A DNA stretch of 64,000 nucleotides from NCBI GenBank assembly GCA_030698395.1, contig JAUYKW010000027.1, positions 3,174 to 67,173 of the forward strand. Reading direction: 5' to 3'. The translations under genes and the position numbers were made by a program. This document shows positions 1-64,000 of this stretch, piece by piece. Below the pieces are notes generated by a model. That model saw nothing but the letters and a program-made list of their open reading frames with translations, searched no databases and was not told where the DNA came from. The stretch is from a bacterium. Lineage in GTDB: Bacteria > Patescibacteriota > Patescibacteriia > UBA9570. Numbering within the stretch: position 1 is the first letter of the stretch; each line of letters starts with the position of its first letter.

Positions 1-456
1 GCATTTGATGAAAGTGATGAAATTTTAGTCGAAAACTTTATTGATGGCAGAGAATTCACAGTTGGTGTAATTGGCACTCATAATAATATTCAAGTACTAC
101 CAGCAACAGAAATTATTCCAAATGTATCTAAGTTTTATGATTTTGCGGCTAAATATGATGAAGGTGGATCTACACATGTATGCCCAGCAGATTTAGACGA
201 AGAGACCACTGAAACATTACAGCGACTTGGTGAAAGAGCATTTCGAGTTTTAGGAGCTTCTGGAATGATGAGAGTTGATTTTATGTATGATGAATCAGAA
301 AAATTATTTTACTTCATTGAAGCAAATACAATTCCAGGTATGACTAATACGAGTCTACTTCCTGAAGCAGCTGCAGCAGCCGGGATAGAATTTTCTCAAC
401 TTTTAGATAAGTTAATTCAATTTGGTTTCGAGCGTTATCAAGAGGAGCAAGTATAA
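1..456 (+). CDS. ddl: D-alanine--D-alanine ligase, C-terminal fragment (5' end lies outside the window)
   Basis: Frame 1 is open from nt 1. The translation ...GVIGTHNNIQVLPATEIIP...STHVCPADLDEETTETLQRLGERAFRVLGASGMMRVDFMYDE...IEANTIPGMT matches the Ddl ATP-grasp C-terminal domain. Confidence 0.85.
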   Translation, partial: AFDESDEILVENFIDGREFTVGVIGTHNNIQVLPATEIIPNVSKFYDFAAKYDEGGSTHVCPADLDEETTETLQRLGERAFRVLGASGMMRVDFMYDESEKLFYFIEANTIPGMTNTSLLPEAAAAAGIEFSQLLDKLIQFGFERYQEEQV

Positions 457-458
457 AT

Positions 459-1592
459 ATGACCACTCCCCTATCATACATTGAATTGTCTAAAGACAAT
501 TTGTTATCAAATATTAATAATATAAAATCTATATTGCCAAAAAATATAGGACTGGGTTGTGTTGTAAAAGCAAATGCTTATGGCCATGGATATGCCGAAA
601 TTGTTAACATTATAAAATCCCATGTAGATTATTTATTAGTAGATGATTTTTCCGAGTTTAAAAAAATCCGTAATATAACCGATAAACCAATTATCCTTTT
701 AGGTTATGTATCTAAAGACGAATTATTGCAAACTATTGAACTAGATGGCATCTTGGCGGTTTATGATATCGAACGTCTTCCCTTGCTTGATAACCTTGCT
801 CACAGACTTAATAAAAGAGTTAAGATACACATAAAAATTGATGCACACTTAGGCAGACAAGGAATTCTAGTTGATGCTGTAGAAGATTTTATCGTGGAAT
901 TAAAAAAATATAAAAATATAGCTATTGACGGCGTATATGCGCACTTTGCAAACATAGAAGATACATCAGATGTAACTCACGCGGAAAAACAAATTAGTGA
1001 GTACAAAAGAGCAATTGAGATATTTCAAAGAAATGGATATGACAAAATTGAAAGCCACATATCTTCAACATCTGGGATACTAGCATACGAACAAAAATCA
1101 GGATCGTCATCATTAGTAAGATTTGGCATTGGATTATATGGCCTTTGGCCATCAGAAGGATTAAGAAACATTTATGGAAAAAATGGAGTTACACTTAAAC
1201 CTGTCATGCGTTGGATAACTCATGTTGCTCAAGTAAAAACACTGCCAGCAAATTATCCAATTGGATATGGTATTACTTTTGTCACCTCAAAGAAAACAAA
1301 AATTGCCATTATTCCTCAAGGTTATAGCGATGGCTACGATCGTTCATTATCAAACGTAGGTGAAGTACTCATTCATGGCACTAGATGTAGAGTGCTTGGC
1401 AGAGTATCAATGAATATATTTACGGTTGATGTAACACATTTACCGGACATTAAACCAGAAGATGAAGTTGTACTATTAGGCCAACAAGATAATGAAATAA
1501 TTTCAGCTGAAGAAATTGCACAAAAAATAAACACTATCAACTATGAAGTGGTAGCTAGAGTTTCTTGGGATTTGCCGAGGACTATCGTGTAA
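459..1592 (+). CDS. alr: alanine racemase
   Basis: 377 aa. PLP-lysine motif VVKANAYGHGY near the N-terminus. TIM-barrel plus beta C-terminal domain layout. Lies immediately after ddl. Confidence 0.85.
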   Translation: MTTPLSYIELSKDNLLSNINNIKSILPKNIGLGCVVKANAYGHGYAEIVNIIKSHVDYLLVDDFSEFKKIRNITDKPIILLGYVSKDELLQTIELDGILAVYDIERLPLLDNLAHRLNKRVKIHIKIDAHLGRQGILVDAVEDFIVELKKYKNIAIDGVYAHFANIEDTSDVTHAEKQISEYKRAIEIFQRNGYDKIESHISSTSGILAYEQKSGSSSLVRFGIGLYGLWPSEGLRNIYGKNGVTLKPVMRWITHVAQVKTLPANYPIGYGITFVTSKKTKIAIIPQGYSDGYDRSLSNVGEVLIHGTRCRVLGRVSMNIFTVDVTHLPDIKPEDEVVLLGQQDNEIISAEEIAQKINTINYEVVARVSWDLPRTIV

Positions 1593-2216
1593 ATGAGATA
1601 TCTCAAAGAACCCTTAGAAGAAATAACCGAAATTACTGCAAAAATGCAGTATTCTTTACGTAACTACCCAGGGTCAGTAAAACGTCCGTATCTCCGCTCA
1701 GAAGCGAAAAATAGGCTTCTAAAGGCTAATGAATATGCGCAAAAGACATATAATTCATCAATATTGATTTGGGATGCTTACCGCACATCTTTGTGTCAAG
1801 GTTTCTTGTTTTATAATTTCTATTCAACCCTAAAAAAAGATATTTCTAATGGCGCTCAGTTAGTACAGAACACATTAAAATTTGTTGCCTGGCCAGATGA
1901 TTACGCGCCTCATAAGAGCGGTGGAACTATAGACATGACCTTGATTGATATTAATGGAACTCCCCTCCCAATGGGCGGAGAATATGATGAGTTAACTGAA
2001 CGTTCGTTCACAGCTTATTATGAACGAGACAATTTAAGTTCTGCAGAAATAATTTACCGTGACAACCGTAGAAAAATTCAAGACGTAATGTTAAAAGTTG
2101 GTTTCATTAACTATGAAGAAGAATGGTGGCATTTTGAATACAAAACAAGACGCTATGCAAAGATGCACAACGAAACTGAAATATACGGTCCTATTAATGC
2201 AACTCCTAAGCCCTAA
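1593..2216 (+). CDS. ddpX: D-Ala-D-Ala dipeptidase, VanX/DdpX (M15D) family
   Basis: 207 aa. Zn-ligand spacing matches VanX: H-x6-D (HKSGGTID) and E-x-x-H (EWWH). The start codon abuts the alr stop. Confidence 0.65.
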   Translation: MRYLKEPLEEITEITAKMQYSLRNYPGSVKRPYLRSEAKNRLLKANEYAQKTYNSSILIWDAYRTSLCQGFLFYNFYSTLKKDISNGAQLVQNTLKFVAWPDDYAPHKSGGTIDMTLIDINGTPLPMGGEYDELTERSFTAYYERDNLSSAEIIYRDNRRKIQDVMLKVGFINYEEEWWHFEYKTRRYAKMHNETEIYGPINATPKP

Positions 2217-3480
2217 GCTCAGCCAAACCTTTCATGTAAGGATGTAAAACTTGAGGAAGCTTAACACTACCATCAGCTTGCTGGTGGATTTCTAACAAAG
2301 GTATTAACAATCTAGGTGAAGCAGCTAAAGTATTGTTTAAGGTCTGACAAAATTGTGTTTTACCATCATTATCTTTATACCTTAATTGTAAACGTCGCGC
2401 CTGAAAATCTCCCATCCAAGAACACGAGTGAGTTTCACCGTATCCATTTCGCGATGGCATCCATGTTTCAATATCACGTTTATATTTCTGAGGAGCTCCC
2501 ATTTCACCAGTGCATAGCTCCATTACTCGAAATGGTAAATCTAAGGTTTCCATAAATTCCTCAGAATTTTTCATAATTTCTTCAAAAAGCTCCATAGCAA
2601 TCATGTCATCATTCTGACATAATATCACTTGCTCCACCTTATTAAATTGTCGCAACCGATATAAACCTTTAGTATCTTTACCATAACTTCCTACTTCAGT
2701 TCTAAAGCATGGCGTCCAAGCAGTATATTTTTTTGGTAATTCCTCAACAGACAATGTTTCATCAGCGTGATATGCACATAAAGTAATCTCTGATGAACCA
2801 ATTAAATGCTGTTCCTTTTCTTTATCTAATGCACGGAATGTTTCATCTTTCATCCACGGAAAATAACCAGTTCCAAAAAAATAATCTTGATACGTCATCA
2901 ATGGTGTTACAAATTGGGTGAATCCCCTTTCTCGCAAAAAATCCAGCGCATATGTCATTAAAGCTATCTCTAACTGAGCGCCTGCTCCTTTTAGATAATA
3001 TCCTCTCGTTCCGGTAACTTTAACTCCCCTTTCCACATCAATTATTCCTAATTCATTACCTAAAGTTATATGATCTTTTGGTACAAAATCAAATTTTGGT
3101 ATTTCACCTACAGTTTTAATTTCAACATTATCGTTTTCATCTTTACCAACAGGAACCTTTGGATCTGGAATGTTAGGAATGTTTAACATTATTTCTCTAA
3201 ATTCTTGCTCAACTTTTCCAAAGATTCTCTCTAAGTCCTTCACTTCTAAAGCAATCTTTCTCATCAACTTTATTTTATCTCTTTTCAAATCATCAGGAGC
3301 AGTTGCAATTTCTTGATTGGCATTATGCTGCTCTGATTTAAGATCATCAATTCTTTTTTGTAATTTTCTCCTTTCAGCATCTACATCTAACAACTCCGTT
3401 ATGGAAACCTCAATATTCTTCTGCTCTGCAGCTTGTTTAACTAATTCAATATTTTCTCGAATAAATTTAATATCTAACAT
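2206..3480 (-). CDS. serS: seryl-tRNA synthetase
   Basis: 424 aa. N-terminal coiled coil, then class II core (FRTEVGSYGKDTKGLYRLRQFNKVE motif 2, GxGxG motif 3 region). Confidence 0.9.
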   Translation of the reverse strand: MLDIKFIRENIELVKQAAEQKNIEVSITELLDVDAERRKLQKRIDDLKSEQHNANQEIATAPDDLKRDKIKLMRKIALEVKDLERIFGKVEQEFREIMLNIPNIPDPKVPVGKDENDNVEIKTVGEIPKFDFVPKDHITLGNELGIIDVERGVKVTGTRGYYLKGAGAQLEIALMTYALDFLRERGFTQFVTPLMTYQDYFFGTGYFPWMKDETFRALDKEKEQHLIGSSEITLCAYHADETLSVEELPKKYTAWTPCFRTEVGSYGKDTKGLYRLRQFNKVEQVILCQNDDMIAMELFEEIMKNSEEFMETLDLPFRVMELCTGEMGAPQKYKRDIETWMPSRNGYGETHSCSWMGDFQARRLQLRYKDNDGKTQFCQTLNNTLAASPRLLIPLLEIHQQADGSVKLPQVLHPYMKGLAELRA

Positions 3481-3490
3481 AGGAGTAATT

Positions 3491-5566
3491 TTAGGCTAAT
3501 TCTAGATCCTCAGCAATGCCCTGCATCGCCTCTAAACATAATTCAATCGCCTGATCCAAATTAATTCCCAACATTTCATCACATTTTTTTATCATGTCTC
3601 GTTCAACACCTTTGGCAAATGATTTATCTTTAAATTTCTTCTTAATACTTTTAACTTCTACTGATGCAATTTTTTTGTCTGGCCTCACTAAAGTTGACGC
3701 TATTATTAAACCTGTTAGCTGCTCTAAACACTGTAAATTTTTAGACATGATAGTTTTAGCCTCGATACCATGGTGTTGATTATGTTCCCTGACAGCATCT
3801 ACAACAGCATCATGAACACCTTTCTTTTTTAACATTTCCGCACCTACTAAACTGTGTTCTTTTAATTCAACATCCTCATAATCAATATCATGTAATAATC
3901 CAGCTATACCCCATGCTTCAGGTGATTGTGCAGAAAAATGTTCAGCCATTTTCACCATCAATGCCTCTGTTGCCAACATATGTTTTCTTAAGTTTTCATC
4001 AGTAACCTCCTGAAACATATAATCTTTAGCATCAGCTCGTGATATTCCAGCGTCGAATTTCTGCAATGTGATGTCATTAGATATAACTACACTAGATTGA
4101 ACAGTCTCTTCGTTTATAATATGTTTAGGCCGCATCAATGGGAACATGACACATTCTTTAATAGGCTTGTCCATTAAAAATGAAAATAGCCTTTCACTTA
4201 CTCCAAATCCCGAAGTCGGAGGCATACCAACTTCCAACGCTTCTACAAAATCTTCATCATGCATTTGGGCTTCTGCATCACCAGCATCTCTTAGTTTAGC
4301 TTGTTCGTTAAACCGTGCTCGCTGATCAATCGGATCATTCAACTCTGTATAGCCGTTTCCAAGCTCACTTCCAGCAATCAACACTTGATACCTCTCTACT
4401 AATCTAGGATCATCAGCTTTACGTTTCGCTAAAGGAGAAACTTCCACTGGATGATTTACTAAAAATACTGGGCCGACAATACTTTTTCTACAATTCTTCA
4501 TTAAAGCATCAATTAATCTACCTCTTCCTACATCAGCCGAAATATCTATCTTATTTTTTTTACAAACACTCAATATCTCTTCATCAGTAGCATCTAAAAT
4601 ATCAATTTCTAATTGATCCTTAATAATTGTTGTGTAATCTACTTCTTGCCATTCTTGATCTAGATTTACATCGTTACCTTTTATTGAAAAACTCAATGTA
4701 CCAAACGCTTCATTAATTGCATATTTGTACATACGTTCAACTAACTTCATGCTGTCACGATAATTTGCATACGCCCAATAGAATTCCATTTGGGTATAAT
4801 CCTGTAAATGCTCTGGACTCATTCCTTCATTTCTAAATTGTCTGCCAATTTCAAATGTTTTTTCAAAACCACCCACCATCAATCTCTTCTGCCACAGCTC
4901 ACCCATAGATATTCGTAAATATAGGTCAATGTCCAAAGCATTGTGATGCGTTTTAAACGGCTCAGCATCAGCGCCTCCTGGCGTTACCTCCAACACTGGT
5001 GTTTCAACTTCTAAAAAATCTTCTTTTAGTAAGAAGCTTCTAATTGCATTCCAAAAAATACTCTTTTTTACAAACATCCCTCGTAGTTCTGGGTTCATCA
5101 GCATATCCACGTATCGTTTTCGATACCTCAACTCCTCATCCTGAATACCATGCCACTTATCGGGCAAAGGCTGTAATGCCTTACTTAACATTGTAATATC
5201 ACTAACAAGAATTGACTGTTCACCCTTTTTTGTAATGAACACTTTTCCCGTAACCTCGACAATATCACCAACGTCAAAAATTCTTAACTGCTTGTATTTA
5301 TCACCAAAATCTTCTTTGGCTAATGCAATTTGAATTTTTCCAGAAAAATCCTCTAATTGTGCAAATGACAGCTTGCCATGATCTCTAAGAAATCTAATTC
5401 TGCCACAAACTATAACTTCCTGATCATCGAGTTTATCAAAATTACTAAACACATCGTCCACCGTGTGGGTTCGATTACTTTCCGAAGGATAAGGATTTCC
5501 TATATCCGACAAGTATTCATTGTGTTTTTGAATACGAACTTCTTTTTCAGATTGATGATCTGTCAT
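3491..5566 (-). CDS. lysS: lysyl-tRNA synthetase (class II) fused to a C-terminal YqeK-like HD-domain hydrolase
   Basis: 691 aa. Residues 1 to about 495 carry the OB-fold anticodon domain and class II core, ending with the motif 3 region GFGVSERLFSFLMD...VMFPLMRP. The last ~195 aa carry H...AGLLHDIDYE...H..VGAEML...GVHDAVVDAVREHNQHHG, which matches the YqeK/HDIG signature (AGLLHDIGK; AIRYHTSG). Confidence 0.85.
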   Translation of the reverse strand: MTDHQSEKEVRIQKHNEYLSDIGNPYPSESNRTHTVDDVFSNFDKLDDQEVIVCGRIRFLRDHGKLSFAQLEDFSGKIQIALAKEDFGDKYKQLRIFDVGDIVEVTGKVFITKKGEQSILVSDITMLSKALQPLPDKWHGIQDEELRYRKRYVDMLMNPELRGMFVKKSIFWNAIRSFLLKEDFLEVETPVLEVTPGGADAEPFKTHHNALDIDLYLRISMGELWQKRLMVGGFEKTFEIGRQFRNEGMSPEHLQDYTQMEFYWAYANYRDSMKLVERMYKYAINEAFGTLSFSIKGNDVNLDQEWQEVDYTTIIKDQLEIDILDATDEEILSVCKKNKIDISADVGRGRLIDALMKNCRKSIVGPVFLVNHPVEVSPLAKRKADDPRLVERYQVLIAGSELGNGYTELNDPIDQRARFNEQAKLRDAGDAEAQMHDEDFVEALEVGMPPTSGFGVSERLFSFLMDKPIKECVMFPLMRPKHIINEETVQSSVVISNDITLQKFDAGISRADAKDYMFQEVTDENLRKHMLATEALMVKMAEHFSAQSPEAWGIAGLLHDIDYEDVELKEHSLVGAEMLKKKGVHDAVVDAVREHNQHHGIEAKTIMSKNLQCLEQLTGLIIASTLVRPDKKIASVEVKSIKKKFKDKSFAKGVERDMIKKCDEMLGINLDQAIELCLEAMQGIAEDLELA

Positions 5567-5572
5567 GAAAAT

Positions 5573-6040
5573 CTATGAAATCTTTTTTACTGTAAAATTT
5601 GTAACTCCTTTTGGAACTTTTATCTCAACAACATCTCCAACTTTACTACCTAACAAAGCTGCTCCCATTGGAGATTGATTTGAAATCTTACCGTCTATAG
5701 GATTGGCTTCATTGGAACCAACAATTTTAAAAACTTGAACTACACCTTCATTGTTCTCAGCATCAACAGTAGAACCAATTACAACCACACTTGATGTTGT
5801 TGGTTTTTCTATAATTTTTGCATTTCTAGCCTGTTCTTCCATATCAATAATTCTGGATTCAAGTAATCCCTGAGCTTCTTTGGCATCGCTATATTCTGCG
5901 TTCTCTGATAAATCTCCTAATTCTTTTGCACTTGCTATTCTACCAGCTATATCTTTACGCTCAGTTGTTTTTGCATATTCAATATCTCTTTTTAGCTTCT
6001 CTAAACCTTCTTCTGTTACATAAAAAGTCTTATCTTCCAT
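5573..6040 (-). CDS. greA: transcription elongation factor GreA
   Basis: 155 aa. N-terminal coiled coil with the conserved acidic tip (GDLSENAEY) and a C-terminal FKBP-like domain. Confidence 0.9.
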   Translation of the reverse strand: MEDKTFYVTEEGLEKLKRDIEYAKTTERKDIAGRIASAKELGDLSENAEYSDAKEAQGLLESRIIDMEEQARNAKIIEKPTTSSVVVIGSTVDAENNEGVVQVFKIVGSNEANPIDGKISNQSPMGAALLGSKVGDVVEIKVPKGVTNFTVKKIS

Positions 6041-6124
6041 GATCTTAAGTTATGAATAAATTTATTAATAATGCGTAGTATTCTAGTATAACTTATACGT
6101 ACTGTCAATCTTTTTTAAGTAATT

Positions 6125-8086
6125 TTACGGCTTATTTGAAAAATACTCCTCCAATACTCGTACAGCTATTGGCAATGCTGATTCTGTACCTTCCCCACCT
6201 TCCTCGACTAGCACAGTTAAGACTATTTCTGGATCATCATAAGGAGCAAATGAAGTAAACCAAGAATGAGTTTTGTCAGTTCCTCCTACCTGTGCTGTTC
6301 CAGTTTTACCTGCAACTGCCACAGAAAGAGAATTCATTCTTTTTGCACTTCCAGAAGTCACCGCTTGTCTCATTCCTTCACGTACCAACTGTACATTGTA
6401 TGAATTTATAAAACCACTATTCTTTACTTCACTTTCAATAAGATAATCAACATCTCCGGCCTGACTTTTTATTTGATCTACTAAACGTGGCTTATAAAGT
6501 GTTCCGCCATTTGCTATTACAGATGTAAATAATGCAACTTGCAAAGGTGTAACTAAAACGTCACCTTGGCCAATAGAAGTATTATAAGTATCACCAATGT
6601 ACCATGGTTCACCTTTCACGGTCTCCTTCCACTCTTTAGTTGGTAAGAAACCCGCAGCTTCCGCGGGTAAATCAATACCAGTAATGTCACTTAAACCAAA
6701 CTTGCTGGCATATTCATTTATTTTATCAATGCCCAAGCCACCCTCAATTTCTCTAGTTTCCTCATTGTATACACCACCACCTGCTAAATAGAAATATGTA
6801 TTTACAGATTCTGCCAATGCTTTTCTAACATCTGTTTGGCCATGACCTCCGGATTTCCAATCAGGGAAGAACCATTTATTTATTTGCACTCCGCCATTAC
6901 TTAAGACTGTCGTGTTAGCATCTACAACTCCTTCTTCTAATGCAGCTGCAGCTACAACTAATTTAAAAGTTGAACCAGACGGATATTCACCCATAACTGC
7001 TTTGTTAAAAAGTGGTTTGCGCTCATCATTGATGAGAGTCTGATAATCTTCATTATTTATACCTTTTATAAAAGAATTAAGATCGTATCCTGGAAAACTA
7101 ACTAAGGCTAAAATCTCTCCATTTTTGGGATTAATTGCAACTGCTGCACCACCTGGACTACCTATGTCTCGTGATGTTTCAGCTAAAGCGTCATATAAAG
7201 ATTTCTGCAATGCTACATCAATGGACAGGTCCAAATTACTACCAGGCAAAGGATCTTCTCTAGCAATTACTTCTATCTCGTTACCCAATGCATTAACTTC
7301 AACTTGTTTCTTGCCCTTCTTTCCTTTTAAGGGATTTTCATAAATATCTTCCAAACCATTTTTTCCTATCATATCTGAAAGTAAATAATCACCATCATCT
7401 ATTTTCTCAATATCACTCTCCCCAACTTTTCCAATATATCCCATAACATGAGATAGCTCTTCCGAATAAATGTATTCTCGTGATGCTTGAACCTCAACTT
7501 CAACTCCTGGTAAATTGCTTACTCGAGTTGAAAATGTTAAAGCCTTCTCATATGGCAGAAATTCTTCCAACACAAGAGGTTGCGCATATAATTTCTCTGC
7601 ATGCTCACTAACCTGCTTTTCTAGATCTGCTACAGACATTTCTAAAATATTAGCCGTTTGCTGTAACGTCTCATTATATAAATCTTTACTTTTTGGTAAA
7701 TTACTTGGAGTTATTGTAATAATGAAGTTTGGAATGTTTTTTACTAATTGTTCTCCATTTTTATCGTAAATAATTCCTCTAGATGCCGATAAATAATTAA
7801 TTCTAATTCTGTTGCCGTCCGCGATATCACGATAATCAGCACCCATCGCAATTTGTAAATAGGATACCCTAAATAATAGTACTGCCAAGCCAAAAGCAAA
7901 CACATACAATAGTCCTCGGACTCTGTTATGAGTGATTGCATCAGATAAAAATTCAGGAGTTTCAGTTTTATTTGGAATATCTACGTCAGCAACAACCTGA
8001 CCTTTATAACTAGAGGAAATTTTTTTATCCTTAATTGATTTATCAATAAATGGTGAAAATATATCGGACATACTAAATGAATACAA
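6125..8086 (-). CDS. mrdA: penicillin-binding protein 2 (class B transpeptidase)
   Basis: 653 aa. N-terminal TM, dimerisation domain, transpeptidase motifs STFK (SxxK), SVN and KTGT. Lies directly downstream of mreBCD. Confidence 0.8.
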   Translation of the reverse strand: MYSFSMSDIFSPFIDKSIKDKKISSSYKGQVVADVDIPNKTETPEFLSDAITHNRVRGLLYVFAFGLAVLLFRVSYLQIAMGADYRDIADGNRIRINYLSASRGIIYDKNGEQLVKNIPNFIITITPSNLPKSKDLYNETLQQTANILEMSVADLEKQVSEHAEKLYAQPLVLEEFLPYEKALTFSTRVSNLPGVEVEVQASREYIYSEELSHVMGYIGKVGESDIEKIDDGDYLLSDMIGKNGLEDIYENPLKGKKGKKQVEVNALGNEIEVIAREDPLPGSNLDLSIDVALQKSLYDALAETSRDIGSPGGAAVAINPKNGEILALVSFPGYDLNSFIKGINNEDYQTLINDERKPLFNKAVMGEYPSGSTFKLVVAAAALEEGVVDANTTVLSNGGVQINKWFFPDWKSGGHGQTDVRKALAESVNTYFYLAGGGVYNEETREIEGGLGIDKINEYASKFGLSDITGIDLPAEAAGFLPTKEWKETVKGEPWYIGDTYNTSIGQGDVLVTPLQVALFTSVIANGGTLYKPRLVDQIKSQAGDVDYLIESEVKNSGFINSYNVQLVREGMRQAVTSGSAKRMNSLSVAVAGKTGTAQVGGTDKTHSWFTSFAPYDDPEIVLTVLVEEGGEGTESALPIAVRVLEEYFSNKP

Positions 8087-8582
8087 ACCTCTGAAAAGCT
8101 GAAAAGAAACTCATAATAATATTTATAAAAATACATTGCAAAAAGATCCCTACCGATAAACTCAGTACCGAAACCACTGACATTGGATTAATGCCTATTA
8201 TTCCTAAGAAAAACAATCCATAATGAGCAATAGATAATACCCCAAAAACAGACATCAAACTTAAAGCACTAATAAAACTAATGGCCAATACTGATGTTTG
8301 TTTAACCCAAGTATCTCTTAAAAAATTAACTGCGATCACCAGCAATAAAGCAGCTATCATATAACTACCAAAAATAGTTGGACTAAAAATATCTAGAAAA
8401 AAACCTTGAATTATCCCCCAAATCAAAGCTTGCTTAAATTGTAATGCAAATGAAAAACTTATAATGTTAATCATTCCAAAACTTAACGTAAAGGCAAATA
8501 ATGAAATTGGTAATAAAACTGATATATCAATAACAGTTGCAAAAACCACGAAAACTATAATGAAGTAATGTTTTTTGCTCAT
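8073..8582 (-). CDS. mreD: rod shape-determining protein MreD (polytopic membrane protein)
   Basis: 169 aa, about 5 TM helices, located between mreC and pbp2. Assigned from synteny and hydrophobicity only. Confidence 0.5.
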   Translation of the reverse strand: MSKKHYFIIVFVVFATVIDISVLLPISLFAFTLSFGMINIISFSFALQFKQALIWGIIQGFFLDIFSPTIFGSYMIAALLLVIAVNFLRDTWVKQTSVLAISFISALSLMSVFGVLSIAHYGLFFLGIIGINPMSVVSVLSLSVGIFLQCIFINIIMSFFSAFQRFVFI

Positions 8583-8585
8583 AAA

Positions 8586-9389
8586 TTAATTAGGAATTAC
8601 TACGGATACAATTGAATTGGAACTATATCTTACTAATGGAGTAATTTTTGCTGTTTTAAATAGCTCACTTGCTTCATCATCTACGCTTTGAACAGTTCCT
8701 ATAATTAACCCTTGTGGTACATCTTTATCTTGTCCATTTGTAATTACAATACCTCCTACGTCTATCGGATTTTCTCTAAGAATATACTCCATTGCTAATC
8801 CTGTGCTAAATTCCCCATGCACTAATCCAGGAGTTCTGGCATCATTTTGTATCATGCCTTGTAATTGAATCAGATTACTAGTAATCAACGCTATCTCTGA
8901 ACGTTCTTCTTCAGTGGCGTAAACTATTCCTATTACTGCGCCTTCATTATATAAAACTGGATATCCCGTTTTTACTCCAGCAGATTCACCTTGGTTGATT
9001 GTTATAAGTTGGGTAGTTGTTCCTTGTCCAACTCTTGAAATAATTTTGGCTGGCAACATATTGAACTCGCTCTCATTAACAAATTTCAACTGATTCTCAT
9101 ATTCCTGATATTGGCTTAACTTGGTAGTCGCCTCACTATTTTGTAATGATAACTCAATGAGCTGATCTTTTAACCTACTGTTTTCTTCAATAATTGAAGA
9201 TTCATCTGTAGCAAAAGTTTTTGCATATGAATCGACATTACGAAACAAAACGCTTTGCACCGGCTGTAAAATATATGAAAAACCTTTTTCTAAAGGTTTT
9301 AAAATTCTAATATTATAAAAAAGTATCAACAGGAATATTATAATAACTGTGACTGATATCAAGCGAATGTGCTGACGTATAAAATTCAT
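8586..9389 (-). CDS. mreC: rod shape-determining protein MreC
   Basis: 267 aa. N-terminal TM, coiled coil, C-terminal beta-rich domain. Located directly downstream of mreB. Confidence 0.7.
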   Translation of the reverse strand: MNFIRQHIRLISVTVIIIFLLILFYNIRILKPLEKGFSYILQPVQSVLFRNVDSYAKTFATDESSIIEENSRLKDQLIELSLQNSEATTKLSQYQEYENQLKFVNESEFNMLPAKIISRVGQGTTTQLITINQGESAGVKTGYPVLYNEGAVIGIVYATEEERSEIALITSNLIQLQGMIQNDARTPGLVHGEFSTGLAMEYILRENPIDVGGIVITNGQDKDVPQGLIIGTVQSVDDEASELFKTAKITPLVRYSSNSIVSVVIPN

Positions 9390-9397
9390 AGAATAAC

Positions 9398-10447
9398 TTA
9401 GTTATCCTCTGTATCTGTATCAAATACAATTGATTTCGTAAGTGCGTCAATGTCTTCAAGTATCAAACCAGTACCCCGCGCCACAGCTGTTAATGGATCA
9501 TCTACTACTTTTACTGGAATATTTGTTTCAGCTGCAATTAATTCATCTAATCTCGGTAATAATGCTCCACCACCAGTTAATAATATACCTCTCTCATATA
9601 TGTCTGAGATTAATTCTGGGGGCGTACCTTCAATAGTAGCTTTTATATTATCAATAATTTCAGAAACTGTTCTAGCCATAGAGTCTCTTATACCAACACT
9701 GTTAATTTCAATTTCCTTTGGCAATCCAGTTAATAAATCTCTTCCTCTCACAGGAGTTGATATATTTTCCTCTAATGGTAGTGCTGATCCAATAGCTATT
9801 TTAACCTTCTCCGCAGTACGTTCACCAATTAATAAATTAAATTCATCACGACAATAATTCATAATATCTTGATTTAAGTCATCACCTGCAATCCTGAGAG
9901 ATTTCCAATTAACAACACCTCCTAATGAAATTACTGCTATTTCACTAGTACCCCCACCAATATCAATAACCATACTACCTGTTGATTCTTGAACAGGTAA
10001 TCTAGCACCAATAGCTGCTGCCATTGATTCCTCTACTAAAAGAACCTCTCTAGCTCCAGCACTCTTAGCAGCGTCTTCAACGGCTTTTCTTTCTACTTCA
10101 GTTACTCCAATTGGAATTGCAATTACAACTCTTGGTCTTGGTAATAATGAAAATGTTTCTCTATGAACCTTGTCGATAAAATGCTTTAACATTTTTTCAG
10201 TTACCTCAAAATCAGATACAACTCCATTTACTAACGGCCTCGTAGCCACAATATGAGCTGGAGTTTTACCTACCATATCTTGTGCATCTTGACCCACTGC
10301 CAATATTTGATCTGTCCTAATATTAATAGCAACGACCGATGGCTCGTTTATAACAATACCTTTATCCTTTACATATACCAAAGTATTTGCAGTTCCCAGA
10401 TCGATACCAATGTCCTTCGATACACTTCCAAATATCTTATTAAGCAT
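9398..10447 (-). CDS. mreB: rod shape-determining protein MreB (actin homologue)
   Basis: 349 aa. GIDLGTANTLVYV phosphate-1 motif, DIGGGTSEIAV phosphate-2 motif, LTGGGALL adenosine motif. Confidence 0.9.
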   Translation of the reverse strand: MLNKIFGSVSKDIGIDLGTANTLVYVKDKGIVINEPSVVAINIRTDQILAVGQDAQDMVGKTPAHIVATRPLVNGVVSDFEVTEKMLKHFIDKVHRETFSLLPRPRVVIAIPIGVTEVERKAVEDAAKSAGAREVLLVEESMAAAIGARLPVQESTGSMVIDIGGGTSEIAVISLGGVVNWKSLRIAGDDLNQDIMNYCRDEFNLLIGERTAEKVKIAIGSALPLEENISTPVRGRDLLTGLPKEIEINSVGIRDSMARTVSEIIDNIKATIEGTPPELISDIYERGILLTGGGALLPRLDELIAAETNIPVKVVDDPLTAVARGTGLILEDIDALTKSIVFDTDTEDN

Positions 10448-11666
10448 GTTTTTTTATCATTTCATTTAACGGTAATAGCTCAACTTCGTCACTACTTCTT
10501 GGTTTGTACTCAACTTTACCATCACTTTTCGAACCTACTACTAAGCGATATGGTAAACCGATCAAGTCAGCATCTTGCAATTTCTTACCTGCTGATAATT
10601 CACGATCGTCATACAGTACAGCAAAACCTGCTTTCTGTAAAGAGTCATATACCTCATCGCTTTGAACACTATTATTGTTCAAGTTAATCAGATGAAACTT
10701 GAATGGCGCAACTTCCTCTGGCCAAGCAATGCCTTTTTCATCATGATATATCTCTACAATAGTACCCATTAATCTACTCAATCCTATACCATAACAACCC
10801 ATTATCACATCATGGCTTTTACTCATATCATCATCATAATGCAATCCAAATGGTTCAGAATATTTTGTTTGTAATTTGAAAATGTTTCCTACCTCAATAG
10901 CAGATTCTTCCTGAAATTCATTGCCTTTGCATTCTGGGCAACTAGGTGTTTCATCCTTAATTTCTTTATTAATAGCCAATTGACAATTTTGACATACATA
11001 AATAATATCCTCACCAGATTCCGATACCGCTTGATATTCATGTGAGTACTTTGAAAAAGCACCACCAGATGCATAGGTTAAATGTGTTACATCCCTTAAA
11101 CCTACGCGAGAGAATATTTTACTATATGCCTCCATTGCTTTTTCGTAATAATCGTTCAAATCTGTCTCATTTGTATGAAATGAATAAAGATCCTTCATTA
11201 AGAATTCTCGCCCACGTAATAGACCAGCTTTAGGTCTTAATTCTTTTCTAAACTTAGTTTGAAACTGATAAACAGCAAATGGCAAGTCTTTATACGATGA
11301 AATATATTGCTGTACTAATGGTACGACAATTTCTTCATGAGTTGGCCCTAAAGTAAACTGCCTGTCACTGGTATCTTCCAACTTATACAAAATATCATCC
11401 ATTTCATCCCATCTACCGGTTTTTTGCCAATTACTTTTTGGATGTAAAGCTGGCATGAGAATTTCTTGACCATCTATTTCATTTATCTCTTCCCGAACAA
11501 TATCCTCAATTTTTTTCATTACAATTCTACCTAAAGGTAAAAAAGAATAAACCCCCGCCATTAATTTATCAATATATCCTGCTCTAATTAAATATTGAGC
11601 ATTAATACTTGTTTCATCCTTTGGTACATTTTTTAAGGTCTTTGTAAAAAGTTGTGATTGTTTCAT
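10440..11666 (-). CDS. proS: prolyl-tRNA synthetase, short form without INS editing domain
   Basis: 408 aa. Collinear with bacterial ProRS (LGPTHEE, FRKELRPKAGLLRGREFLMKD motif 2). A CxxC...CxxC zinc-ribbon insert (CQNCQ...CPECKG) sits where the INS domain would be. Confidence 0.85.
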   Translation of the reverse strand: MKQSQLFTKTLKNVPKDETSINAQYLIRAGYIDKLMAGVYSFLPLGRIVMKKIEDIVREEINEIDGQEILMPALHPKSNWQKTGRWDEMDDILYKLEDTSDRQFTLGPTHEEIVVPLVQQYISSYKDLPFAVYQFQTKFRKELRPKAGLLRGREFLMKDLYSFHTNETDLNDYYEKAMEAYSKIFSRVGLRDVTHLTYASGGAFSKYSHEYQAVSESGEDIIYVCQNCQLAINKEIKDETPSCPECKGNEFQEESAIEVGNIFKLQTKYSEPFGLHYDDDMSKSHDVIMGCYGIGLSRLMGTIVEIYHDEKGIAWPEEVAPFKFHLINLNNNSVQSDEVYDSLQKAGFAVLYDDRELSAGKKLQDADLIGLPYRLVVGSKSDGKVEYKPRSSDEVELLPLNEMIKKHA

Positions 11667-11669
11667 AAT

Positions 11670-12791
11670 TTAAAATAAATCAAGTAAATCTTTCAAAGTA
11701 ACTACCATTAATAATGTCAACAATAATATAAATCCTAGATTATGTACTACTGCTTCAATTTTTGGATTTATTGGTTTCCGTAATACAAATTCAAACAATA
11801 AGAATAATATTCTACCACCATCAAGTGCCGGAAAAGGAAATAAGTTAAATATAGCTAAATTAATAGATAGCAACGCGGCAAACTGAATGATATATACAAT
11901 ACCCAACTGTGTAGCTTCATGAGTTAATGAAGCAATACCAAGCGGACCAGCAATTGCTACGTTTGAAGCTTCGCCATCAAATAAACCAACAACTAAATTA
12001 ATAATGGCATACAAGATCATTCGAATCATCTCATATGTTTGAATAACTCCATGCCAAATTGCAGAATACCAAGGTAATCTCACGATTCCTGTTTCTGCTA
12101 AAAATACGCCAACTCCTAATGTATCGGTTTCTTCAAGAATCTCTGGAGTTACACTGTATTGGAAAATTTCATCGTTACCTCTAGAAATTTCTATATCAAC
12201 TGATGTACCAGATTCTAATCCCAACAAACTATTTGTAAAATCGGTAGAGTGATTAATTTCTATGTCATTAACTTTAGTTATTGCATCACCAATCTTAATA
12301 CCTTGGTGGCTCGCGGGTCCATTTTCTTGAACCTCAACTACTAACACTTCAGGATTCGTCACCGTTGCATTGCTTGGCAAATCAGAAATTGACGATGGCA
12401 TTCCTATCATAAATCCAACAGAAAACAAAAAGACTGCCAATACTATATTCATAAAAATACCAGCAAACAGAATTATAAATCTCTGCCACATTGGATGTGA
12501 GCTAAAATCATCAGATGATTTTTTATTCTTCTCATCACCAGCTGGAACAGGAGTATCCATTTGATCACCACCGATAACACCTTTTATCTTCACAAAACCA
12601 CCAACAGGTATCCAATTCAAAGAATAGAGTGTCTTGCCCTTTTTAATACCCGTTATTCTTGGAGGGAAACCAACACCAAATTCATCAACCCCTACCTTAA
12701 AAAATCTTGCCGCTACAAAATGTCCTAACTCATGTACAATTACTAACAATCCTAAGATTGTAATAAAAACCAATATTGATACAACGATCAT
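11670..12791 (-). CDS. rseP: site-2 protease RseP (M50 family)
   Basis: 373 aa. HELGHF (HExxH) in TM1, PDZ domain, NLFPFPALDGG (LDG) motif. Confidence 0.8.
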   Translation of the reverse strand: MIVVSILVFITILGLLVIVHELGHFVAARFFKVGVDEFGVGFPPRITGIKKGKTLYSLNWIPVGGFVKIKGVIGGDQMDTPVPAGDEKNKKSSDDFSSHPMWQRFIILFAGIFMNIVLAVFLFSVGFMIGMPSSISDLPSNATVTNPEVLVVEVQENGPASHQGIKIGDAITKVNDIEINHSTDFTNSLLGLESGTSVDIEISRGNDEIFQYSVTPEILEETDTLGVGVFLAETGIVRLPWYSAIWHGVIQTYEMIRMILYAIINLVVGLFDGEASNVAIAGPLGIASLTHEATQLGIVYIIQFAALLSINLAIFNLFPFPALDGGRILFLLFEFVLRKPINPKIEAVVHNLGFILLLTLLMVVTLKDLLDLF

Positions 12792-13321
12792 ATTGTGAGT
12801 ATCTCCTTCTCCTTTTTAATCCCTAAATCTTTAATGATTGTATTATAATCATCAACTAACTTTTGAATATCTTTTTGTTCTGCAAAAAAGTCATCTTCAG
12901 ATATCTCTTTATCATTTTTTTTAGTTTTTAGCTCGTGCATCAATTCTTCTCTAACTTTCTTTATCGACACATGAGCCTCTTCACATCTATCCTTTACCAC
13001 CTTAACAGTTTCTTTTCTTTTTTCTTCTGTCATCGGCGGAAAAACAACTCGAATTGTTGTTCCATCAACAACTGGACTAAATCCCTGATCTGCTTCATGT
13101 AGAGTTTTTTCGATATTTTTTATAATACTAGTATCCCAAGGTTGGATGACCAGACTCTGGGCACCCTGATTTGTTATAGAAGCTAATTGATTCAAGGGTG
13201 TCACTGAATCATACACAGACACATTAATATCATCCATAATGGCTGGAGAAACTCTACCAATATGCAAAGTTGCTAACTGCTTTTCTAAAAATTGAATTGT
13301 TGAATCAAATTTATCATTCAT
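12788..13321 (-). CDS. frr: ribosome recycling factor
   Basis: 177 aa, collinear with Frr. 4-nt overlap with rseP. Confidence 0.9.
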   Translation of the reverse strand: MNDKFDSTIQFLEKQLATLHIGRVSPAIMDDINVSVYDSVTPLNQLASITNQGAQSLVIQPWDTSIIKNIEKTLHEADQGFSPVVDGTTIRVVFPPMTEEKRKETVKVVKDRCEEAHVSIKKVREELMHELKTKKNDKEISEDDFFAEQKDIQKLVDDYNTIIKDLGIKKEKEILTI

Positions 13322-13331
13322 ATAGTTAATA

Positions 13332-14462
13332 TTACTTAATTAATCCCCCACTACTTTCAACAAGTTCTGTTCCGATATATATTACATTCGGAGCATCCTG
13401 ATCAATTAAAAATGATGTTACACTTCTTGTAGTTGGAAAAGATTCTAAGGTTTTCCAGGCGTTACCATTATCAGTTGAGACATGAATTTTCTTACCAACA
13501 ACGAAATAGATTGTCTCAGAGTCTTTTGGCGCTACTGTTAGATGTCTAATATTTTTATTTTGCTTATCTTTAAAACCAATTAATGTTGTAATATCTTCCC
13601 AATCTAAACCTTCGTTATAACTACGGAGAATGCCTCGTGATGTAACTATATAAACGATTCTAAAATCATTTGGATCGAGCGCAACATCATACACACGGCC
13701 CGCACCATCGAACTTCTCTTTAAAATCTTTGGCTAATAATTTATCCCATCCAGAGTTTGTACCTCCAGCTGTATCGATTTCTTCCTGCTCATCTAATTCA
13801 TCCGGAGTAACCAAAGCTTCCCCGCCATTAGTTGTTTTATATAATACTCCCTCGCTAGTAAGAGCATATATAATTCTAGTATTGTATGGTGCCATTAACA
13901 TCTCTACAACTGGATTTTCGATTTGTAAATGTAAATCCCAGTTTATTCCATAGTCATAACTTTTGATAATTGTCCCAGCAGAAGTCGAAGCATAAATACG
14001 TGATGTATCATAACTATCAACAACTATAACATTTACTTTTGAAGCCTTTACATCAGAATATACATTTTCCCAGGTTTCACCACCATCTACCGTTTTCATT
14101 ATTGTTGTATTTTTTGCAACGTATATTGTTTCAGGATTTTTTGGATCAAATGCAATACTGGTTACAGATCCATTATTAATTTGCGATTGCACCCAAGTTT
14201 CTCCTCCATCCAAAGTAGTATACATACCGTTACCATTTGTCCCAATATAAATGATATTTGAATCATTCGGATGCGCTACTGTAGTAGCAATATTTACATC
14301 ACTTATGGTTGTTTTCTTTCTTCCTTCCTGGCTAATAAAAGTTTTTTGCTCCCATGATTCACCACCATCATATGATTTAAAAACACCACCATCTGCTACT
14401 TCGCCGCAAGATGCTCCAATCAGAAGTAATAATGATAAAAGAATAAAATTATATTTAGTCAT
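13332..14462 (-). CDS. secreted BNR/Asp-box repeat beta-propeller protein (Ycf48/sialidase-like fold)
   Basis: 376 aa. N-terminal signal peptide (LLSLLLLIGASC). Seven S/TxDxGxTW-type Asp-box repeats (YDGGESWEQ, TLDGGETWVQ, TVDGGETWEN, SYDYGINWD, TTNGGEAL, SYNEGLDWED, STDNGNAWKT). Confidence 0.6.
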   Translation of the reverse strand: MTKYNFILLSLLLLIGASCGEVADGGVFKSYDGGESWEQKTFISQEGRKKTTISDVNIATTVAHPNDSNIIYIGTNGNGMYTTLDGGETWVQSQINNGSVTSIAFDPKNPETIYVAKNTTIMKTVDGGETWENVYSDVKASKVNVIVVDSYDTSRIYASTSAGTIIKSYDYGINWDLHLQIENPVVEMLMAPYNTRIIYALTSEGVLYKTTNGGEALVTPDELDEQEEIDTAGGTNSGWDKLLAKDFKEKFDGAGRVYDVALDPNDFRIVYIVTSRGILRSYNEGLDWEDITTLIGFKDKQNKNIRHLTVAPKDSETIYFVVGKKIHVSTDNGNAWKTLESFPTTRSVTSFLIDQDAPNVIYIGTELVESSGGLIK

Positions 14463-14468
14463 AATATG

Positions 14469-15455
14469 TTAACGGTATATTTTTAATAAAATCTGATCCA
14501 GTAAAATCTTTGCTTGAATTGGCTGGTTCAGCTTAATAGTATATTGATTAATTAATTCTAACGCTTTCATGCTATCATCCACAGAAGTTTTGCGTTGTAA
14601 GTCCTGTAATTCTTTCGTAGCGAATACATAACGAACCGAGTCGTTAACATTCATTTGTAACATTAAATTATCTCTACAAACATCTTCTAGTATTGAAAGA
14701 TAATTTATCAAATGCTCTCGTGAAACTGTTTTTGGCCAAATCTTCCTTCCAATAACTAATCGCTTGCTATATATTTTTTCAGTAAGCAATAATATCCACT
14801 GAATGATTTCTTCCTGATATGCAAGTTGTTTCCTCTTATCTAAGAATTTATGAGCTAAACCTGGAAGTCCCTGAATCACTTTAGTACTATCATCTGTGAG
14901 ATCATATGCTTTTCGCAATTCCTCTTTACTCACTAAATTCATTCTCATATGTGCACACCTTGAACGGATAGTAGGCAATATTTCATGACTATTCTCAGTC
15001 AGTAGAAAAAAGAAAATATTATCATTTGGTTCCTCAAGTACTTTCAGCAGAGCATTACTCGCCTCTCTAGTCATACAATCAGCTTGATGGATGACAATTA
15101 CTCTCTTTCCTGGTAAAAAACCAGACATATTTAAGCTAGATATCTCATCTCTCATTCTGCTAATAGAGATCCTTCCACTGCTTTCTGGAGAAATAACATT
15201 AACATTTGGATGATTATCTCGCTTCAACATCGAGCAAGAATTGCATAATCCCCTTTTTTTTCTTGCTAAACATGATAATTCGTCTTCTATCTGTGTACAC
15301 AACAAATCAGCAATTAAATTAGAAATGAGCGTTGTTTTGCCAATATGTTCAGGTCCGATAATTAAATTGGCATGATGAACTGTACCACTTTTTACTTGTT
15401 TTTGCAAGTAATGCTGTAAAAGATTGTTTCCTATTAATTCCTTGGTATATTCCAT
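14469..15455 (-). CDS. holB: DNA polymerase III delta-prime subunit
   Basis: 328 aa. AAA+ fold with GPEHIGKTT P-loop-like motif, Cys-rich CxxC zinc module (CNSCSMLKRDNHPNV), and SRC-like TIRSRC. Confidence 0.7.
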   Translation of the reverse strand: MEYTKELIGNNLLQHYLQKQVKSGTVHHANLIIGPEHIGKTTLISNLIADLLCTQIEDELSCLARKKRGLCNSCSMLKRDNHPNVNVISPESSGRISISRMRDEISSLNMSGFLPGKRVIVIHQADCMTREASNALLKVLEEPNDNIFFFLLTENSHEILPTIRSRCAHMRMNLVSKEELRKAYDLTDDSTKVIQGLPGLAHKFLDKRKQLAYQEEIIQWILLLTEKIYSKRLVIGRKIWPKTVSREHLINYLSILEDVCRDNLMLQMNVNDSVRYVFATKELQDLQRKTSVDDSMKALELINQYTIKLNQPIQAKILLDQILLKIYR

Positions 15456-15470
15456 GATGTCGTCATTATA

Positions 15471-16652
15471 TCAGTTCTCCGCATCTAATTCACTTTTTAG
15501 AGCTTTCCACGTTTTATCGGCACATTTTTGCCAAGAAAAAAACTTCACTCTTTCAAATCCAACATCCGACAGTTGCTTTCGATCTATTTCTGATAAATTA
15601 ATAGCTGAGTTCATTTTTGCAGCAATACTTTCAGGATCATGATGATTAAAATAGATACAGGCATCTTCACAAACTTCTTTTAGGGGCGGGATATCAGAAC
15701 AAACAACGGTTGTTCCTGTTGCAAGAGCCTCCAATATAGGTATACCAAATCCTTCATAATTAGTTGGAAAAATAAAAAGACTAGCATCGTTCATTAGTAC
15801 ATTCATTTTATCTTGTTCTACATATCCTAATTCTTGTACAACGTCATGCAAGTTATGTTTCAAAATTTCACTCTTAATATTTTCATATCCATTACCAGGA
15901 CTTCCGACTAAATATAATTGGTGATTCAATTTATATTTATTTCTCAATATATTAAATGCTTTGATTAAATTAACGATATTCTTTTTATGTTCAAGCCTTC
16001 CTATGTATAAAATATATTGTTTTTGATTATTTGTATCTGGCACTGGATGATACTCATGACTACTAAAACCATTATGCACTACCAATATCTTACTATCTTC
16101 AATTTGATATCTGGATTTTAATTCAGACTTAGTAAATTCTGATATAGTTATTATTTTACTTGCATGCTTAGCTGCAAAATTCATCGACCACCGATGGTAA
16201 TCTAATTCACTGGTACTATACTTACCAAACGTGAACACGCGAACTATAAAGTTAACTATTGAACCACCAATATATGAATTTGCATATAATTCTGGGCTGT
16301 TTTCAAATCCTAAATCATGTGCAACATAAACACTTCGCTTCGGATGAATTATAGGAATAGTATGTGCAGGAATAAAAAGGATATCAGGCCTAGACCAAAA
16401 ACGTAACATTGCTATAGACATCCTAATCTGCGTCCACATTAATTTAGGTGACCAACGGAGTACAACGTTTTCCCAATTTTTCGGTAATGGCAATAGATCT
16501 TCCAGTAAAGGCTCTTTTGTATACAAGATAACCTTATAATTGTCCTGGGGAATAATATCTTTTAATTGGTTTAATAAATTAAAAATATACCACTCCGTTC
16601 CAGTGCGCTTTTTTATGTTTGCGCGTGATGCATCAATGCCAATTACACGCAT
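15471..16652 (-). CDS. glycosyltransferase family 4 (GT-B, GT1-like)
   Basis: 393 aa. C-terminal EGFGIPILEALATG...E motif typical of GT4 retaining enzymes. Confidence 0.75.
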   Translation of the reverse strand: MRVIGIDASRANIKKRTGTEWYIFNLLNQLKDIIPQDNYKVILYTKEPLLEDLLPLPKNWENVVLRWSPKLMWTQIRMSIAMLRFWSRPDILFIPAHTIPIIHPKRSVYVAHDLGFENSPELYANSYIGGSIVNFIVRVFTFGKYSTSELDYHRWSMNFAAKHASKIITISEFTKSELKSRYQIEDSKILVVHNGFSSHEYHPVPDTNNQKQYILYIGRLEHKKNIVNLIKAFNILRNKYKLNHQLYLVGSPGNGYENIKSEILKHNLHDVVQELGYVEQDKMNVLMNDASLFIFPTNYEGFGIPILEALATGTTVVCSDIPPLKEVCEDACIYFNHHDPESIAAKMNSAINLSEIDRKQLSDVGFERVKFFSWQKCADKTWKALKSELDAEN

Positions 16653-16661
16653 GATATTATT

Positions 16662-17666
16662 TTATTTTGTTGAAAGAATTGATCGCTTGTATGAATCAAG
16701 ATTTTCTAATGCAACTCCTGTACCTTTCACAACATTTTGTAAAGGATCATCTGCAACGTACGCTGGAACATCTATTGCCCTGGATAACAACTCATCCAAA
16801 TTACTCAACAAACCAGAGCCTCCAGAAATTACCATGCCCTTATCTATTACGTCTGCGGATAATTCCGGTGGCGTCTCATGCAACACAGACTTTACGGCCT
16901 GTATTATGCCTTGTAATTCATCTTGAATAGCTTCAGTTATGTCATCAGATGTTACTTCTGTAGTTCGTGGCAATCCAGAAACCATATCTCTTCCTCTAAT
17001 TTCCATTGATAACTTATCACTTAATGGCAAAGCCGAACCGATCTTTATTTTTAACTCCTCTGCACTACGTTCTCCAATAGCTAAATTATATTTCTTTCTT
17101 ACATATTCCTGAATTGCACTATCAAATTTTGTACCACCAATTCTAACCGATGTGTTAGCGACAATACCTCCTAGAGAAATTACGGCAATCTCGCTGGTAC
17201 CTCCACCAATTTCAATAATCATATGTCCAGACGCAGATCCAATTGGAATACCTGCCCCAATTGCTGAAGCTATTGGCTGTTTAATAATGAATGCTGCTTT
17301 AGCACCAGCCTGTAAACACGCGTCAATAACTGCCCTTCTCTCAGTAGATGTAATACCAGCAGGAACTGCGATCATAACTTCAGGACTAATAAATCTTACA
17401 CCACCTAATGCCTTGTTTATAAAATAACGCAACATGCTTTCTGTGGTTTTATAATCAGCAATAACACCTTCCTTGAGCGGTCGTTTCGCTACAATTGTAT
17501 CCGGCGTTCTGCCAAGCATTTCTCGCGCTTCACCACCAACGGCCAAAACACGCTTATCATGTCCTATTGCAACAACAGATGGCTCATTAATAGCTATGCC
17601 TTTTTTTGGAACGTAAACAAGTGTATTAACTGTTCCTAAATCAATTCCTATTTTTTTTACAAACAT
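16662..17666 (-). CDS. MreB paralog (second actin-like rod-shape protein, Mbl-like)
   Basis: 334 aa. GIDLGTVNTLVYV, IEIGGGTSEIAV, ISGGSGLL. Clearly an MreB family member but divergent from the copy at 9398-10447. Confidence 0.8.
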   Translation of the reverse strand: MFVKKIGIDLGTVNTLVYVPKKGIAINEPSVVAIGHDKRVLAVGGEAREMLGRTPDTIVAKRPLKEGVIADYKTTESMLRYFINKALGGVRFISPEVMIAVPAGITSTERRAVIDACLQAGAKAAFIIKQPIASAIGAGIPIGSASGHMIIEIGGGTSEIAVISLGGIVANTSVRIGGTKFDSAIQEYVRKKYNLAIGERSAEELKIKIGSALPLSDKLSMEIRGRDMVSGLPRTTEVTSDDITEAIQDELQGIIQAVKSVLHETPPELSADVIDKGMVISGGSGLLSNLDELLSRAIDVPAYVADDPLQNVVKGTGVALENLDSYKRSILSTK

Positions 17667-19792
17667 TAACGAAAATCTATATTAATTTCTTTATCTGTAT
17701 TCAATTGACTACTAAAATGCAACTCATTATTGCCGATTTGTTCAATTTCGTCAATGGGCTTATAAACATCGATTTTCTTGCCTACATCAAAACTAAAGTT
17801 AAATGAAACATTATCCGTGCCCGGTTGTTTTTGCATAAATAACCCATATTTGTTGTCATTTATAGCATCTACAATATTACGTGGTAACTTATACTTCAAA
17901 GTAACCACCTCTTCTGTTTTAGGCTCAACTGAAATGAATCCTTCAAATATAGTTTTGTTTTTTTCTTCATCCTGAGTTACTTTTGCCGCCACAGGCTGAC
18001 CACCAAGAAATCTATCAGTTGTTAAGAAGCCATTAGTCTCGATTAGTTCGCTACCAGTAGGAACATAGATACGAGTGTACGTTCTATACCTAGTAGTAAA
18101 AAAATCAAATACTCCATCGTTATAATATCGAAGAGCCATGTCTACAATCACATCTTCTCCCTGTTGCGATACAGCATAATCAATATTTTTTGTCATCACG
18201 CGATCAGTTTTAAGAGCAGCTAAATTAGCATCAATAACCATTACATAATCACCCTCGTGTTCTTCAATGGAACCAGCCCAATCTAATTCCTCGATCAACT
18301 TTTGTGCTTTACTATCCTTAGAATAAATCATCACATGCTTCTCATCTAGATTATCCATCAACATTGACCATAAGTCCCTCCATTGAGATTTTGGTAAATT
18401 CATCATTTTAGACATCAATTCAGAAGCAAGTGTGCCAATCACAGCTTTGCGCTCAGAATCAGTTGCTCCTTCCTGACGATAACCAATTTCAACCTGATAT
18501 TGCAATTTCTCCGTAAGGTTTTCCTCGGTATATTCTTCTCCTTCTACTGTAATTGGTCCAGTAACCATTAACATTTGTTCAATTAGTTTTGGGGTGACTG
18601 AAATTACGCCATCTAAATTTTCAACTGGTCCATTTTCCAGATGATAAAATTCTTCTACTTTCTTAGCAGTAGTTGGAAAATCTGGATCCCAATTAGCATC
18701 ACGCATAAACCATTGCGTTGATCCTAAATATGTATGAAATGGTTCCGGTGGCGTAACAAATAATTCATCTTTAACTGGTACGTCCAAGTTGTATATATTA
18801 TCTGTTTTAAACTCTTGAATGTCAGCATTCTTTAAAATTAATATTCCATAAGTACCAATAAAACCACCAGTTGGTCGAAGCTCAGTATTGTTCTGAAGTA
18901 TAAACAAGTACGTCTTTTCATCTGGATATCCTAGAATTGTCGGTGCGATATCCAAAAATGGCAAAGCTTTATCTACGATCTGCTCTACTAATGGCAACTT
19001 CTCTCTAAGTGGAATTATTGCAACATCTAAAATGCTTATTACTCCCTCAGTAGGAATACTTTCCATAGCTATAAGTGCTTCAGCTAAATCATCTTGAGCA
19101 GATTGTAATCTATCAGGAGAATCTTCAATGGTTTGTAAAATTTGTTTTCTTTCTTTTTGTGTAATACTAGATACAGTTACTTCCTCAGACTCTACTACAC
19201 TAAATATATCATCAGCCACGTATGAAATTTCAACTAATGCTCCTGCAATTTTTATACCACCCACTAGTAAATTATCAACTGCTTTAAATTGAGTTGATAC
19301 TCCGGGTACCCATTTCATCCAAAATAAATTATCCGATGCCTCTTGAGCAAGTACTAAATGTTCTTGTGCACTACTCAAATCATTAATAGCAACTTTAAAA
19401 TTTTGATCAGTTAAATTTTGTTGAGCAGCTACAAAATCATCTTTTCCAGCAATAGCCTCTTCATACAAAACTTTCCCTTGACTATAAGCTTGAGCACCAA
19501 GTGCTGACAAAATAAATATTAATAGTACTGATATACTCAAAATAATCTTTATTCTTTTTTTTCGTTTACTTTTGACTACAATCTTTTTAACTGCTTTTAC
19601 TTCTTTTCCAACTTTAGTTTTTCTACTACGTAAACTTTTTTTTGGTGCCTTAATATCTTGGACAAGTTCTCCAGAATTTTTTTGCTTTTTTATACGAATC
19701 TTTTTTTGCTTTTTTGCTTTTAAATTCTGGCTAGTTGCCTGCGGAATTTTCTTTGAATCCGTCGAATTATTTATATCTGGTATCAACGTCAT
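17666..19792 (-). CDS. hypothetical membrane-anchored protein with polybasic N-terminal tail and large extracytoplasmic domain
   Basis: 708 aa. Residues 1 to about 90 are extremely Lys/Arg-rich (KKQKKIRIKKQKN...SKRKKRIK), followed by a single TM helix (IILSISVLLIFILSALGA) and a ~600-aa domain with no motif I can name. Sits in the glycan locus. Confidence 0.45.
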   Translation of the reverse strand: MTLIPDINNSTDSKKIPQATSQNLKAKKQKKIRIKKQKNSGELVQDIKAPKKSLRSRKTKVGKEVKAVKKIVVKSKRKKRIKIILSISVLLIFILSALGAQAYSQGKVLYEEAIAGKDDFVAAQQNLTDQNFKVAINDLSSAQEHLVLAQEASDNLFWMKWVPGVSTQFKAVDNLLVGGIKIAGALVEISYVADDIFSVVESEEVTVSSITQKERKQILQTIEDSPDRLQSAQDDLAEALIAMESIPTEGVISILDVAIIPLREKLPLVEQIVDKALPFLDIAPTILGYPDEKTYLFILQNNTELRPTGGFIGTYGILILKNADIQEFKTDNIYNLDVPVKDELFVTPPEPFHTYLGSTQWFMRDANWDPDFPTTAKKVEEFYHLENGPVENLDGVISVTPKLIEQMLMVTGPITVEGEEYTEENLTEKLQYQVEIGYRQEGATDSERKAVIGTLASELMSKMMNLPKSQWRDLWSMLMDNLDEKHVMIYSKDSKAQKLIEELDWAGSIEEHEGDYVMVIDANLAALKTDRVMTKNIDYAVSQQGEDVIVDMALRYYNDGVFDFFTTRYRTYTRIYVPTGSELIETNGFLTTDRFLGGQPVAAKVTQDEEKNKTIFEGFISVEPKTEEVVTLKYKLPRNIVDAINDNKYGLFMQKQPGTDNVSFNFSFDVGKKIDVYKPIDEIEQIGNNELHFSSQLNTDKEINIDFR

Positions 19793-20601
19793 GACTTATT
19801 ATTTGAGATTTTTTTATAGGTAATCCAGTCGTTTAAGTGTACTCTGGTAACATAATTAAGTAAACTGCCCAAACCACCCCAAATAGAGCTCTGAGCAGAC
19901 TCTCTTTTATGGTAATGGACTATCTCTACATCCGGATAATAGATCACTTTATAATCACTGTTTCGCAATCTATCGCATAACTCAAAGTCAGCAAAATACA
20001 GAAAAAATTTCTCATTAAAAGAGCCGACTTTTTCAATTGCAGATTTTCTTACAAATATACAAGCTCCTAAGATCCAATCCACTTCTCTTAAACTATTATG
20101 ATCAAAATCAGACATCAAATGACGATCTAGATCTCTTTGTGCAGGACCAAATTTCCCCAGTGGGGTGCGTCTATAAATTGGTGTAAATCTACCGTACGGA
20201 CGAAAACAGGATTTCTGAATTGTGCCATCACCATTTCGTAATTGTGGTCCAAGTAATCCAACATTTTGATGTTCGTCTAAATACATAATCATTTTCATAA
20301 TATCACTAGGCTTGGAAAAGATAATATCTGAATTCATAATCAATAGATACTCACCTTTTGCCTGAGCTATTCCTAAATTATTTCCATGAGCATGTCCGGT
20401 ATTTTTTGGATTGACAATTAATTTAATATTAGGATATAACTCCTCTACCATTTCAACGCTACCATCTTGTGATGCATTATCAATCACAATAATTTCATAT
20501 GGCAAAGTGATATTTAAATCTTGCAAATTCTTTATCACTAAACGCAATAAATGTTTAGTTTTATAATTTAAAATTATTATTGAAATTTTTACTGTATCCA
20601 T
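19789..20601 (-). CDS. glycosyltransferase family 2
   Basis: 270 aa. N-terminal ISIIILNYKT...DNASQDGS GT-A motif and DxD-type region. Confidence 0.75.
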   Translation of the reverse strand: MDTVKISIIILNYKTKHLLRLVIKNLQDLNITLPYEIIVIDNASQDGSVEMVEELYPNIKLIVNPKNTGHAHGNNLGIAQAKGEYLLIMNSDIIFSKPSDIMKMIMYLDEHQNVGLLGPQLRNGDGTIQKSCFRPYGRFTPIYRRTPLGKFGPAQRDLDRHLMSDFDHNSLREVDWILGACIFVRKSAIEKVGSFNEKFFLYFADFELCDRLRNSDYKVIYYPDVEIVHYHKRESAQSSIWGGLGSLLNYVTRVHLNDWITYKKISNNKS

Positions 20602-21560
20602 TGTCTTATAGATTGTTTATTACTTGAAACTCGTTTTGCACGCATCTTTGGTATTCCTTTTATGGTTTCTAATATGTAGCTCAGAGTAGACCATTCTCTT
20701 ATCAATACATAGAATAATTTAACAAACTCATATGGAATAATTGCCCAACTGTCTAAAATAAAACTTTTTAAATCTTCATTTTTTATTAATGTCCAAATAT
20801 GATTACGATATGAATAACCTCTGATTATCGCCGGTTTATTAGATCTACTTGCTAAACTAGTTTTTTGAATAGTTCGCGCATGATATGCCACTGCTTGAGG
20901 TTGATACCACACTTGAAAACCTGCTCGATGCATTCTCCAACTCGCATCAACATCTTCTTTGTATGCTATAAAATCAGCATCAAAGAAATTATCACCATAT
21001 TTAACAGATTCAATTGCATGCCTTGATACCATCATTAGTGCACCTGTGATACCAAAGACTTCTTCCATTAAATCATATTGCCCTTTATCAATATCATTCT
21101 CTCCCCTATTAAGAACATTCCTTGATCTCTCCATAATCAAACCAGCGCTGTCAACTATACTTTGATCATCCTGCTTAGTCAATTTTAATAACTTGCCACC
21201 AACCATACCAGCATCGGGTTGTTTTTTAAATACCTCCACTAATAGTTCAACATGATTATTTTTCAAGACAACATCATCATTGCAAAAAATAACATAATCT
21301 CCCTTTGCCACCTTAATTCCTTGATTATTACCCTTGGCATACCACTCATTTGTTTTATTCGCAATCAAGTTAGTTGGCTGTAAAATACTTTGTCCTTCAA
21401 TCCACTCTACAGTACCATCTTGAGAATCGTTATCAACCACAATAATTTCAATATCAGAATAAGTTTGCGCTGCCAACGATGTGAACAACGCAGGCAAATG
21501 CTTTTTGCTGTTATAGCTTAAAACTATAATACTAACTAGTGGTTGTCTGCTGTTTTCCAT
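20589..21560 (-). CDS. glycosyltransferase family 2
   Basis: 323 aa. VSIIVLSYNSKKHL...VDNDSQDGT GT-A signature. Confidence 0.75.
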   Translation of the reverse strand: MENSRQPLVSIIVLSYNSKKHLPALFTSLAAQTYSDIEIIVVDNDSQDGTVEWIEGQSILQPTNLIANKTNEWYAKGNNQGIKVAKGDYVIFCNDDVVLKNNHVELLVEVFKKQPDAGMVGGKLLKLTKQDDQSIVDSAGLIMERSRNVLNRGENDIDKGQYDLMEEVFGITGALMMVSRHAIESVKYGDNFFDADFIAYKEDVDASWRMHRAGFQVWYQPQAVAYHARTIQKTSLASRSNKPAIIRGYSYRNHIWTLIKNEDLKSFILDSWAIIPYEFVKLFYVLIREWSTLSYILETIKGIPKMRAKRVSSNKQSIRQWIQ

Positions 21561-23007
21561 AATAATCTATAATAACCGTAGTAAATAATAGCCACCCAAT
21601 ACCCAAAGGATGATTCAAATATGGAGTTAACGCGTGTATCACCACTAACGCTATTAATCCAAATACAATTCCAAATACAATATTTCTATCTGCAAGACTT
21701 TCAGTAGTTGCTATTTCATATCCTCGCACTATTAATAATAATATTAAGATGCCATATACCGCCGTGCCTGCGACTCCAAGTTTTAACCACATATCTAAAT
21801 AGCCCCATTCGAAAGCATAGGTGGTATACATGCCATCTGGATTGTTTTCTAAAGCACGCTGATCTTGGGTTGCATATGTAACCGTAGTTCCAAAACCTGA
21901 ACCTAGTAATGGATGTTCTAAATTTTTCTCCAGCAAAGGTTTGATTAGCGCCATTCTTGAACCACCGCCAGCTTCTGCGGTTGGATCTTGTGTTCTCTCC
22001 GTAAGTAAGCTGGTAGCACCAACCCCAGATCCGGAGCCACCTGGAAGTGAAACATTTACAACTCCTAGAACTAATAAATAACCGACACAAAAAAGCAATA
22101 ACATTGATGCGTAAAGCAACGATACTTTCTTTAAGGAAATGCGATATTTAACAATCAAAAAAAGTGCTAACCCACAAAGAGTAATAAGAATCGCCACCCA
22201 GAAACTTCTAGAATAACTTAAGAAGATTAATGTAATAGAAATTTCCAAAAAAATAAAATACTCCCAACGAAACTTTTTCAATAAAAAAGATAAACTTAAC
22301 AATAATGCGTATATTACATAAATATGACTCTGAAAAAATATTCGATAAAACCCATTATCCTTTAAGGTAATTTCTCCAATCCTAAAATCTCTTATCCATT
22401 GATAAAGAGCTGGCAAGTAATGTTGAAAACTAGTTTGATGCGAAAATAAAAATAAAATTAATAAAGTTTGCATTGCAAGTATAGTAATCCCTGCAAACAC
22501 AACCATGATTATTTTCAATATTTGTTCTCTATGTCTGATCGCCTGAGTAAATGGAAAAATCAAGCCAATAAATAAATACCCATTCCAATCAAAGAATATA
22601 TTAGATAAATCATTACCCATTAAATAACCAACAAGAACTCCAATTATCAAAAAAGTTATCAAAGCAACGTACCACTTCCAAAATTGCGAATGAAAGAAAT
22701 ATATTTTTTTGCTTCGTGCTACATCTATCAACCAAGCCAACATTACCACTAGAAATAAAGCTAATCGTAATGAAAGGTTAAATGAACCAATTGGTATACT
22801 CAACATATAACCATGTGACCCAACCACTAACTCAGCTATAATTGCATACACTCCATACTCTAATTTTTTTATACTAATTACTAGTATTAAAACAACAATA
22901 ACAATTAGAGATATATTCCTAAACTGCTCGTAGTTATATCCCAGCCATGATACTAATTCTAATGCTAGTAAAGCAACTGCAATTTTAGCGTAAAATTTGC
23001 GTAACAT
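21532..23007 (-). CDS. O-antigen polymerase/ligase-like polytopic membrane protein (Wzy/WaaL family)
   Basis: 491 aa, 10 or more TM helices with a large Gly/Ser-rich external loop (GGSGSGVGATS...AEAGGGSR). Located between GT genes. Confidence 0.5.
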   Translation of the reverse strand: MLRKFYAKIAVALLALELVSWLGYNYEQFRNISLIVIVVLILVISIKKLEYGVYAIIAELVVGSHGYMLSIPIGSFNLSLRLALFLVVMLAWLIDVARSKKIYFFHSQFWKWYVALITFLIIGVLVGYLMGNDLSNIFFDWNGYLFIGLIFPFTQAIRHREQILKIIMVVFAGITILAMQTLLILFLFSHQTSFQHYLPALYQWIRDFRIGEITLKDNGFYRIFFQSHIYVIYALLLSLSFLLKKFRWEYFIFLEISITLIFLSYSRSFWVAILITLCGLALFLIVKYRISLKKVSLLYASMLLLFCVGYLLVLGVVNVSLPGGSGSGVGATSLLTERTQDPTAEAGGGSRMALIKPLLEKNLEHPLLGSGFGTTVTYATQDQRALENNPDGMYTTYAFEWGYLDMWLKLGVAGTAVYGILILLLIVRGYEIATTESLADRNIVFGIVFGLIALVVIHALTPYLNHPLGIGWLLFTTVIIDYYGKQQTTTS

Positions 23008-23827
23008 ATGAGAAAAAAATACTTATTGGTTGGACAATGGCAATCCATAAATAACTAAGTAAGGAATTATTTTTTTTGAAATAATAACGCATACTATGAT
23101 TAAATATTTTCTGTGCTTTCGGCTTGCGTAACTGTTTAAAGCTAGCTCCTTTTACATGAATACATTTTACTTCAGGCGTATATAAGACATCATAACCCTC
23201 ATTCTGTAAACGTTTTTGTAAATCCACTTCCTCAAACCAAGCAAAAAAAGTTTCATCAAACGATCCAAATTTATCTAATAATTTCTTTGGCATCAACATA
23301 AATGCTCCCATAACTTGATCCACCGCCTGTTCTTTTGAATAATCAAACTTCTTTTGCATATATCCACTAATTAACCATGGAAAAATATGATGCATTTTTA
23401 ACAATATTGCAGTCTGATCAAAAGCAGTTGGAAAAGCACGAATCGAATCTTGTTGACTCCCGTCTGGATTAACTAATCTGCAACCAATCATACCAATATT
23501 CCTTGTTTCACTATCATACTTAGATACTAATCGCTGTAAAATATTATCCTGTATCTCAGTATCATCGTTGAGAAACAAAATATACCTTCCTTTTGCTCTT
23601 GATAAAGCTTGGTTATTTGCGGCACCAAAGCCTCTATTTTTTTTGTTTCTAATCAAATGTGTCTGCTGAAAATCTTTAGCTACCATATCTGCCGACCCAT
23701 CATGAGAATCATTATCTACAACAAAAACCTCATAATCAAGACCTGTTGTATATTTATAAATAGAAGCTAAACAATCACGCAAATGATCACGTACATTCCA
23801 AGAAACTATTATTATTGATAAATCCAT
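22985..23827 (-). CDS. glycosyltransferase family 2
   Basis: 280 aa. LSIIIVSWNVRDHL...VDNDSHDGS GT-A signature. Confidence 0.75.
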   Translation of the reverse strand: MDLSIIIVSWNVRDHLRDCLASIYKYTTGLDYEVFVVDNDSHDGSADMVAKDFQQTHLIRNKKNRGFGAANNQALSRAKGRYILFLNDDTEIQDNILQRLVSKYDSETRNIGMIGCRLVNPDGSQQDSIRAFPTAFDQTAILLKMHHIFPWLISGYMQKKFDYSKEQAVDQVMGAFMLMPKKLLDKFGSFDETFFAWFEEVDLQKRLQNEGYDVLYTPEVKCIHVKGASFKQLRKPKAQKIFNHSMRYYFKKNNSLLSYLWIAIVQPISIFFSYVTQILR

Positions 23828-23900
23828 AACTTCAGAACTATACCAATATTATACGTAAAAATCAACCCTTATTTATTGGATCAATACGCTATTTTGTAGC

Positions 23901-24968
23901 TTAAGAACCACTTAATAATTTTGCAATACGTTGCGCTTTTATATGCCAATCATGCTCGTTTTTTACCCATTGTTGTGCCTGAGCACCTAGGCGCTTTGCC
24001 CTATCTGGCTTACTTAATAAACGTTGAATAGCGTCTGCAATTTTTTGAGAATCATCAGGATTTACCAAAATACCTGTTTTGCCGTCTAATATCGCATCTG
24101 TCATACCAGCTGTATTTCCACCAATGGCTAACTTGCCAAAAGAATTTGCTTCCAAAACTGTTATACCAAAACCTTCAAAATCTTGTTTATTTATAATTCG
24201 TGATGGCATAACAAAAAATTCACATCGATTATATAATTCTGCAACTTCAGCATCGGTTAAACCCTCCATAACATGGACCCTATGTTGTAGCTGTAACTTA
24301 GTTGCCAGATCAATTAAATTTTCCTTATAAGATCCAGATCCAGCAATAACATAGTGTACATGATCAAAAGACTCCGACAATAATGACATTGCTTCGATTG
24401 CTTTATCAAACCCCTTACGCTGCACTAATCTTCCTACTGATAAAAAGAAATTTTTTGGTAGCTGTTTATTTACCCTTTCTGATACTTTTCCAAGTTTTCT
24501 TGGTGTAATACTTGGTCCTGGTGGAATAATAGAAATTTTACTATGCATTCTACCTGGAATCAAATTCTTAATTTGCTGTTCAGTAAAATCTGATATAGTA
24601 ATAATCTTATCTGCTCTCCTTAAAATAAATTTCAATAAAATCTTTTTTCTAATAAACTTCTGTGGTACCGCTATGTCCATTCCGTGTATAAATACTGCGA
24701 ATGGTTTTCTCAAAAATAATGATGCACAAACAACTGCCGTGCCAATTGGCAAAATCTGTCCAGCTAACAAATAATCAACTTTATTAACTTTTGCTTCTTT
24801 AATGATAGCCCAAATACTTTTAATCCACGGATTCAATAATTGATTACGTGAATTATCTAATACATGATATTCATTATTTGATGCATTCTGTACTAAATGA
24901 TAATAATAGTTAGCAACTCCCCCAACATCAGGTGGGTACTCAGCAGTTACCAATAAAATTTTATTCAT
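23901..24968 (-). CDS. glycosyltransferase family 4
   Basis: 355 aa. EGFGITVLEANSFGKLAIGG...DG C-terminal GT4 motif. Confidence 0.75.
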   Translation of the reverse strand: MNKILLVTAEYPPDVGGVANYYYHLVQNASNNEYHVLDNSRNQLLNPWIKSIWAIIKEAKVNKVDYLLAGQILPIGTAVVCASLFLRKPFAVFIHGMDIAVPQKFIRKKILLKFILRRADKIITISDFTEQQIKNLIPGRMHSKISIIPPGPSITPRKLGKVSERVNKQLPKNFFLSVGRLVQRKGFDKAIEAMSLLSESFDHVHYVIAGSGSYKENLIDLATKLQLQHRVHVMEGLTDAEVAELYNRCEFFVMPSRIINKQDFEGFGITVLEANSFGKLAIGGNTAGMTDAILDGKTGILVNPDDSQKIADAIQRLLSKPDRAKRLGAQAQQWVKNEHDWHIKAQRIAKLLSGS

Positions 24969-24989
24969 AATCTGTATTAATGCCTGGTA

Positions 24990-26438
24990 TTATGCACCAG
25001 GAACGAACACCTTTTTTAATTGCTTTATTTCTGCATTAGTTATGCCTTTCAACAAATATATAACAATAGCATAAATTACAACACCAATCGGAATCAATGC
25101 TAAGACACTAATTTCTCTTAATAGATATAGTACTAAAGCCATTACTGAAGCAGCAATTATACTTTTTATTAATCTATATATAATTGGCTTTTTTTTGAAT
25201 TTAATAACAGCATGAACTCTTGGTATACCCAAGGCAACTAATACTATAGAACTAATAACCGCTGATGCTGCAGCTCCTAAGTATGTATACTGCGGGATCA
25301 AGAAAATATTCAAAATAATATTCAATAACAATGCTATACCCATATTTAAAGTATTTATGGTTTGCTTATTAGCTGCATTCAATAAATTTCCAATTGGATA
25401 ATTCACAAACAGAAATACAATGCCGATCATAAATATTTGCAATGCTGGTATAGCAGCAGGATGTCCAGGAAAAGCTAATCCAATAATTTTTGGTGCTAAC
25501 ATACCTATTCCAATTGACATTGGTACACTTAGCAATATCAAATACTGAGTTGTTTGTTCAAAAATCTCTCTTAATTTATTATGTGAATCTATAAACGCCT
25601 TACTCATCGCTGGAAAAAATGCTGTAGCAAAAGCACCTGGAATGATTGTAAGAGTCACGGTTAATTTTAAAGCAATATTATACCAAGCTACGAACCTGTC
25701 ACCAGCTAAATACTCCAACATCACAGTATCAATGGAACCATTAAGTTTAAAGAAAATATCTGCTAATGCAAATGGAGCAGCTACTTTTAATAATGGCATG
25801 AATTGAGATCTGTCCCACTTAATTTTTGGTTTAATCTTCGCTTTTGTAATTACGACGTAAACTGCATAAATAAAGTATACAAAACTAGCCAATGCAATTA
25901 CCAGTACCAAAGCTTTTGCCTGCATACCTAAATACAAAACAACAGTACCTACAGTAACAACTACTGTCTGATATATTATCTGTCCCAGTGCTTCGTATTG
26001 CATCTTTTGTAAAGCCCGGAGTGTTGCAAGAAAAATCGATCGAAACGTATCAAATATAATTACCAATGCAGATAAATATACCAGTTGAACTGTATAGTTC
26101 GGCATATCCTTCGATAAATTTAGTAAGTAAAACACGGAAAACATCACCACTAATGACAATATTGATAATACAATCTTAAATCCTAAAATATACTCTAATT
26201 GGTCTTTGATAGATTCTTTTTTCTTTGCTCCCTCGCGCGTTAATACAGGGACCAAACCAAAATTCATGATAATAACAAAAATTCCAGCAAAACTCAGAGC
26301 AAAAGTATATCTGCCCAATATAACATCGGAGAATTGAGCTGCGACGTATATGTAAAAACCAAAAGCTAAGATCTTTTGGACAATCGATGATAAGGTTAAA
26401 TATGTTGTATTTTTTGCAATTTTTGCTGCGACAGACAT
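24990..26438 (-). CDS. MOP-superfamily polysaccharide flippase (Wzx-like)
   Basis: 482 aa, about 12 to 14 TM helices, typical Wzx/PST topology. First gene of the glycan block. Confidence 0.7.
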   Translation of the reverse strand: MSVAAKIAKNTTYLTLSSIVQKILAFGFYIYVAAQFSDVILGRYTFALSFAGIFVIIMNFGLVPVLTREGAKKKESIKDQLEYILGFKIVLSILSLVVMFSVFYLLNLSKDMPNYTVQLVYLSALVIIFDTFRSIFLATLRALQKMQYEALGQIIYQTVVVTVGTVVLYLGMQAKALVLVIALASFVYFIYAVYVVITKAKIKPKIKWDRSQFMPLLKVAAPFALADIFFKLNGSIDTVMLEYLAGDRFVAWYNIALKLTVTLTIIPGAFATAFFPAMSKAFIDSHNKLREIFEQTTQYLILLSVPMSIGIGMLAPKIIGLAFPGHPAAIPALQIFMIGIVFLFVNYPIGNLLNAANKQTINTLNMGIALLLNIILNIFLIPQYTYLGAAASAVISSIVLVALGIPRVHAVIKFKKKPIIYRLIKSIIAASVMALVLYLLREISVLALIPIGVVIYAIVIYLLKGITNAEIKQLKKVFVPGA

Positions 26439-26450
26439 TAGCGCAAGCTG

Positions 26451-26861
26451 TTAACGCTTAGACCATTGTGGCGCTCGTCTGGCTCGTTTTAATCCAGGTT
26501 TCTTTCTTTCTTTACGTCTGGGATCACGTGTTAAAAAACCTGCTTTTTTTAACACATCACGTAAATCTGCATCAATCTGTAATAATACTCTAGATATTCC
26601 ATGACGAATGCTTTCTGCTTGTGATTTCTTTCCTCCACCAATCACCTTAACAGTAATTTTACCTGTGCCTAATAAATTCGTTAGCTTTAATGCACTCTGT
26701 GCAATTGCTCTAGTTTCTCTAGTATCAAAATATTTTTTTACATCTTTTTCATTTACAAGAAACTCACCTTCGCCATTTTTGTAATATCGAACACGTGCTA
26801 CGGCAGTTTTCCGACGACCCACAGCATATAAATAATTCCGTTTTTCTTTTAAATCAGACAT
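26451..26861 (-). CDS. rpsI: 30S ribosomal protein S9
   Basis: 136 aa, ends ...KRARRAPQWSKR, the canonical S9 C-terminus. Confidence 0.9.
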   Translation of the reverse strand: MSDLKEKRNYLYAVGRRKTAVARVRYYKNGEGEFLVNEKDVKKYFDTRETRAIAQSALKLTNLLGTGKITVKVIGGGKKSQAESIRHGISRVLLQIDADLRDVLKKAGFLTRDPRRKERKKPGLKRARRAPQWSKR

Positions 26862-26865
26862 CTTT

Positions 26866-27204
26866 TTACGTTATTTTTAATCTTTTAATCATTTCTGAAC
26901 GAATTTTATTCTTGGGCAACATGTTATAAACCGCGGTATGAAGAATTTTTTCTTTTGTCATATCTTTAGCTTTTGTTTTCTTCAAACCACCTGGATATAA
27001 TGAATGATTATAATAAATTTTATTTTCTGCGAATTTCTTGCTTACTTTAAGATGCTTCACATTTTCAATTATCACTTCATCTCCACAATCTGTATACGTT
27101 TGATAACTTGGCTTATGTTTGCCCATCAACAACACAGCTATCTCAGTAGCTAGCCTTCCTGGAACCTTATTTGTTGCATCAATTGTATGAATCTCACGTT
27201 CCAT
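26866..27204 (-). CDS. rplM: 50S ribosomal protein L13 (short form)
   Basis: 112 aa. IDATNKVPGRLATEIAVLLMGKHKP matches the L13 N-terminal region. Paired with rpsI as in the rplM-rpsI operon. Confidence 0.85.
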   Translation of the reverse strand: MEREIHTIDATNKVPGRLATEIAVLLMGKHKPSYQTYTDCGDEVIIENVKHLKVSKKFAENKIYYNHSLYPGGLKKTKAKDMTKEKILHTAVYNMLPKNKIRSEMIKRLKIT

Positions 27205-27206
27205 AA

Positions 27207-27698
27207 TTATTTTGCGCTATCTTTAATTTTTTCAATCTTTTTTGTATCTTTACTTGTGGTTGCTTTAACTGGTTTCTTATCAGTTTTCTTTGGTGCAACA
27301 ACTTTCTTATCAACTTTCTTCTTTGTATTATTTTTCATCTTGTCTCTATCAACAAGCTCTAAATATACAATCTCTGCTCCATCTCCAACTCGTCTTCCAA
27401 TAGCTGTTATTCTTGTATAACCACCTTTTCTATCTTTTAATATTGGCGTTATTACATCAATTAATTCCTCAACAGCCTTTTCATTATTCAAACGTTTCAT
27501 TAAATAACGCTTACTATGTAAATCCCGTACCTTAGCTTTTGTAACCAGCTTTTCAAAACTTGGTCTAAAATACTTTGCTTTAGCTTTAGTAGTTTTTATT
27601 CTTTTACTTGTAATCAAACTAATAACCTGCGTCTTATATAAAGCCGTTCGTGCTGCCTTTTTTCGATCTAATGTTTTTGTTGTTTTCTTATGACGCAT
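27207..27698 (-). CDS. rplQ: 50S ribosomal protein L17 with lysine-rich C-terminal extension
   Basis: 163 aa. N-terminus MRHKKTTKTLDRKKAARTAL is canonical L17. The last ~45 aa are K-rich low complexity. Confidence 0.85.
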   Translation of the reverse strand: MRHKKTTKTLDRKKAARTALYKTQVISLITSKRIKTTKAKAKYFRPSFEKLVTKAKVRDLHSKRYLMKRLNNEKAVEELIDVITPILKDRKGGYTRITAIGRRVGDGAEIVYLELVDRDKMKNNTKKKVDKKVVAPKKTDKKPVKATTSKDTKKIEKIKDSAK

Positions 27699-27706
27699 AT
27701 TATCGA

Positions 27707-28498
27707 TTATTTTTCTGTATCGGTAGCTTCATCATCTTTTTCTTCTTCAACTTCTTCAGTTGCTTGATCTTCTTCAACATCTTCTTCAATTTCCTCTTTA
27801 ATTGTTTCTTCTGCGGTTGTTGCATTCCCTAACAATGTAAAATGATCCACCAAAATCTGAGATGCTTGAACAAACGCCTCTTCCGGACTCATCGTTCCAT
27901 CTGTAGTAATATCTAAAGTTAATTTATCATAATTTGTCATCTGCTCTACACGTACATGCTCAGTTTTGAAGTTTACAGTCCTAATAGGAGTATAAACGGC
28001 ATCTATAGCCATAAAACCAACATCTAGAACCTCTTTTTCACGAGCTTCGATCGGTACATAACCTCTGCCTTTTTCTACGATCACAGTCATGTCCATGCTT
28101 GCAGCTGCATCAGTTAATGTACAAATAACTAGCTTTGGATTAGCTACCTCAACTTCATTATTTTTTTCAAAATCACCTACGGTTATTTTTTTCTTACCTG
28201 TAACACTCAATTTCAACTCAACAGCTTCATCTGTATGCATGTTAAATTTAACTTGTTTCAAATTTAATAAAATATCAACTACATCCTCTTTCAAATAATC
28301 AGCAGTTGAGAATTCATGGTCAATACCTTTTATTTTTACAGATGTAATTGCTGCACCAGGTAATGAAGACAATAAAACTCTGCGCATTGAATTTCCTAGC
28401 GTAGTTCCGTATCCAGGGTAACAAGGTGTGATGGTAAACTGAGCCTGATTAGTATCAGTACTTAGATATGAAATATTGCTTGGTAATTGAATCTCCAT
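27707..28498 (-). CDS. rpoA: DNA-directed RNA polymerase alpha subunit, NTD only plus acidic tail
   Basis: 263 aa. The alpha-NTD dimerisation/assembly domain is clear (TLGNSMRRVLLSSLPGAAI...). The C-terminal 35 aa are Glu/Asp-rich (EEIEEDVEEDQATEEVEEEKDDE) and no alpha-CTD is present. Confidence 0.85.
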   Translation of the reverse strand: MEIQLPSNISYLSTDTNQAQFTITPCYPGYGTTLGNSMRRVLLSSLPGAAITSVKIKGIDHEFSTADYLKEDVVDILLNLKQVKFNMHTDEAVELKLSVTGKKKITVGDFEKNNEVEVANPKLVICTLTDAAASMDMTVIVEKGRGYVPIEAREKEVLDVGFMAIDAVYTPIRTVNFKTEHVRVEQMTNYDKLTLDITTDGTMSPEEAFVQASQILVDHFTLLGNATTAEETIKEEIEEDVEEDQATEEVEEEKDDEATDTEK

Positions 28499-28516
28499 AA
28501 TTCTAAATGATAGTTG

Positions 28517-29128
28517 TTAACGTGAATAATACTCAACGATTAAATTAACTGCGATGCCTTGCTCCACGTCTGCATTTGTTGGATCCGCAACAATTTTAAG
28601 AATAAATTTCTCTTTATCAACATCAATCCATCCTGGTGCTTCATGCATCTTAATATTTGCAGGCAATTCTAAAAAATATCTACTTTTTTGACTTGATTCT
28701 TTCAATTCTATTACATCTCCTGCCTTCATATCTCGCGATGGAACATTACATGGTTTCCCATTAACTAAGAAATGAGCATGTGTTACAAGTTGCCGCGCTT
28801 GTCTTCTTGTACTTCCTAGACCAGCACGATAAACGACATTATCAAATCTTTTTTCTAAAGTATTAAGTAATATATCACCAGTATTACCTGATTTATTACT
28901 AGACTTTAAGTAATAGTTTCTGAATTGTTTCTCTAGAATGCCATACAATATCTTAGCTTTCTGTTTTTCACGTAGTTGTAATCCGTATTCTGTTAATCTA
29001 CGACGTCTTGCATTACCATGTTGTCCTGGTGGATAGTTACGTCTAATAACTGCACATTTCTCTGTACCACAAACACTCTCTCCGATTCTTCTACATTGTT
29101 TACATTTAGGTTTTAAATTTCTAGCCAT
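28517..29128 (-). CDS. rpsD: 30S ribosomal protein S4
   Basis: 203 aa. N-terminal Cys4 zinc module (CKQCRR...CGTEKC) and S4 domain. Confidence 0.9.
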   Translation of the reverse strand: MARNLKPKCKQCRRIGESVCGTEKCAVIRRNYPPGQHGNARRRRLTEYGLQLREKQKAKILYGILEKQFRNYYLKSSNKSGNTGDILLNTLEKRFDNVVYRAGLGSTRRQARQLVTHAHFLVNGKPCNVPSRDMKAGDVIELKESSQKSRYFLELPANIKMHEAPGWIDVDKEKFILKIVADPTNADVEQGIAVNLIVEYYSR

Positions 29129-29137
29129 ATATTTCTA

Positions 29138-29524
29138 TTATACTCTGCGTGGTTTTTTAGGCCGACATCCATTATGTGGAATTGGCGTAATATCTCTAAT
29201 TTTTGAAATCGAATATCCCATTGCATTAATTGCTCTTAAAGCACCATCGCGTCCACTTCCAATACCGTTTATAAAAACGCTGACATTTTTTAACCCAATA
29301 TCACCAATCTTTTCTGCTGTTTCCCGTACAACAACACCTGCTGCATATGGAGTGGCCTTCTTTGGCCCTTTAAACCCATATTGCCCTGAGCTTCCTTGTG
29401 CTAACGTATTACCACCTTCATCAGTAAAAGTAATGATAGTGTTATTATAAGATGAAAATACGTAAACTCGTCCTGTACTAACGGACAACTTTTTCTTTTT
29501 CTTTTTCTTTTTTACTTCGGCCAT
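29138..29524 (-). CDS. rpsK: 30S ribosomal protein S11
   Basis: 128 aa, ends ...HNGCRPKKPRRV (canonical S11). Confidence 0.9.
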   Translation of the reverse strand: MAEVKKKKKKKKLSVSTGRVYVFSSYNNTIITFTDEGGNTLAQGSSGQYGFKGPKKATPYAAGVVVRETAEKIGDIGLKNVSVFINGIGSGRDGALRAINAMGYSISKIRDITPIPHNGCRPKKPRRV

Positions 29525-29542
29525 AATAATATATAATTTATT

Positions 29543-29935
29543 TTATGTTTTCTGAGCTGCTACTTTTCTACCTGAACCCATTGTTCTTCTAACATTTCCT
29601 CGTACAGTTCTAGAATTTGTTTTCGTTGATTGTCCTCTTGAAGGAAGCTTCTTTGTGTGTCGAGTACCTCTATAAGCACCACTTTCTTTTAGTCTTTTTA
29701 CATTTGCAAGAACCTCTCTTCGTAAGTCCCCTTCAATAGCTACATTATTTTCTTGAATATGAGCTGTAATCTTACTAACTTCGTCTTCAGTTAAGTCTTT
29801 CGCCTTTACGTTAAGATCAATATCTACAGCAGACAAAATCTCTTTAGAACGGGTTAAGCCGATACCAAAAATATATGTGAGCGCAATTTCTGCTCTCTTA
29901 TTTGCCGGTAATGTTACACCTGATATTCTAGCCAT
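29543..29935 (-). CDS. rpsM: 30S ribosomal protein S13
   Basis: 130 aa. MARISGVTLPANKRAEIALTYIFGIG N-terminus. Confidence 0.9.
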   Translation of the reverse strand: MARISGVTLPANKRAEIALTYIFGIGLTRSKEILSAVDIDLNVKAKDLTEDEVSKITAHIQENNVAIEGDLRREVLANVKRLKESGAYRGTRHTKKLPSRGQSTKTNSRTVRGNVRRTMGSGRKVAAQKT

Positions 29936-29936
29936 A

Positions 29937-30050
29937 TTATCCCTGACGTTGTTTATGTTTAGGTAGTTTGCAAATTACAACAACTCGACCTTGTCTGCGT
30001 GTGACAGTACAATCCTTACACATTTTTTTTACTGAAGCTCTAACTTTCAT
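29937..30050 (-). CDS. rpmJ: 50S ribosomal protein L36
   Basis: Not in the ORF track (37 aa). Minus-strand translation [37 protein letters not shown] is canonical L36. ATG at 30048-30050, TAA at 29937-29939. 4-nt overlap with infA. Confidence 0.85.
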
Positions 30051-30316
30051 GAATATCTATATGTAATTCTACCTTTTGTTAAATCGTACGGAGTCATTTC
30101 CAATTTCACTTTATCTCCAGGCAATACTTTTATCCGATATCGCTTCATTTTTCCTGATAAAATTCCCAATACGGGCTCTCCATTTTCCAACGTCACTCTG
30201 CACATATAATTGGGTAACAGCTCTGTAACTTCACCCTCAATCTCTATAAAGCCTTTTTTTGTAGCTTTCGCCTGAAGTTTGTCTGAATAGTTCGCTTTGT
30301 CTTTTTTGTTAGACAT
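30047..30316 (-). CDS. infA: translation initiation factor IF-1
   Basis: 89 aa S1-like OB fold (…[16 protein letters not shown]…[10 protein letters not shown]). Sits in the canonical infA-rpmJ-rpsM-rpsK-rpsD-rpoA-rplQ order. Confidence 0.9.
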
Positions 30317-30418
30317 TAAAAAAATTGTATCTACTACTAATTGTTATGTAGATGGATTAGTTTTGCTGGCTATATTGTCAATTTCACCCCTAATTCTTGT
30401 AGTCAGACAGCAAGCGCT

Positions 30419-30447
30419 ATTATACGAAGATGTTTGAATAGTGTCAA
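30419..30447 (-). promoter_or_regulatory. sigma70-type promoter, perfect consensus TTGACA-17 nt-TATAAT, reading toward infA
   Basis: On the minus strand, TTGACA (plus 30442-30447) is followed by a 17-nt spacer and TATAAT (plus 30419-30424), with an A/T-rich UP-like stretch upstream. It sits about 100 nt upstream of the infA start, in the 207-nt gap between alaS and infA. Confidence 0.5.
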
Positions 30448-30523
30448 TAATAAAGCTTCAATTAACTGTGGATAAGTAATAAAAGTCACAAAAAATTACT
30501 CACTGCTATATAATATTACTGAT

Positions 30524-32305
30524 CTACTCGTCTTCAGTATCCGCTTTTACAACCGCTTTAATTCGCCTTACACCAGCACTACAAGCTTTTTCTTTTAGTA
30601 TTTTAAACTTACCAACTTCTTTAGTGTTATTTACATGAGGTCCACCACAAAATTCCTTAGAAAAGTCCCCTATAATGTAGACTTTCACACGATCTGCGTA
30701 CTTCTCATCAAATAAGCCAATAGCTCCCATTTTTTTTGCTTCATCAACAGTCATTATCTTATAATGTACATCTAGCCCTTCCTGAATTTTTTCATTTACC
30801 ATATCTTCGACGGCCTTTACCTGTTCATCAGTAAGTTTGTCTGGATGAGAAAAATCAAAACGAACTCTCTCTGGCGTGATGTTAGACCCTCTTTGCAAGA
30901 CATGCTCACCCAATACTCTTCGCAATGATTCCTGCAGTAAATGAGTTGCCGTATGTCCTCTAATAGTCTCCCAAGATGCATCTGCCAATCCACCTTTAAA
31001 GCGTTTCTGGGCACCAGCTCGAGATGTTTCCTGATGTTGCAGATAAAACTCATCAAAACCTTCTTCATCTATCACAATACCTTTTTCTGCTGCTAGTTCT
31101 TTTGATATCTCTAATGGAAACCCATATGTATCGAACAAATGAAAAGCATGTTCACCTGGCATGATATCATTTGCTTTTAAATGCTTAGTTAACTTCTGAA
31201 ACTGTTTTTCACCAGATTTTAAAGTTTTTTCAAACTTTTCTTCTTCATTAACAATCTCCATTTTAATTTCAGATCTATTTTTTTCCAACTCTGGATAAAA
31301 CTCACCGTACTCAGCGATGACAATATCAGCAATATCTTGTAAAAAGAAATCTGTAATTCCTAATTTCCTGCCATGTCTAACCGATCGTCTAATTAATCTT
31401 CTTAATACATAACCTTGATCAACATTTGATGGGCTTACACCATCGGCAATAATAAAAGTTGCGGCCCGCATGTGATCACAGATAATTTCTTTTGATGTAT
31501 CTTCATGATAAACTGCCAATTCAGTTATCTTATCCATTATTGGCACAAAAAGATCAGTTGTATATACCTCCTCCTTACCGTTCAATATAGCAGTTACCCG
31601 TTCCAATCCCATGCCAGTATCAACATTCTTTTGTTTTAATGGTGCATATGTTCCATCCTCAAGTTTATTGAACTCCATAAAAACATCATTCCAAATTTCT
31701 ACATACTTACCACAAGAACAACTCGGCTCGCAAGTAGGGCTACATTCTTGTAATCCAGTATCATAAAACATTTCAGTATCTGGTCCACATGGTCCTGTTG
31801 CACCAGCCGGACCCCACCAATTTTCTGATTTTGGATAATAATATATATGATCACCAGGCACGCCAAGATTTCGCCAAATCCGTGCAGATTCTTCATCTCG
31901 AGGTGCATCATCATCGCCTGCAAATACACTAACAGACAACTTACTCTTTGGGATATTTAGCCATTCTTCGCTAGTAAGAAATTCATAACTCATTGCAATC
32001 GCTTCTTCCTTAAAATAGTCACCCAACGACCAATTTCCCAACATTTCAAAAAATGTCAGATGCCATCTATCCCCCACTTCTTCGATATCGCCTGTTCTAA
32101 TGCATTTCTGAACATTCGTTAATCTTACTCCGGCTGGATGTGTTTCTCCCATTAAATAAGGGATTAAAGGATGCATTCCGGCAGTTGTAAATAATACCGT
32201 AGGATCATGCTCCGGAATTAAAGACGCTGAACCAATTGTTGAATGTTCTTTCTGTGAAAAAAATGCTAAATATTTGCTACGAATTTCTTTAGATGTAATG
32301 CTCAT
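30524..32305 (-). CDS. alaS: alanyl-tRNA synthetase, catalytic plus editing domains, no C-Ala domain
   Basis: 593 aa. N-terminal class II AlaRS core (FTTAGMHPLIPYL...), editing-domain HxxxH (GHTATHLL) and CxxxH (FCGGPHV) motifs. Ends after the editing domain. Confidence 0.85.
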   Translation of the reverse strand: MSITSKEIRSKYLAFFSQKEHSTIGSASLIPEHDPTVLFTTAGMHPLIPYLMGETHPAGVRLTNVQKCIRTGDIEEVGDRWHLTFFEMLGNWSLGDYFKEEAIAMSYEFLTSEEWLNIPKSKLSVSVFAGDDDAPRDEESARIWRNLGVPGDHIYYYPKSENWWGPAGATGPCGPDTEMFYDTGLQECSPTCEPSCSCGKYVEIWNDVFMEFNKLEDGTYAPLKQKNVDTGMGLERVTAILNGKEEVYTTDLFVPIMDKITELAVYHEDTSKEIICDHMRAATFIIADGVSPSNVDQGYVLRRLIRRSVRHGRKLGITDFFLQDIADIVIAEYGEFYPELEKNRSEIKMEIVNEEEKFEKTLKSGEKQFQKLTKHLKANDIMPGEHAFHLFDTYGFPLEISKELAAEKGIVIDEEGFDEFYLQHQETSRAGAQKRFKGGLADASWETIRGHTATHLLQESLRRVLGEHVLQRGSNITPERVRFDFSHPDKLTDEQVKAVEDMVNEKIQEGLDVHYKIMTVDEAKKMGAIGLFDEKYADRVKVYIIGDFSKEFCGGPHVNNTKEVGKFKILKEKACSAGVRRIKAVVKADTEDE

Positions 32306-32421
32306 AATGGTCAGATTCTACCAAAAAATTAACTCTTCGTCTAGCTATACTAATATCGCAAAAATAGATGCCGTAAGTAATTTACTAATAAAGTATTGTA
32401 AATTATAAAAGAATTATAATA

Positions 32422-32562
32422 TTATTTTGAACATTTATCCGCACAAGATCTTTTCCTGCAACAACAATTCTTTTTGCATAACTTCAATAATATCAAAACT
32501 CCAAATAGTATTGCGCCCGCACTCAATAAACCTGTTTTATTTTTTTTTGATAATTCTTTCAT
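32422..32562 (-). CDS. small single-TM protein with Cys-rich basic tail (46 aa), translationally coupled to mnmA
   Basis: Not in the ORF track. Minus-strand [49 protein letters not shown]. Its ATG (32560-32562) overlaps the mnmA TGA stop as ATGA. Confidence 0.35.
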   Translation of the reverse strand: MKELSKKNKTGLLSAGAILFGVLILLKLCKKNCCCRKRSCADKCSK

Positions 32563-33665
32563 GAAGATATATTTAATTCTCGTTTTTTAATCTCTGCTCC
32601 ACCTATTACTGTAGCACCATCATAGAACACTGCAAACTGCCCAGGAGTAACAGCACGTTCTGCTTCATGTAAAAGAACTTTGCTACCATCAATAGTACAA
32701 GGCACATCCGGAGAACGATAGCGCACCTTTACAGTACAATCAAACTTATCTGCTGGTCTATTTCCTGCTATCCAAAAATCATCCTCAATTGTAAACCAAG
32801 TTGATAACAAACTAGGATGATCGGTGCCCTGACAAATTATTAAAGTATTATTTTTAATATCTTTTTCCACTACAAAATATGGTCCTGTACCACCTATTTC
32901 CAATCCATACCGCTGTCCAATAGTATAATACGCCAACCCTTTATGTTCGCCCATATTTTTTCCCTCCACAGTAATCATGGATCCCGGTTTATGCGGTACG
33001 TATTGCTCCAAAAAAGTCCGAAATTCAATATCTCCAATAAAACATAATCCTTGACTATCCTTTTTATCAGCAACCGGCAAATTATAAGCCTGAGCTGCTT
33101 TTCTTACGTCTGTTTTCTGCATATGCCCAATTGGGAACAAAATTTTTGATAGCTGTTCTTGAGTAAGATGATAAATAAAATATGTTTGATCTTTATTTGC
33201 ATCTGCTCCCCTTTTCAATTGCCACATACCACTCTCGTTCTGTGAAACTTGAGCATGATGACCTGTTGCTACCTTATCAAATCCAGCTACCTCTGCTTTT
33301 TTTAAAAATGACTTAAATTTTATTTCAGTGTTGCACATTACATCAGGATTAGGTGTTTTTCCTTTTTTATACTCAGATAAAAAATACTCAAACACCTTAT
33401 CTCTATATTCTCGTTCAAAATTTATAATTTCACATGGTATGTTTAGAGTTTTACAAATTTCCTGTACATCTTCATATTCTTCTAACCAAGGACACTCATC
33501 TTTTCGATAGTTTACTTCTCCTACATCGGTCCAATTTTTCATATAATATCCAGTCACATCATAACCTTGCTCCACCAATATTGCGGCTGCCACGGCAGAG
33601 TCCACGCCGCCACTAAGAGCGACTGCAACCTTATTGTGATTTCTATTATCGTGTGCTATAGTCAT
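32559..33665 (-). CDS. mnmA: tRNA-specific 2-thiouridylase MnmA
   Basis: 368 aa. PP-loop SGGVDSAV near the N-terminus, catalytic Cys residues, C-terminal beta-barrel. Confidence 0.9.
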
Positions 33666-33674
33666 ACGCGTACT

Positions 33675-34571
33675 ATGACTAAAAAGAATACAACTGTAAA
33701 GAAAAATACCCTCAAGCTAAAAGCTGGATTAGCTCAAATGCTTAAAGGTGGAGTGATTATGGATGTAGTAACTCCAGAACATGCAAAGATAGCTGAGGAT
33801 GCTGGAGCAGTTGCAGTAATGGCCCTAGAACGTGTACCAGCTGATATCAGAGCCACTGGTGGTGTTGCCAGAATGAGTGATCCAAAGTTGATTAAGCAAA
33901 TCATGAAAACAGTCTCTATTCCAGTAATGGCAAAGGTAAGAATTGGCCATTTCGTAGAGGCACAAATACTTGAATCACTAGGTGTAGACTACATTGATGA
34001 ATCAGAAGTTTTAACACCAGCAGACAATGATTATCATATTAACAAAAATATATTCGACGTCCCTTTTGTATGCGGATGCAGAAATCTAGGCGAGGCTTTA
34101 AGACGAATTAATGAAGGAGCTGCCATGATTAGAACAAAGGGTGAAGCTGGAACTGGCAATATTGTGGAAGCTGTAAAACATATCAGAACATTATCCGAAG
34201 GTATTGAGGCTATTCAACACATGAATGAATCGGGGTTAAAAAAGATGGCCGTAGAAATGCGTGTACCTGTTGAATTATTAAAACAGGTAAAAAAACTAGG
34301 TAGATTACCTGTTGTTAACTTCGCAGCTGGCGGTATAGCAACTCCGGCAGACGCTGCTTTAGCAATGCAATTGGGAGTTGATGGAGTATTTGTAGGTAGT
34401 GGAATATTCAAATCAAAAAATCCAACTAAAAGAGCAATGGCAATTGTAGAAGCAACAACTCATTATCAAGATCCAGATATTCTTGCAAAAATATCTGAGA
34501 ACCTAGGAGCACCTATGACCGGCATCGACATGGATGATGTTGCAGTCAAAATGGCAGAACGAGGAAACTAG
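33675..34571 (+). CDS. pdxS: pyridoxal 5'-phosphate synthase, lyase subunit PdxS
   Basis: Start is the ATG at 33675 (MTKKNT...). The track ORF from 33567 carries a 36-aa non-homologous leader that overlaps mnmA. Protein [13 protein letters not shown]...[20 protein letters not shown] is canonical PdxS. Confidence 0.9.
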
Positions 34572-34572
34572 T

Positions 34573-35154
34573 ATGTCAAAACCTATCGTTGGTGTACTAG
34601 CCTTACAAGGCGACTTCGTAGAGCATGTGGAAATTTTACATTCCTTAAATATTCCAACACAAGAAGTGCGGAATATAAGTGATGCAAACATGACCGCTGG
34701 TTTAATAATTCCTGGGGGTGAAAGTACCGCCATCGGAAAATTATTAAAATCAACAAAACTAGACAAGTGGATAAAAAATAATGCAACTAACGGTTATCCA
34801 GTCTTTGGAACTTGTGCTGGATGCATTTTGATAGCCCAAGATGTAGATTCAGAATATTCATTAAAACTAATCGATATTACTGTCAGCCGTAACGCATATG
34901 GCAGACAATTAGATTCGTTCGAAACTATACTTACTGGTACAAAATTAAAAAATGTACATGGTATATTTATTAGAGCTCCTAAGATAACTAAAGTTAGTAG
35001 CACTGTTAACATTCTATTAAAATACAAAAAAGAACCAGTTTTGGTTCAACAAGATAATATCTTAGCCGGTACCTTCCATCCAGAACTCTCAACAAACGCC
35101 GTAGTCCATGAGTATTTTGCTAAACTAGTAAAAAAATTTAATTACCACGAATAG
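34573..35154 (+). CDS. pdxT: pyridoxal 5'-phosphate synthase, glutaminase subunit PdxT
   Basis: Start is the ATG at 34573 (MSKPIVGVLALQGDFVEH...), 2 nt after the pdxS stop. Class I GATase with catalytic Cys in GTCAGC. Confidence 0.85.
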   Translation: MSKPIVGVLALQGDFVEHVEILHSLNIPTQEVRNISDANMTAGLIIPGGESTAIGKLLKSTKLDKWIKNNATNGYPVFGTCAGCILIAQDVDSEYSLKLIDITVSRNAYGRQLDSFETILTGTKLKNVHGIFIRAPKITKVSSTVNILLKYKKEPVLVQQDNILAGTFHPELSTNAVVHEYFAKLVKKFNYHE

Positions 35155-36404
35155 TTATTGAATGCCCACTTCATTAGGCGTTCAGTTTCGGAAAATCTCG
35201 TCCATGGAGATGGCGAGCCAAAAAGTACGGTTATAACCTCCCTATCACCATCTTTCGCTTTCAATGCCAAACAATAAAGCGCCTCATCAAGATATCCCGT
35301 TTTACTACCTGTGATATATAAATCACTAGTCCTCATCAATTCATTTGTATTCTTAAAACTGTGCACTTCACCAGTATTCCTCGTGACAAAACTATATGAG
35401 GACGCCGCTGTATGTTCAAGCATCTGAGGTGACTTCATTATCAGGCGTACGAATTTAGCATAATCTGCAACAGTAGACTGATTCAAAGGATCTAATCCAG
35501 ATGGATCAGCAAAGGTTGTATTCTCTAAACCAAGTTCTTGAGCTTTAAGATTCATCATACCCACAAACTCTTCCTTGGAATATCCCGCATGATATACCAA
35601 AGCGTAAGCAGCATTATTTGCCGACCCTACAGTCATAGCGTACATCAAATCGTTCATAGATAAAATTTCTCCATTATTCATGCGTAAACGTGCGCCAATT
35701 TGATCAAATTGTGAATAATAAGTAACTTCTCTATCCAAATCCACATTATTTGAAAATAATACGTAAGCTGTCATCAGCTTTGTTAAAGATGCAATTGATC
35801 TTTTTTCCGTGGTATTTTTACCGTATAATTCTTCACCTGTAGCTTCATCAATAGCAATTACTGCTACGGCATTTATATCGCCTAAATCTTGATATTCGCT
35901 CTTTTTTATTGGTCCAATTGAATATCTTAAATCATCAAATACACCAACTATTGAGTATGGAAAATGCCACGCTGCCCTGACTCTGTTATTCACAGTATCT
36001 AAATATGTTGGCAAAGCAATCCACTCTTCCAGTGTGCCATCATAGTAATACACATTACGCTTATGCTCTGGATCCTCTGAGTAATCAAATGATAGCCAAA
36101 TTGGTTTATCAAAATATCCAACATTTTCAAAATCTATTTGATACAAAAACACATCAGATGCTGGCTCTAAATAGCTTGGTAATTCTGGATAAACAGCCTT
36201 TTTTCGTAACCAAAAGGGTGCCTCTCCTATAAAAGTATTAGGTTGTATTCCAACTGAAGCAGACTCTAACTGCAAGGTATAACCACGTGTCATAGTTTCT
36301 TCATCAAGAAAAACCTTATTGCTAAGTTGCTTTGCCGAAGCAGAAACTGGTAATACCAAAAGAACAAATGCAAAACTTAATGTTGCTATTTTAAACTTAA
36401 TCAT
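35142..36404 (-). CDS. D-alanyl-D-alanine carboxypeptidase (S11, PBP5/6-like) with extra N-terminal domain
   Basis: 420 aa. Signal peptide, about 170-aa N-terminal domain, then SxxK (SLTK), SxN (SANN) and KTG (KTGY) motifs. Confidence 0.75.
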   Translation of the reverse strand: MIKFKIATLSFAFVLLVLPVSASAKQLSNKVFLDEETMTRGYTLQLESASVGIQPNTFIGEAPFWLRKKAVYPELPSYLEPASDVFLYQIDFENVGYFDKPIWLSFDYSEDPEHKRNVYYYDGTLEEWIALPTYLDTVNNRVRAAWHFPYSIVGVFDDLRYSIGPIKKSEYQDLGDINAVAVIAIDEATGEELYGKNTTEKRSIASLTKLMTAYVLFSNNVDLDREVTYYSQFDQIGARLRMNNGEILSMNDLMYAMTVGSANNAAYALVYHAGYSKEEFVGMMNLKAQELGLENTTFADPSGLDPLNQSTVADYAKFVRLIMKSPQMLEHTAASSYSFVTRNTGEVHSFKNTNELMRTSDLYITGSKTGYLDEALYCLALKAKDGDREVITVLFGSPSPWTRFSETERLMKWAFNNYSW

Positions 36405-37168
36405 TATCCTGCAGAATTATTTGGATCGTATCCGTTATTGATTTCACTGCCATCCTCATGACCATCACCATCGGTATCTACCTTTAATGGATCGGTTTTA
36501 TGAGTTTTTACTTCATCATAATCTGTTATTCCGTCACCATCAGTGTCTGGAACATTTTCATCAGTTCCATATTTCTTTTCATCAATATCACGTAAACCAT
36601 CACCATCGGTATCCCGTTCATGTAAGGGTACATTTGTAACATCAGTCGTAGTGTCATCTTCAGAAACTGGCGTCTCCTCAGTTGTATTTTCCTCAATAAC
36701 AGCTTCCTCATCCTTCTGTTCTTCTTTAATATTTTCTTCTGTAGTTGTTGTAGTGGTTCCGTTAGAAAATGGATCCAATGATAAATAAAGCCAAATCCCA
36801 CCACCCACCAAAAGACCAACCACTATTAATACAACAAATAACATTATCAACTTCTGTGTCGCTGATAAAGTTTCTCGCTTAAACATATCCGATACTGCTT
36901 GATCTGGTTGTTCAAAAGTACCTGGTGGGCTAATGGATGCACCAGCATCGTTGTTTAATCCTGCAAATCCAGTTGATGGTTTTGATGGATGCTGCGGAGT
37001 TGTTGGCGGAGGTTGTGGTCCTAAAGATTGCGGTGGCATATATGCGGCTTGCCCCGGCGGAGATAGAGGTTGTGCTACCGCAGGTTGCTGCGGAGTTGTT
37101 GGCGGAGGTTGTGTTGTTGGTGGTACTGGCCCACCTGATTGCCCTCCGTCTGACGCATCTTCAAACAT
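36404..37168 (-). CDS. Pro/Thr-rich single-pass membrane protein with C-terminal thrombospondin type-3-like Ca-binding repeats
   Basis: Start is taken at the second Met (37168, MFEDASDGG...) so that it does not overlap the divergent kinase start. N-terminal PPTTQPPPTTPQ low complexity, TM (IMLFVVLIVVGLLVGGGIWL), poly-Thr/Glu linker, then 3 DTDGDGxxDxDE repeats. Confidence 0.5.
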   Translation of the reverse strand: MFEDASDGGQSGGPVPPTTQPPPTTPQQPAVAQPLSPPGQAAYMPPQSLGPQPPPTTPQHPSKPSTGFAGLNNDAGASISPPGTFEQPDQAVSDMFKRETLSATQKLIMLFVVLIVVGLLVGGGIWLYLSLDPFSNGTTTTTTEENIKEEQKDEEAVIEENTTEETPVSEDDTTTDVTNVPLHERDTDGDGLRDIDEKKYGTDENVPDTDGDGITDYDEVKTHKTDPLKVDTDGDGHEDGSEINNGYDPNNSAG

Positions 37169-37190
37169 GAAAAAAGTATAGCACAGATTG

Positions 37191-38861
37191 ATGTTTTGGT
37201 ATATAATTAATTCGATGGCAAAAAAACAAGGAGGCATCCTACAAAACCTTAAACTAACACAGAAAATATTCTTTATTTTTGTGTTAATGATTATCTTGGT
37301 GATTAATTCATGGGCATTTACTTTAACGACGGTACTAGATTTTCAAGAAAGTTTTTCCAAAGTAGAAACCTACGCATTTCCAAGTATTATTAAAACTTCA
37401 CAATTGAAAGATCATTTGCACATTGCATTGCTCGGTGTCTATAATTATATAAATACTGGTGATGAAGCGAGTAAACTAGTATACCAAGAGCAATTTACAG
37501 AAGCTATCAGAGCAGAATATGATTTGTTTCAGTTATCGGAAACATCAACAGATTTCATTTTCACACAACAATTTAACGAAAAATTATTAGCGATCTACAA
37601 TACAACTGATGAACTTGTAACTACATATGAGTTTGACCCTACATCTTCTGATGTTACAGAAAAATTAAGCCAATTGAATGGTTTAAGAGATGATTTTAAT
37701 ACATTTTTAAAGGATGAAATAACTACCCAAGTTGAACAACAAATTACCAATGCTAATGAGGGCATTAATTCTACAGTACAACAAATCCAATACTATTTAA
37801 TTGGTGTAGCAGTAATAGTTCTACTAATTATCATATTTATCTTGATTTTCATATCAAATAATATTACGAAGCCAGTAGCAATCTTAACTAAAGCAGCAGA
37901 AGAATTTGGTAAAGGTAAATTCGAAAAGGTTGAGATTAAGCATAATGATGAGCTGGGTCTATTTGCTAAGACGTTCAACAAAATGGCAAAAGATATTCAA
38001 TCTAGCCAAAAAGCATTGCAAGAAGAATTAGAAAAAACCAAAGAGCTAGATAGACAAAAATCTGAATTTCTTTCTGTGGCTGCTCATCAACTACGTACAC
38101 CTATGGCTGGTATCAGATGGGCCTCACAAATGCTATACGACGGAGACATGGGGAAACTTAACGAAGAACAAAAGCATCATCTAGGTGCAGGTTTGGATAA
38201 CATTAATAGAATGATCAAGTTAATTAATGATTTACTTGATGTCACAAAAATTGAAGAGCAAAAATTCAACTATACTTTTGTAAAAAGTGATATTACTTTA
38301 GCTGTTCAAGAAATTATAGACAGACTACAAGACCAAGCCAATGCCAAAAAGGTTAAAGTAACTCTAGATGCACCAAAAACATCTTTGTTGATTGAATTTG
38401 ATAAAGAAAAAATGGATATGGCATTGAACAACCTACTTGATAACGCAATAAAATACAGTAAACCAAGTGGACATGTTGACATTTCAATAAAAAAATCTAA
38501 GGATGGAATTGAATGTACGGTTCAAGATGATGGAATTGGAATTCCAGATAAGTCTCAAAATGAAGTATTTACGAAATTTTTTAGAGCTCCAAACGCTATG
38601 AAAGTATTCGCTGATGGCAGTGGACTCGGACTATATATGTTACAAGATATTATACATAAACATGAAGGTAATATCTCGTTTAAATCTAAAGAAGGTGAAG
38701 GCACTTCGTTTACTTTTTACTTACCAAAAACTCAACTTATATCGAAAAACAACATCAAAGCAAAGATGCTTGTAAGTGACGAAAATCAGACAGAAAAAAA
38801 ATCTACTGACGACTCAGAAAATTCAGAAAGCACTGAAGAAAAAGTCGAAGAAGAGAGCTAA
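37191..38861 (+). CDS. sensor histidine kinase (orphan, no adjacent response regulator)
   Basis: About 555 aa. Two TM segments flank a ~150-aa sensor domain. HAMP domain. HisKA H-box SVAAHQLRTP. HATPase N-box (DNAIKYS), G1 (DDGIGIP) and G2 (GSGLGL). Start is the ATG at 37191 or 37215. Confidence 0.75.
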   Translation: MFWYIINSMAKKQGGILQNLKLTQKIFFIFVLMIILVINSWAFTLTTVLDFQESFSKVETYAFPSIIKTSQLKDHLHIALLGVYNYINTGDEASKLVYQEQFTEAIRAEYDLFQLSETSTDFIFTQQFNEKLLAIYNTTDELVTTYEFDPTSSDVTEKLSQLNGLRDDFNTFLKDEITTQVEQQITNANEGINSTVQQIQYYLIGVAVIVLLIIIFILIFISNNITKPVAILTKAAEEFGKGKFEKVEIKHNDELGLFAKTFNKMAKDIQSSQKALQEELEKTKELDRQKSEFLSVAAHQLRTPMAGIRWASQMLYDGDMGKLNEEQKHHLGAGLDNINRMIKLINDLLDVTKIEEQKFNYTFVKSDITLAVQEIIDRLQDQANAKKVKVTLDAPKTSLLIEFDKEKMDMALNNLLDNAIKYSKPSGHVDISIKKSKDGIECTVQDDGIGIPDKSQNEVFTKFFRAPNAMKVFADGSGLGLYMLQDIIHKHEGNISFKSKEGEGTSFTFYLPKTQLISKNNIKAKMLVSDENQTEKKSTDDSENSESTEEKVEEES

Positions 38862-38871
38862 AAAAATAATA

Positions 38872-39468
38872 CTAATTTAATTTTGCTAAGGTTATTTTAG
38901 CAAAATAGTCAAATTCAATATTCAATTTATCTCCTTTATTTACTGCTCCAAGAGTAGTGTTTTTTTGTGTAAAAGGAATGATCTTTACTGAAAAAATATC
39001 GTTATTAACATCCACAATCGTTAAATTTACTCCATCAATAGTAACACTTCCCTTTCTAATTAGATAATCGCTATATTTTGTAGGCACTTTCACTTCTAAG
39101 AATAGTTCACTCTTATTTGCATCTACATTATCAACTGTTCCCGCAACATCAATATGACCTGTGACAAAAGATCCTGAAATCTTTTTTTGTAAAGTAAGTG
39201 GACTTTCTGCATTTATTCTATCTCCAACACTAAGCAGACTCACTGTACTAACCTGCTGAGTCTCGTGCATATATTCAACTTTAATAACATCATCACTAAT
39301 ATCAGTTATTGTAGAACATACACCATTTAGCATGATACTATCGCCAATCCTATACTTCACCAATAATGGCTTTGACAATACTAACTCAAGAACTTCTGAA
39401 TCATCATCAGCTTTTAAAACAGAACCTTCTTTAACTAAAATAATTTCTTCTACAATTCCTGTAAACAT
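38872..39468 (-). CDS. ribE: riboflavin synthase
   Basis: 198 aa. MFTGIVEEI N-terminus and duplicated lumazine-binding barrel (second repeat begins GHIDVAGTV). Confidence 0.85.
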   Translation of the reverse strand: MFTGIVEEIILVKEGSVLKADDDSEVLELVLSKPLLVKYRIGDSIMLNGVCSTITDISDDVIKVEYMHETQQVSTVSLLSVGDRINAESPLTLQKKISGSFVTGHIDVAGTVDNVDANKSELFLEVKVPTKYSDYLIRKGSVTIDGVNLTIVDVNNDIFSVKIIPFTQKNTTLGAVNKGDKLNIEFDYFAKITLAKLN

Positions 39469-39836
39469 GATTTTACTTCGTTAATATCATTCGTAATAGC
39501 AAAAATTAGATCCTTAACATCAGAGAATTTTTGATAATCGCGTATTTTTTGCAACAGTTCTACCGATATTTCCTGCCCATAAAGATCACTATCAAAATCA
39601 AGAATATGTGCTTCTAATCTAATTTCATTATCACTAAATATTTCTACTGGTCCAATAAAAATTGCTGCTGGAAGCCGGTCATCCCCAACTGTAACTATTC
39701 CTGCAAAAACTCCAGTGGGGACACTTTTATCTACATCAATATTAACTGTAGGAAAGCCAAGCTCTCTACCTTTGCCAAGATTCCTCCTAACAATACCGGA
39801 ATAACTGATAATAGCTGTTATTTTTTTACAGGCTTT
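39450..39836 (-). CDS. riboflavin kinase domain ORF with no canonical start codon
   Basis: Not in the ORF track. Minus-strand frame is open from the TAA at 39837-39839 to the TAG at 39450-39452. It encodes ...YSGIVRRNLGKGRELGFPTVNIDVD...GVFAGIVTV...AAIFIGPVEIF...EAHILDFDSDLYGQEISVELLQKIRDYQKF, the RibF C-terminal riboflavin-kinase signature (GxxxGRxLGFPTaN). There is no in-frame ATG, GTG or TTG. It overlaps the ribE start by 19 nt and the upstream gene end by 19 nt. Confidence 0.5.
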   Translation of the reverse strand, partial: KACKKITAIISYSGIVRRNLGKGRELGFPTVNIDVDKSVPTGVFAGIVTVGDDRLPAAIFIGPVEIFSDNEIRLEAHILDFDSDLYGQEISVELLQKIRDYQKFSDVKDLIFAITNDINEVKSCLQEL

Positions 39837-40234
39837 TTAGCTCCACTTGATTTCTTTGATGCTGTTTTTTTTGCTACAATTTTCTTTGCAGATGTTGATC
39901 CTTTCTTCAATTCTTTATTAACATCTGCCCAGTGACTTTTTAAATCTTTTTTTAAAGAAGTAACTGTAGTTTCCGCAACTTTCTTCTTCTCTGCATATTC
40001 ATCAACAATTTGATCAACAATTTCATCATATTTTTTCTTTGACATATCTCTTGCCTTACTAACCTTATGCGATATATCTTTTGATAATTCTGATGCCGTC
40101 TGCTTTATCTTAACTGCAGCTTTTTTCCCTTGTTTTGTTTGCGTAAAAAAATAAGTAGCTGCTCCTGCTGCTAGCAATGCTCCAACTGCGGTACCTGCTG
40201 CAACTTTAACTTTCTTTTGAATATTGTGTCCCAT
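39818..40234 (-). CDS. small lysine-rich protein with N-terminal hydrophobic segment
   Basis: 138 aa. MGHNIQKKVKVAAGTAVGALLAAGAATYFF then K/E-rich helical low complexity, ending ...GAKKPVKK. Its TAA stop is preceded by an A7 run. Confidence 0.4.
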   Translation of the reverse strand: MGHNIQKKVKVAAGTAVGALLAAGAATYFFTQTKQGKKAAVKIKQTASELSKDISHKVSKARDMSKKKYDEIVDQIVDEYAEKKKVAETTVTSLKKDLKSHWADVNKELKKGSTSAKKIVAKKTASKKSSGAKKPVKK

Positions 40235-40273
40235 ATTTTTTTTACTTAAATGTATTAATATAAGTAATGATAG

Positions 40274-41620
40274 CTAAAGTTCAACTTCCTGTCCATATTC
40301 TGGAACATCAGTAATAACACCTAATGTTTTTGTAATAGTGTCTGCCAACTCTAACGCACCTGCTTCCTCACCATGGGTTAGCCAAATTTTAGATATTTCT
40401 GGCTTATTATGAGTTAACCACTTCATAAGCTGATCTTTATCAGCATGAGCAGAATATGCACCGATTGGTCGGATTTTTGCTTTAACAGTATATTCCTGTT
40501 TTTCGATCACAACTACTTTTTCTCCATCTAATAACTTTCTACCTAAAGATCCTTCTACCTGATATCCAATGATTAATATTTGAGTTTTATAATCAGATAA
40601 GTATCGTTTCAAATGATGTCTTATTCTTCCTCCCTGCATCATACCTGACGCAGCCATTATTATTTTTGGTGCTTTTACATTGTTAATTTTTATTGAATCC
40701 TTTACTGTCTCCGTCATTTGTAAACCGGGAAAATCAAATAAATCATCACCGGAATCTAGCAAATATTTAGCTTCTTTGTTGAAGAGATGATTATATTTTG
40801 GATACAGTCGAGTTGCTTTGATTGCTAACGGGCTGTCTACAAATATTGGCACTTTTGGAATATCCTCATTTTCTACTAAACTGTTTAATTCATATAGAAC
40901 TTCCTGGGTACGCTCTAAAGAAAATGCTGGTATTAATAATACACCACCCATTGTTATAGTCTCGTATATCGCTGATTTTAATAATAGTGATCTATCTCTG
41001 GAGGCTTCATGCTTTCTTGCTCCATAAGTTGATTCCATAACCACATAATCCACTTGTTCCAAGTACTCAGTTTCTTTTAACAACGGAACTGGTGGATTCC
41101 CTATATCGCCTGAAAAAACTATAGTCTTACCGCCAGCAGTAATATATATAGATGAAGATCCCAAAATGTGTCCAGCGTCATAAAACTCTAAACTAAAGGG
41201 TCCTAAACTAATTTTTTGATGATATTCAACGCCTTGGAATTTTTGTACCGTGCTAATGACATCTTCTTCATCATACAACGGTTCATGTCCATGTTCCTCT
41301 GCCTCCGACTGAATAACGTGCACGCTATCACCTAACATCAACTCAATAAAAGATAGTGTTGCATGCGTAGCTACAATTTCTCCATTAAAACCCTCCTTTA
41401 CTAACTTAGGGACTCTACCACAATGATCAACATGCGCATGTGTGATAGCTATATAATCAACATCTTTTGGATCGAATGGAAATGGCGCTAAATTATCTTT
41501 TTCTGAAAAATGAGCGCCTTGTATCATTCCACAATCAATTAATAATTTAGAACCTTCATGTTCTAGTAAGTAGCAAGATCCTGTTACCATTCGGCATGCG
41601 CCAAAAAAAGATAATTTCAT
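40274..41620 (-). CDS. MBL-fold beta-CASP family metallo-hydrolase (RNA-metabolising nuclease type)
   Basis: 448 aa. HAHVDHCG (HxHxDH) motif, beta-CASP insert, C-terminal His motif. Confidence 0.75.
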   Translation of the reverse strand: MKLSFFGACRMVTGSCYLLEHEGSKLLIDCGMIQGAHFSEKDNLAPFPFDPKDVDYIAITHAHVDHCGRVPKLVKEGFNGEIVATHATLSFIELMLGDSVHVIQSEAEEHGHEPLYDEEDVISTVQKFQGVEYHQKISLGPFSLEFYDAGHILGSSSIYITAGGKTIVFSGDIGNPPVPLLKETEYLEQVDYVVMESTYGARKHEASRDRSLLLKSAIYETITMGGVLLIPAFSLERTQEVLYELNSLVENEDIPKVPIFVDSPLAIKATRLYPKYNHLFNKEAKYLLDSGDDLFDFPGLQMTETVKDSIKINNVKAPKIIMAASGMMQGGRIRHHLKRYLSDYKTQILIIGYQVEGSLGRKLLDGEKVVVIEKQEYTVKAKIRPIGAYSAHADKDQLMKWLTHNKPEISKIWLTHGEEAGALELADTITKTLGVITDVPEYGQEVEL

Positions 41621-42180
41621 ATTTGTTGTGATAAATATTTACAAAACTTTCTAACTGCTTTTGATCTGTGATCATATTGTTGTTTTTCTGCAATGGTCAT
41701 TTCAGCAAATGTTCTAGTATCTCCAGCAGGAATAAAGATATTATCATACGGCATTTTATACTTAATTTTTCCCCGAACACGATTCGTCAACTTCCCAGTA
41801 ACTTTTCCACTAAATAACATAGGTTCAGATCTTGCAGATTTTTTATATGCAATATAACTCGCAAAAAAAGCTGATTGATTATTCTTTATTAATTTTAATA
41901 ACCCTGAAAACCCCAAGCTTGCAAACATAAATCTAGAATAAACACCTGGAAAATGTTTATAACCTTTAAAAAAAATACCAGCATCATCAACTATCACTGG
42001 TTTTTTAACTATCTTATATGCTTGCTCAATTTTATCTTTTATAACCTCTTCCAAACTATCAGCTTGAATTTCTGGAATATCAAACGAACGACTAACCAAC
42101 TTAATATTATATTCAGCTAATGCTGATCCAATTTCCTCTAATTTACGAGGATTACTGGTAACCAGAGTAATCTCCTTCAT
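41617..42180 (-). CDS. rdgB: non-canonical purine NTP pyrophosphatase (Ham1/RdgB family)
   Basis: 187 aa, collinear with RdgB: TSNPRKLEE (SxNxxK), DDAG, PGVYSRF, C-terminal YDNIFIP...EKQQYDHR. Confidence 0.8.
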   Translation of the reverse strand: MKEITLVTSNPRKLEEIGSALAEYNIKLVSRSFDIPEIQADSLEEVIKDKIEQAYKIVKKPVIVDDAGIFFKGYKHFPGVYSRFMFASLGFSGLLKLIKNNQSAFFASYIAYKKSARSEPMLFSGKVTGKLTNRVRGKIKYKMPYDNIFIPAGDTRTFAEMTIAEKQQYDHRSKAVRKFCKYLSQQI

Positions 42181-42184
42181 GAAT

Positions 42185-42955
42185 TTAATAAAACTGCTTC
42201 GAGCAGATTTGACAAAATCCTAAAGGCACCCGATTTTCTCCTAAACCAATATTATATTGACGATACTTCTTACCTTTAAAATATACAATATGAGTAGAAC
42301 GATGTGATTGCTTAATAACTACAGACTCTCCTTTATCAATGCGGAGAAATTTTTTCGCATTATCTGCTACTACCAGACCAGGACCTCGATTTACTTTCAC
42401 TTTAACTTCCGTATCTGATGCTATAACTAAGTGCCCTATAATATTTACAGTATTATTAAAAGCAACACCTAAACCTTCTTGAAAAGTACTTTGTGTTACG
42501 CTCTGATAATAACCAGTGCTACCAAGTGGTGTGGCCACAATTAATCCATCTCCTAAGTATTCACCGCCATATGGTTCGCCGTTCAAGGATACACTATACC
42601 TTAAGCTAGTATTGATTGTAGCGTGACCAACGATAATATCGTTTAAGCCATATAAAATTGAACCTTTACTAGCAGCTTCCAATAACGGATGCTCTCTTAA
42701 ATAATACTTACCTCTACTAAGTAAACTTAAGATTGTTTCACGAGTAACCCTTGCACAATTGTGACACACTCTACTGTGTCTAATCATTACCTTTGGTACT
42801 CCCGGATATTCCCGCTCAGCATACAATAAAGTTCCATCTCCACCGTAGCACAAAATAAAATCAGGATTACTTTTTACAATCTTAATATTAGAAAACTTAT
42901 TCCTAATTATTTTACCAAGTTCTTTACCCTCTAATCCTGTAATTATTACACGCAT
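42185..42955 (-). CDS. nadK: NAD+ kinase
   Basis: 256 aa. GGDGTLL motif (YGGDGTLLYA), NDIIV, conserved C-terminal beta domain. Confidence 0.8.
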   Translation of the reverse strand: MRVIITGLEGKELGKIIRNKFSNIKIVKSNPDFILCYGGDGTLLYAEREYPGVPKVMIRHSRVCHNCARVTRETILSLLSRGKYYLREHPLLEAASKGSILYGLNDIIVGHATINTSLRYSVSLNGEPYGGEYLGDGLIVATPLGSTGYYQSVTQSTFQEGLGVAFNNTVNIIGHLVIASDTEVKVKVNRGPGLVVADNAKKFLRIDKGESVVIKQSHRSTHIVYFKGKKYRQYNIGLGENRVPLGFCQICSKQFY

Positions 42956-42979
42956 AGTAGAGTTAGTATATCATTATTA

Positions 42980-44143
42980 TTAATATTTTTCTATAAACTC
43001 TGTCATTCGTTTTAAAGCCTCTTGAACATTCTCCAATGAACTTGCAAATGATAATCGAACAAAACTATCACGACCAAAATACTTTCCAGGAACCAATGCA
43101 ACGCCAAATTCAGTTAATAAAGTCTCACAAAAAATTTCTGAATCTTCAGTGATCTCGCTAATGTCAAGAAAACAATAAAAAGCTCCAGCGGGATCCGTTA
43201 ATGAAATTTTATTATTTGCATCTACCCATTCAATAACTACTTTGCGCCGACGTGCCAATTCAAGCAAGATGTTATCCAAAGAATCTGGCTTCATATTCAA
43301 CGCAGGCAAACTGGCAAACTGAGCTATGTTACATACATTTCCCGTTAGATGAGATTGCAACACTGTCATCGCATCAATAACGTTCTCAGGTCCAGCTGCA
43401 AAACCAACTCTCCATCCTGTCATTGATCCTGATTTAGATACACCATTTATTACAATAGTTCTTTCTGGATATATTTTTGCAAATGATATGAATTTTGAAT
43501 CATCATAAAGTAACTTGCTATATATTTCATCGCTAATAACCCAAAGATTGTGTTCACGTGCAAAATCAGCAATTTTTTCTAACTGTTCCAAATCGTAAAC
43601 TGCCCCTGTAGGATTATTTGGGTAATTTAATATGATACCGACAGTTTTTTCTGTTACAGCAGTATTAAAAGCATCAATGTCTAACTGAAAATCATCTGTG
43701 GTCTCTACTGCTATTACTACACCATCTGCTAACTTAATTTGCTGAGAATAACTTACCCATCCTGGTACAGGTACCAAGACCTCGTCTTCCGAATTAATTA
43801 ACACTTGCAAACAACTATATAATGCTTGCTTTGCACCATTTGTAATAATAATCTGGTTATCGTTGAAATCTAAATCGTAATTATTAGATAAAAAATTACA
43901 CACAGCAGAACGAACCTGAGGTAATCCCTGTGGTTTTGAATAATGATTATTATTTGCATCTATCGCATCCTTAGCAGCGTCTAGTACTTCATTTGATGTT
44001 TCAAAATCAAGCTCTCCAGCTGTAAGATTTATCACATCTTGCCCCTGCTGTGCCAAATCTTTTGCTAGAGAATCCAAAAGAATTGTCTGTGACGCCTTAA
44101 TACCAGTGATCCGGCCGGCTGGCTTAATCATAAAGCTCTTCAC
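42980..44143 (-). CDS. PLP-dependent aminotransferase class I (aspartate/aromatic type)
   Basis: 387 aa. NYPNNPTG and SKSGSMTGWRVG (PLP-lysine) motifs. Confidence 0.8.
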   Translation of the reverse strand: MKSFMIKPAGRITGIKASQTILLDSLAKDLAQQGQDVINLTAGELDFETSNEVLDAAKDAIDANNNHYSKPQGLPQVRSAVCNFLSNNYDLDFNDNQIIITNGAKQALYSCLQVLINSEDEVLVPVPGWVSYSQQIKLADGVVIAVETTDDFQLDIDAFNTAVTEKTVGIILNYPNNPTGAVYDLEQLEKIADFAREHNLWVISDEIYSKLLYDDSKFISFAKIYPERTIVINGVSKSGSMTGWRVGFAAGPENVIDAMTVLQSHLTGNVCNIAQFASLPALNMKPDSLDNILLELARRRKVVIEWVDANNKISLTDPAGAFYCFLDISEITEDSEIFCETLLTEFGVALVPGKYFGRDSFVRLSFASSLENVQEALKRMTEFIEKY

Positions 44144-45728
44144 GCTTTTCTCGGATATAACCTAACCAATCCTCAAATACTTCTATAATTAATTTAAATG
44201 GTGCTTCGATAATAACATCTAATATAAATACAAATACATTTATCTTTGAAAAATTTACCGACAACCAATGTCCTGCTCTGATAACTGGAATTGCAAAAAA
44301 ATCTATTGTAGCGCTAATAATATTATCCTTCCTATCAACCACTACTAGATCTTTCGCTAACTGCCTTACTCTGAAGCCAAAAAAGCTTACGAGAGTTAAG
44401 AATAATACAAATAGCAACATACCAAGCCAGTTAAACCCAATCATGAATAACAATAATAAAATTCCACCGAATGTCACGAAATAAGCCAAAACGTAAAAGA
44501 GTTTAAATAGCAAACTCGTAAACCCACTTCGAGCAGCTTTTGGTTTAACCTGGTATTTAATATCCTTATCCGGATAACTATATATCAAGTCTTTTACACC
44601 CTCCTTGATTTTTTCTGTATTTTCTTTTGCAGGTATGTGTACAACTAAAGCAATGATGAATAAGAGTGTTGGATGGAAAATTACATTTATCGCAATTGGA
44701 ATGTAATTGAGATGACCAAGAATAAATAGATCATAAGGTAATTCAATTATCAAAGCCAACATCATTTTTGTAATTATAATATATATAATACTCCTAATAC
44801 TAGTTCTTCTTAATTTAGATTTTACTGTTTTATACTTTTCCGTTGCAGCTTCTTCTACTTCATCTTCTAATCTTTCTACATCTTGCAATAAGTCTAATGG
44901 ATCATCATGTTTAGAAAGAACATCAGCTAAAATAAGGAATAAAATATTTACCTTTTTCAATTGTCTAATCAACCGATCTTGTAATGGATGATTAATTTGT
45001 TTTTCAATTGTTGCCTTAACGTTTAGAACATTTTTCGCTACTCGATTTATGGTATCTTCTTTATTATCTTTCCAGTCAGGATAAAAATATTTCAACAAAT
45101 GATAACTAGTCAAATCAAAATCATATTGAGCATAGGTTCGTAATGTTGCAGAATAAATCTGTACCTTCCGCTCATCTGCAGTAATATTTTTTGATTTAAT
45201 TTCAACTCTTTCCAACATAGTAAGGTAAACAAATTCAAGCATACCTTGTTTTTGCCAAGAAAATGAAAGTAAATCTTCCAATTCGCAAGCTAACATTGTA
45301 AGAGTCCAATCAAATACCCCTTCTCGTTGTTCTTGTTCTAATGGCGGAATAGCCTTATTAAGAAACCTTGCATACTTGGTTATAACTTTTGTTACATCAT
45401 CAACGATAGATTCTGGATATGAATTATTCTGGATATACCCTCCTCTAATTAATTCTGATAGTAAGGGTCCTGAAATCAATGCTGGATCTTCCCCTGGAAT
45501 AAATTTTCTACGTAATATTCTCTCTATTGCAGATTTAATAATCAAATTCTCTTCTTGATAATCAACTGAATTTCTAATTTTCTCATAAAAAAAAGCCAAC
45601 CTACCAATAGCCTCACTTATCTTTAGCTTTGATACGTTTACACGAGCTTCCTCCTCGTGTGTTTCTTTATTGTAGCTTTTTATAAGCCTTTGTACTGCTA
45701 CTGGAACAGTGTAATGAGTATCTGACAT
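44124..45728 (-). CDS. hypothetical protein with ~300-aa soluble N-terminal domain and C-terminal polytopic membrane domain
   Basis: 534 aa. No motif I can assign. 5 to 6 predicted TM helices in the last 230 aa. 20-nt overlap with the aminotransferase gene. Confidence 0.4.
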   Translation of the reverse strand: MSDTHYTVPVAVQRLIKSYNKETHEEEARVNVSKLKISEAIGRLAFFYEKIRNSVDYQEENLIIKSAIERILRRKFIPGEDPALISGPLLSELIRGGYIQNNSYPESIVDDVTKVITKYARFLNKAIPPLEQEQREGVFDWTLTMLACELEDLLSFSWQKQGMLEFVYLTMLERVEIKSKNITADERKVQIYSATLRTYAQYDFDLTSYHLLKYFYPDWKDNKEDTINRVAKNVLNVKATIEKQINHPLQDRLIRQLKKVNILFLILADVLSKHDDPLDLLQDVERLEDEVEEAATEKYKTVKSKLRRTSIRSIIYIIITKMMLALIIELPYDLFILGHLNYIPIAINVIFHPTLLFIIALVVHIPAKENTEKIKEGVKDLIYSYPDKDIKYQVKPKAARSGFTSLLFKLFYVLAYFVTFGGILLLLFMIGFNWLGMLLFVLFLTLVSFFGFRVRQLAKDLVVVDRKDNIISATIDFFAIPVIRAGHWLSVNFSKINVFVFILDVIIEAPFKLIIEVFEDWLGYIREKREELYD

Positions 45729-45785
45729 TGTTATATCATAGCATTTTTAAAGCATTTTGTCCAGTTTAAAGCCTATTAAGCCTAT

Positions 45786-48700
45786 TTATTGGCATTTTTT
45801 TATAATTTTATCCAGCATTTTTTTTCTAGATTCATTCCAAGATAACAACACTGGAAATACTAATAGCGTACCTAATGTAGAGAAAATTAATCCCGCAATT
45901 AAACTAGTTCCTAAGCCTCTCCAAAAAAGATCATTGAGTGTAAGTGGTAAAATACCAAATACTGTCGTAATAGAAGTTGATAAAATTGGTTTGAATCTCG
46001 CTTTTCCAGTTTCTATCATTGATTTAGTAGTAGACCACTTCTCATTCTTTGCACTTATTCTATTAAAATAATCAACAAAAACAATTGCATCATTAACCAC
46101 AATTCCAACCAAAGCGATGATGCCTAAACCGGAAACCATATTTATTGATTCGTTGATAAAACTCAAGGCTGGAAATACACCAATCATTGCTAATGGAATC
46201 GTAAATAATATTAATCCTGGTTGGATGAAAGAGTTAAATTGATACACCAAAATCAAATACACAGCTATAACAGCTATAATAAAAACTAATAATAAATTAT
46301 TATAATTTTCATTCATAGATGCTGTGAATCCGCCATATGAAACATCTTCAGCTGACAAATTAAACTCTTCTAAATGTTCTTCAGTTAAGTAATCTTTTAC
46401 TAATTGTTCTATATCTTTTGAATCTGTATCATCTGACACTCGAGCGGACACCTTCGCAACTCGTAACTCATCTAATCTTTGAATTTGTTGCAAACTTTCT
46501 ACCTCAGTAATATCTGCTACCTTATCTAAGGTTACATCTTCTAGCGGCGTAGAAAAAAGCACTAACTCACGAGCATCCGCCAAAGAATTTTTTGATTCTT
46601 CATCTAATGCAAGAATTACATCATCTGAAACTCCGTCAGTTCCTATGCTAATTTTGCCAACTTGCGTTTCACTAAAAGCCAGATTCACCATCATACTTAC
46701 ACTCGCATTATCTAGATTGTATTTCTCTAACTCTTCTTCATTAAAATCTATTTCGTAATCAGTCATCATGGCGTCACTCCAAGAATTTTTAACCTGTACA
46801 ACGCCCATTTCATTTTCTAAAAACTCAGTTAAATCCGCAGAAGCATCTGTAAGACCATCCATATCATCCCCTCGTAATTCAACAATGACATCAAAAGGAT
46901 CTGTCGGTGGTCCAATCGACACGGATTCTGCAGTAACGACTATCCCCTGTTCTGCTAGAGATTTTGTTACGCTAGCAATCTCCTCTTCTAATTTATCGCC
47001 CAGAGCATAAATATCTGGACCATCTGGTCTATTGGTTGGTTCACTAAATATAACGGATACGCTATTTTCTTCATATATAAAATAACTATGAAAATGTTCC
47101 GTGCCAACTGCTTTATCTAAAACGGAAATAGTCGCAGCCTTTTTTTCATCAGCTGAAATTTGCTTAGGAAAATCAAAATTTAATTTAACTTCCACATTAT
47201 CAACTTTTGGAAATTGTTCGAACGGTAACTCCTGGCCAAAACTTAATACACTTACAGCAATTAACGTAACGCCAGTTAATACCAACATTGCTTTAGTCCA
47301 CCACTTGGCAAAAAGATGCGTAATAATTAAGCCATAAATATCTTCAAGGAAATCAACCAATTTTTGACCATAAAATATAATTACTGGAAGCACAAACATT
47401 TTTTGCAGAACAGACAACTTTCGTTTCTTCCTTTGCTCCTTAGTTTCTTCCTTCATCAAAAAAATGGACAATACCGGTGTTATGGTAATAGCCAAGAAAA
47501 ATGATGCTATCAACATTATTATGATGGTATAAGGAATGAATCGTAAAAACGCACCAACAACTCCTGAAATATTAGCAAAAGGTATAAACACTACGAGTGT
47601 TGTTAAAGTAGCTGCAGTTACCGGCGGACCAAGCTCTTTCATAGCAGAAGCTACTGCCAACTTCTTATTTTGGCCATTTTCTATATTATGAGTTACTCCT
47701 TCAGCAATAACAATTGCATTATCTACAATAATTCCTAATACCAATAACATTGCAAACAAAGTAAGAATGTTTATCGTATATCCTAAGGCGAATAAAGCTG
47801 CTAGCGTAATCAAAAATGCTAGCGGAATAATCGTAGCCACGATAATACCAGTTCGGAAATTAATAAACAGCATCAGAACTAACAGAATCAAAAATAAACC
47901 ATACCAACCATTTGTAAGTAAGTCACCTATTTGTTTTTCAACATATTTAGAGTTATCAAATACAGGTGCTAAATCTACATTATTTGGTAATATCTTATCT
48001 GCATTAATATGTTCCGCTTCCGCTGCAATATCTTCAGAAATACTTATTGCATCACCTTTATCACCCGTATAAATTATTAACATTACCGCCGATTTTGACT
48101 CCGGTATATCATTGAGTAAATATCCAGCATGATTTACTTGATCCTCATCGTAAGTTCTCATGCTAATTGAAGCGATATCCGATAATACAACATCCTGAAT
48201 TTGGACATCTTCAAAATCTGACAATTTTGTTACATTTGATGTAAAAATTAAGTTCATGTCCTGACCATCATCTACCGCAAGAACACCACCTGGAATACTC
48301 AATAAGGTAGATTGTAATACTTGTTGAACCTCAGTCAATGTTAAACCCTTGTCCTTTAATTTCTCTTCATTTAGAGCAATGACAATTTCATTCTTTATTT
48401 CAGGCGATATATCAATTTTATCTATACCAGCTGAGGCGGTTAAAAAATGTTCTCTAACAAGCTCTGCTTCGTTCTGTAATTCCGAAATATTTGTAGTGTC
48501 ACTACCAAGCGCATAGATTAGCAAAGGGCCGATGGGATCCTCAGTCTTTACCTCAATCTTGGCATCACTAGTTAATCCAATTTCTTTTATATTCTTTTCG
48601 ATCTCGTCAATAGCCACATCTACCTGATCCACCTCTTGCATTTCAACTCCTAACCAACCACCATTATCATATGAAATTGATCTTAAATATTTTAGTCCAT

Positions 48701-48929
48701 CTAAATCCCCAATAGATTGCTCAATAGGTATTACAACTTCTTTTTCAACATCATTAGAAGCAGCTTGCGGATATGTTACATATATTGAGATGTAATTAGA
48801 TGATATTTGCGGAAAATCCTGACGATAGTTATTTGTAGCACCAAAAATACCAACTGCAATTATTGCAATAACTAATAATATTGTTGTTTTGTATCGATTA
48901 ATAAAAAAATTTGACCACTTTCCAATCAT
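45786..48929 (-). CDS. RND/MMPL-superfamily transporter (12-TM, two large extracytoplasmic loops)
   Basis: 1047 aa. Duplicated 6-TM plus large-loop architecture typical of AcrB/MMPL. No adjacent membrane-fusion or outer-membrane partner. Confidence 0.75.
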   Translation of the reverse strand: MIGKWSNFFINRYKTTILLVIAIIAVGIFGATNNYRQDFPQISSNYISIYVTYPQAASNDVEKEVVIPIEQSIGDLDGLKYLRSISYDNGGWLGVEMQEVDQVDVAIDEIEKNIKEIGLTSDAKIEVKTEDPIGPLLIYALGSDTTNISELQNEAELVREHFLTASAGIDKIDISPEIKNEIVIALNEEKLKDKGLTLTEVQQVLQSTLLSIPGGVLAVDDGQDMNLIFTSNVTKLSDFEDVQIQDVVLSDIASISMRTYDEDQVNHAGYLLNDIPESKSAVMLIIYTGDKGDAISISEDIAAEAEHINADKILPNNVDLAPVFDNSKYVEKQIGDLLTNGWYGLFLILLVLMLFINFRTGIIVATIIPLAFLITLAALFALGYTINILTLFAMLLVLGIIVDNAIVIAEGVTHNIENGQNKKLAVASAMKELGPPVTAATLTTLVVFIPFANISGVVGAFLRFIPYTIIIMLIASFFLAITITPVLSIFLMKEETKEQRKKRKLSVLQKMFVLPVIIFYGQKLVDFLEDIYGLIITHLFAKWWTKAMLVLTGVTLIAVSVLSFGQELPFEQFPKVDNVEVKLNFDFPKQISADEKKAATISVLDKAVGTEHFHSYFIYEENSVSVIFSEPTNRPDGPDIYALGDKLEEEIASVTKSLAEQGIVVTAESVSIGPPTDPFDVIVELRGDDMDGLTDASADLTEFLENEMGVVQVKNSWSDAMMTDYEIDFNEEELEKYNLDNASVSMMVNLAFSETQVGKISIGTDGVSDDVILALDEESKNSLADARELVLFSTPLEDVTLDKVADITEVESLQQIQRLDELRVAKVSARVSDDTDSKDIEQLVKDYLTEEHLEEFNLSAEDVSYGGFTASMNENYNNLLLVFIIAVIAVYLILVYQFNSFIQPGLILFTIPLAMIGVFPALSFINESINMVSGLGIIALVGIVVNDAIVFVDYFNRISAKNEKWSTTKSMIETGKARFKPILSTSITTVFGILPLTLNDLFWRGLGTSLIAGLIFSTLGTLLVFPVLLSWNESRKKMLDKIIKKCQ

Positions 48930-48940
48930 ATTGCAAACAC

Positions 48941-49396
48941 CTACGTTAGCTCTTCAACTTGATCAATATAATGCCAGATGATTTCAAGATGATCAAAGGC
49001 AATCTCTTTTTCTGATGGTAATTTATTAATATCAAACCATTTAACTTCAGAAACTTCTTCGGAATCTGGTTCAGAAACTTTTTTGATAAGTTTAATTACA
49101 AAAGCAAATGAAATATTTTGTCGATCATCAGATTTTCTATTTGGCTTATCTATGATTGTTAACAAATCCTCTACTACGCTAGTATAGCCAACTTCTTCTA
49201 ATACTTCACGCATTACTGCTTCTGATGTTGTTTCACCGTGTTCAACAAAACCACCAGGCAAAGACCATTTTCCATTCTCGCGCAATTTATCTGCACGTTT
49301 TGTGAGTAGGATTTTATTTTTATCTATAATTACAGCATCAACAACTGCGTGTCTAAGCTGAGCAATATCCCCTTTTTCGAATTTACATTCAATCAT
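48941..49396 (-). CDS. NUDIX hydrolase
   Basis: 151 aa. Nudix box GGFVEHGETTSEAVMREVLEEVG (Gx5Ex7REUxEExGU). Confidence 0.8.
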   Translation of the reverse strand: MIECKFEKGDIAQLRHAVVDAVIIDKNKILLTKRADKLRENGKWSLPGGFVEHGETTSEAVMREVLEEVGYTSVVEDLLTIIDKPNRKSDDRQNISFAFVIKLIKKVSEPDSEEVSEVKWFDINKLPSEKEIAFDHLEIIWHYIDQVEELT

Positions 49397-49436
49397 ACCG
49401 CGCTATTCTAACACAGTCGTATATTTTTTCCTATGC

Positions 49437-50741
49437 TCATATCTTCCTGTTCAATACGCATACAGATTCTACATGTGGTGTGCACGGAAAGAAGTTATAT
49501 AGCTTAATAAATTCAACCTCATATGATTCCGCTAGCAATTTTATATCTCTTGCCTGTGTGGATAAATTGCATGACATATATATTATTCTAACTGGCTTCT
49601 CATCTATAATAGTATCGATTACATTTTTATGTAAACCCGCTCGCGGTGGATCCACTATCACAACATGTTCTGAAGTAATAATTTCAGTCATATTTTCAGC
49701 TTCCGTCAGATGTACCTCGGCGTTACTAATCCCGTTGCTTATAATATTTTTTTTTGCGAATTCAACTGCTTCCTCATTATTCTCAACTAATATTGCTTTT
49801 TGATAATGCTCATGTAAAGGCAAGCTAATAGCTCCAACACCAGAATAATAATCAATCACATCTCTAGATTTATCTAAATACTTACTAACATCTTGCAAAG
49901 CTTGATTAAAAACTGGGATATTAACTTGAAAAAAACCTAATAATCCAAAATCCAGATTTGTATCATTAATTGATGCCGAAAGAAAATCTTGACCCTCACT
50001 GTACATTATCTCTGTTGGAACAGATGCTGGACTTTTTGGATTTGAAAAATAAATATGAAATCCAAGTAATTTATCATTCAATTTTGGATAATCACTAAAA
50101 TCAACTTTATCTTTACAAAATAACGCTGCAATAGCTTCTCCCTTGCCATTACTACGAATAATCAAAGATTTTAATTGATATCTTGTTAATGATTGCGCAT
50201 TAATCCACTTCAAAATATAGTCAGCGCTCTCATTAATTACAGGCTCAGCCAACACAGATCCTGCTACTGGCTCTTTATATTTCATTCCTCTCTGAAAAAA
50301 CGATAATGATACTCCAGTTCCTCTCTCATCATCTTCGTTAAACTCAAAAAAACTGAACTCTATTTTATTTCTGTATCCTACTTGTTGATCATCATTATAA
50401 TAAATATCCAAATCTATTAAATCCAGACCGCCAAGATAATTATACGTTTCGAGTGCCATGGTTTTTTTAAACTCATTCTCTTTCTCAAATGTCATAATAG
50501 ACCAAGGACAACTTGATAAGAAATGTTTCTCTGCAGGCTCAACTCTATATTCTGCTGGTTTGATAATTGTTTTAGCTACAGCCTCGAACACACCTTTTCT
50601 TTTCTTGATGATTTCAGCCTCAACTTGCTCTCCAGGCAATGCATTCCAAACAAAAATAGTCCTATCCTCATAATGTGATATACCTTGCCCACCAAATACA
50701 AGTTTATCTATTGTTAGATTTACTTTATCATTTACACGCAT
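49437..50741 (-). CDS. TRAM-domain SAM-dependent RNA (uracil-5)-methyltransferase, RlmD/TrmA family
   Basis: 434 aa. N-terminal TRAM fold, then a C-terminal Rossmann methyltransferase domain with DPPRAGL motif. Confidence 0.7.
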   Translation of the reverse strand: MRVNDKVNLTIDKLVFGGQGISHYEDRTIFVWNALPGEQVEAEIIKKRKGVFEAVAKTIIKPAEYRVEPAEKHFLSSCPWSIMTFEKENEFKKTMALETYNYLGGLDLIDLDIYYNDDQQVGYRNKIEFSFFEFNEDDERGTGVSLSFFQRGMKYKEPVAGSVLAEPVINESADYILKWINAQSLTRYQLKSLIIRSNGKGEAIAALFCKDKVDFSDYPKLNDKLLGFHIYFSNPKSPASVPTEIMYSEGQDFLSASINDTNLDFGLLGFFQVNIPVFNQALQDVSKYLDKSRDVIDYYSGVGAISLPLHEHYQKAILVENNEEAVEFAKKNIISNGISNAEVHLTEAENMTEIITSEHVVIVDPPRAGLHKNVIDTIIDEKPVRIIYMSCNLSTQARDIKLLAESYEVEFIKLYNFFPCTPHVESVCVLNRKI

Positions 50742-50743
50742 AG

Positions 50744-51262
50744 TTAGATTAATTTAGAAATGATTGCTTGGCAGAATGCTGGCAAATCATCTGGCTTACG
50801 AGAAGTTATTATATTACCATCAACGACAACTTCTTCATCTGAATAAATTCCGCCAGCATTAATTATGTCATCTGCAATTGCATCATAACAAGTACATTTT
50901 TTTCCCTGAATTATTCCTGCTGAAGCAAGCATCCATGCCCCATGACAGATTGATGCAACTAATTTACCAGCGGTATTCATATCTTTCACAAAATCTATCA
51001 TATCTCGATTCTTTCTCATCAAATCTGGAGCAAAACCACCTGGTATTAACACGGCATCAAATTCATCTATTTTTGCTTCCTTAATATCAATATCGCTTTC
51101 TACTGGATATCCATACTTACCCTTATACTTGTGAGCTTTTTTTATACCCACAATGACTGGTTTAATCCCTTCTTCACGTAGCCGATAGAATGGATACCAT
51201 AGCTCTAAATCCTGATATAGATCCTCAACTAATATTGCTACACGTTTATTTGATGATTCCAT
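50744..51262 (-). CDS. DJ-1/PfpI family protein
   Basis: 172 aa. Nucleophile elbow ICHGAWML. Confidence 0.8.
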   Translation of the reverse strand: MESSNKRVAILVEDLYQDLELWYPFYRLREEGIKPVIVGIKKAHKYKGKYGYPVESDIDIKEAKIDEFDAVLIPGGFAPDLMRKNRDMIDFVKDMNTAGKLVASICHGAWMLASAGIIQGKKCTCYDAIADDIINAGGIYSDEEVVVDGNIITSRKPDDLPAFCQAIISKLI

Positions 51263-51294
51263 AATTATTTATATAAATTAACTTATATATAATA

Positions 51295-52290
51295 TCACAA
51301 CTCTCTAATTGCGTGTTCAATCCTACGAGTTGCATCTTCATATGACTCTGATTTATCTACAAAATACAAAGGCTTGCCGAATTTTATTGATACTGAGTGT
51401 CTTTTAGAGAAAATGCTCTTTTTTGAACCATAGATAAATGCTGTTCCTTTTATTCTAACCGGAATAATTGGCACATTCATTAAAGATGCCATTAAACCAG
51501 CCCCTCTCTTAAATTCATTCATTGTATCGGAATGACTAACTCTACCTTCTGGAAACAAAGCCACAGACCAACCTCTGTCTAATAGAGCCCCCGTATAATT
51601 GAAACCAGATTTAATATCTTCATTTTCTTTACGAGGAAAAGGAAATGCATTAAAAAAAAGTTGTATTGCTGGCAGATATTTTCTAAATTCTCCAAAAATA
51701 GAATCCTTTGCAGCTGCATAGGCTAATCTATTTCTTACTTTTATATTCAATGCTGCCGATAAAAAAATACCATCAAATAGACTAATGTGATTAGACATGA
51801 TTATTACCGGATATTTCACGTCCTTAAAATTATCTTGATCTGCAACTTCTAATTTCGTCACTAATCTCATTAAAGGAAAGAAAAAAAAGCTCTGGCCCAC
51901 ATATCTTATTATCCTAGCAAATAGGCTTAATGGCCATTCCTTTATTTTTAATCTTTTTTCAACAGGATTCGCTACGTTAATTAAAGCCAATAAATCAGTA
52001 ACACTTGTTTTTGCTGTAATGTTAACTTCCGGAACTGTTACACCGAACACATCTTCAATTCTAGTAACCAATTCTATTCGTAAAATAGAATCTAACTGCA
52101 AATCACGCACTAATACTGTATCAGATGCAATATCTTTAGCATTAGTATCTGTAATTGCCGCTAGTAATGCAACTAGCTGGGGCAATTGTTCATCTTTCTG
52201 CATGGATACGTTTAATGATTTCACCTTTTTTAACTTTTCTGGTAGCTGATCGAGGAAAATCTTCCTCTTTCCAAACTGACCAGTTTGCAA
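51295..52290 (-). CDS. acyl-carrier-protein domain fused to PlsC-type lysophospholipid acyltransferase
   Basis: N-terminal ~80 aa carry an ACP-like DLQLDSILRIEL (DSL phosphopantetheine site). C-terminal domain carries the HxxxxD acyltransferase motif (NHISLFDG) and PEGR-like FPEGRVS. True start may be the ATG at 52203, which reduces the overlap with the ligase gene to 11 nt. Confidence 0.65.
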   Translation of the reverse strand: MQTGQFGKRKIFLDQLPEKLKKVKSLNVSMQKDEQLPQLVALLAAITDTNAKDIASDTVLVRDLQLDSILRIELVTRIEDVFGVTVPEVNITAKTSVTDLLALINVANPVEKRLKIKEWPLSLFARIIRYVGQSFFFFPLMRLVTKLEVADQDNFKDVKYPVIIMSNHISLFDGIFLSAALNIKVRNRLAYAAAKDSIFGEFRKYLPAIQLFFNAFPFPRKENEDIKSGFNYTGALLDRGWSVALFPEGRVSHSDTMNEFKRGAGLMASLMNVPIIPVRIKGTAFIYGSKKSIFSKRHSVSIKFGKPLYFVDKSESYEDATRRIEHAIREL

Positions 52291-53752
52291 TCTGCTGATA
52301 TGACGCTAACTGCTCATTCGTTCTTTGTACCAATTCCTCTGAGGTAGAATTATTATCTTTCTCAAACAGCAATACAGCATGTATTTCTACTCGTCCAGAT
52401 TCTTTCTCTAAACCAATCACACAACTGTCTTTAATTTCCGATAACTCATTAAGTTTTTGTTCGATATCCTCAGGAAAAACATTTTGCCCCCCTGGACCAA
52501 GAATCATATATCGTTTACGCCCGTTGATATAAATATAACCATCAGAATCTATCTTTCCAAGATCGTCTGTTTTAAACCACCCATCTTCAGTAAATGCTTC
52601 TTTTGTTTTTTCTGTGTTCTTATAATATCCTTGAAAAACACTTGGGCCTTTCACTAAAATTTCACCATCATCTGCAATTTTAACTTCAACACCTGATAAG
52701 ACTTTACCAATAGAACCCCTACGATGTGCCATTAACGTATTCATTGATACTACTGGTGACGTTTCCGTGAGTCCATATCCCTGCAATAAGGTTATCCCTA
52801 ACGCATTCCACTTATCTTCAAGTTTTGGATCTAAAGGTGCGCCACCAGAAGCTACGATACGTAACTTACCACCGAATGATTTGTGCACAGAACTAAATAA
52901 CAACCTTTGTAGTAGTCTAATTTTTATGGTATTAGATATCTTCATCATTTTCTGCATTAATTCTTTTTTCCCATCTTCCTCTGCCTTAGCCTCTATCTTA
53001 GACATTACAATACTTAAAAACTCAGGAACCCCAAGCATCTTTGTAACGTGATGCTCCTTCAAAAGATCACTAATAGCAGTAGGCACGTGAGCATAAACAA
53101 TTTTTGCAGATTTATAGCAAGGCAACAAAAAACCTATTACCTGCTCATAAATATGACTGAGTGGTAAAATAGATAAAAATACATCGGTATCGTCAACAGG
53201 AATTGCTTCAGAAACAGCTATAACATTTGATATTACATTTTTATGACTCAACAACACTCCTTTTGGATCTCCCGTAGTTCCAGAAGTATACATAATGATT
53301 GCAATGTCTTCCTCAGTTGCCGTTACTGGGACAAACTCATTGTCTTTGTATGATTCAATAGTTTGCTGTAAATCTTCGACTTGATAAACTGCCAATTCAT
53401 CAGTAATATCTTCTGTAAATTTATTATTTGAAAAAATTATTTTTGCCTCAGTTTGTTTAGCAATCTTATTAATCATCTCTCCTGTACTTTGGGTATTTAA
53501 AGGAACTAATACTGAACCATTTAATAAACAGCCCCAATATACACATAGCCAATTGGGAGAATTTGGAGCCAATAACAAAACTTTATCTCCTACACCAATG
53601 TCTTGTTCTTTCAAAAATACTGCGGTACTTTTTGCCATCTTGTAAATATCCTGATATGACAGTTCAACATTTCTATAACCAACTTTAATAATGGCTGCTG
53701 TTTTATCTGGGGTTTGTTTTGCAGAATTAATTATGAAATCTGTAAGTATCAT
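52190..53752 (-). CDS. AMP-forming acyl-CoA/acyl-ACP synthetase (fatty-acid ligase)
   Basis: 520 aa. AMP-binding motif YTSGTTGDPKGV and motif II region (GYGLTETS). Confidence 0.8.
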   Translation of the reverse strand: MILTDFIINSAKQTPDKTAAIIKVGYRNVELSYQDIYKMAKSTAVFLKEQDIGVGDKVLLLAPNSPNWLCVYWGCLLNGSVLVPLNTQSTGEMINKIAKQTEAKIIFSNNKFTEDITDELAVYQVEDLQQTIESYKDNEFVPVTATEEDIAIIMYTSGTTGDPKGVLLSHKNVISNVIAVSEAIPVDDTDVFLSILPLSHIYEQVIGFLLPCYKSAKIVYAHVPTAISDLLKEHHVTKMLGVPEFLSIVMSKIEAKAEEDGKKELMQKMMKISNTIKIRLLQRLLFSSVHKSFGGKLRIVASGGAPLDPKLEDKWNALGITLLQGYGLTETSPVVSMNTLMAHRRGSIGKVLSGVEVKIADDGEILVKGPSVFQGYYKNTEKTKEAFTEDGWFKTDDLGKIDSDGYIYINGRKRYMILGPGGQNVFPEDIEQKLNELSEIKDSCVIGLEKESGRVEIHAVLLFEKDNNSTSEELVQRTNEQLASYQQIANWSVWKEEDFPRSATRKVKKGEIIKRIHAER

Positions 53753-53758
53753 AATTAA

Positions 53759-54115
53759 TTAGTCATTTAATAAAAAAACTGCTGATGCTATTGCATAGTC
53801 ACCATCATGACTAATTGATATATCATGCGATAAAATTTCCGCTTCACCTTCATATTTCAAAATAGGATGGCCAGTTTTGCTGTAACGAATTCCTATTTGT
53901 TTCCAATTCCCTGCTTCTAATCCCAGTGCTTTAATTACCGCTTCTTTGGCGGCAAAAACACCTGCCAAATGCTGTGCAGAATTTGATACAGTCAATTCTT
54001 CCACTTGAAATATCTTATCTAGAAAATCTTGTCCCGAATTTTTTTTTGATTTTTCAAATTTCTTTATGTGTACAATGTCACAACCTGTTTTGATTTTCAT
54101 GTATGTATTATGCAC
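53759..54115 (-). CDS. acpS: holo-ACP synthase (4'-phosphopantetheinyl transferase)
   Basis: 118 aa. GCDIVHIKKF (GxDxxE/H) and FAAKEAVIKALG motifs. Confidence 0.8.
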   Translation of the reverse strand: MHNTYMKIKTGCDIVHIKKFEKSKKNSGQDFLDKIFQVEELTVSNSAQHLAGVFAAKEAVIKALGLEAGNWKQIGIRYSKTGHPILKYEGEAEILSHDISISHDGDYAIASAVFLLND

Positions 54116-54137
54116 TATTTATATAAAATTCACAAAC

Positions 54138-54167
54138 AAAAAAGAGGCCTAACTTGGCCCCTTTTTT
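54138..54167. terminator. weak intrinsic terminator-like hairpin flanked by A6 and T6, downstream of the major pilin gene
   Basis: AAAAAAgaGGCCtaacttGGCCccTTTTTT. A 4-bp GGCC/GGCC stem with a 6-nt loop, symmetric A/T runs, in the 66-nt gap between pilin and acpS. Confidence 0.3.
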
Positions 54168-54181
54168 GTTCTTATATAGGG

Positions 54182-54712
54182 TTATCGTGAACTTACAATC
54201 TCACTTGTATTTTCCGATTCACATGATCTAATTCGTAAAATCCCAGTAGTTTCTTTTTGGATGGTATAGCCTGTAGTTGCTGCTGTCCAAGTTCCAAGAC
54301 CATCAGGACTAATTGGTATGTCTCCAATGTAACCTTGAGTTATAATATCATCACCTCCGGTAGTTAAATCCAAACAAACTGCTTGCGTAGGGTTTGTATC
54401 ACAGAAATCAGTTACAGTTGTAGCTGTTGCTCCACTAGCACAAGAACCAATTAAGTAAACTTCACCTGCAGTCGCGCCATTAACTGCTGAATTGTAATAT
54501 CCGCCATTATCAACCTGATCCACTTTAAGTGCAGACAAAACTTCACTGGCTTGTGCTGCTCTTTTTGAATCTCTAGAATCAGCTAATCTCGATAAAGGAT
54601 CCAAGGCAACAAATAGAATCACAGCCAAAATTGCAATAATCGCCACTACGATTAAAAGCTCGATTAATGTGAAACCTTCATTTTTTTTATTTAATTCTTG
54701 TCGAATGTTCAT
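54182..54712 (-). CDS. type IV pilin (major pilin candidate)
   Basis: 176 aa. Class III signal ...NKKNEG|FTLIELLIVVAIIAILA with Glu at +5. Two Cys near the C-terminus. Confidence 0.75.
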   Translation of the reverse strand: MNIRQELNKKNEGFTLIELLIVVAIIAILAVILFVALDPLSRLADSRDSKRAAQASEVLSALKVDQVDNGGYYNSAVNGATAGEVYLIGSCASGATATTVTDFCDTNPTQAVCLDLTTGGDDIITQGYIGDIPISPDGLGTWTAATTGYTIQKETTGILRIRSCESENTSEIVSSR

Positions 54713-54758
54713 AATATATACATTGAAAACTATTTTTTATTAAAACCAGATTACTTAT

Positions 54759-54787
54759 ATTATATTATATTTAATAACTTACGTCAA
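54759..54787 (-). promoter_or_regulatory. sigma70-like promoter TTGACG-17-TATAAT upstream of the pilin gene
   Basis: On the minus strand, TTGACG (plus 54782-54787) is followed by a 17-nt spacer and TATAAT (plus 54759-54764), about 45 nt upstream of the pilin ATG. It overlaps the pilM stop. Confidence 0.4.
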
Positions 54788-56025
54788 TTTGAAGCATTTT
54801 TAATCACCCAGATAATAGCAGCAATTGACAAGCCACCAACAATAATTACAACTAGCATAACTAATTGCTTTTTTGTTTTTTTATCCACTCCCGAACTAAT
54901 TACTGAAATTTTAGTACCTGATCTTTCTTTTGTCTTAATCTTTTTTTCTTTTAATTCTGATTCACTCAATCTTAAATCTACTGATTGTTTTTGATATTTC
55001 GCATCAGTAGGATACATAGCTAATCCAACTGCTTCCACATACATTGATGCCTGATCCCCTTGCGGTATGCTAATTTCAGGAATCTGCCCTTCGGTTTGTC
55101 TTTGCGCTAAATAATTAGAGAGAAACTCCGTTAAACCTGGCAACTGAGCACTTCCACCTGTTAAGAATAATTCCTGCGGCATATGTTGATACAAACTATA
55201 ATATTTTTGCAGACTACTAGTAATCTTTTCTGCTAATGGTTGGACAATATTGATCATGTCAGGTGACTCCAGGCCGAATGAAATTTTTTGCGCTTCAGCT
55301 GCTTCAAACGATCCACCAATTTTTTGTGCTAATTGTGTGGTCCATACAAATCCACCAGTTAATATCGTTTCACTAATAATTGGCTGGCCTTGATAAAAAA
55401 ATGTTAACACAGTCTTTGTTCCTCCAATATCTGCAACTGCCATAGATGATTGTTGAAACTCAGAATCTCGATCTGCAAGAATTCCTCTCATAATACCTAA
55501 TACTTCTGGTTCTATGGCAAGAACCTCTATGCCAACTTCCTTAAAAAACAGTTGCCAATTTTTCACAATCTGTTTATCTACGCCAAATATAGTATAGTTT
55601 TCTGATCCGTCTGCCAGCACATTCTTTAACCATACAATATGTAAATTTTCATCTTCTATTAAAAATGTTGCTCGAGCTTGGTCACGTAAAACTTCCTCTA
55701 GTTTCTCACCAGTTAAATCCTGACCATCATTCTGAATATTATAATTTAAAGAATATACTAAGGAATCAGGAAAACTCACAACCGCCTTTCTGCTCTCTGC
55801 TGGTTGAGGCGATGCATTATCTAATAAAGATTGAAATATATTATTCAAACCTTCACGATTTTTAATTCTTCCTTGGACAATTACATCTCTAGCTAACTCT
55901 GCTCTAGCATAACTAACCATATTAAAGCTAGATCTAGCTTTACTAAGTTCAACGATTTCGATAGATGTATCAGCTATATCTATACCAAGGTATGATTTCA
56001 TTGTTTTTAGGGATTTAATTGCCAA
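54784..56025 (-). CDS. pilM: type IV pilus assembly protein PilM (actin-like ATPase) with C-terminal basic linker plus TM helix
   Basis: 413 aa. Actin/FtsA-like fold (GIDIADTSIEIVEL, DIGGTKTVL, LTGGSAQLPGL). The last ~40 aa are KKTKKQLVMLVVIIVGGLSIAAIIWV, a PilN-like membrane anchor without a periplasmic domain. Confidence 0.7.
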   Translation of the reverse strand: MAIKSLKTMKSYLGIDIADTSIEIVELSKARSSFNMVSYARAELARDVIVQGRIKNREGLNNIFQSLLDNASPQPAESRKAVVSFPDSLVYSLNYNIQNDGQDLTGEKLEEVLRDQARATFLIEDENLHIVWLKNVLADGSENYTIFGVDKQIVKNWQLFFKEVGIEVLAIEPEVLGIMRGILADRDSEFQQSSMAVADIGGTKTVLTFFYQGQPIISETILTGGFVWTTQLAQKIGGSFEAAEAQKISFGLESPDMINIVQPLAEKITSSLQKYYSLYQHMPQELFLTGGSAQLPGLTEFLSNYLAQRQTEGQIPEISIPQGDQASMYVEAVGLAMYPTDAKYQKQSVDLRLSESELKEKKIKTKERSGTKISVISSGVDKKTKKQLVMLVVIIVGGLSIAAIIWVIKNASN

Positions 56026-56414
56026 CTAGTTAAAGAAACATCTCCACCAGATACTACTGTAACAGCTTCTACTGTTGCATAATAATCACTTATATTTCCA
56101 ATAGAATTGATTGCCCGTTCAGTACCCCCATCAGACGTAACCGTTATTGTACAAGAATTACCACCTATACTCAAGACCTGAGTACCAGCTCCGACTGCCC
56201 AATTTTCATCATAGCGCAATCTGCGTAATACTTCCTCTGTACAACTATCCGCTAATACTATGGCAGATTCTGTTTCACCAGCAGAATAACTTAAGTCCAA
56301 CTCGCCAATTCCTAACAAACTAATTGATAAAGCTATTGTAGTTGTAACAGACGCAATTATAACAATTGCTATTAATGCTGCTGCTCCAGAGTGATCAAAT
56401 AAATATATTTTCAT
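56007..56414 (-). CDS. pilin-like/PilX-like small protein (no canonical E+5)
   Basis: 135 aa. Hydrophobic N-terminus MKIYLFDHSGAAALIAIVIIASV... Lies between pilin-like genes. Confidence 0.4.
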   Translation of the reverse strand: MKIYLFDHSGAAALIAIVIIASVTTTIALSISLLGIGELDLSYSAGETESAIVLADSCTEEVLRRLRYDENWAVGAGTQVLSIGGNSCTITVTSDGGTERAINSIGNISDYYATVEAVTVVSGGDVSLTSWQLNP

Positions 56415-56917
56415 CTTCTTACGGATACTGCAGTTTGATAAGTTTGACTAGTTGCATACTCAGCACTATCCGTACCACTATATTGCAATGTCATTTGAAC
56501 ACGAACATTTTCCACTCGACCATTACCTGTTAAATTTGTAAATTGTAGATTTGTTACACTCACCAGTGTGGGCATCACAATAATTGGTCCGGTAGCTCCT
56601 TCAGTAATTTGTATTTGACCATTATCAGCTGTAAGTTCTATTACTGTTGGGTTCTTTGCCACGTCAGCCATTGATAGTTCTAACACGCCGGGATCTGAAC
56701 TAAAAGTACTTCCTCCTAAATTTACTCCGGATGAACCACGAATTGCATCTGTTATGTACTCCATTGCAAATCTAGCATTAGCGTTTATTTCCTGATGCAC
56801 CGCTGCTTTGGACCTAGCCTGAAACATAGTTAAGGAAAAACTGATAAAAGCTACAACAACAGCGCTAGTAAGGGCTACGTATATCAACAACTCAATTAAA
56901 GTAAAACCTTTTTTCAT
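56411..56917 (-). CDS. minor pilin/pseudopilin
   Basis: 168 aa. MKKG|FTLIELLIYVALTSAVV class III signal. Confidence 0.7.
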   Translation of the reverse strand: MKKGFTLIELLIYVALTSAVVVAFISFSLTMFQARSKAAVHQEINANARFAMEYITDAIRGSSGVNLGGSTFSSDPGVLELSMADVAKNPTVIELTADNGQIQITEGATGPIIVMPTLVSVTNLQFTNLTGNGRVENVRVQMTLQYSGTDSAEYATSQTYQTAVSVRR

Positions 56918-56918
56918 G

Positions 56919-59900
56919 TTAGCGATAATTTATTATTACATCTTCTAAAATTGGCGTAGAAATTCCATCGCCTGTAAATTCTGCACGATACTGCACCCAT
57001 TGATTACCATTTAAAGCTGTAGGAGGTAACATACCATTTTGATCTGTAAAATAAGTTCCTGCACCTGTAGCACCAAACCAAGATGTCCATGTTCCTGGAG
57101 CGCCAGTTACATCTGGTGCAGTGCGCAATTGGAATTGTATTGTACAACTAGGCGAACATGCAGGTAATACCTCTGACCATTCAATCACTTGCAAAGGTGA
57201 AGTGTCCGTCATGTCAAAAGCAGATGAAGTTAGTGTGCCTGAGGTAGTATAGGTGCCAGTGCTCGTACGGGTAAACTTCATGAATAAACCAGCATCACCA
57301 ACAGTCCAACCCTCTGTACTATCTCCTCTTGAAATGTCATTTAAATTCGTCGTAGTTGGAGATGTAAATAACGCCCAATCAATTCCATTATAAACCATTA
57401 ACGTACCTGCATCACCAACGGCCCAGCCATCATTCGTTGCTATCATATCAATACCATTCAAATTGTTAGTAGTTTGTGAAATTCTAGACACCCAACTAAT
57501 ACCATTCCAGTAAATTATCACACCACCATCGCCCATCGCCCACGCATCACTGCTACTAACCATGTAAACCGCATTAAGATTATTTCCAGTTGGAGATGTA
57601 ACTGTACTCCATGCAGAGCCATTCCACTGTACAATTGTTCCTGCAGCGCCAACAGCCCAACAATCCGAACTCGATATACAATCAACGTCATTTAGGATAT
57701 TACCCGTGGGAGATGTTGCCGTAGACCAACTAGTACCATTCCAAGTAGCTATTGTTCCAGCATCACCAACTACATAAGCTACAGAGCTATTTACAGCTTC
57801 TACACCATTTAGACCATTACCGGTTGGCGATGTAACTGTACTCCAAGTACCAGTACTATACTGCACAATCGTACCTAACGCACCTACTGCCCAACCATTA
57901 TTTACATCTATAAATGTAAGATCGTATATATTATTGCTTGTCGGTGAGGTGTCAGACGTCCAGGCAACGCCATCAAAACTAAACAACGTACCAACGTTAC
58001 CTCCGGCATATCCTACAGTAGATGAAATCATATCTACAGCATTTAAGTTTTGAGTTGTTGGATTGTTATAGTTCACCGTAAGTTCTTCCAATACTGAGGT
58101 GAAATTAGCATCGGTTGTTGTGAATGTAACAAAATACTGTAAATACCTACCGTTAGGAGAAATTATTGGTTCCCCGCTTGGATTTGAATAAGCACCAGAG
58201 TATGCAGACCAACTTGCATCTGGTACAGCCACCTCACCAGTACGGGAATCGATTGATAGATTGGTTGCTGGGTTAGTGGTGTCTTCCACCCAAGAAATCC
58301 AATCCCATGTTGCTCCTGCACTGCCACTATCTATAATTGAAGATTCAAATGTACCAGTTAAAAAATAAAGATTACTGTACTGAATAAATGTAGATTGAGC
58401 ACCTGCAGCCCATACATTGGTGCTAGCTACCATATTTACAGTATACATATTTTTTGCGGTGGGAGATGTTACAGTAGCCCAAGCAGATCCATTCCATTGT
58501 AGTAAAGCACCACCTGCACCAACGGCCCAAGCATCAGATGCATTTAGTATAAAAATGTCATACAAAGCACTACCAGTTGGCGAGGTTACAGTAGCCCAAG
58601 CAGATCCATTCCACTGAATAATTACACCATCTGCACCAACGGCCCAGCAATTGTTTGAAACGGAACAATGAACCCCATTGAGGGCGCTACCAGTTGGAGA
58701 AGTTACAGTAGCCCAGGCAGATCCATTCCATTGGATAATTACTCCACCCGCGCCAACCGCCCAGCAATCCGAAGTTGATACACAATGAACCCCATTGAGG
58801 GCGCTACCAGTTGGAGAAGTTACAGTAGCCCAGGCAGATCCATTCCATTGGATAATTACTCCACCCGCGCCAACCGCCCAACCATCGCTACTAGATACCA
58901 TTGAAACGCTACTTAAAAGACTGCCAGTAGGAGATGTTTGAGTAGCCCAGGTACTGCCATTGTAATATATTATTGTACCTGACTGACCAACTGCCCAGCA
59001 GTTAGCTGTATCGGCACAATTAACTCCCTGTAAATTACTAGTTGTCGGTGAAATTACACCAAGCCAATCCACACCATTATATTCATAAATCGTTCCTCTG
59101 TTAGCTACAGCCCAGCCATCGCTGGCATCAATCATATCCAAACTATTTACATCTTCGTTGCCTAATGATGATGTTAAATCAGACCAAACGGAACTATTGT
59201 ATCGTACCAACAAAGGTTGCTTATTTTTACCACCCACTGAATGAACATCAATAGCAGATAACGCTTCAATATCTTTAAGGGTATCTATAGCAACTGCAGG
59301 AGTAACATCATTCCAAGTAGTTCCGTTCCATTCAAGAATTTTTCCGGTTCCTGTTGTTCCGCCAGATATATATCCAGAACTAGCTGAAAGCATGGATACT
59401 CCGTATAAAATTCTGGTTGTAGGACTAGATTGAGTAAACCAAGTAGAGCCATTGTAATAAATAATTTCACCACCAGCTCCAGCTGACCAACAATTAGATG
59501 TATCATAGCAATCAATTCCATTCAACTGCTTTGTAGTTGGTGAGCTAAAAGAACTCCAACTTGTGCCATTCCATTGTAATATTTCGCCTTGCCAGCCAAC
59601 TGCCCAGCCATCTGACGCTGATACAAAATCCACTCCAAAAAGGTTTCTGGAAGTAGGCGAACTAAAACTAGTCCAAATAGCACCGTTCCATTTCAAAATT
59701 GTTCCGCCATCACCCACTATCCAACCATCACTTGCCGAAATCATTTTTATTGCGTTTAAATCGGATGTTGTACCAGAAGTAACAGTAGACCATGTGACTC
59801 CGTTCCAATGTATTATGACTCCACTTACGCCAATGGCCCATATATTATTAGCCGACACTATGTCAATTGATAATAACTCTGTAGACACTCCACTGCTAAC

Positions 59901-60788
59901 ACCGGTCCAACTGGTTCCATTCCACTTCAGAATGGCACCATTATCTCCAACAGCGTAGCCTAAAGAGGTAGATAAAAAATCCAATCCATTCATAGATTCC
60001 TGAGTTATAACATCGCCAGTTGGAGCAAATACACCCCAGTCAACAGATTGACTAATGGTTATGCTTGCATCGGCTCCAATACCATTTATCTGCGTGTCCG
60101 TTAGTGTTCCAGCGCCAAAGTCTGTATCAGATGTATGTGTAGCATTACTGCCACCACCAGGTATCCATTGATCAAGATTTCCTGACGAAACACCAGTTAA
60201 ACTAATTTGTCCAGCCCTTGTGAAGTCTATATTGCCATCACCTGAATCATACATAGTTGCATCAGACCAGATGGATTGTCCAGAACCGCCAGACCAATCC
60301 GTCTGTGTCCATTCATCTGCATCCCAATTAGTTATATAGCCAATATACTCTTCACTACTTGTTTGGCCTACTGTATTTTCCCATGAAACTGTTACCATAA
60401 TTTGCTTGCTATGAATATCCAAAGTATCACCACCTACACCGCAAGTTACAATATCAAAACTTACATTTCTACATACATCAGCAAAAGAAATTGTTCTCGT
60501 AAAATTACCGATAATTTCACTTGTACCTTCACCATCAAATACCCATTCACTCCCAGAAACAGAAACCGAAGATTGATCATATTCTACGCGATTCCAAGAA
60601 TCATCATGAATCGCGCGCACGGCCTCATAGCCTTCTCTTGCTAAAGCAGTTGCTTCTGCTCTCTGCTGTCCACCGATAGTTCCAGCAAAGCTACCTAGAA
60701 TTGTAGAAACCAAAGCGCCAGCTATAAATGCAAAAATTGCTAGAGCTAATAAAATTTCTACAACTGATTGTCCGGAACGATTTTTCAT
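56919..60788 (-). CDS. giant pilin-like protein: prepilin N-terminus plus about 20 beta-propeller blades plus two paralogous ~90-aa modules
   Basis: 1289 aa. N-terminus MKNRSG|QSVVEILLALAIFAFIAGALV is a class III signal with E+5. From about aa 250 there are ~39-aa repeats of the form WAVGxxGxIIxWNGxxWxxVTSPTxxxLNGV (two runs of 14 and 6 blades). Each run is followed by a related module ending ...LEELTVNYN or ...LEDVIINYR. Confidence 0.7.
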   Translation of the reverse strand: MKNRSGQSVVEILLALAIFAFIAGALVSTILGSFAGTIGGQQRAEATALAREGYEAVRAIHDDSWNRVEYDQSSVSVSGSEWVFDGEGTSEIIGNFTRTISFADVCRNVSFDIVTCGVGGDTLDIHSKQIMVTVSWENTVGQTSSEEYIGYITNWDADEWTQTDWSGGSGQSIWSDATMYDSGDGNIDFTRAGQISLTGVSSGNLDQWIPGGGSNATHTSDTDFGAGTLTDTQINGIGADASITISQSVDWGVFAPTGDVITQESMNGLDFLSTSLGYAVGDNGAILKWNGTSWTGVSSGVSTELLSIDIVSANNIWAIGVSGVIIHWNGVTWSTVTSGTTSDLNAIKMISASDGWIVGDGGTILKWNGAIWTSFSSPTSRNLFGVDFVSASDGWAVGWQGEILQWNGTSWSSFSSPTTKQLNGIDCYDTSNCWSAGAGGEIIYYNGSTWFTQSSPTTRILYGVSMLSASSGYISGGTTGTGKILEWNGTTWNDVTPAVAIDTLKDIEALSAIDVHSVGGKNKQPLLVRYNSSVWSDLTSSLGNEDVNSLDMIDASDGWAVANRGTIYEYNGVDWLGVISPTTSNLQGVNCADTANCWAVGQSGTIIYYNGSTWATQTSPTGSLLSSVSMVSSSDGWAVGAGGVIIQWNGSAWATVTSPTGSALNGVHCVSTSDCWAVGAGGVIIQWNGSAWATVTSPTGSALNGVHCSVSNNCWAVGADGVIIQWNGSAWATVTSPTGSALYDIFILNASDAWAVGAGGALLQWNGSAWATVTSPTAKNMYTVNMVASTNVWAAGAQSTFIQYSNLYFLTGTFESSIIDSGSAGATWDWISWVEDTTNPATNLSIDSRTGEVAVPDASWSAYSGAYSNPSGEPIISPNGRYLQYFVTFTTTDANFTSVLEELTVNYNNPTTQNLNAVDMISSTVGYAGGNVGTLFSFDGVAWTSDTSPTSNNIYDLTFIDVNNGWAVGALGTIVQYSTGTWSTVTSPTGNGLNGVEAVNSSVAYVVGDAGTIATWNGTSWSTATSPTGNILNDVDCISSSDCWAVGAAGTIVQWNGSAWSTVTSPTGNNLNAVYMVSSSDAWAMGDGGVIIYWNGISWVSRISQTTNNLNGIDMIATNDGWAVGDAGTLMVYNGIDWALFTSPTTTNLNDISRGDSTEGWTVGDAGLFMKFTRTSTGTYTTSGTLTSSAFDMTDTSPLQVIEWSEVLPACSPSCTIQFQLRTAPDVTGAPGTWTSWFGATGAGTYFTDQNGMLPPTALNGNQWVQYRAEFTGDGISTPILEDVIINYR
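58439..58906. repeat. 117-nt (39-codon) tandem repeats inside the giant pilin gene; the two central copies are near-identical
   Basis: 58673-58789 and 58790-58906 share an identical stretch of about 91 nt (ccccattgagggcgctaccagttggagaagttacagtagcccaggcagatccattccattggataattactccacccgcgccaaccgccca). Copies at about 58556 and 58439 are roughly 80 to 85% identical. They encode ...WAVGAGGVIIQWNGSAWATVTSPTGSALNGVHC... blades. Confidence 0.7.
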
Positions 60789-60789
60789 A

Positions 60790-61242
60790 TTAATAAACTG
60801 CTCCCAAGCTTGTTACTGTTATATAAACTGATTGTACATCTGATGTTATCGTTACAGTTCCTGGATTATCCGGTAAAGCAGATCCTGCAGTAAAATTTAC
60901 TCCTGATAACCCAGAGATTTCAATGTTACCTTTCATTTGAGTTGTTATGTCATATGCTGTATCTCTAGTTGCATAACTAGTCCCCTGGTATAAAGTAAAG
61001 TTTGTTAAAGTAAAATTTACCCCATGTGCCGTACTGTTCTTTTTTCCTTTTGCCCGTTGATGCGCAACGCGAAGTGATTGCACAATTTCTTGTCTGGTTT
61101 GTTCTACTTGAGCTGTGTCCTGACTAGATCCATACAATCCCCCAATTCCAAATATCATTATACTTAAAATAGCAATCACAATTAATAACTCTACGAGTGT
61201 AAAGCCACGTTTATTGCTGTGTAATATTGCCAGTAATTTCAT
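60790..61242 (-). CDS. minor pilin/pseudopilin (GspH/PilV-like)
   Basis: 150 aa. ...SNKRG|FTLVELLIVIAILSIMIF class III signal. 32-nt overlap with the pilC 3' end. Confidence 0.7.
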   Translation of the reverse strand: MKLLAILHSNKRGFTLVELLIVIAILSIMIFGIGGLYGSSQDTAQVEQTRQEIVQSLRVAHQRAKGKKNSTAHGVNFTLTNFTLYQGTSYATRDTAYDITTQMKGNIEISGLSGVNFTAGSALPDNPGTVTITSDVQSVYITVTSLGAVY

Positions 61243-62323
61243 AAATTGGAGTAATGATAGATATTGCCAATGCGGCCACTACTAATCCTATAAAAATTAG
61301 CATAACAGGTTCGAGTGCTGTTGATAAAGATTTTGTAGTATTATCCAATTCATCATCAAAAAAGTCTGCAAGATAATTGAGATTTTCTTCTATCCTACCG
61401 GATTTCTCTCCTACACTCACTAATCTACTAACAATTTTTGGAAAAATATCCTCATGAAATGCTATATGTTCTGAGACCGATGCACCTCGTTTTACATGTT
61501 TTGTAATGTCTGTAATTGCTTGCTTAAAATAATAATTACTTACAGTATTATGAGTAATCTTTAAAGCATTATCAATTGTTAAACCACTTTTTAATAACAA
61601 ACTTAATGTTCTACAAAATTGAATAAGATTTGTATATTTCACAACTCCCTTAACGATGGGTATCCGTAGCACTATCCAATGAACAACTGGTTGGGAAAAT
61701 TTTTGCCTAATTACCCAAGCCAAAAAACTTCCACCAACTACAACAACTAGAAAAACTTCAATTCCATATTGATCAAAAAAGTTTGATAACCATAAAAGAA
61801 TTCTCGTACTTAAAGGTAACTCTATGCGCAATCCAGAAAAGAAACCGCTTAATTGAGGTAAAACAAAAAGTGCGAAAGAAAATCCTAATATTCCGGCAGC
61901 CCCTAAAACGGTTATTGGATAGATTAAAGCTCCCTTTATTTTATCTCTTAACTCCTTATCTTTTTTTAACTGACTAGCAATATAGGTAAAATTTTGTTCT
62001 AGTGTTCCAGACTCTTCGCCAATTTTAACCATATTTACATATAGTTCTGAAAATACTTTTGGAAATTTTGCTAAAGCATCTGATAATTTCTGTCCAGTTT
62101 CTATTGTTTTCAAAACTTTTATTAGGACTCGACGCATTTTTCCTGAAGATTGATCTACAGTAATTCTAATAGTTTCAACAATCGGAATACCAGAAGCAAG
62201 CATTATTGCACAATATTTTGCAAACAACATCTTTTGCTCTATATTGATTTTACCAATAGTTACTTCATTTTGAAATAAATTTTTTTCAACTAGCGTATCT
62301 TGTTTATTTTTTTTTATAGCCAT
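61211..62323 (-). CDS. pilC: type IV pilus/T2SS platform protein PilC (GspF family)
   Basis: 370 aa. Duplicated GspF cytoplasmic domains and 3 TM segments. Confidence 0.85.
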   Translation of the reverse strand: MAIKKNKQDTLVEKNLFQNEVTIGKINIEQKMLFAKYCAIMLASGIPIVETIRITVDQSSGKMRRVLIKVLKTIETGQKLSDALAKFPKVFSELYVNMVKIGEESGTLEQNFTYIASQLKKDKELRDKIKGALIYPITVLGAAGILGFSFALFVLPQLSGFFSGLRIELPLSTRILLWLSNFFDQYGIEVFLVVVVGGSFLAWVIRQKFSQPVVHWIVLRIPIVKGVVKYTNLIQFCRTLSLLLKSGLTIDNALKITHNTVSNYYFKQAITDITKHVKRGASVSEHIAFHEDIFPKIVSRLVSVGEKSGRIEENLNYLADFFDDELDNTTKSLSTALEPVMLIFIGLVVAALAISIITPIYEITGNITQQ

Positions 62324-62324
62324 A

Positions 62325-63971
62325 TTATTGGGTTACGCGTAATACTTCTTTTAATGTTGTAGATCCATTTAAAGCTTTTTGCACGCCGTCATCCAACATT
62401 GTGCTCATACCATTACGACGAGCTGCATTCATTATTTTTGATGAGTCTGCTCTCTCCACTACCAAACTTCTTATCTCATCAGTCATTTCTAAAATTTCAA
62501 ATACGCCGACTCTACCCCGATAGCCAGTATTCACACAATTATTACACCCAGCTCCATAAAATGCAGACATAGTTGCTGGATCTTCAATTCCTGCTTTCTT
62601 TAAAGTTTCTAATAACTTAGGTTGATGATTAATGAAGTCAATCGTCTCTTGTAATGGTGGTCCTGAACGAATACAAGAAGAACAAATCTTCCGCAATAAA
62701 CGTTGTGCAATAATGATCCGCACTGTTGAAGCAACTAAAAATGGCTCTACTCCCATATCTATCAATCTTGGTATGGCAGTTGCTGCATCATTTGTATGTA
62801 ATGTAGAGAGTACGAGGTGTCCAGTTAAAGCCGAATTAACAGCAATGCCAGCTGTCTCCTCATCTCTTATTTCACCAACCATCATGATGTCTGGATCTTG
62901 TCGTAAAAGAGATCTTAACCCATCAGCGAAAGTAAGATTTGTTTTTGTGTTGACTTGCACTTGGGTTACACCTTCAATATCATATTCAACTGGATCTTCA
63001 ACTGTTGAAATGTTAACTTCCCGCCGATTTAAAATTTTTAAAATTGCATATAATGATGTAGTTTTTCCACATCCTGTTGGTCCGGTAGATAAAATCATGC
63101 CATGTGGATTTGCAATTGCATCTCGTACGATCTCCATATGTTCCTCACCCATGCCTAAATTTTCCAATGTATATGATCTAGCAACATCACTTAAAATACG
63201 CATAACAGTTTTTTCACCGGATGTGCTAGGCAAGATTGAAACTCTAATATCTATCGTTGTATCACCGTCAACTTCAAATTGTAATTTACCATCTTGAGCA
63301 GATCTATGCTCATCGGTTCTTAATTTTGCTAATATTTTTATCCTAGTGGTCAACAGCTCTAATACATTCTTATTCATGCGGACAATATCATGTAAAATAC
63401 CATCAACTCTTAATCTAATAACTACTTCATCATCAAATGGTTCTACGTGAATATCAGATGCTTTATTATGATAAGCATATGAAATAATTTCATCTACGAT
63501 CTCTACAATCAGATCTTCATTTTCCAGTAACGCATCGGGATTTGCTAAAACGCTTTTGATGCTTTCTCCAATACTACTTTCATAAGATCCGGTAGCCATC
63601 TCAATATCCACTTTGGAAGCGAAGAACAAATCCGCATGTAAACCAGTTTTCTTTTCTACCATACGAACAATCTCCATATCGGTAGGGTCGGCCATAGCAA
63701 TTTTTATACTAGCATCTGTCATTTCATAAGCAATTACCTGTCGTTTTTTTGCTACAAATTCCGGTATTACAGACAATGCCTCTTTAGAAATAGTATGCTG
63801 TGATAAGTTAACAAATCTATAACCATAAAATTCAGCAATTAACTTACCTAACTGTGCATCTGTCAGCCACCCTTTGTTAGTTATGAATTCCCCAATATCT
63901 AAGTCTGAATTTTTTTGAACAGCTAAAGTTATCTCCGCGTACTGTACATCTGTAATGAATCCAGGCTCAAC
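62325..63971 (-). CDS. pilB: type IV pilus assembly ATPase PilB (GspE family)
   Basis: Walker A GPTGCGKTT, Asp box, His box, and a CxxC...CxxC tetracysteine (CSSC...CNNC). The track ORF starts at an internal TTG (63776). The same frame is open up to the TAG at 63972-63974, and the extra 65 aa (LSLEFITDVQYAEITLAVQKNSDLDIGEFITNKGWLTDAQLGKLIAEFYGYRFVNLSQ...) are a typical GspE N-terminal domain. Start is probably the TTG at 63969-63971, giving about 549 aa. Confidence 0.8.
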   Translation of the reverse strand, partial: VEPGFITDVQYAEITLAVQKNSDLDIGEFITNKGWLTDAQLGKLIAEFYGYRFVNLSQHTISKEALSVIPEFVAKKRQVIAYEMTDASIKIAMADPTDMEIVRMVEKKTGLHADLFFASKVDIEMATGSYESSIGESIKSVLANPDALLENEDLIVEIVDEIISYAYHNKASDIHVEPFDDEVVIRLRVDGILHDIVRMNKNVLELLTTRIKILAKLRTDEHRSAQDGKLQFEVDGDTTIDIRVSILPSTSGEKTVMRILSDVARSYTLENLGMGEEHMEIVRDAIANPHGMILSTGPTGCGKTTSLYAILKILNRREVNISTVEDPVEYDIEGVTQVQVNTKTNLTFADGLRSLLRQDPDIMMVGEIRDEETAGIAVNSALTGHLVLSTLHTNDAATAIPRLIDMGVEPFLVASTVRIIIAQRLLRKICSSCIRSGPPLQETIDFINHQPKLLETLKKAGIEDPATMSAFYGAGCNNCVNTGYRGRVGVFEILEMTDEIRSLVVERADSSKIMNAARRNGMSTMLDDGVQKALNGSTTLKEVLRVTQ

Positions 63972-64000
63972 TAATATATTTTTCCATTGATCAATGGTAA

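Follow-up and report, generated by a model that had tools for sequence, protein, structure and literature searches.

Lysyl-tRNA synthetase (LysRS) is the classic source of Ap4A (PMC13627108). ApaH is absent from most bacteria beyond the beta- and gamma-proteobacteria and YqeK is a Firmicute enzyme (PMC13010140), so that other phyla are left without an assigned Np4A hydrolase. YqeK is an example of a phosphatase with the six-residue H..HD..H..H..D pattern that is diagnostic of a dinuclear site (PMC8177086), and Lys62 of its HDxxK motif is the catalytic lysine (PMC11857287). It has been described as fused to or clustered with NadD, hydrolysing NadD side products (PMC9426524), which we take as a precedent for the locus described here, a LysRS joined to an HD domain. 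In the NadD-YqeK proteins of mycoplasmas (PMC9426524), as in LysRS-HD, an HD protein (a diphosphatase in that case) is joined to an essential enzyme that transfers adenylyl groups, related genomes encode the two partners in separate neighbouring genes, and the hydrolase is proposed to clear erroneous nucleotide products of its partner. The two cases differ in the partner (NaMN adenylyltransferase there, an aminoacyl-tRNA synthetase here) and in the HD family; for NadD-YqeK the activity was measured, for LysRS-HD it is predicted from sequence.

Two other systems invite comparison. In LysX (MprF-LysRS; NF002821), a full-length class II LysRS is also joined to an enzyme that uses a LysRS product, a use that is proposed in our case; the partner in LysX is an N-terminal membrane lysyl-phosphatidylglycerol synthase consuming Lys-tRNA, whereas here it is a soluble, C-terminal, predicted phosphohydrolase. 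To our knowledge, the HD domain of GlyRS-beta, a subunit of the heterotetrameric bacterial enzyme, is the only described HD-fold domain built into an aminoacyl-tRNA synthetase. That domain (7eiv) is internal to the tRNA-binding subunit, while the HD domain of LysRS is C-terminal, flexibly tethered and a copy of an autonomous protein; moreover, the His-Asp dyad is gone from the GlyRS-beta domain (Ser393-Lys394 in E. coli), which lacks hydrolase function (PMC8464048).

The window, that is, the whole stretch of DNA that was analysed, comprises 64 kb of one contig from a Patescibacteria bacterium (candidate phyla, CPR), and its LysRS-HD gene (Table 1) encodes a protein identical to MDP3971175.1 at NCBI. 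An earlier note on this DNA had described a complete class II LysRS followed by a YqeK-like HD domain. The complete LysRS was confirmed by Pfam and by both NCBIfam lysS models, PRK00484 (549.8 bits, cutoff 468) and TIGR00499 (490.1 bits, cutoff 427.6), which match residues 5–481, and class II motifs 2 and 3 are present (FRNEG, residue 244; GFGVSERL, residue 453). The LysX model (NF002821) reached 451 bits against a cutoff of 742, over the LysRS part only, and no second lysS copy was found within the 64-kb window. The domain limits had to be shifted: LysRS ends at about residue 481, not 495, and a linker precedes the C-terminal HD domain, which is present as claimed and begins at residue 508, the position where free-standing homologues start in the alignment. 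The strings quoted in the earlier note (AGLLHDIDYE, HSLVGAEML and GVHDAVVDAVREHNQHHG) were all located in the protein.

Table 1. Features of the LysRS-HD locus, in positions of the window
Feature	Position	Strand	Remarks
LysRS-HD fusion ORF	3491..5566	(-)	ATG start, 691 aa, one stop codon at 3491-3493
Class II LysRS module, residues 1-481	4124..5566	(-)	Pfam and NCBIfam above curated cutoffs; motifs
OB anticodon-binding domain of LysRS	nt 5186-5416	(-)	PF01336 (tRNA_anti-codon), residues 51-127
LysRS catalytic core	nt 4133-5140	(-)	PF00152 (tRNA-synt_2), residues 143-478
Inter-domain linker, residues 482-507	4046..4123	(-)	Low model confidence; matched in neither of the unfused genes
HD/HDIG phosphohydrolase domain, residues 508-691	3494..4045	(-)	Pfam, NCBIfam, family alignment
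His529, predicted metal ligand 1	3980..3982	(-)	Aligns with YqeK His29 (8wmy); 110/110 fused
His559-Asp560, HD dyad	3887..3892	(-)	Aligns with YqeK His58-Asp59; His 109/110, Asp 110/110
His571, predicted second-metal ligand	3854..3856	(-)	Aligns with YqeK His91; 109/110 fused
His595, predicted second-metal ligand	3782..3784	(-)	Aligns with YqeK His117; 109/110 fused
Glu615, last-ligand position	3722..3724	(-)	Aligns with YqeK Asp135; Glu 109/110, Asp 1/110
Basic C-terminal motif RPDKK...KSIKKKFKDKSFAKGVER, residues 628-656	3599..3685	(-)	Strongly conserved; family hallmark
greA	5573..6040	(-)	Directly upstream of the LysRS-HD gene, 6-nt gap
serS	2206..3480	(-)	Directly downstream of the LysRS-HD gene, 10-nt gap

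The best promoter-like site lies ahead of greA (6080-6108) and a terminator-like hairpin lies beyond serS (2151-2172); greA, the fused gene and serS probably form one transcription unit, with greA first. The gene order greA-lysS-serS is also found in the relatives L094, L096 and L097. Elsewhere, the window codes for a separate NUDIX protein and a separate Ham1 protein, which we counted against an Ap4A function.

The fusion is real. More than 100 fused homologues, nearly all from Patescibacteria, share 48–67% full-length identity with an unchanged architecture; 111 of the 120 best database matches are at least 600 aa long, the C-terminal HD domain is common to all 110 aligned fused sequences, and over 100 clusters carry the fusion, with the active site preserved. 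Retention of the ligands across the 110 fused sequences indicates that the fusion is under selection. We also considered an assembly, frameshift or gene-calling artefact, for which we found no supporting sign and which we reject given the unbroken reading frame, the identical protein at NCBI and the over 100 independent fused homologues drawn from a variety of samples and sources. Such artefacts do exist in the database, P0191 being an obviously mis-assembled, duplicated LysRS, a case that proves only that these errors happen. The covalent union of LysRS with an HD-superfamily domain thus stood up when checked against relatives; its description as an unusual combination is right for LysRS in general, but not within Patescibacteria, where the survey of relatives showed it to be common. 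LysRS-HD proteins are already public under the generic name "lysine--tRNA ligase". Our literature search found no paper on the fusion or on the HD family, nor any under the label COG2316.

All six ligand positions are intact and in register with those of YqeK in the hhalign alignment. At the last ligand position, the fused forms and the free-standing CPR proteins closest to them carry Glu, a conservative replacement of the Asp found in YqeK and in most of the remaining family. The dyad is followed by Ile-Asp-Tyr, giving the motif HDIDY without the lysine of HDxxK; across the 110 fused sequences, the third residue after the dyad is Trp 83 times and Tyr 27 times. In the C-terminal motif, Phe650 and Arg656 are invariant in all 110 and Ala651 is present in 109, and the window domain displays the complete family-invariant pattern (H, HD-I/V/L-D-W/Y, H, H, D/E-x-x-T/S-G, K...F-A...R). 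The HD domain is apparently catalytically competent, with a site that probably holds two metal ions. A degenerate, structural HD domain was rejected, since at least 109 of the 110 fused sequences still have the dyad. We also rejected a phosphodiesterase of the HD-GYP/PgpH type: those enzymes carry an extended H..HD..H..HH..D motif (PMC8177086), whereas the fourth ligand is here followed by Asn, Gly, Cys or Ala and not by His (His595-Asn596 in the window protein, Asn in 72 of the 110 fused sequences), and the alignment shows no GYP.

Profile comparison identifies the HD domain as a remote homologue of YqeK across the metal-binding core, with 96.4% probability in hhalign against B. subtilis YqeK. 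The match stops at YqeK residue 129 and leaves the C-terminal ~70 residues of the family unaligned; nothing in YqeK corresponds to the RPDKK...KKKFKDKSFA...R subdomain, which lies outside the match. Among relatives with a solved structure, YqeK is the closest by sequence: searched against the PDB, the family profile gave 8jja as the best match (E 1.4e-6), followed by 8wmy, 2ogi, 2o08 and 3ccg. The family profile was needed for this result, as a single-sequence phmmer search with the C-terminal domain gave only chance matches to bL20m. No solved structure of any member of the family was found in the PDB searches.

Membership of the YqeK family was nevertheless rejected. While Pfam HD (PF01966) matches residues 528–602 with 37.5 bits (cutoff 22) and the HDIG model TIGR00277 reaches 42 bits (cutoff 27.6), the YqeK model TIGR00488 (cutoff 70.15 bits, 284.6 bits for a genuine YqeK) matched neither the window protein at E<=1 nor the isolated domain at E<=10; the catalytic Lys is absent, and the C-terminal nucleotide-binding part, which holds the ADP-contacting residues Leu172, Phe180 and Thr183 of Sp-YqeK, has no counterpart. 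The epithet "YqeK-like" is right only in part, for the metal-binding core, and, because the domain falls outside the YqeK family, any substrate named for it is a proposal. The best E-values among 24 family members were 1.1e-7 with TIGR00488, 9.1e-13 with RNase Y and 1.8e-13 with PRK12703; by these scores the HD domain of RNase Y and PRK12703 are no more distant from the family than YqeK is. YqeK (COG1713, TIGR00488), a symmetrical Ap4A/Np4N hydrolase that splits Ap4A into two ADP, and the present family are both small, all-helical HD proteins of ~185 aa with a collinear H..HD..H..H..D pattern, and both have a genetic link with an enzyme that forms adenylates, NadD for YqeK and LysRS for this family. 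They differ in the dyad motif (HDxxK in YqeK, HDIDY/W here), in the last ligand (Asp in YqeK, Glu in the fused clade), in a ~20-residue insertion after the dyad that is present in YqeK and absent here, and in the C-terminal third, which is here a different, highly basic subdomain. The gene context is likewise distinct, nadD-yqeK-rsfS for YqeK and lysS/serS here; nadD was not among the recurrent neighbour clusters of the 84 loci surveyed, and the neighbours in the window are greA and serS.

The AF2 model of the isolated HD domain is of high confidence (pLDDT 94.3, pTM 0.90), but the full-length model (pTM 0.66) shows a floppy linker, with pLDDT below 50 at residues 480–493, and neither a confident inter-domain arrangement nor a defined interface, which leaves substrate channelling without support. 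A Foldseek search of the PDB with the HD model gave no match at E<=1e-3 and TM values of about 0.45, corresponding to the generic HD fold without discrimination of subfamilies; the top match was the HD domain of GlyRS-beta (7eiv, probability 0.99, E 0.044, TM 0.44).

The true relatives of the HD domain are free-standing HDIG proteins of ~183 aa, annotated as "HDIG domain-containing protein" or "putative nucleotidyltransferase with HDIG domain", which align with it from end to end at ~50% identity and have its invariant residues in common, the basic C-terminal motif among them. The family profile retrieves fused and free forms together, in 494 clusters (50% identity) at E<=1e-30. Among the matches listed in the genome scan, all of them unfused members, the family occurs in at least 586 species genomes, a count that does not measure the frequency of fusion, and most of these genes have no lysS nearby. 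The free-standing proteins differ in standing alone, in having mostly Asp at the last ligand and, outside CPR and Elusimicrobia, in having rnr-smpB or uvrA and not lysS as neighbours. N-terminal extensions of ~80 aa, considered as possible RNA-binding domains, turned out to be mis-called upstream starts in high-GC genomes or LysRS fragments.

Gene neighbourhoods were surveyed at 84 loci, and the patterns emerged only from the whole survey; single neighbourhoods, such as those with GH57 and NIF3 in Caldisericum or with UvrA in Dehalococcoidales, gave no clue. In CPR, including Saccharibacteria, an unfused lysS lies directly upstream of the HD gene in L015, L025, L051, L058 and L076, and serS follows the lysS-HD pair in CPR loci. 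The two genes are separated by 0 to 73 nt or overlap by 8 nt (L076), and in L025 the TAA of lysS is immediately followed by the in-frame ATG of the HD gene. At greater distance, lysS lies 1.4 kb upstream in L011 and ~0.7 kb upstream in the Elusimicrobia locus L087; L088 and L093 also belong to the LysRS neighbour cluster, by cluster assignment alone. In Bacillota, the HD gene is directly upstream of rnr on the same strand (18 loci, median 79 nt), with smpB further downstream (12 loci), and in Chloroflexota it is directly downstream of uvrA (10 loci), a context also seen in others. Given the unfused lysS-HD-serS neighbours and the TAA-ATG junction of L025, we conclude that the fusion arose within a conserved lysS-HD-serS cluster. 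The closest unfused LysRS relatives have identical synteny with no HD gene between lysS and serS, so that this locus can do without the module. A neighbour-joining tree of HD domains intermingles fused with unfused forms, which suggests, at the low resolution of this tree, more than one fusion or fission event.

Of the fusion partners found for this family, LysRS is much the most frequent. Others are PAS-GGDEF-HD (15 contigs), HD-Ham1/ITPase (2 contigs) and LysRS-HAD-HD, and relatives with the architectures LysRS-tRNA_bind-B3_4-HD and LysRS-B3_4-HD also occur; in such LysRS-X-HD forms the HD domain stays C-terminal. P0274 (339 aa) is a LysRS fragment, and two Thermoplasmatales loci carry free-standing HD genes. 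The family matches the C-terminal 160 positions of PRK12703, a model named tRNA (cytidine(56)-2'-O)-methyltransferase; what this model is called and how long it is are the only hints of a Trm56-HD fusion, and none was present among the best 150 representatives. The GGDEF and Ham1 partners point to nucleotide substrates, and the RNase R/SmpB context in Bacillota points to RNA.

Our leading hypothesis, which we put forward tentatively, is that a housekeeping LysRS carries a competent HD hydrolase from the free-standing family that removes Ap4A/Np4N locally. The gene would encode the housekeeping class II LysRS of the cell, a flexible linker of ~26 residues and an HD phosphohydrolase, brought together at the lysS-HD-serS locus when the lysS stop codon or a short spacer was lost. 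The HD module may then hydrolyse a nucleotide polyphosphate formed at or near the active site of the synthetase, the leading candidates being Ap4A and related Np4N, formed by LysRS from lysyl-AMP and NTP, so that the tethered hydrolase would remove or recycle a LysRS side product on the spot. The activity may extend to Np4-capped RNA, as in YqeK. Active catalysis, the dinuclear site, the substrate and kinetic coupling with LysRS are what we infer here; a coupling of Ap4A synthesis to its removal is plausible, with indirect support from the gene neighbourhood and the other fusions. Against Ap4A stand the rnr-smpB (Bacillota) and uvrA (Chloroflexota) contexts, which have no evident link to it, the position of the family outside YqeK and close to RNase Y and PRK12703, the dispensability of the module and the unconfident inter-domain model.

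Several of these observations are accommodated as well by a module acting on RNA. It could heal tRNA or RNA ends, like the HD domains of bacterial CCA-adding enzymes or HD-Pnk, which have activities of the 2',3'-cyclic phosphodiesterase or 3'-phosphatase type, or it could be an RNase Y-like endo- or exoribonuclease; fusion with LysRS would bring it to tRNA-Lys. The position of the Bacillota gene ahead of RNase R and SmpB, the better score of the RNase Y model over that of YqeK, the PRK12703 match, the tRNA_bind and B3_4 modules of relatives, the tRNA-facing GlyRS-beta domain at the top of the Foldseek list and the invariant Lys/Arg-rich C-terminal motif, which could bind a nucleic-acid backbone, all agree with such a role. 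We nevertheless consider it rather unlikely: the free-standing 183-aa proteins come with no recognisable RNA-binding domain, the non-LysRS partners GGDEF and Ham1 are small-nucleotide enzymes, the best 150 representatives include no Trm56-HD protein, and the tRNA_bind and B3_4 modules may serve LysRS and not the HD domain. Since YqeK also decaps Np4-capped RNA (PMC13010140), an RNA-decay context is in any case compatible with an enzyme of the Np4A type.

The fusion might also have no specific meaning, the HD protein being a hydrolase for housekeeping of the nucleotide pool whose gene chanced to adjoin lysS in CPR and was joined to it by genome compaction, through stop-codon loss between tightly packed or overlapping genes, both activities remaining independent. 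The short or negative spacing fits this well, since a single point mutation would fuse the genes of L025, as do the interleaving in the HD tree, the closest LysRS relatives that lack the module in identical synteny, the different neighbours in different phyla and the floppy linker without a defined interface. However, lysS-HD adjacency extends across deeply diverged CPR (Saccharibacteria and other Patescibacteria), with lysS still close by in Elusimicrobia, fusions with LysRS vastly outnumber those with any other partner, homologues at 48–67% identity still have the fusion with its active site intact, and LysRS-X-HD forms hold the HD domain at the C-terminus; a fusion of this kind is thus an unlikely explanation. 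It is very improbable that the HD domain is a non-catalytic appendage that binds or positions tRNA-Lys in the manner of the degenerate HD domain of GlyRS-beta. That domain heads the Foldseek list and influences tRNA charging although it is no hydrolase (PMC8464048), and P0175 retains only the HD domain's basic C-terminal half; yet the dyad of GlyRS-beta has degenerated to Ser-Lys, whereas the six ligands are essentially invariant here in fused and free forms, and the family exists as an autonomous protein, mostly away from lysS, in the many genomes counted above.

The finding introduces no new principle, as hydrolase domains on adenylate-forming enzymes are already known. LysRS-HD, backed by the conserved lysS-HD pair, nonetheless offers a concrete candidate for Ap4A/Np4N control outside the ApaH and YqeK groups and a first functional lead for a large HD family of about 500 clusters. 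It is a new architecture among aminoacyl-tRNA synthetases with appended domains and, since the host genomes are minimal, the domains they retain are likely to matter. Should the substrate be an RNA end, the protein would still be new, as a synthetase with its own tRNA-end repair activity. A bolder proposal, possible but doubtful, is that the ~183-aa HDIG family constitutes a third, unrecognised family of Np4N hydrolases and Np4-RNA decapping enzymes, welded to LysRS in Patescibacteria and serving phyla without ApaH and YqeK, namely CPR/Patescibacteria, Chloroflexota, Caldisericota, Elusimicrobia and many anaerobic Bacillota. If this were true, one polypeptide of Patescibacteria would both make and destroy the alarmone Ap4A and so fix its steady-state level.

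The open reading frame of the fusion protein (LysRS–HD) runs unbroken from an ATG start and joins a lysyl-tRNA synthetase (LysRS) to a C-terminal HD/HDIG domain. Profiles for lysS match residues 5–481 (PRK00484, 549.8 bits, cutoff 468; TIGR00499, 490.1 bits, cutoff 427.6), Pfam places the OB anticodon-binding domain at residues 51–127 and the class II core at residues 143–478, and the motifs FRNEG and GFGVSERL are found at residues 244 and 453, respectively. Two profiles match the C-terminal part, Pfam HD at 37.5 bits (cutoff 22) and NCBIfam HDIG at 42 bits (cutoff 27.6). The profile matches and the continuous frame confirm the fusion of a complete LysRS with an HD domain described in the earlier note, the domain limits being slightly different from those it proposed (see the table below). 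No additional lysS or HD copy was detected by tblastn within the 64-kb window. In the full-length AF2 model both modules are confident, but the pTM is 0.66 and residues 480–493 are disordered, which we read as a flexible tether; the model gave no support for substrate channelling from LysRS to HD.

Coordinates of the fusion protein, its parts and other features of the window
Feature	Residues	Nucleotides	Strand	Remarks
alr		459–1592	+	
VanX-like D-Ala-D-Ala dipeptidase		1593–2216	+	Peptidase_M15; ATG at 1593
LysRS–HD, whole frame	1–691	3491–5566	−	691 aa
HD domain	508–691	3494–4045	−	
Linker	482–507	4046–4123	−	
LysRS module	1–481	4124–5566	−	profile matches
Prolyl-tRNA synthetase		10440–11666	−	408 aa
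Alanyl-tRNA synthetase		30524–32305	−	593 aa
Ham1		41617–42180		separate gene
NUDIX		48941–49396		separate gene
Region with pilin-like frames		54182–61242	−	
Pilin-like frames		54182–54712, 56411–56917, 60790–61242	−	type IV pilin-like N-terminal methylation motif

An identical protein is deposited in NCBI (MDP3971175.1, "MAG: lysine--tRNA ligase [bacterium]"), and public databases list the LysRS–HD proteins generically, as "lysine--tRNA ligase". In a full-length search, 111 of the 120 best matches were at least 600 aa long, nearly all being LysRS–HD fusions (48–67% identity), and fused matches for which PF01966 is not recorded still hold the HD domain. Their source names are nearly all patescibacterial (Kerfeldbacteria, Jacksonbacteria, Magasanikbacteria and "Patescibacteria group"), one exception being P0172, labelled Candidatus Thermoplasmatota, so that this architecture is common in Patescibacteria. 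Among 110 aligned fused C-termini, the predicted metal ligands His529 and Asp560 are present in all (110/110), His559, His571 and His595 in 109 each, and the position of Glu615 is occupied by Glu in 109 and by Asp in the remaining one; Asp562, Gly619, Phe650, Ala651 and Arg656 are as conserved as the predicted ligands. The histidine exceptions likely stem from P0175, a homologue that has lost the HD domain's N-terminal half. The 110 fused homologues with a conserved domain, together with the identical deposited protein, rule out an assembly artefact, to which we assign a negligible probability, and the ligand conservation rules out a decayed, purely structural HD domain.

Some homologues depart from the common form. 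P0175 (608 aa) keeps only the HD domain's basic C-terminal half (EQLAG...RPDK...KKKFKDKSFA), its H..HD..H..H part being gone; this could be a copy in decay, or a hint at a role of the basic half in its own right. Two LysRS–HD proteins come from archaeal-labelled MAGs, P0172 (Thermoplasmatota, yet closely related, at 56% identity, to the Patescibacteria proteins) and P0383 (Promethearchaeota), labels that look like binning contamination or lateral transfer. The N-terminally truncated P0286 (271 aa) and P0340 (241 aa) start with a LysRS motif 3 of another sequence type (GMPPMSGLGLGIDRLLM...), followed by HD, which suggests that fusions may also occur on a LysRS backbone that is not of the candidate-phyla (CPR) type.

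The earlier note had identified the C-terminal domain as a YqeK-like Ap4A hydrolase. The best PDB matches of the HD-family profile are, in fact, YqeK Ap4A hydrolases (8jja, E 1.4e-6, then 8wmy, 2ogi, 2o08 and 3ccg), and hhalign aligned the family with B. subtilis YqeK at 96.4% probability over 108 columns (23% identity), using a comparison sequence that scores 284.6 bits against TIGR00488 (cutoff 70.15). In S. pyogenes YqeK, metal A is bound by His29, His58, Asp59 and Asp135, and metal B by Asp59, His91 and His117 (PMC11857287). All six positions are matched, His29, His58, Asp59, Asp135, His91 and His117 aligning with His529, His559, Asp560, Glu615, His571 and His595, respectively, with Glu in place of Asp135; the collinearity with YqeK that had been noticed thus holds for the catalytic core. 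In a review of the HD superfamily, the six-residue pattern H..HD..H..H..D is diagnostic of a dinuclear site, and YqeK is the one phosphatase of its table entered simply as dinuclear, whereas phosphodiesterases bear an additional His (HH) (PMC8177086), which the LysRS–HD family lacks.

Membership in the YqeK family is another matter. TIGR00488 gave no match in the window protein at E<=1, and none in the isolated HD domain at E<=10; it matched 19 of the 24 HD-family members tested (best E 1.1e-7), which score better with RNase Y (9.1e-13), PRK12703 (1.8e-13), DVU_1551 (1.2e-9) and TIGR00295 (4.4e-9). YqeK has a catalytic Lys62 (HDxxK), whereas the LysRS–HD family has Tyr or Trp at this position (HDIDY/W), and the C-terminal region of YqeK, with the ADP-contacting Leu172, Phe180 and Thr183, has no counterpart in the basic C-terminal third of the HD family (RPDKK...KKKFKDKSFA...R), the hhalign match stopping directly past the last ligand. 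On these four grounds we rejected the assignment to YqeK. Foldseek with the HD model returned no match at E<=1e-3, only a generic HD-fold likeness (TM ~0.45) to the GlyRS-beta HD domain, PgpH, Ddi2, YqeK and HDOD. Since the homology to YqeK is remote and confined to the core, and the fold likeness generic, YqeK substrate specificity cannot be transferred by homology. The original proposal is supported in part. The fusion stands, as do the intact HD site and the remote homology to YqeK; membership in YqeK does not stand, and Ap4A hydrolysis may be kept as a candidate role.

Used alone as query, the HD domain retrieved over 7,800 homologues. Almost all of these are free-standing proteins (181–197 aa) that share about 50% identity along the entire domain and are annotated only as "HDIG domain-containing protein". 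An exhaustive profile search, counted in clusters of 50% identity, gave 494 at E<=1e-30 and 2,854 at E<=1e-10, and by a genome scan the family occurs in the genomes of at least 586 species, from Chloroflexota, Bacillota, Caldisericota, Patescibacteria/Saccharibacteria, Elusimicrobia, Thermoplasmatales and further groups. For the domain by itself, AF2 gave a confident, all-helical model (pLDDT 94.3, pTM 0.90); no solved structure of a family member was found in the PDB, the single sequence giving no match and the family profile distant relatives only. Literature searches aimed at the LysRS–HD fusion and at the HD family found no paper on either. At four of the 84 loci of our neighbourhood survey (L057, L062, L066 and L093, around position 4001), an ORF-extension heuristic met a stop soon after the HD match begins, giving ORFs of 1–63 aa; frameshifts, pseudogenes or artefacts of the alignment start may account for them.

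Besides LysRS, the HD family is fused to PAS-PAS-GGDEF (P0299 and P0388, 15 contigs), Ham1/ITPase (P0344, 2 contigs) and, on single contigs, AMMECR1 and a beta-propeller. Composite forms of the synthetase also occur, namely LysRS-HAD-HD (P0323, 918 aa), LysRS-B3_4-HD (P0178 and P0383) and LysRS-tRNA_bind-B3_4-HD (P0325, 1072 aa), and one CPR-type LysRS carries DUF2000 alone (P0218, 636 aa); in this group, domains seem to be appended to the LysRS C-terminus with particular frequency.

As a separate gene, the family keeps different company outside CPR. In Bacillota it precedes RNase R by a median of 79 nt (18 loci), SmpB lying downstream (12 loci); this is the Firmicute secG-est-rnr-smpB region (B. 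subtilis order), the HD gene being inserted ahead of rnr. These loci include L021, L027, L030, L036, L037, L039, L041 and L049 (~4000–6800), and subsets carry upstream an alpha/beta-hydrolase or thioesterase, a small ORF SecG-like by sequence, an enolase-like ORF or a H+-pyrophosphatase. The HD gene comes directly after uvrA in Chloroflexota and a few further groups (10 loci, median gap 33 nt; L006, L016, L017, L018, L022, L023, L040, L044, L053 and L092, ~1100–6200), members outside Chloroflexota including one MAG each of Calditrichales and Deltaproteobacteria. At 10 loci, largely the same ones, the HD gene is followed by a convergent gene for an SbcC-like ATPase.

In the window, the gene order is greA, a 6-nt gap, lysS~HD, a 10-nt gap and serS, with alr and the VanX-like dipeptidase gene beyond, on the opposite strand; of the promoter-like sites the best is found upstream of greA, and the sole terminator-like hairpin just past serS, both as pattern matches only. 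A free-standing HD gene follows lysS, with serS next, in five CPR loci, including Saccharibacteria. The two genes overlap by 8 nt in L076, and are separated by an in-frame gap of 27 nt in L058, by 31 nt in L051 and by 73 nt in L015; in L025, TAA is directly followed by an in-frame ATG, so that a single mutation would fuse them. Four small genes intervene in L011, lysS lies ~0.7 kb upstream of the HD gene on the same strand in Elusimicrobia (L087), and L088 and L093 were placed in the LysRS neighbour cluster, an assignment made at cluster level. The closest unfused LysRS relatives (P0200, P0221 and P0233, 64–69% identical over the aligned LysRS part) lie in the same mreBCD-pbp2-greA-lysS-serS synteny, where no HD gene separates lysS from serS, and a neighbour-joining tree of HD domains, of low resolution, interleaves fused and free forms. 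Fusion, splitting or loss of the module has thus probably happened repeatedly, and the module is dispensable at the lysS locus. In several CPR contigs, a NUDIX gene occurs close downstream of the free-standing HD gene, directly in L009 (1956–2378), and one small ORF past it, just before serS, in L011 (5878–6348) and L012 (5895–6365).

Elsewhere in the window, the dipeptidase gene follows alr with no gap, where relatives have a D-Ala-D-Ala ligase gene. Prolyl-tRNA synthetase has the class II core and anticodon-binding domain, no INS editing domain, and a CxxC...CxxC zinc-ribbon-like insert (CQNCQ...CPEC) inside the core-domain match; alanyl-tRNA synthetase retains the catalytic domain, is matched by tRNA_SAD at the extreme C-terminus, and appears to lack the canonical C-Ala region. 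The pilin-like frames flank a protein of 1289 aa that is weakly matched by a BNR/YCF48-like repeat. From 2206 on, nearly all large ORFs are on the minus strand, GC skew is negative from ~2 kb to 12 kb (the portion profiled), and across 1–64000 neither a tRNA or tmRNA gene nor an Rfam family at gathering score was detected.

LysRS forms Ap4A/Ap4N as a side reaction (PMC13627108), YqeK is a Np4-RNA decapping enzyme as well as a Np4A hydrolase (PMC13010140), and in the NadD–YqeK fusion YqeK removes the erroneous products of NadD (PMC9426524). By parallel with this clearing of a partner's products, we tentatively favour a bifunctional LysRS–HD, in which the LysRS module would charge tRNA-Lys and form Ap4A/Ap4N on the side, and the tethered, putatively dinuclear HD module would act locally to hydrolyse Ap4A/Ap4N or some nucleotide polyphosphate closely related to it. 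The partners GGDEF, Ham1, HAD and LysRS all handle nucleotides, and since both GGDEF and LysRS synthesise dinucleotide signalling molecules, a hydrolase that degrades the product would pair naturally with them. The gene context outside CPR points elsewhere than these fusion partners: the RNase R/SmpB neighbourhood in Bacillota leads away from free nucleotides and towards an RNA or tRNA-end phosphoesterase, or an RNase Y-like activity, a reading that we consider rather unlikely. Given that YqeK acts on both Np4A and Np4-RNA, we infer that an activity on Np4N would reconcile the LysRS and RNA-decay links.

The module may also be an independent general nucleotide hydrolase, neutrally fused with its neighbour, which we regard as unlikely to a slightly greater degree; the near-contiguous lysS and HD genes are consistent with it, and the nucleotide-handling partners with the product-clearing role. 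Because NUDIX and Ham1 are encoded separately in the window, the HD domain is not the genome's sole candidate for nucleotide house-cleaning. A non-catalytic tRNA-binding module, like the HD domain of GlyRS-beta, is contradicted by the invariant HD ligands of the fused sequences, and is highly improbable.

LysRS–HD is a novel form within known kinds, synthetases that bear appended domains and HD diphosphatases attached to adenylyl-transferring enzymes, and involves no new principle. It nevertheless offers a lead that can be tested, on Np4N turnover outside Proteobacteria and Firmicutes and also on a large orphan HD family.

Follow-up and report, generated by a model that had tools for sequence, protein, structure and literature searches.

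A riboflavin kinase gene without a canonical start codon, probably coupled to an upstream lysine-rich membrane protein gene

Three adjacent genes on the minus strand were examined within a 64-kb stretch of DNA, referred to throughout as the window. The first, taken from the list of open reading frames (39818–40234), opens with ATG, closes with a TAA stop at 39820–39818, and encodes a lysine-rich, single-pass membrane protein of 138 aa, here called K-rich. The same sequence is deposited at NCBI as the hypothetical protein MDP3971212.1. The protein is YtxH-like: nine of nine K-rich family members match YtxH (PF12732) weakly, the best with an E-value of 1.1e-5 and under the gathering score. Next comes an open frame of 128 codons from stop to stop (39450–39836) that encodes a monofunctional riboflavin kinase, ribK. 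The frame, which reads KACKKITAIISYSGIVRRNLGKGRELGFPTVNI..., is closed upstream by a TAA at 39839–39837 and ends with a TAG at 39452–39450. The third gene, ribE (38872–39468), encodes a riboflavin synthase with a pair of lumazine-binding domains and overlaps the 3′ end of ribK by 19 nt, its ATG falling within that gene; the relatives L082 to L085 show this overlap as well. Scans of the 64-kb window for Rfam families (at gathering thresholds) and tRNAs found nothing.

The junction between the first two genes is as the earlier note had described it. The K-rich frame ends cct gta aaa aaa TAA, and its run of seven A residues (39821–39827) makes up a zero-frame A_AAA_AAA heptamer that abuts the stop on its 5′ side, with ribK in the −1 frame. 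An ATA codon in the ribK frame (39819–39821) overlaps the stop as ATAA and is a candidate near-cognate start, with the −4 geometry of ATGA or GTGA. The candidates we favor lie just past the stop (39807–39812), namely an ATT (39812–39810) at +5 nt and an ATC (39809–39807) at +8 nt. Positioned 13 nt 5′ of the heptamer is a GGAG (39841–39844), the sole possible frameshift stimulator found.

A clear riboflavin kinase domain had been claimed for the middle gene, and profile searches bear this out: the Pfam Flavokinase family (PF01687) matches the ribK frame with an E-value of 1.4e-30 and 106.5 bits (cut-off, 19.6). The match spans residues 11–124 and profile positions 6–123 of 124, and the domain is complete. 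The motif criteria were G-[FY]-P-T-x-N, the acidic residue of E-x-H-[IL]-L-D-F, and K-I-R; GFPTVN, EAHILDF, and KIRD are all present. All 18 columns that are invariant in the clade alignment are kept in the window protein, and the 128-codon frame carries no internal stop, frameshift, or lost conserved residue. When GTDB genomes were scanned with RibK, EAHILDF was universal in the matches; the best identity among the matches listed was 43%, and no close relative was among them. Among these listed matches are RibK genes of other Patescibacteria that stand alone and start with ATG, along with an EamA::RibK fusion (L041). NCBIfam ribF models align by their C-terminal part alone (from positions about 172–200 to about 290–320). 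Counting back from the stop-overlapping ATA, the ribK frame is shut after 6 codons, and it has no N-terminal FAD_syn domain; tblastn of the 64-kb window with partial, weak probes likewise found no FMN adenylyltransferase (FAD_syn) domain. An N-terminally truncated remnant of a bifunctional RibF was considered and rejected, given that the frame closes a short way upstream, an unrelated, conserved gene lies next to it, and relatives normally have monofunctional kinases of 110–125 aa. On the strength of the full domain and its motifs, the product is predicted to be a monofunctional riboflavin kinase, probably about 120 aa long when counted from the ATT.

The earlier claim that ribK has no ATG, GTG, or TTG start is confirmed: the first in-frame canonical codon, a TTG, occurs at codon 95, deep within the domain. 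The gene is called by neither NCBI nor Logan because there is no M start. An internal AGGAGG (codons R-R) was tried as an SD and discarded, since what follows in frame is AAT CTT, with no start, and the sole TTG lies in another frame. Across the genes of the window, 51 of 57 start with ATG, and no SD is found at 51 of 57 starts. No further start-less gene turned up when the window was searched; the remaining long, start-poor frames resemble antisense shadows of real genes or frames truncated by the window ends. Literature searches on riboflavin kinase in the candidate phyla radiation and on start-codon and SD usage in Patescibacteria returned nothing relevant.

A missing start next to a homopolymer could be a sequencing or assembly artifact. 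Such runs are the classic site of indel errors, and if the true run were A8, the one added A would give a clean fusion gene of 261 aa, as the earlier note had suggested. However, the run is A7 in both the NCBI MAG and the Logan assembly of SRR13727534, which possibly share reads; the latter (L001) represents the same population and aligns without a gap at 100% identity along 2537 nt. No fused orthologue was found among 1.84 billion representatives, and the 14 syntenic relatives described below all keep K-rich and ribK as separate genes divided by a stop, with the relative frame differing among loci. We regard an error of this kind as highly improbable.

The comparison set consisted of 14 syntenic relatives carrying K-rich, ribK, and ribE, giving 15 loci with the window. 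Gene order (K-rich, then ribK, then ribE) is conserved in 14 of 14, and RibK is standalone in all of them. A canonical start is present in eight, always GTG or TTG, never ATG, and without an SD, at −4, +1, +7, or +8 nt from the K-rich stop. Because these eight relatives use GTG or TTG, as opposed to the ATG of most window genes, weak, stop-adjacent starts are a trait of ribK. The earlier note had pictured orthologues with a standalone ribK, an ATG start, and no K-rich partner; the standalone gene was found, but GTG or TTG stands in place of ATG and K-rich is always upstream. The other six relatives (L083, L087, L088, L089, L094, and L095) are also without a canonical start at this position, which is missing in 7 of 15 loci overall. 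Gene callers report ribK products of 102 aa in L083, 81 in L087, 93 in L088, 98 in L094, and 69 in L095, and none in L089.

Within −4 to +8 nt of the stop, an ATT, ATC, or ATA is present in five of the six start-less relatives (six of seven counting the window). L088 has no ATG, GTG, TTG, CTG, or ATH from the stop to the domain, its sole option being a GTG 41 nt upstream; therefore, near-cognate initiation is not the full account for the clade. ATH codons are also frequent at −4 to +11 in loci with GTG or TTG starts because Ile-2 is conserved, so their presence is compatible with near-cognate starts but not discriminating. At the stop overlap, L095 has ATAG, resembling the ATAA of the window, and L085 has GTGA. 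Relative to K-rich, ribK lies in the −1 frame in 6 of 15 loci and in the +1 frame in 9 of 15. The body of K-rich is conserved, and its K/R tail is hypervariable, differing in length by about 0–60 aa.

These comparisons also bear on the frameshift or slippage fusion put forward in the earlier note. In the form considered here, −1 frameshifting or the insertion of one A by RNA polymerase at A_AAA_AAA would yield a membrane-anchored K-rich::RibK as the main or only kinase product, with KPVKKITAIISYSGIVR as the expected junction peptide. The heptamer is perfect, in the zero frame, and directly before the stop; the −1 frame is open for 123 codons, through the whole domain; and the GGAG, which is not conserved in L083 or L095, has dnaX-like spacing from the heptamer. 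Among the start-less relatives, L083 and L095 have −1-frame ribK genes and an A6–A7 run (aca aaa aaa gga and aag aaa aaa TAG, respectively) from which that frame is open, and fusions of a membrane protein to RibK are known elsewhere in Patescibacteria (L041, EamA::Flavokinase). Yet L087, L088, L089, and L094 are equally start-less with ribK in the +1 frame; in L089, the ribK frame opens just 11 nt before the stop and no A-run is seen. The heptamer, its position, the relative frame, and the K/R tail are unconserved among the 14 relatives, with the motif absent or displaced. Runs of A7 are present in L084 and L085 despite their GTG starts, and in L085 the −1 path runs into a stop. Two further in-frame A_AAA_AAA motifs inside the K-rich gene would yield truncated products. 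No stimulatory structure was found 5–9 nt downstream of the heptamer, and no stem begins near the site; the downstream 100 nt fold with an MFE of −19.9 kcal/mol (mean of shuffles, −18.1; z = −0.65), and 51 of 200 shuffles fold as well. Among the 1.84 billion representatives, no protein matches both the K-rich and RibK halves, the single hit below 1e-30 being to K-rich only.

Base composition accounts for the heptamer itself. The window holds 88 homopolymer runs of this kind (34 of A7 or longer and 54 of T7 or longer), and six X_XXY_YYZ heptamers lie in frame in the K-rich gene, of which A_AAA_AAA accounts for three. Its lysine tail is stop-free in all three frames. Because the tail is lysine-rich in a genome of 35% GC, A7 runs are expected, and the heptamer is no more than chance would produce. 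Unstimulated heptamers in E. coli reach merely 2–10× a 0.055% background (PMC4066793). We consider a frameshifted fusion unlikely as the main source of the kinase. A little unprogrammed slippage may occur alongside.

Alternatively, ribK could have been silenced recently in the window genome, with the GTG start lost, no useful translation, and FMN obtained otherwise. In alignment A2, the GCT-ATT of the window pairs with the GTG-ATT (start and conserved Ile-2) of L084 and L085, placing GCT at the homologous start codon, and the gene is uncalled by NCBI and Logan. Organisms of this kind are often metabolically reduced, which counts in the same direction. Against this, the frame retains 128 stop-free codons in a 35% GC genome with every invariant residue kept, and ribE, which starts inside ribK, is intact. 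Seven separate lineages are start-less with intact open reading frames, and seven simultaneous, very recent pseudogenes are unlikely. For window ribK against relatives, pN is 0.36–0.41 and pS 0.68–0.80, and the Flavokinase domain is conserved and under long-term purifying selection; dS is saturated, leaving dN/dS unable to date a possible inactivation and hiding any recent relaxation. Taking both sides together, we view silencing as improbable.

The comparative data instead favor the remaining option of the earlier note, an independent ribK initiated at AUA or AUU. We propose that ribK is probably a separate, functional gene, translationally coupled to K-rich and begun at a near-cognate codon (ATT at +5, ATC at +8, or the ATA over TAA). 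Judging from the relatives, a near-cognate ATT, ATA, or ATC start is a better fit than a fusion made by programmed frameshifting. Ribosomes fresh from termination at the K-rich UAA would translate ribK, possibly together with new initiation at the A-rich, unstructured junction. Initiation would take place within a few nucleotides of that stop, at a near-cognate codon for isoleucine, most likely AUU (+5) or AUC (+8), with AUA (AUAA) as an alternative. An ancestral, weak GTG start would have mutated to GCT, and because of this change, ribK expression would be low and tied to the K-rich gene. Both the codon actually used and reinitiation as the means of ribosome delivery are what we infer from these features. 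The ATT site falls within the −4 to +8 range of the relatives' GTG and TTG starts. The 50 nt around it are A-rich and weakly structured, folding at −2.7 kcal/mol, a value that matches the median of real starts and ranks at the 89th percentile among internal sites. Initiation at AUA, AUC, and AUU in E. coli proceeds at about 0.1–3% of AUG (bioRxiv 10.1101/063800), and A/U-rich leaders raise translation without an SD (PMC3592434). As a counterpoint, near-cognate efficiency in E. coli is low, roughly equal to that of unstimulated slippage or only a few times higher.

A broader proposal is that this SD-poor clade routinely expresses ribK without a canonical start. Post-termination ribosomes would reinitiate on AUU, AUC, or AUA and, in L088, on no recognizable near-cognate codon, with start selection relaxed across the lineage and the kinase kept at trace level. 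We consider this possible but doubtful. In a weaker variant, slippage on the terminal A-run of −1-frame members (window, L083, and L095) would add a membrane-tethered K-rich::RibK isoform.

The new point is the recurrent absence of a canonical ribK start across the clade. Gene callers limited to ATG, GTG, and TTG miss or truncate RibK in about half of the clade assemblies, and because of this, metabolic reconstructions would wrongly score such genomes as lacking FMN synthesis. To our knowledge, very few bacterial genes have a confirmed non-canonical start, infC and pcnB being the only cases in E. coli. A ribK family that wanders among GTG, TTG, ATT, ATC, and ATA within 8 nt of an upstream stop is a natural test set, which could show how far termination–reinitiation loosens start-codon choice in SD-poor bacteria. 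The locus also illustrates that a textbook slippery heptamer beside a stop can be purely a composition effect of a lysine tail.

Several known systems offer points of comparison. Monofunctional riboflavin kinases of ~110–125 aa, such as Candidatus Moranbacteria P0005, match window RibK in domain and length, and their N-terminus likewise precedes the S/T-G-x-V strand by two to six residues; P0005-type kinases carry annotated M starts, whereas window ribK has none. With dnaX and IS-element −1 sites (A_AAA_AAG or A_AAA_AAA, with SD-like and hairpin stimulators), the window shares the zero-frame heptamer, a functional −1 domain, and a GGAG 13 nt upstream. It differs from them in having no downstream structure, an unconserved motif, position, and frame, a motif repeated within the K-rich gene, and a downstream gene that is standalone in relatives.

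The E. coli genes infC, located 3 nt after the thrS stop, and pcnB are initiated at AUU. The infC junction reads UAA GGU AUU and is served by both reinitiation and de novo initiation (PMC3592434). Like the window, infC has a near-cognate AUH a few nucleotides past the upstream stop and an A/U-rich leader, and its mixed mode of expression gives low or limited output (PMC3592434; bioRxiv 10.1101/063800). In infC, the AUU is strictly conserved, serves IF3 autoregulation, and is accompanied by an SD; in ribK, the codon varies among relatives (GTG, TTG, ATT, ATC, ATA, or none) and no SD is present. Termination–reinitiation pairs (ATGA, TAATG, and short gaps) start, where described, with ATG, GTG, or TTG, whereas about half of the ribK clade has no canonical start at the junction. 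In its geometry, ribK matches what is reported for tightly coupled pairs, with its −4 to +8 nt spacing, the lack of a downstream SD, and the conserved gene order (PMC6728339, PMC10666635, PMC12548453).

The riboflavin kinase frame (ribK) lies directly behind the gene for a 138-aa lysine-rich (K-rich), YtxH-like membrane protein (40234..39818, minus strand; NCBI MDP3971212.1, a MAG-derived record), which starts with ATG and ends cct gta aaa aaa TAA. In the encoded protein, a hydrophobic helix (AAGTAVGALLAAGAATYFF) at the N terminus is followed by a charged, helical body and then a tail rich in lysine. As the earlier note had described, an A7 run (39827..39821, minus) adjoins the K-rich stop (TAA, 39820..39818, minus), and ribK occupies the −1 frame relative to the K-rich gene. 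This frame is closed upstream by TAA at 39839..39837 and open for 128 codons to TAG at 39452..39450 (minus). Its translation (KACKKITAIISYSGIVRRNLGKGRELGFPTVNI...CLQEL) carries a complete Flavokinase domain on residues 11–124 (Pfam PF01687, E 1.4e-30, profile positions 6–123 of 124), and matches to NCBIfam RibF models are confined to the C-terminal kinase part of those models. The reported lack of an ATG, GTG, or TTG start was borne out, the first such in-frame codon being a TTG at codon 95. Near-cognate codons on the minus strand are ATA (39821..39819), which indeed overlaps the K-rich stop as ATAA, ATT (39812..39810), and ATC (39809..39807), at −4, +5, and +8 nt, respectively, with junction distances here and below counted from the K-rich stop. 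The riboflavin synthase gene ribE (38872..39468, minus) starts 19 nt inside the ribK 3′ end. The note's sequence observation was thus accurate throughout. No gene was called on the kinase frame by NCBI or by Logan.

A search with the K-rich protein retrieved a small family (51–66% identity) with a conserved body, a K/R tail of hypervariable length, and a weak YtxH resemblance in nine of nine aligned members. This family, a metagenome scan, and two truncated RibK matches provided 14 further loci (L082–L095; the L090 and L092 junctions are identical). Where the flank suffices, genes are arranged as NAD kinase, Ham1, beta-CASP hydrolase, K-rich, ribK, ribE, and an opposite-strand histidine kinase. 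The ribK start is GTG in L082 and L086 (both +8), L084 (+7), and L085 (−4, overlapping TGA as GTGA) and TTG in L090, L091, L092, and L093 (+1). These canonical starts all fall −4 to +8 nt from the upstream stop without an SD, the arrangement typical of translational coupling. ATG is used at none of the ribK junctions, versus 51 of the 57 long ORFs in the window. A canonical start is missing at 7/15 loci, the window included; the codons present are ATT in L083 (TAATT, −1), L089 (+1; the locus has an N gap), and L094 (+4), ATC in L087 (+7), and ATA in L095 (ATAG, −4). At start-less loci, gene callers returned truncations of 102, 81, 93, 98, and 69 aa, or nothing. The missing canonical start is thus a recurrent ribK property in this clade and not an accident of one assembly. 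L088 (656–760), whose sole in-frame start-like codon is a GTG within the K-rich gene (−41), has no in-frame ATG, GTG, TTG, CTG, ATT, ATC, or ATA from the K-rich stop to the kinase domain and is unexplained by near-cognate initiation; the probability left over from the readings weighed here goes to mechanisms not considered, as this locus warns.

The earlier note had offered three explanations for the start-less ribK: a programmed −1 frameshift or slippage fusion, a homopolymer error, and an independent gene with a non-canonical start. The last is best supported and probably correct, whereas the frames of relatives, a fusion search, and two A7 assemblies speak against the others. An error in the A7 run is very improbable: L001, a Logan assembly of the same population (SRR13727534), also has A7 and matches the window gaplessly at 100% identity over 2537 nt, with data possibly shared with the NCBI assembly. 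Frameshifting or slippage might yield a fusion as a minor by-product, or contribute in the −1-frame members, but this is unlikely. Relative to the K-rich gene, ribK lies in the −1 frame at six loci and in the +1 frame at nine; one frameshift mechanism therefore does not fit the clade. Tail A7 runs are independent of start type (L084 and L085 pair A7 with GTG starts), and the −1 path of L085 is blocked by a stop. Slippery motifs occur in the K-rich tail because AAA/AAG lysine codon runs, stop-free in every frame, create them automatically. Of the six X_XXY_YYZ heptamers that lie in frame within the gene, three are A_AAA_AAA. The one before the stop is not special, and the remaining two A_AAA_AAA copies would lead to dead ends of 9 codons. 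The note's option of a frameshift at this heptamer is further weakened by the 34 A7+ and 54 T7+ runs in the window (35% GC) and by the 100 nt 3′ of the heptamer, where folding does not exceed that of shuffled sequence (z −0.65). A GGAG lies 13 nt 5′ of the heptamer (39844..39841, minus), a distance compatible with a dnaX-type stimulator; however, it is unconserved in relatives, and SD-like tetramers are scarce in the window.

The fused orthologue that the note had suggested seeking did not appear. When a 261-aa hypothetical K-rich::RibK fusion was compared with 1.84 billion representative proteins, no match spanned both halves: matches fell on residues 1–138 or 142–261, and the single match below 1e-30 covered the K-rich half only. 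In 14/14 relative loci, ribK is a separate, standalone gene. Longer RibK-containing matches that were inspected had other partners, including cytidylyltransferase-like, NUDIX-like, and ordinary RibF architectures. Two such proteins of ~260 aa are P0053, with a cytidylyltransferase-like N-domain (GVFDFLHPGH), conceivably an FMN adenylyltransferase of non-RibF type, and P0098, with a NUDIX-like N-domain. In another Patescibacteria MAG (L041, JBGSUE010000043.1), an uninterrupted 428-codon ORF (3065–4351) encodes two EamA transporter domains and a complete Flavokinase domain (Pfam E values 3.8e-25 and 4.4e-30). This ORF is a naturally occurring fusion of a membrane protein with riboflavin kinase and may couple uptake to phosphorylation.

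Recent silencing of ribK is a doubtful alternative, given that the window RibK retains 18/18 columns that are invariant when it is aligned with 12 relatives, GFPTxN, E-A-H-I-L-D-F, and K-I-R among them. Against relatives, pN is 0.36–0.41 and pS 0.68–0.80; with synonymous sites saturated, these values show long-term constraint but would hide it if expression had been lost only very recently. For an independently initiated ribK, the window stretch GCT-ATT-ATC-AGT-TAT-TCC-GGT aligns to GTG-ATT-GCC-ACA-TAT-TCC-GGT in L085 and to GTG-ATT-GCA-ACG-TAT-ACC-GGT in L084. In this alignment the former start position is now GCT, the nearest near-cognate being the conserved second codon, ATT. Over 50-nt windows, structure is weaker around real starts in this genome than at internal sites (−3.7 vs −5.9 kcal/mol); the ATT, at −2.7 kcal/mol with 56% A upstream, has a context typical of a start. 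The ATA within ATAA is an alternative candidate, paralleling GTGA of L085 and ATAG of L095.

The window is nearly SD-free (51/57 long ORFs lack GGAG, GAGG, or AGGA in −20..−4), and its start regions are A-rich. The minus strand carries 53 of the 57 long ORFs. Across the 64 kb, a scan for tRNA genes and an Rfam search at the gathering threshold were both negative. The gene array is tightly packed apart from long-ORF-free gaps of 0.6–0.9 kb (29935–30524, 33665–34534, and 51262–52190), the second partly occupied by a plus-strand PdxS-like ORF whose ATG lies 27 codons into the frame. In the ORF at 36404–37342 (minus), whose N-terminal region includes a long low-complexity stretch rich in Pro, Gln, and Thr (…PPTTQPPPTTPQQPAVAQPLSPPGQ…), 35 start-less codons precede the first canonical start.

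What makes ribK of interest is that its start codon has eroded clade-wide where two genes are tightly coupled, together with the resulting annotation gap. In E. coli, AUA, AUC, and AUU initiate at ~0.1–3% of AUG, and the confirmed natural near-cognate cases are infC and pcnB only, both AUU (bioRxiv 10.1101/063800). infC follows thrS as UAA GGU AUU and is served by both reinitiation and de novo initiation, and A/U-rich leaders raise translation whatever the SD or start codon (PMC3592434). Post-termination scanning across a few nucleotides as a route to coupling is reviewed in PMC12548453. Stimulator-less slippery heptamers in E. coli reach only 2–10 times the 0.055% background (PMC4066793). The comparison therefore places the window junction closest to the infC type and farthest from dnaX- or IS-type programmed frameshifting.

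Follow-up and report, generated by a model that had tools for sequence, protein, structure and literature searches.

A split ligase–carrier–acyltransferase enzyme and its linked AcpS in a Kerfeldbacteria-like Patescibacteria genome: a candidate route from scavenged fatty acids to membrane phospholipid

The nearest described relatives of the gene module analysed here are ElbD and Aas. ElbD of Myxococcus xanthus (UniProt Q1DC43) is a multidomain enzyme of ether-lipid synthesis with the domain order FAR-ACS-ACP-AGPAT (Lorenzen et al. 2014, reviewed in PMC9131029). The activities of its ACS and ACP domains were confirmed in vitro; acyltransferase activity could not be shown in vitro (PMC9131029). 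The same review mentions, from other phyla, homologues that resemble ElbD but are without FAR1. Aas of E. coli (b2836) has the order acyltransferase-synthetase and, in place of a carrier domain of its own, relies on free AcpP. Its product step is the reacylation of lysophospholipid, and it is paired with the flippase LplT. Dedicated pairs of acyl synthetase and carrier are also known: an ACS/ACP pair feeds serine palmitoyltransferase (SPT) in Rhodobacteria (PMC9386255), and FAAL enzymes load ACPs in PKS/NRPS systems (PMC8460268).

The source of membrane lipids in CPR/Patescibacteria and TM6/Dependentiae is an acknowledged open question; these genomes lack fatty-acid synthesis and complete phospholipid synthesis. 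CPR have been reported to be without fatty-acid and lipid synthesis (PMC7242380), and TM6 without fatty-acid synthesis (PMC4776705). In a lipidomic study, CPR size fractions were enriched in lysolipids, and the CPR genomes analysed there were reported to contain no enzyme that produces or requires ACP (PMC7242380).

The window analysed here is a 64-kb stretch of DNA. Its AlaRS is 76–81% identical to proteins from Kerfeldbacteria and Patescibacteria MAGs and, judged by sequence, its host is a Kerfeldbacteria-like Patescibacteria genome. Three consecutive ORFs on the minus strand (51295–54115) encode AcpS, an AMP-binding ligase, and a protein with PP-binding and PlsC-type acyltransferase domains (Table 1). 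The preliminary description had placed three adjacent genes here, and both the ORF check and Pfam bear this out; the ACPS, AMP-binding, PP-binding and Acyltransferase domains all passed their curated Pfam cutoffs. Its remark that no FAS II genes lie nearby holds over the whole window, by Pfam and phmmer. Pfam scans of about 55 window genes returned housekeeping, envelope and pilus genes only, glycosyltransferase and envelope genes being abundant. A phmmer search of all window ORFs of 40 aa or more with E. coli PlsX, FabH, FabD, FabG, AcpP, FabF and LplT gave no match below E 0.6 outside the module; no homologue of FAS II genes, plsX, free acpP or lplT occurs outside it within the 64 kb. At four other CPR loci a conserved MFS gene adjoins the module, and alpha/beta-hydrolases neighbour it in other CPR.

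Table 1. Coordinates of the module and its component features in the window.
Feature	Position	Strand	Description
acpS	53759..54100	-	group-I (AcpS-type) 4'-phosphopantetheinyl transferase, 113 aa from ATG 54100
ANL-superfamily fatty-acid adenylating ligase (predicted)	52190..53752	-	520 aa
ligase/ACP-acyltransferase overlap	52190..52203	-	14 nt, ligase stop TGA vs downstream start ATG
acyl carrier (PP-binding) domain	51949..52203	-	aa 1-85 of 302-aa protein
hydrophobic/amphipathic long helix	51859..51924	-	aa 94-115, LFARIIRYVGQSFFFFPLMRLV, between carrier and acyltransferase core
LPLAT/PlsC-fold acyltransferase domain	51295..51852	-	aa 118-302 of 302-aa protein
terminator-like hairpin + promoter-like site	54107..54171	-	consensus scan + sequence; pattern matches only

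Upstream of acpS, a terminator-like hairpin with a 16-bp stem and a T-run (54134–54171) closes a pilin gene. It is followed by a promoter-like site (54107–54135) identified by consensus scan, although such matches are not enriched over shuffles. The 5′ boundary of the acpS-ligase-ACP/acyltransferase transcription unit probably falls at these elements. The mechanically called acpS ORF begins at GTG 54115 and encodes 118 aa, whereas an independent Logan assembly calls a gene of 113 aa; the more likely start is the ATG tabulated, just downstream of the hairpin and promoter-like site. For the ACP-acyltransferase protein, the ORF called from TTG (51295–52290) encodes 331 aa and would share 100 nt with the ligase gene. 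The true start is almost certainly ATG 52203, giving 302 aa and the shorter overlap, because independent assemblies call the identical 302-aa protein (P0001) and the Kerfeldbacteria orthologue begins at the homologous position.

The acpS ORF (53759–54115) matched ACPS PF01648 with E 1.2e-13 and 51 bits (cutoff 25). It passed NCBIfam TIGR00556 (68 bits, cutoff 45.35) and fell slightly under the TIGR00516 equivalog cutoff (52.3 vs 59.8 bits). The protein has one ACPS domain and the size class expected of a group I PPTase, about 115–130 aa. At each of the seven CPR loci examined the gene immediately precedes the ligase gene, and at one of them (L015) the two overlap by 4 nt; no PPTase adjoins the family gene at the Dependentiae and Verrucomicrobiota loci examined.

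In ORF 51295–52290, PP-binding PF00550 was found at aa 38–104 (E 6.3e-10, 39.6 bits, cutoff 20.8) and Acyltransferase PF01553 at aa 147–281 (E 1.1e-18, 67.8 bits, cutoff 23). The N-terminal region had been described as an ACP with a DSL motif. It does score as a carrier, but the motif reads LDS-I: the predicted phosphopantetheine attachment site is Ser39 (codon 52087–52089) in LQLDSILRI, and its DS aligns with the phosphopantetheine serine of AcpM. The assignment of a PlsC-type HxxxxD acyltransferase was confirmed by PF01553 together with the HX4D motif HISLFD at 51772–51789, and FPEG occurs at aa 217–220 of the 302-aa protein. Ser39, H139, P218, E219 and G220 do not vary across 63 family members, and conservation of D144 is 90% or higher. 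The domain scores alike with Aas-type and AGPAT-type NCBIfam models (65 vs 63 bits) and reaches no curated NCBIfam cutoff.

The AlphaFold (AF2) model of this protein has a pLDDT of 92.6 and a pTM of 0.83. Its carrier domain matches ACP structures (TMt 0.8–0.86, rmsd about 2 Å). The best structural match of its acyltransferase domain is T. maritima PlsC 5kym (E 9e-10, TMt 0.61–0.63), with PatA and LpxM also among the matches at E about 1e-4. The helix of residues 94–115 is modelled with a pLDDT of about 96 and probably serves as a monotopic membrane anchor, as the N-terminal helices of PlsC would suggest.

The ligase (52190–53752) matched AMP-binding PF00501 with E 1.1e-81. It carries the P-loop TSGTTG (aa 156), GYGLTE (325), GRK (411) and the A10 lysine in RKVKK (505); these core motifs, the A10 lysine included, are at least 90% conserved across the alignment of 63 family members. 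Its best solved relatives in a PDB sequence search are CoA ligases (E about 1e-46), and in NCBIfam and the PDB the nearest enzymes by sequence are CoA-forming: malonyl-CoA synthetase, FadD13, MenE and 4CL. No FAAL was found among its 60 best PDB sequence matches. On these two grounds the ligase may form acyl-CoA. In non-FAAL ANL enzymes a single pocket takes phosphopantetheine whether it is carried by CoA or by holo-ACP (PMC8460268).

Almost all of the closest ligase relatives (50–63% identity) are tri-domain proteins of ~825 aa with the order ligase-ACP-acyltransferase, from Patescibacteria, Dependentiae (TM6) and some Verrucomicrobiota; CPR and TM6 are the lineages in which the family is commonest. 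By Pfam, the combination of AMP-binding, PP-binding and Acyltransferase domains is present in about 115 of the top 120 ligase homologues. At 9 of 11 related genome loci the three domains are encoded by a single ORF of 828–939 aa, and throughout the relatives compared the ACP is placed exactly between ligase and acyltransferase. For the ACP-acyltransferase part, identity to family members is 33–45%; it is matched by 153 representatives at E ≤ 1e-30, and among the top 150 there are 84 with a length of 780 aa or more. Members are annotated as 'AMP-binding protein' or 'long-chain acyl-CoA synthetase', and our literature search found no experimentally characterised member. The ElbD-like homologues lacking FAR that have been mentioned in the literature, or the FAAL-like::lysophospholipid-acyltransferase fusions, are probably this family.

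The window differs from the tri-domain family in having two polypeptides, of 520 and 302 aa; the order ligase, carrier, acyltransferase is kept across the two overlapping genes. The same split occurs in a Kerfeldbacteria MAG (L001) and in a third contig (L016). The overlap sequence is cATGcagaaagaTGA in the window and cGTGcaaaacggTGA at the homologous position in Kerfeldbacteria; fused homologues read through this ligase-ACP linker. Since the fission point is homologous in the Kerfeldbacteria MAG, whose proteins are only 41–58% identical to those of the window, and recurs in L016, the split is genuine and maintained, and not a sequencing error. Sequence comparison thereby identifies the window locus as a gene-fission form of the ~825-aa enzyme, cut in the ligase/ACP linker. 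The ACP::PlsC protein, which had been presented as a fusion, is not a new one but the remnant left by this fission.

The module can be read as an acyl relay. AcpS would move 4′-phosphopantetheine from CoA onto Ser39 of the carrier. The ligase would use ATP to adenylate a scavenged free fatty acid and would then thioesterify it onto the phosphopantetheine arm, in trans in the split window form and in cis in the fused relatives. The tethered acyl group could then swing across to the neighbouring PlsC-fold acyltransferase, which the hydrophobic helix would keep at the membrane. There the HX4D dyad would pass it to a glycerolipid with a free hydroxyl, the acceptor being a lysophospholipid or 1-acyl-glycerol-3-phosphate. 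The outcome would be conversion of exogenous fatty acid into membrane phospholipid without FAS II, free AcpP or an acyl-CoA pool. We estimate a probability of roughly 60% that acpS and the split ligase-ACP-LPLAT enzyme form such a self-contained route.

The functional logic had been anticipated in the preliminary description, with a PPTase priming the ACP, the ligase loading it and the acyltransferase using the product. Comparison supports it strongly as a prediction, because the relatives are fused, the catalytic residues (the serine and histidine among them) are invariant, the modelled folds agree, AcpS is consistently linked in CPR and the host belongs to a group reported to be without lipid synthesis (PMC7242380). 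We infer that the ligase loads the ACP, that its substrate is a fatty acid, that the acceptor is a glycerolipid and that the role is lipid scavenging. The phosphopantetheine donor of AcpS is CoA, which was counted against this explanation.

The same relay could instead serve a lyso-aminolipid (OlsA-like), a glycolipid, a lipoteichoic-acid anchor, a surface polysaccharide or another envelope molecule, and so decorate the envelope and not the bulk membrane. PF01553 includes lyso-aminolipid acyltransferases of the OlsA/GlsA type and glycolipid acyltransferases of the PatA type, weak NCBIfam matches to OlsA/GlsA models were obtained (E 0.01–0.06), no acceptor-specific motif could be assigned, and the structural matches to PatA and LpxM and the many envelope and glycosyltransferase genes of the window would fit. 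We nevertheless consider an envelope acceptor unlikely: PlsC is by far the best structural match, the top sequence models are of Aas and AGPAT type, and no olsB-like or glycolipid genes were linked at any locus examined. Moreover, the enzyme is conserved across CPR, TM6 and Verrucomicrobiota, whose envelopes differ, and this favours a universal acceptor. It also seems quite improbable that the ligase acts as a conventional acyl-CoA synthetase and the acyltransferase draws on acyl-CoA, with the carrier an accessory, whether regulatory or a remnant of channelling. Many PlsC/LPLAT enzymes do take acyl-CoA, and the closeness of the ligase to CoA ligases and the absence of FAAL-type relatives from its top PDB matches point the same way. 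Against this stand the invariance of the phosphopantetheine serine in 63 divergent members, the dedicated AcpS adjoining the gene in 7/7 CPR loci, the unvarying position of the ACP between the two enzymes and the ability of non-FAAL ANL enzymes to use holo-ACP (PMC8460268).

Descent from the nearest described systems was also weighed. The module had been likened to a split and re-fused Aas, and homology of both domains to Aas is detectable: the acyltransferase domain is 28% identical to that of E. coli Aas (E 1e-13) and the ligase 25% identical to its synthetase domain. The domain order, however, is reversed and the carrier is integrated. The acyltransferase protein reached only 44 bits with Aas model NF005959 (cutoff 886) and 65 bits with NF006386 (cutoff 1221). 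The ligase reached 173 bits with Aas equivalog models, again under cutoff, and scored higher with FadD/MenE-like than with Aas-like NCBIfam models. The conserved MFS neighbour at other CPR loci might recall the Aas/LplT lysophospholipid-recycling system, but it is not LplT-like, and the 64-kb window holds no LplT homologue. An orthologous derivative of Aas/LplT is therefore extremely doubtful, and that part of the preliminary description found no support. Function in an ether-lipid or fatty-aldehyde pathway of the ElbD type, as in Myxococcus, is very unlikely too. It would agree with the shared ACS-ACP-AGPAT-like order and with the FAR1-less homologues in other phyla (PMC9131029), yet no reductase (FAR/NAD-binding) domain was found in the three window proteins (Pfam, NCBIfam) or in the ~825-aa relatives (Pfam), and neither the window nor the related loci showed an elbB, elbE, AGPS or carF-like gene.

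The salvage route set out above would account for the uptake of fatty acids and lysolipids into membranes and would provide AcpS with a substrate. The widespread tri-domain family probably lets fatty-acid-auxotrophic bacteria build scavenged fatty acids into their membrane lipids. A bolder and more tentative suggestion, to which we give somewhat less than even odds, is that the family is the missing membrane-building enzyme of fatty-acid-auxotrophic CPR and TM6. Free fatty acids, together with lyso- or glycerophospho-lipids, would be taken from the host and re-esterified without FAS II, free ACP or acyl-CoA; CPR would keep AcpS solely for priming this single protein, and the neighbouring MFS protein and alpha/beta-hydrolases would supply acceptor and fatty acid. 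AcpS with the ligase-ACP-acyltransferase is a conserved and easily cloned candidate, common in CPR and TM6, and the natural split offers separately expressible ligase and ACP-acyltransferase halves that are handy for biochemistry.

Compared with the described systems, the window module shares with ElbD, as published, the ACS-ACP-AGPAT-like order; it lacks the N-terminal fatty-acyl reductase and resides in a reduced CPR genome. With Aas it would share the ATP-dependent activation of fatty acid on a phosphopantetheine carrier, coupled to HX4D acyl transfer. HX4D, FPEG, the fold and an N-terminal hydrophobic helix before the core are common to its acyltransferase and T. maritima PlsC (5KYM). Scores nonetheless remain under the PlsC cutoffs (63.2 vs 102.95 bits for TIGR00530; 16 vs 501 for the E. 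coli PlsC equivalog PRK15018), only 92 aa align with E. coli PlsC and, unlike in PlsC, the acyl donor is predicted to be covalently built into the protein. In dedicated ACS and ACP pairs a CoA-ligase-like enzyme loads its own carrier, and not CoA, toward one lipid product, as is predicted here; the downstream enzyme there is SPT or a PKS, whereas in the window it is an LPLAT, and the best PDB sequence matches of the window ligase include none of the FAALs that act in FAAL-ACP systems. If the acceptor is a lysophospholipid or LPA, the family would represent a new self-contained type of acyl activation and acyl transfer, beside Aas, AasS/PlsC and FakAB/PlsX/PlsY.

Analysis of the three minus-strand ORFs (51295-54115) with Pfam and NCBIfam bore out the preliminary description of a phosphopantetheinyl transferase (PPTase), an AMP-binding ligase and an ACP joined to a PlsC-type acyltransferase. 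Every Pfam domain in these ORFs (ACPS, AMP-binding, PP-binding and Acyltransferase) exceeded its curated cutoff, and NCBIfam concurred, adding a PPTase domain (TIGR00556) above cutoff. The carrier motif LQLDSILRI aligned to the phosphopantetheine serine of AcpM, and the acyltransferase carried the HX4D motif as HISLFD, together with FPEG. The ORF of the ACP-acyltransferase (ACP-AT) protein runs from a TTG, giving 331 aa and a 100-nt overlap with the ligase gene; independent assemblies call an identical 302-aa protein from ATG 52203, to which the start needs to be corrected. The sequence is also present in Logan SRR13727534. The most likely start of acpS is ATG 54100 (113 aa), which lies just past a strong terminator-like hairpin, identified by pattern match, that ends the upstream pilin gene. 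Since the ligase and ACP-AT genes overlap by 14 nt and acpS is separated from the ligase gene by 6 nt, the spacing fits a co-translated unit.

Coordinates of the module genes and of the transporter genes found in related loci
Locus	Feature	Coordinates	Strand	Pfam E-value or context
Window	acpS, ACPS phosphopantetheinyl transferase	53759-54115	-	1.2e-13
Window	AMP-binding ligase	52190-53752	-	1.1e-81
Window	PP-binding carrier domain, then PF01553 acyltransferase domain	51295-52290	-	6.3e-10; 1.1e-18
L003	MFS transporter gene	2782-3990		adjoins acpS and tri-domain gene
L014	MFS transporter gene	3324-4565		adjoins acpS and tri-domain gene
L015	MFS transporter gene	1549-2760		adjoins acpS and tri-domain gene
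L017	MFS transporter gene	7312-8502		adjoins acpS and tri-domain gene

By sequence comparison, the module is a split tri-domain enzyme. The best 120 homologues of the ligase (50-63% identity) were nearly all proteins of about 825 aa with AMP-binding, PP-binding and Acyltransferase domains, from Patescibacteria (Wolfebacteria, Liptonbacteria and others), Dependentiae/Babeliales (TM6) and Verrucomicrobiota. Close didomain relatives of the 302-aa protein were few. An exhaustive HMMER search with this protein returned 153 representatives (50% identity clusters) at E<=1e-30; among the best 150 of these, 84 were at least 780 aa long and about ten looked like complete ACP-AT didomain proteins. In a scan of GTDB species genomes, the three domains formed one ORF of 828-939 aa in 9 of the 11 loci.

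The split point in the window falls in the ligase-ACP linker. The orthologue in a Kerfeldbacteria MAG (L001), whose ligase is 58% and ACP-AT part 41% identical to those of the window, is cut at the homologous nucleotide position with an equal 14-nt overlap (cATGcagaaagaTGA in the window, cGTGcaaaacggTGA in the MAG). A third related contig, L016, also breaks here; its two genes overlap by 4 nt (ATGA) in another frame. The fission is thus real, inherited and maintained. A sequencing or assembly artefact was rejected as the cause of the split, given the identical proteins in independent assemblies and the same split in lineages only 41-58% identical. A programmed +1 frameshift restoring the fused protein was also considered. 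No stop codon interrupts the ACP-AT frame over the 29 codons preceding its ATG, within the ligase gene (52190-52290), so that a +1 shift anywhere in these 100 nt would yield a fused tri-domain protein, and the 14-nt overlap and +1 frame are common to the window and Kerfeldbacteria. However, the overlap in the third contig lies in a different frame, which makes a conserved programmed frameshift unlikely, and simple fission with translational coupling is preferred. The open +1 frame is probably what the fission left behind rather than a site of programmed shifting. A further related locus (L017, 5001-7297) encodes a ligase with a truncated ACP (579 aa) and, separately, an acyltransferase core of 186 aa; about 55 residues, comprising the C-terminal end of the ACP together with the anchor helix, are absent from the ORFs. 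On this account it was left out of the evidence as a second independent split point; it may represent a defective or decaying copy, or an assembly error.

The natural fusions provide Rosetta-stone evidence that ligase, carrier and acyltransferase interact functionally. In the 63 family members compared, Ser39, H139 and P218-E219-G220 (302-aa protein numbering) were invariant, while D144 and the core motifs of the ligase, including the A10 lysine, were at least 90% conserved. The AlphaFold2 model of the 302-aa protein was confident (pLDDT 92.6, pTM 0.83): its N-terminal domain superposed on ACPs (TMt 0.8-0.86), and the best match of its C-terminal domain was T. maritima PlsC (E 9e-10). Between the two domains the model places a long hydrophobic helix (aa 94-115), plausibly a membrane anchor. 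In each of the seven CPR loci examined (the window, or L013, and L001, L003, L014, L015, L016 and L017), the gene directly upstream encodes AcpS; an adjacent PPTase was found in none of the Dependentiae and Verrucomicrobiota loci examined.

The mechanism most likely comprises four steps, drawn from knowledge of the families concerned. AcpS would prime Ser39 with CoA as donor; the ligase would adenylate a free fatty acid and then thioesterify it to the carrier arm; the carrier would pass its acyl group on to the HX4D site; and this site, at the membrane, would esterify a lysophospholipid or LPA. In sequence the ligase is similar to CoA ligases, and no FAAL structure occurred among its top 60 PDB matches. 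ACP loading by such an enzyme is nonetheless plausible, because ACS and ACP activities have been shown for ElbD, which has this trio of domains (PMC9131029), and non-FAAL members of the ANL superfamily use a single pocket for the phosphopantetheine of either CoA or holo-ACP (PMC8460268). Aas-type and AGPAT-type NCBIfam models scored the acyltransferase equally (65 vs 63 bits), with no curated cutoff met. The identity of the acceptor, putatively lysophospholipid or LPA, is the weakest point of the proposal. The functional idea as a whole, that the carrier would be primed, loaded by the ligase and relieved of its acyl group by transfer to lipid, is well supported by the comparative evidence.

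The MFS proteins of the four CPR loci tabulated are clear mutual orthologues (phmmer, E 1e-150 to 1e-176), often accompanied by an alpha/beta-hydrolase gene. This transporter, kept as a lead, may bring in the acceptor or a precursor of it. It was rejected as evidence for an Aas-LplT arrangement: BLASTP against E. coli LplT gave E 0.36, the NCBIfam matches were weak and generic (top TIGR00881, organophosphate:Pi antiporter, GlpT/UhpT/PgtP, far below cutoff), and the gene is absent from the window. In the split-form Kerfeldbacteria-like loci (L001:11175-12195 and L016:6416-8357), an acylphosphatase gene precedes the module, and genes for a PF01161 PBP/YbhB-family protein (phosphatidylethanolamine-binding protein fold) and serine hydrolases/alpha-beta-hydrolases lie downstream. 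Unlike these loci, the window has DJ-1/PfpI (50744-51262) downstream.

The host is a CPR/Patescibacteria bacterium, as the window AlaRS shares 76-81% identity with proteins from MAGs assigned to Kerfeldbacteria or 'Patescibacteria group' and the gene order near the module is in part shared with the Kerfeldbacteria MAG. This AlaRS (30524-32305, minus strand) is short (593 aa), with Patescibacteria relatives at 68-81% identity, followed by Spirochaetia and Clostridia proteins at 60-63%. The claim that FAS II genes are missing nearby was upheld across the 64 kb by phmmer and Pfam scans, since the E. coli queries PlsX, FabH, FabD, FabG, AcpP, FabF and LplT, run against all window ORFs 40 aa or longer, had no match beyond the module better than E 0.6. 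Genome-wide absence of FAS II is reported to be typical of CPR (PMC7242380).

A Pfam scan of about 55 further window genes identified housekeeping genes (aminoacyl-tRNA synthetases, ribosomal proteins, RpoA, MreB/MreC/PBP2), glycosyltransferases, an RND pump and a type IV pilus cluster. Two MreB paralogues (9398-10447 and 16662-17666, minus strand; E 2.5e-139 and 8.8e-130) occur along with MreC and PBP2 in this small CPR genome fragment. The minus strand carries all genes but pdxS/pdxT (33567-35154), a histidine kinase (37188-38861) and, where the window begins, alr with a D-Ala-D-Ala dipeptidase; the GC skew flattens at 34-38 kb. Within the pilus/pseudopilin cluster, a 1289-aa protein (56919-60788, minus strand) carries many WxxGxxW-type beta-propeller (BNR/Ycf48-like) repeats, including three near-identical successive units (GVIIQWNGSAWATVTSPTGSALNGVHC...), and local GC is 40-42%, against about 34% elsewhere in the window. 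At 44124-48929 (minus strand), a gene for a 1047-aa RND/AcrB-MMPL-like transporter (E 8e-144) is followed by one for a 534-aa protein without a Pfam match; this is an uncommon endowment for a CPR cell, which lacks an outer membrane. A functional tie between this pump (45786-48929, four genes away) and the module was rejected, as it adjoins the module in no related locus.

Literature searches found no published description of the ligase-ACP-acyltransferase family in CPR or TM6, and one CPR lipid study identified no ACP-producing or ACP-requiring enzymes in its CPR genomes (PMC7242380). What is new here is the fission form; the tri-domain kind is already known, though uncharacterised. For the salvage of fatty acids and lysolipids by CPR and TM6 bacteria, the family offers a concrete and testable candidate, whose split form lends itself to experiments.

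The module had been framed as a split and re-fused Aas, which proved wrong. Relative to Aas, its domain order is reversed and its carrier integrated, identities are 25-28%, Aas equivalog cutoffs in NCBIfam are missed by hundreds of bits, and the LplT partner is absent from the window. Compared with the published description of ElbD, the module has no reductase domain and hence is not ElbD proper. The literature briefly mentions, without assigning a function, 'ElbD-like homologues lacking FAR' and 'FAAL-like domains fused with lysophospholipid acyltransferases', and it is probably to these that the family corresponds.
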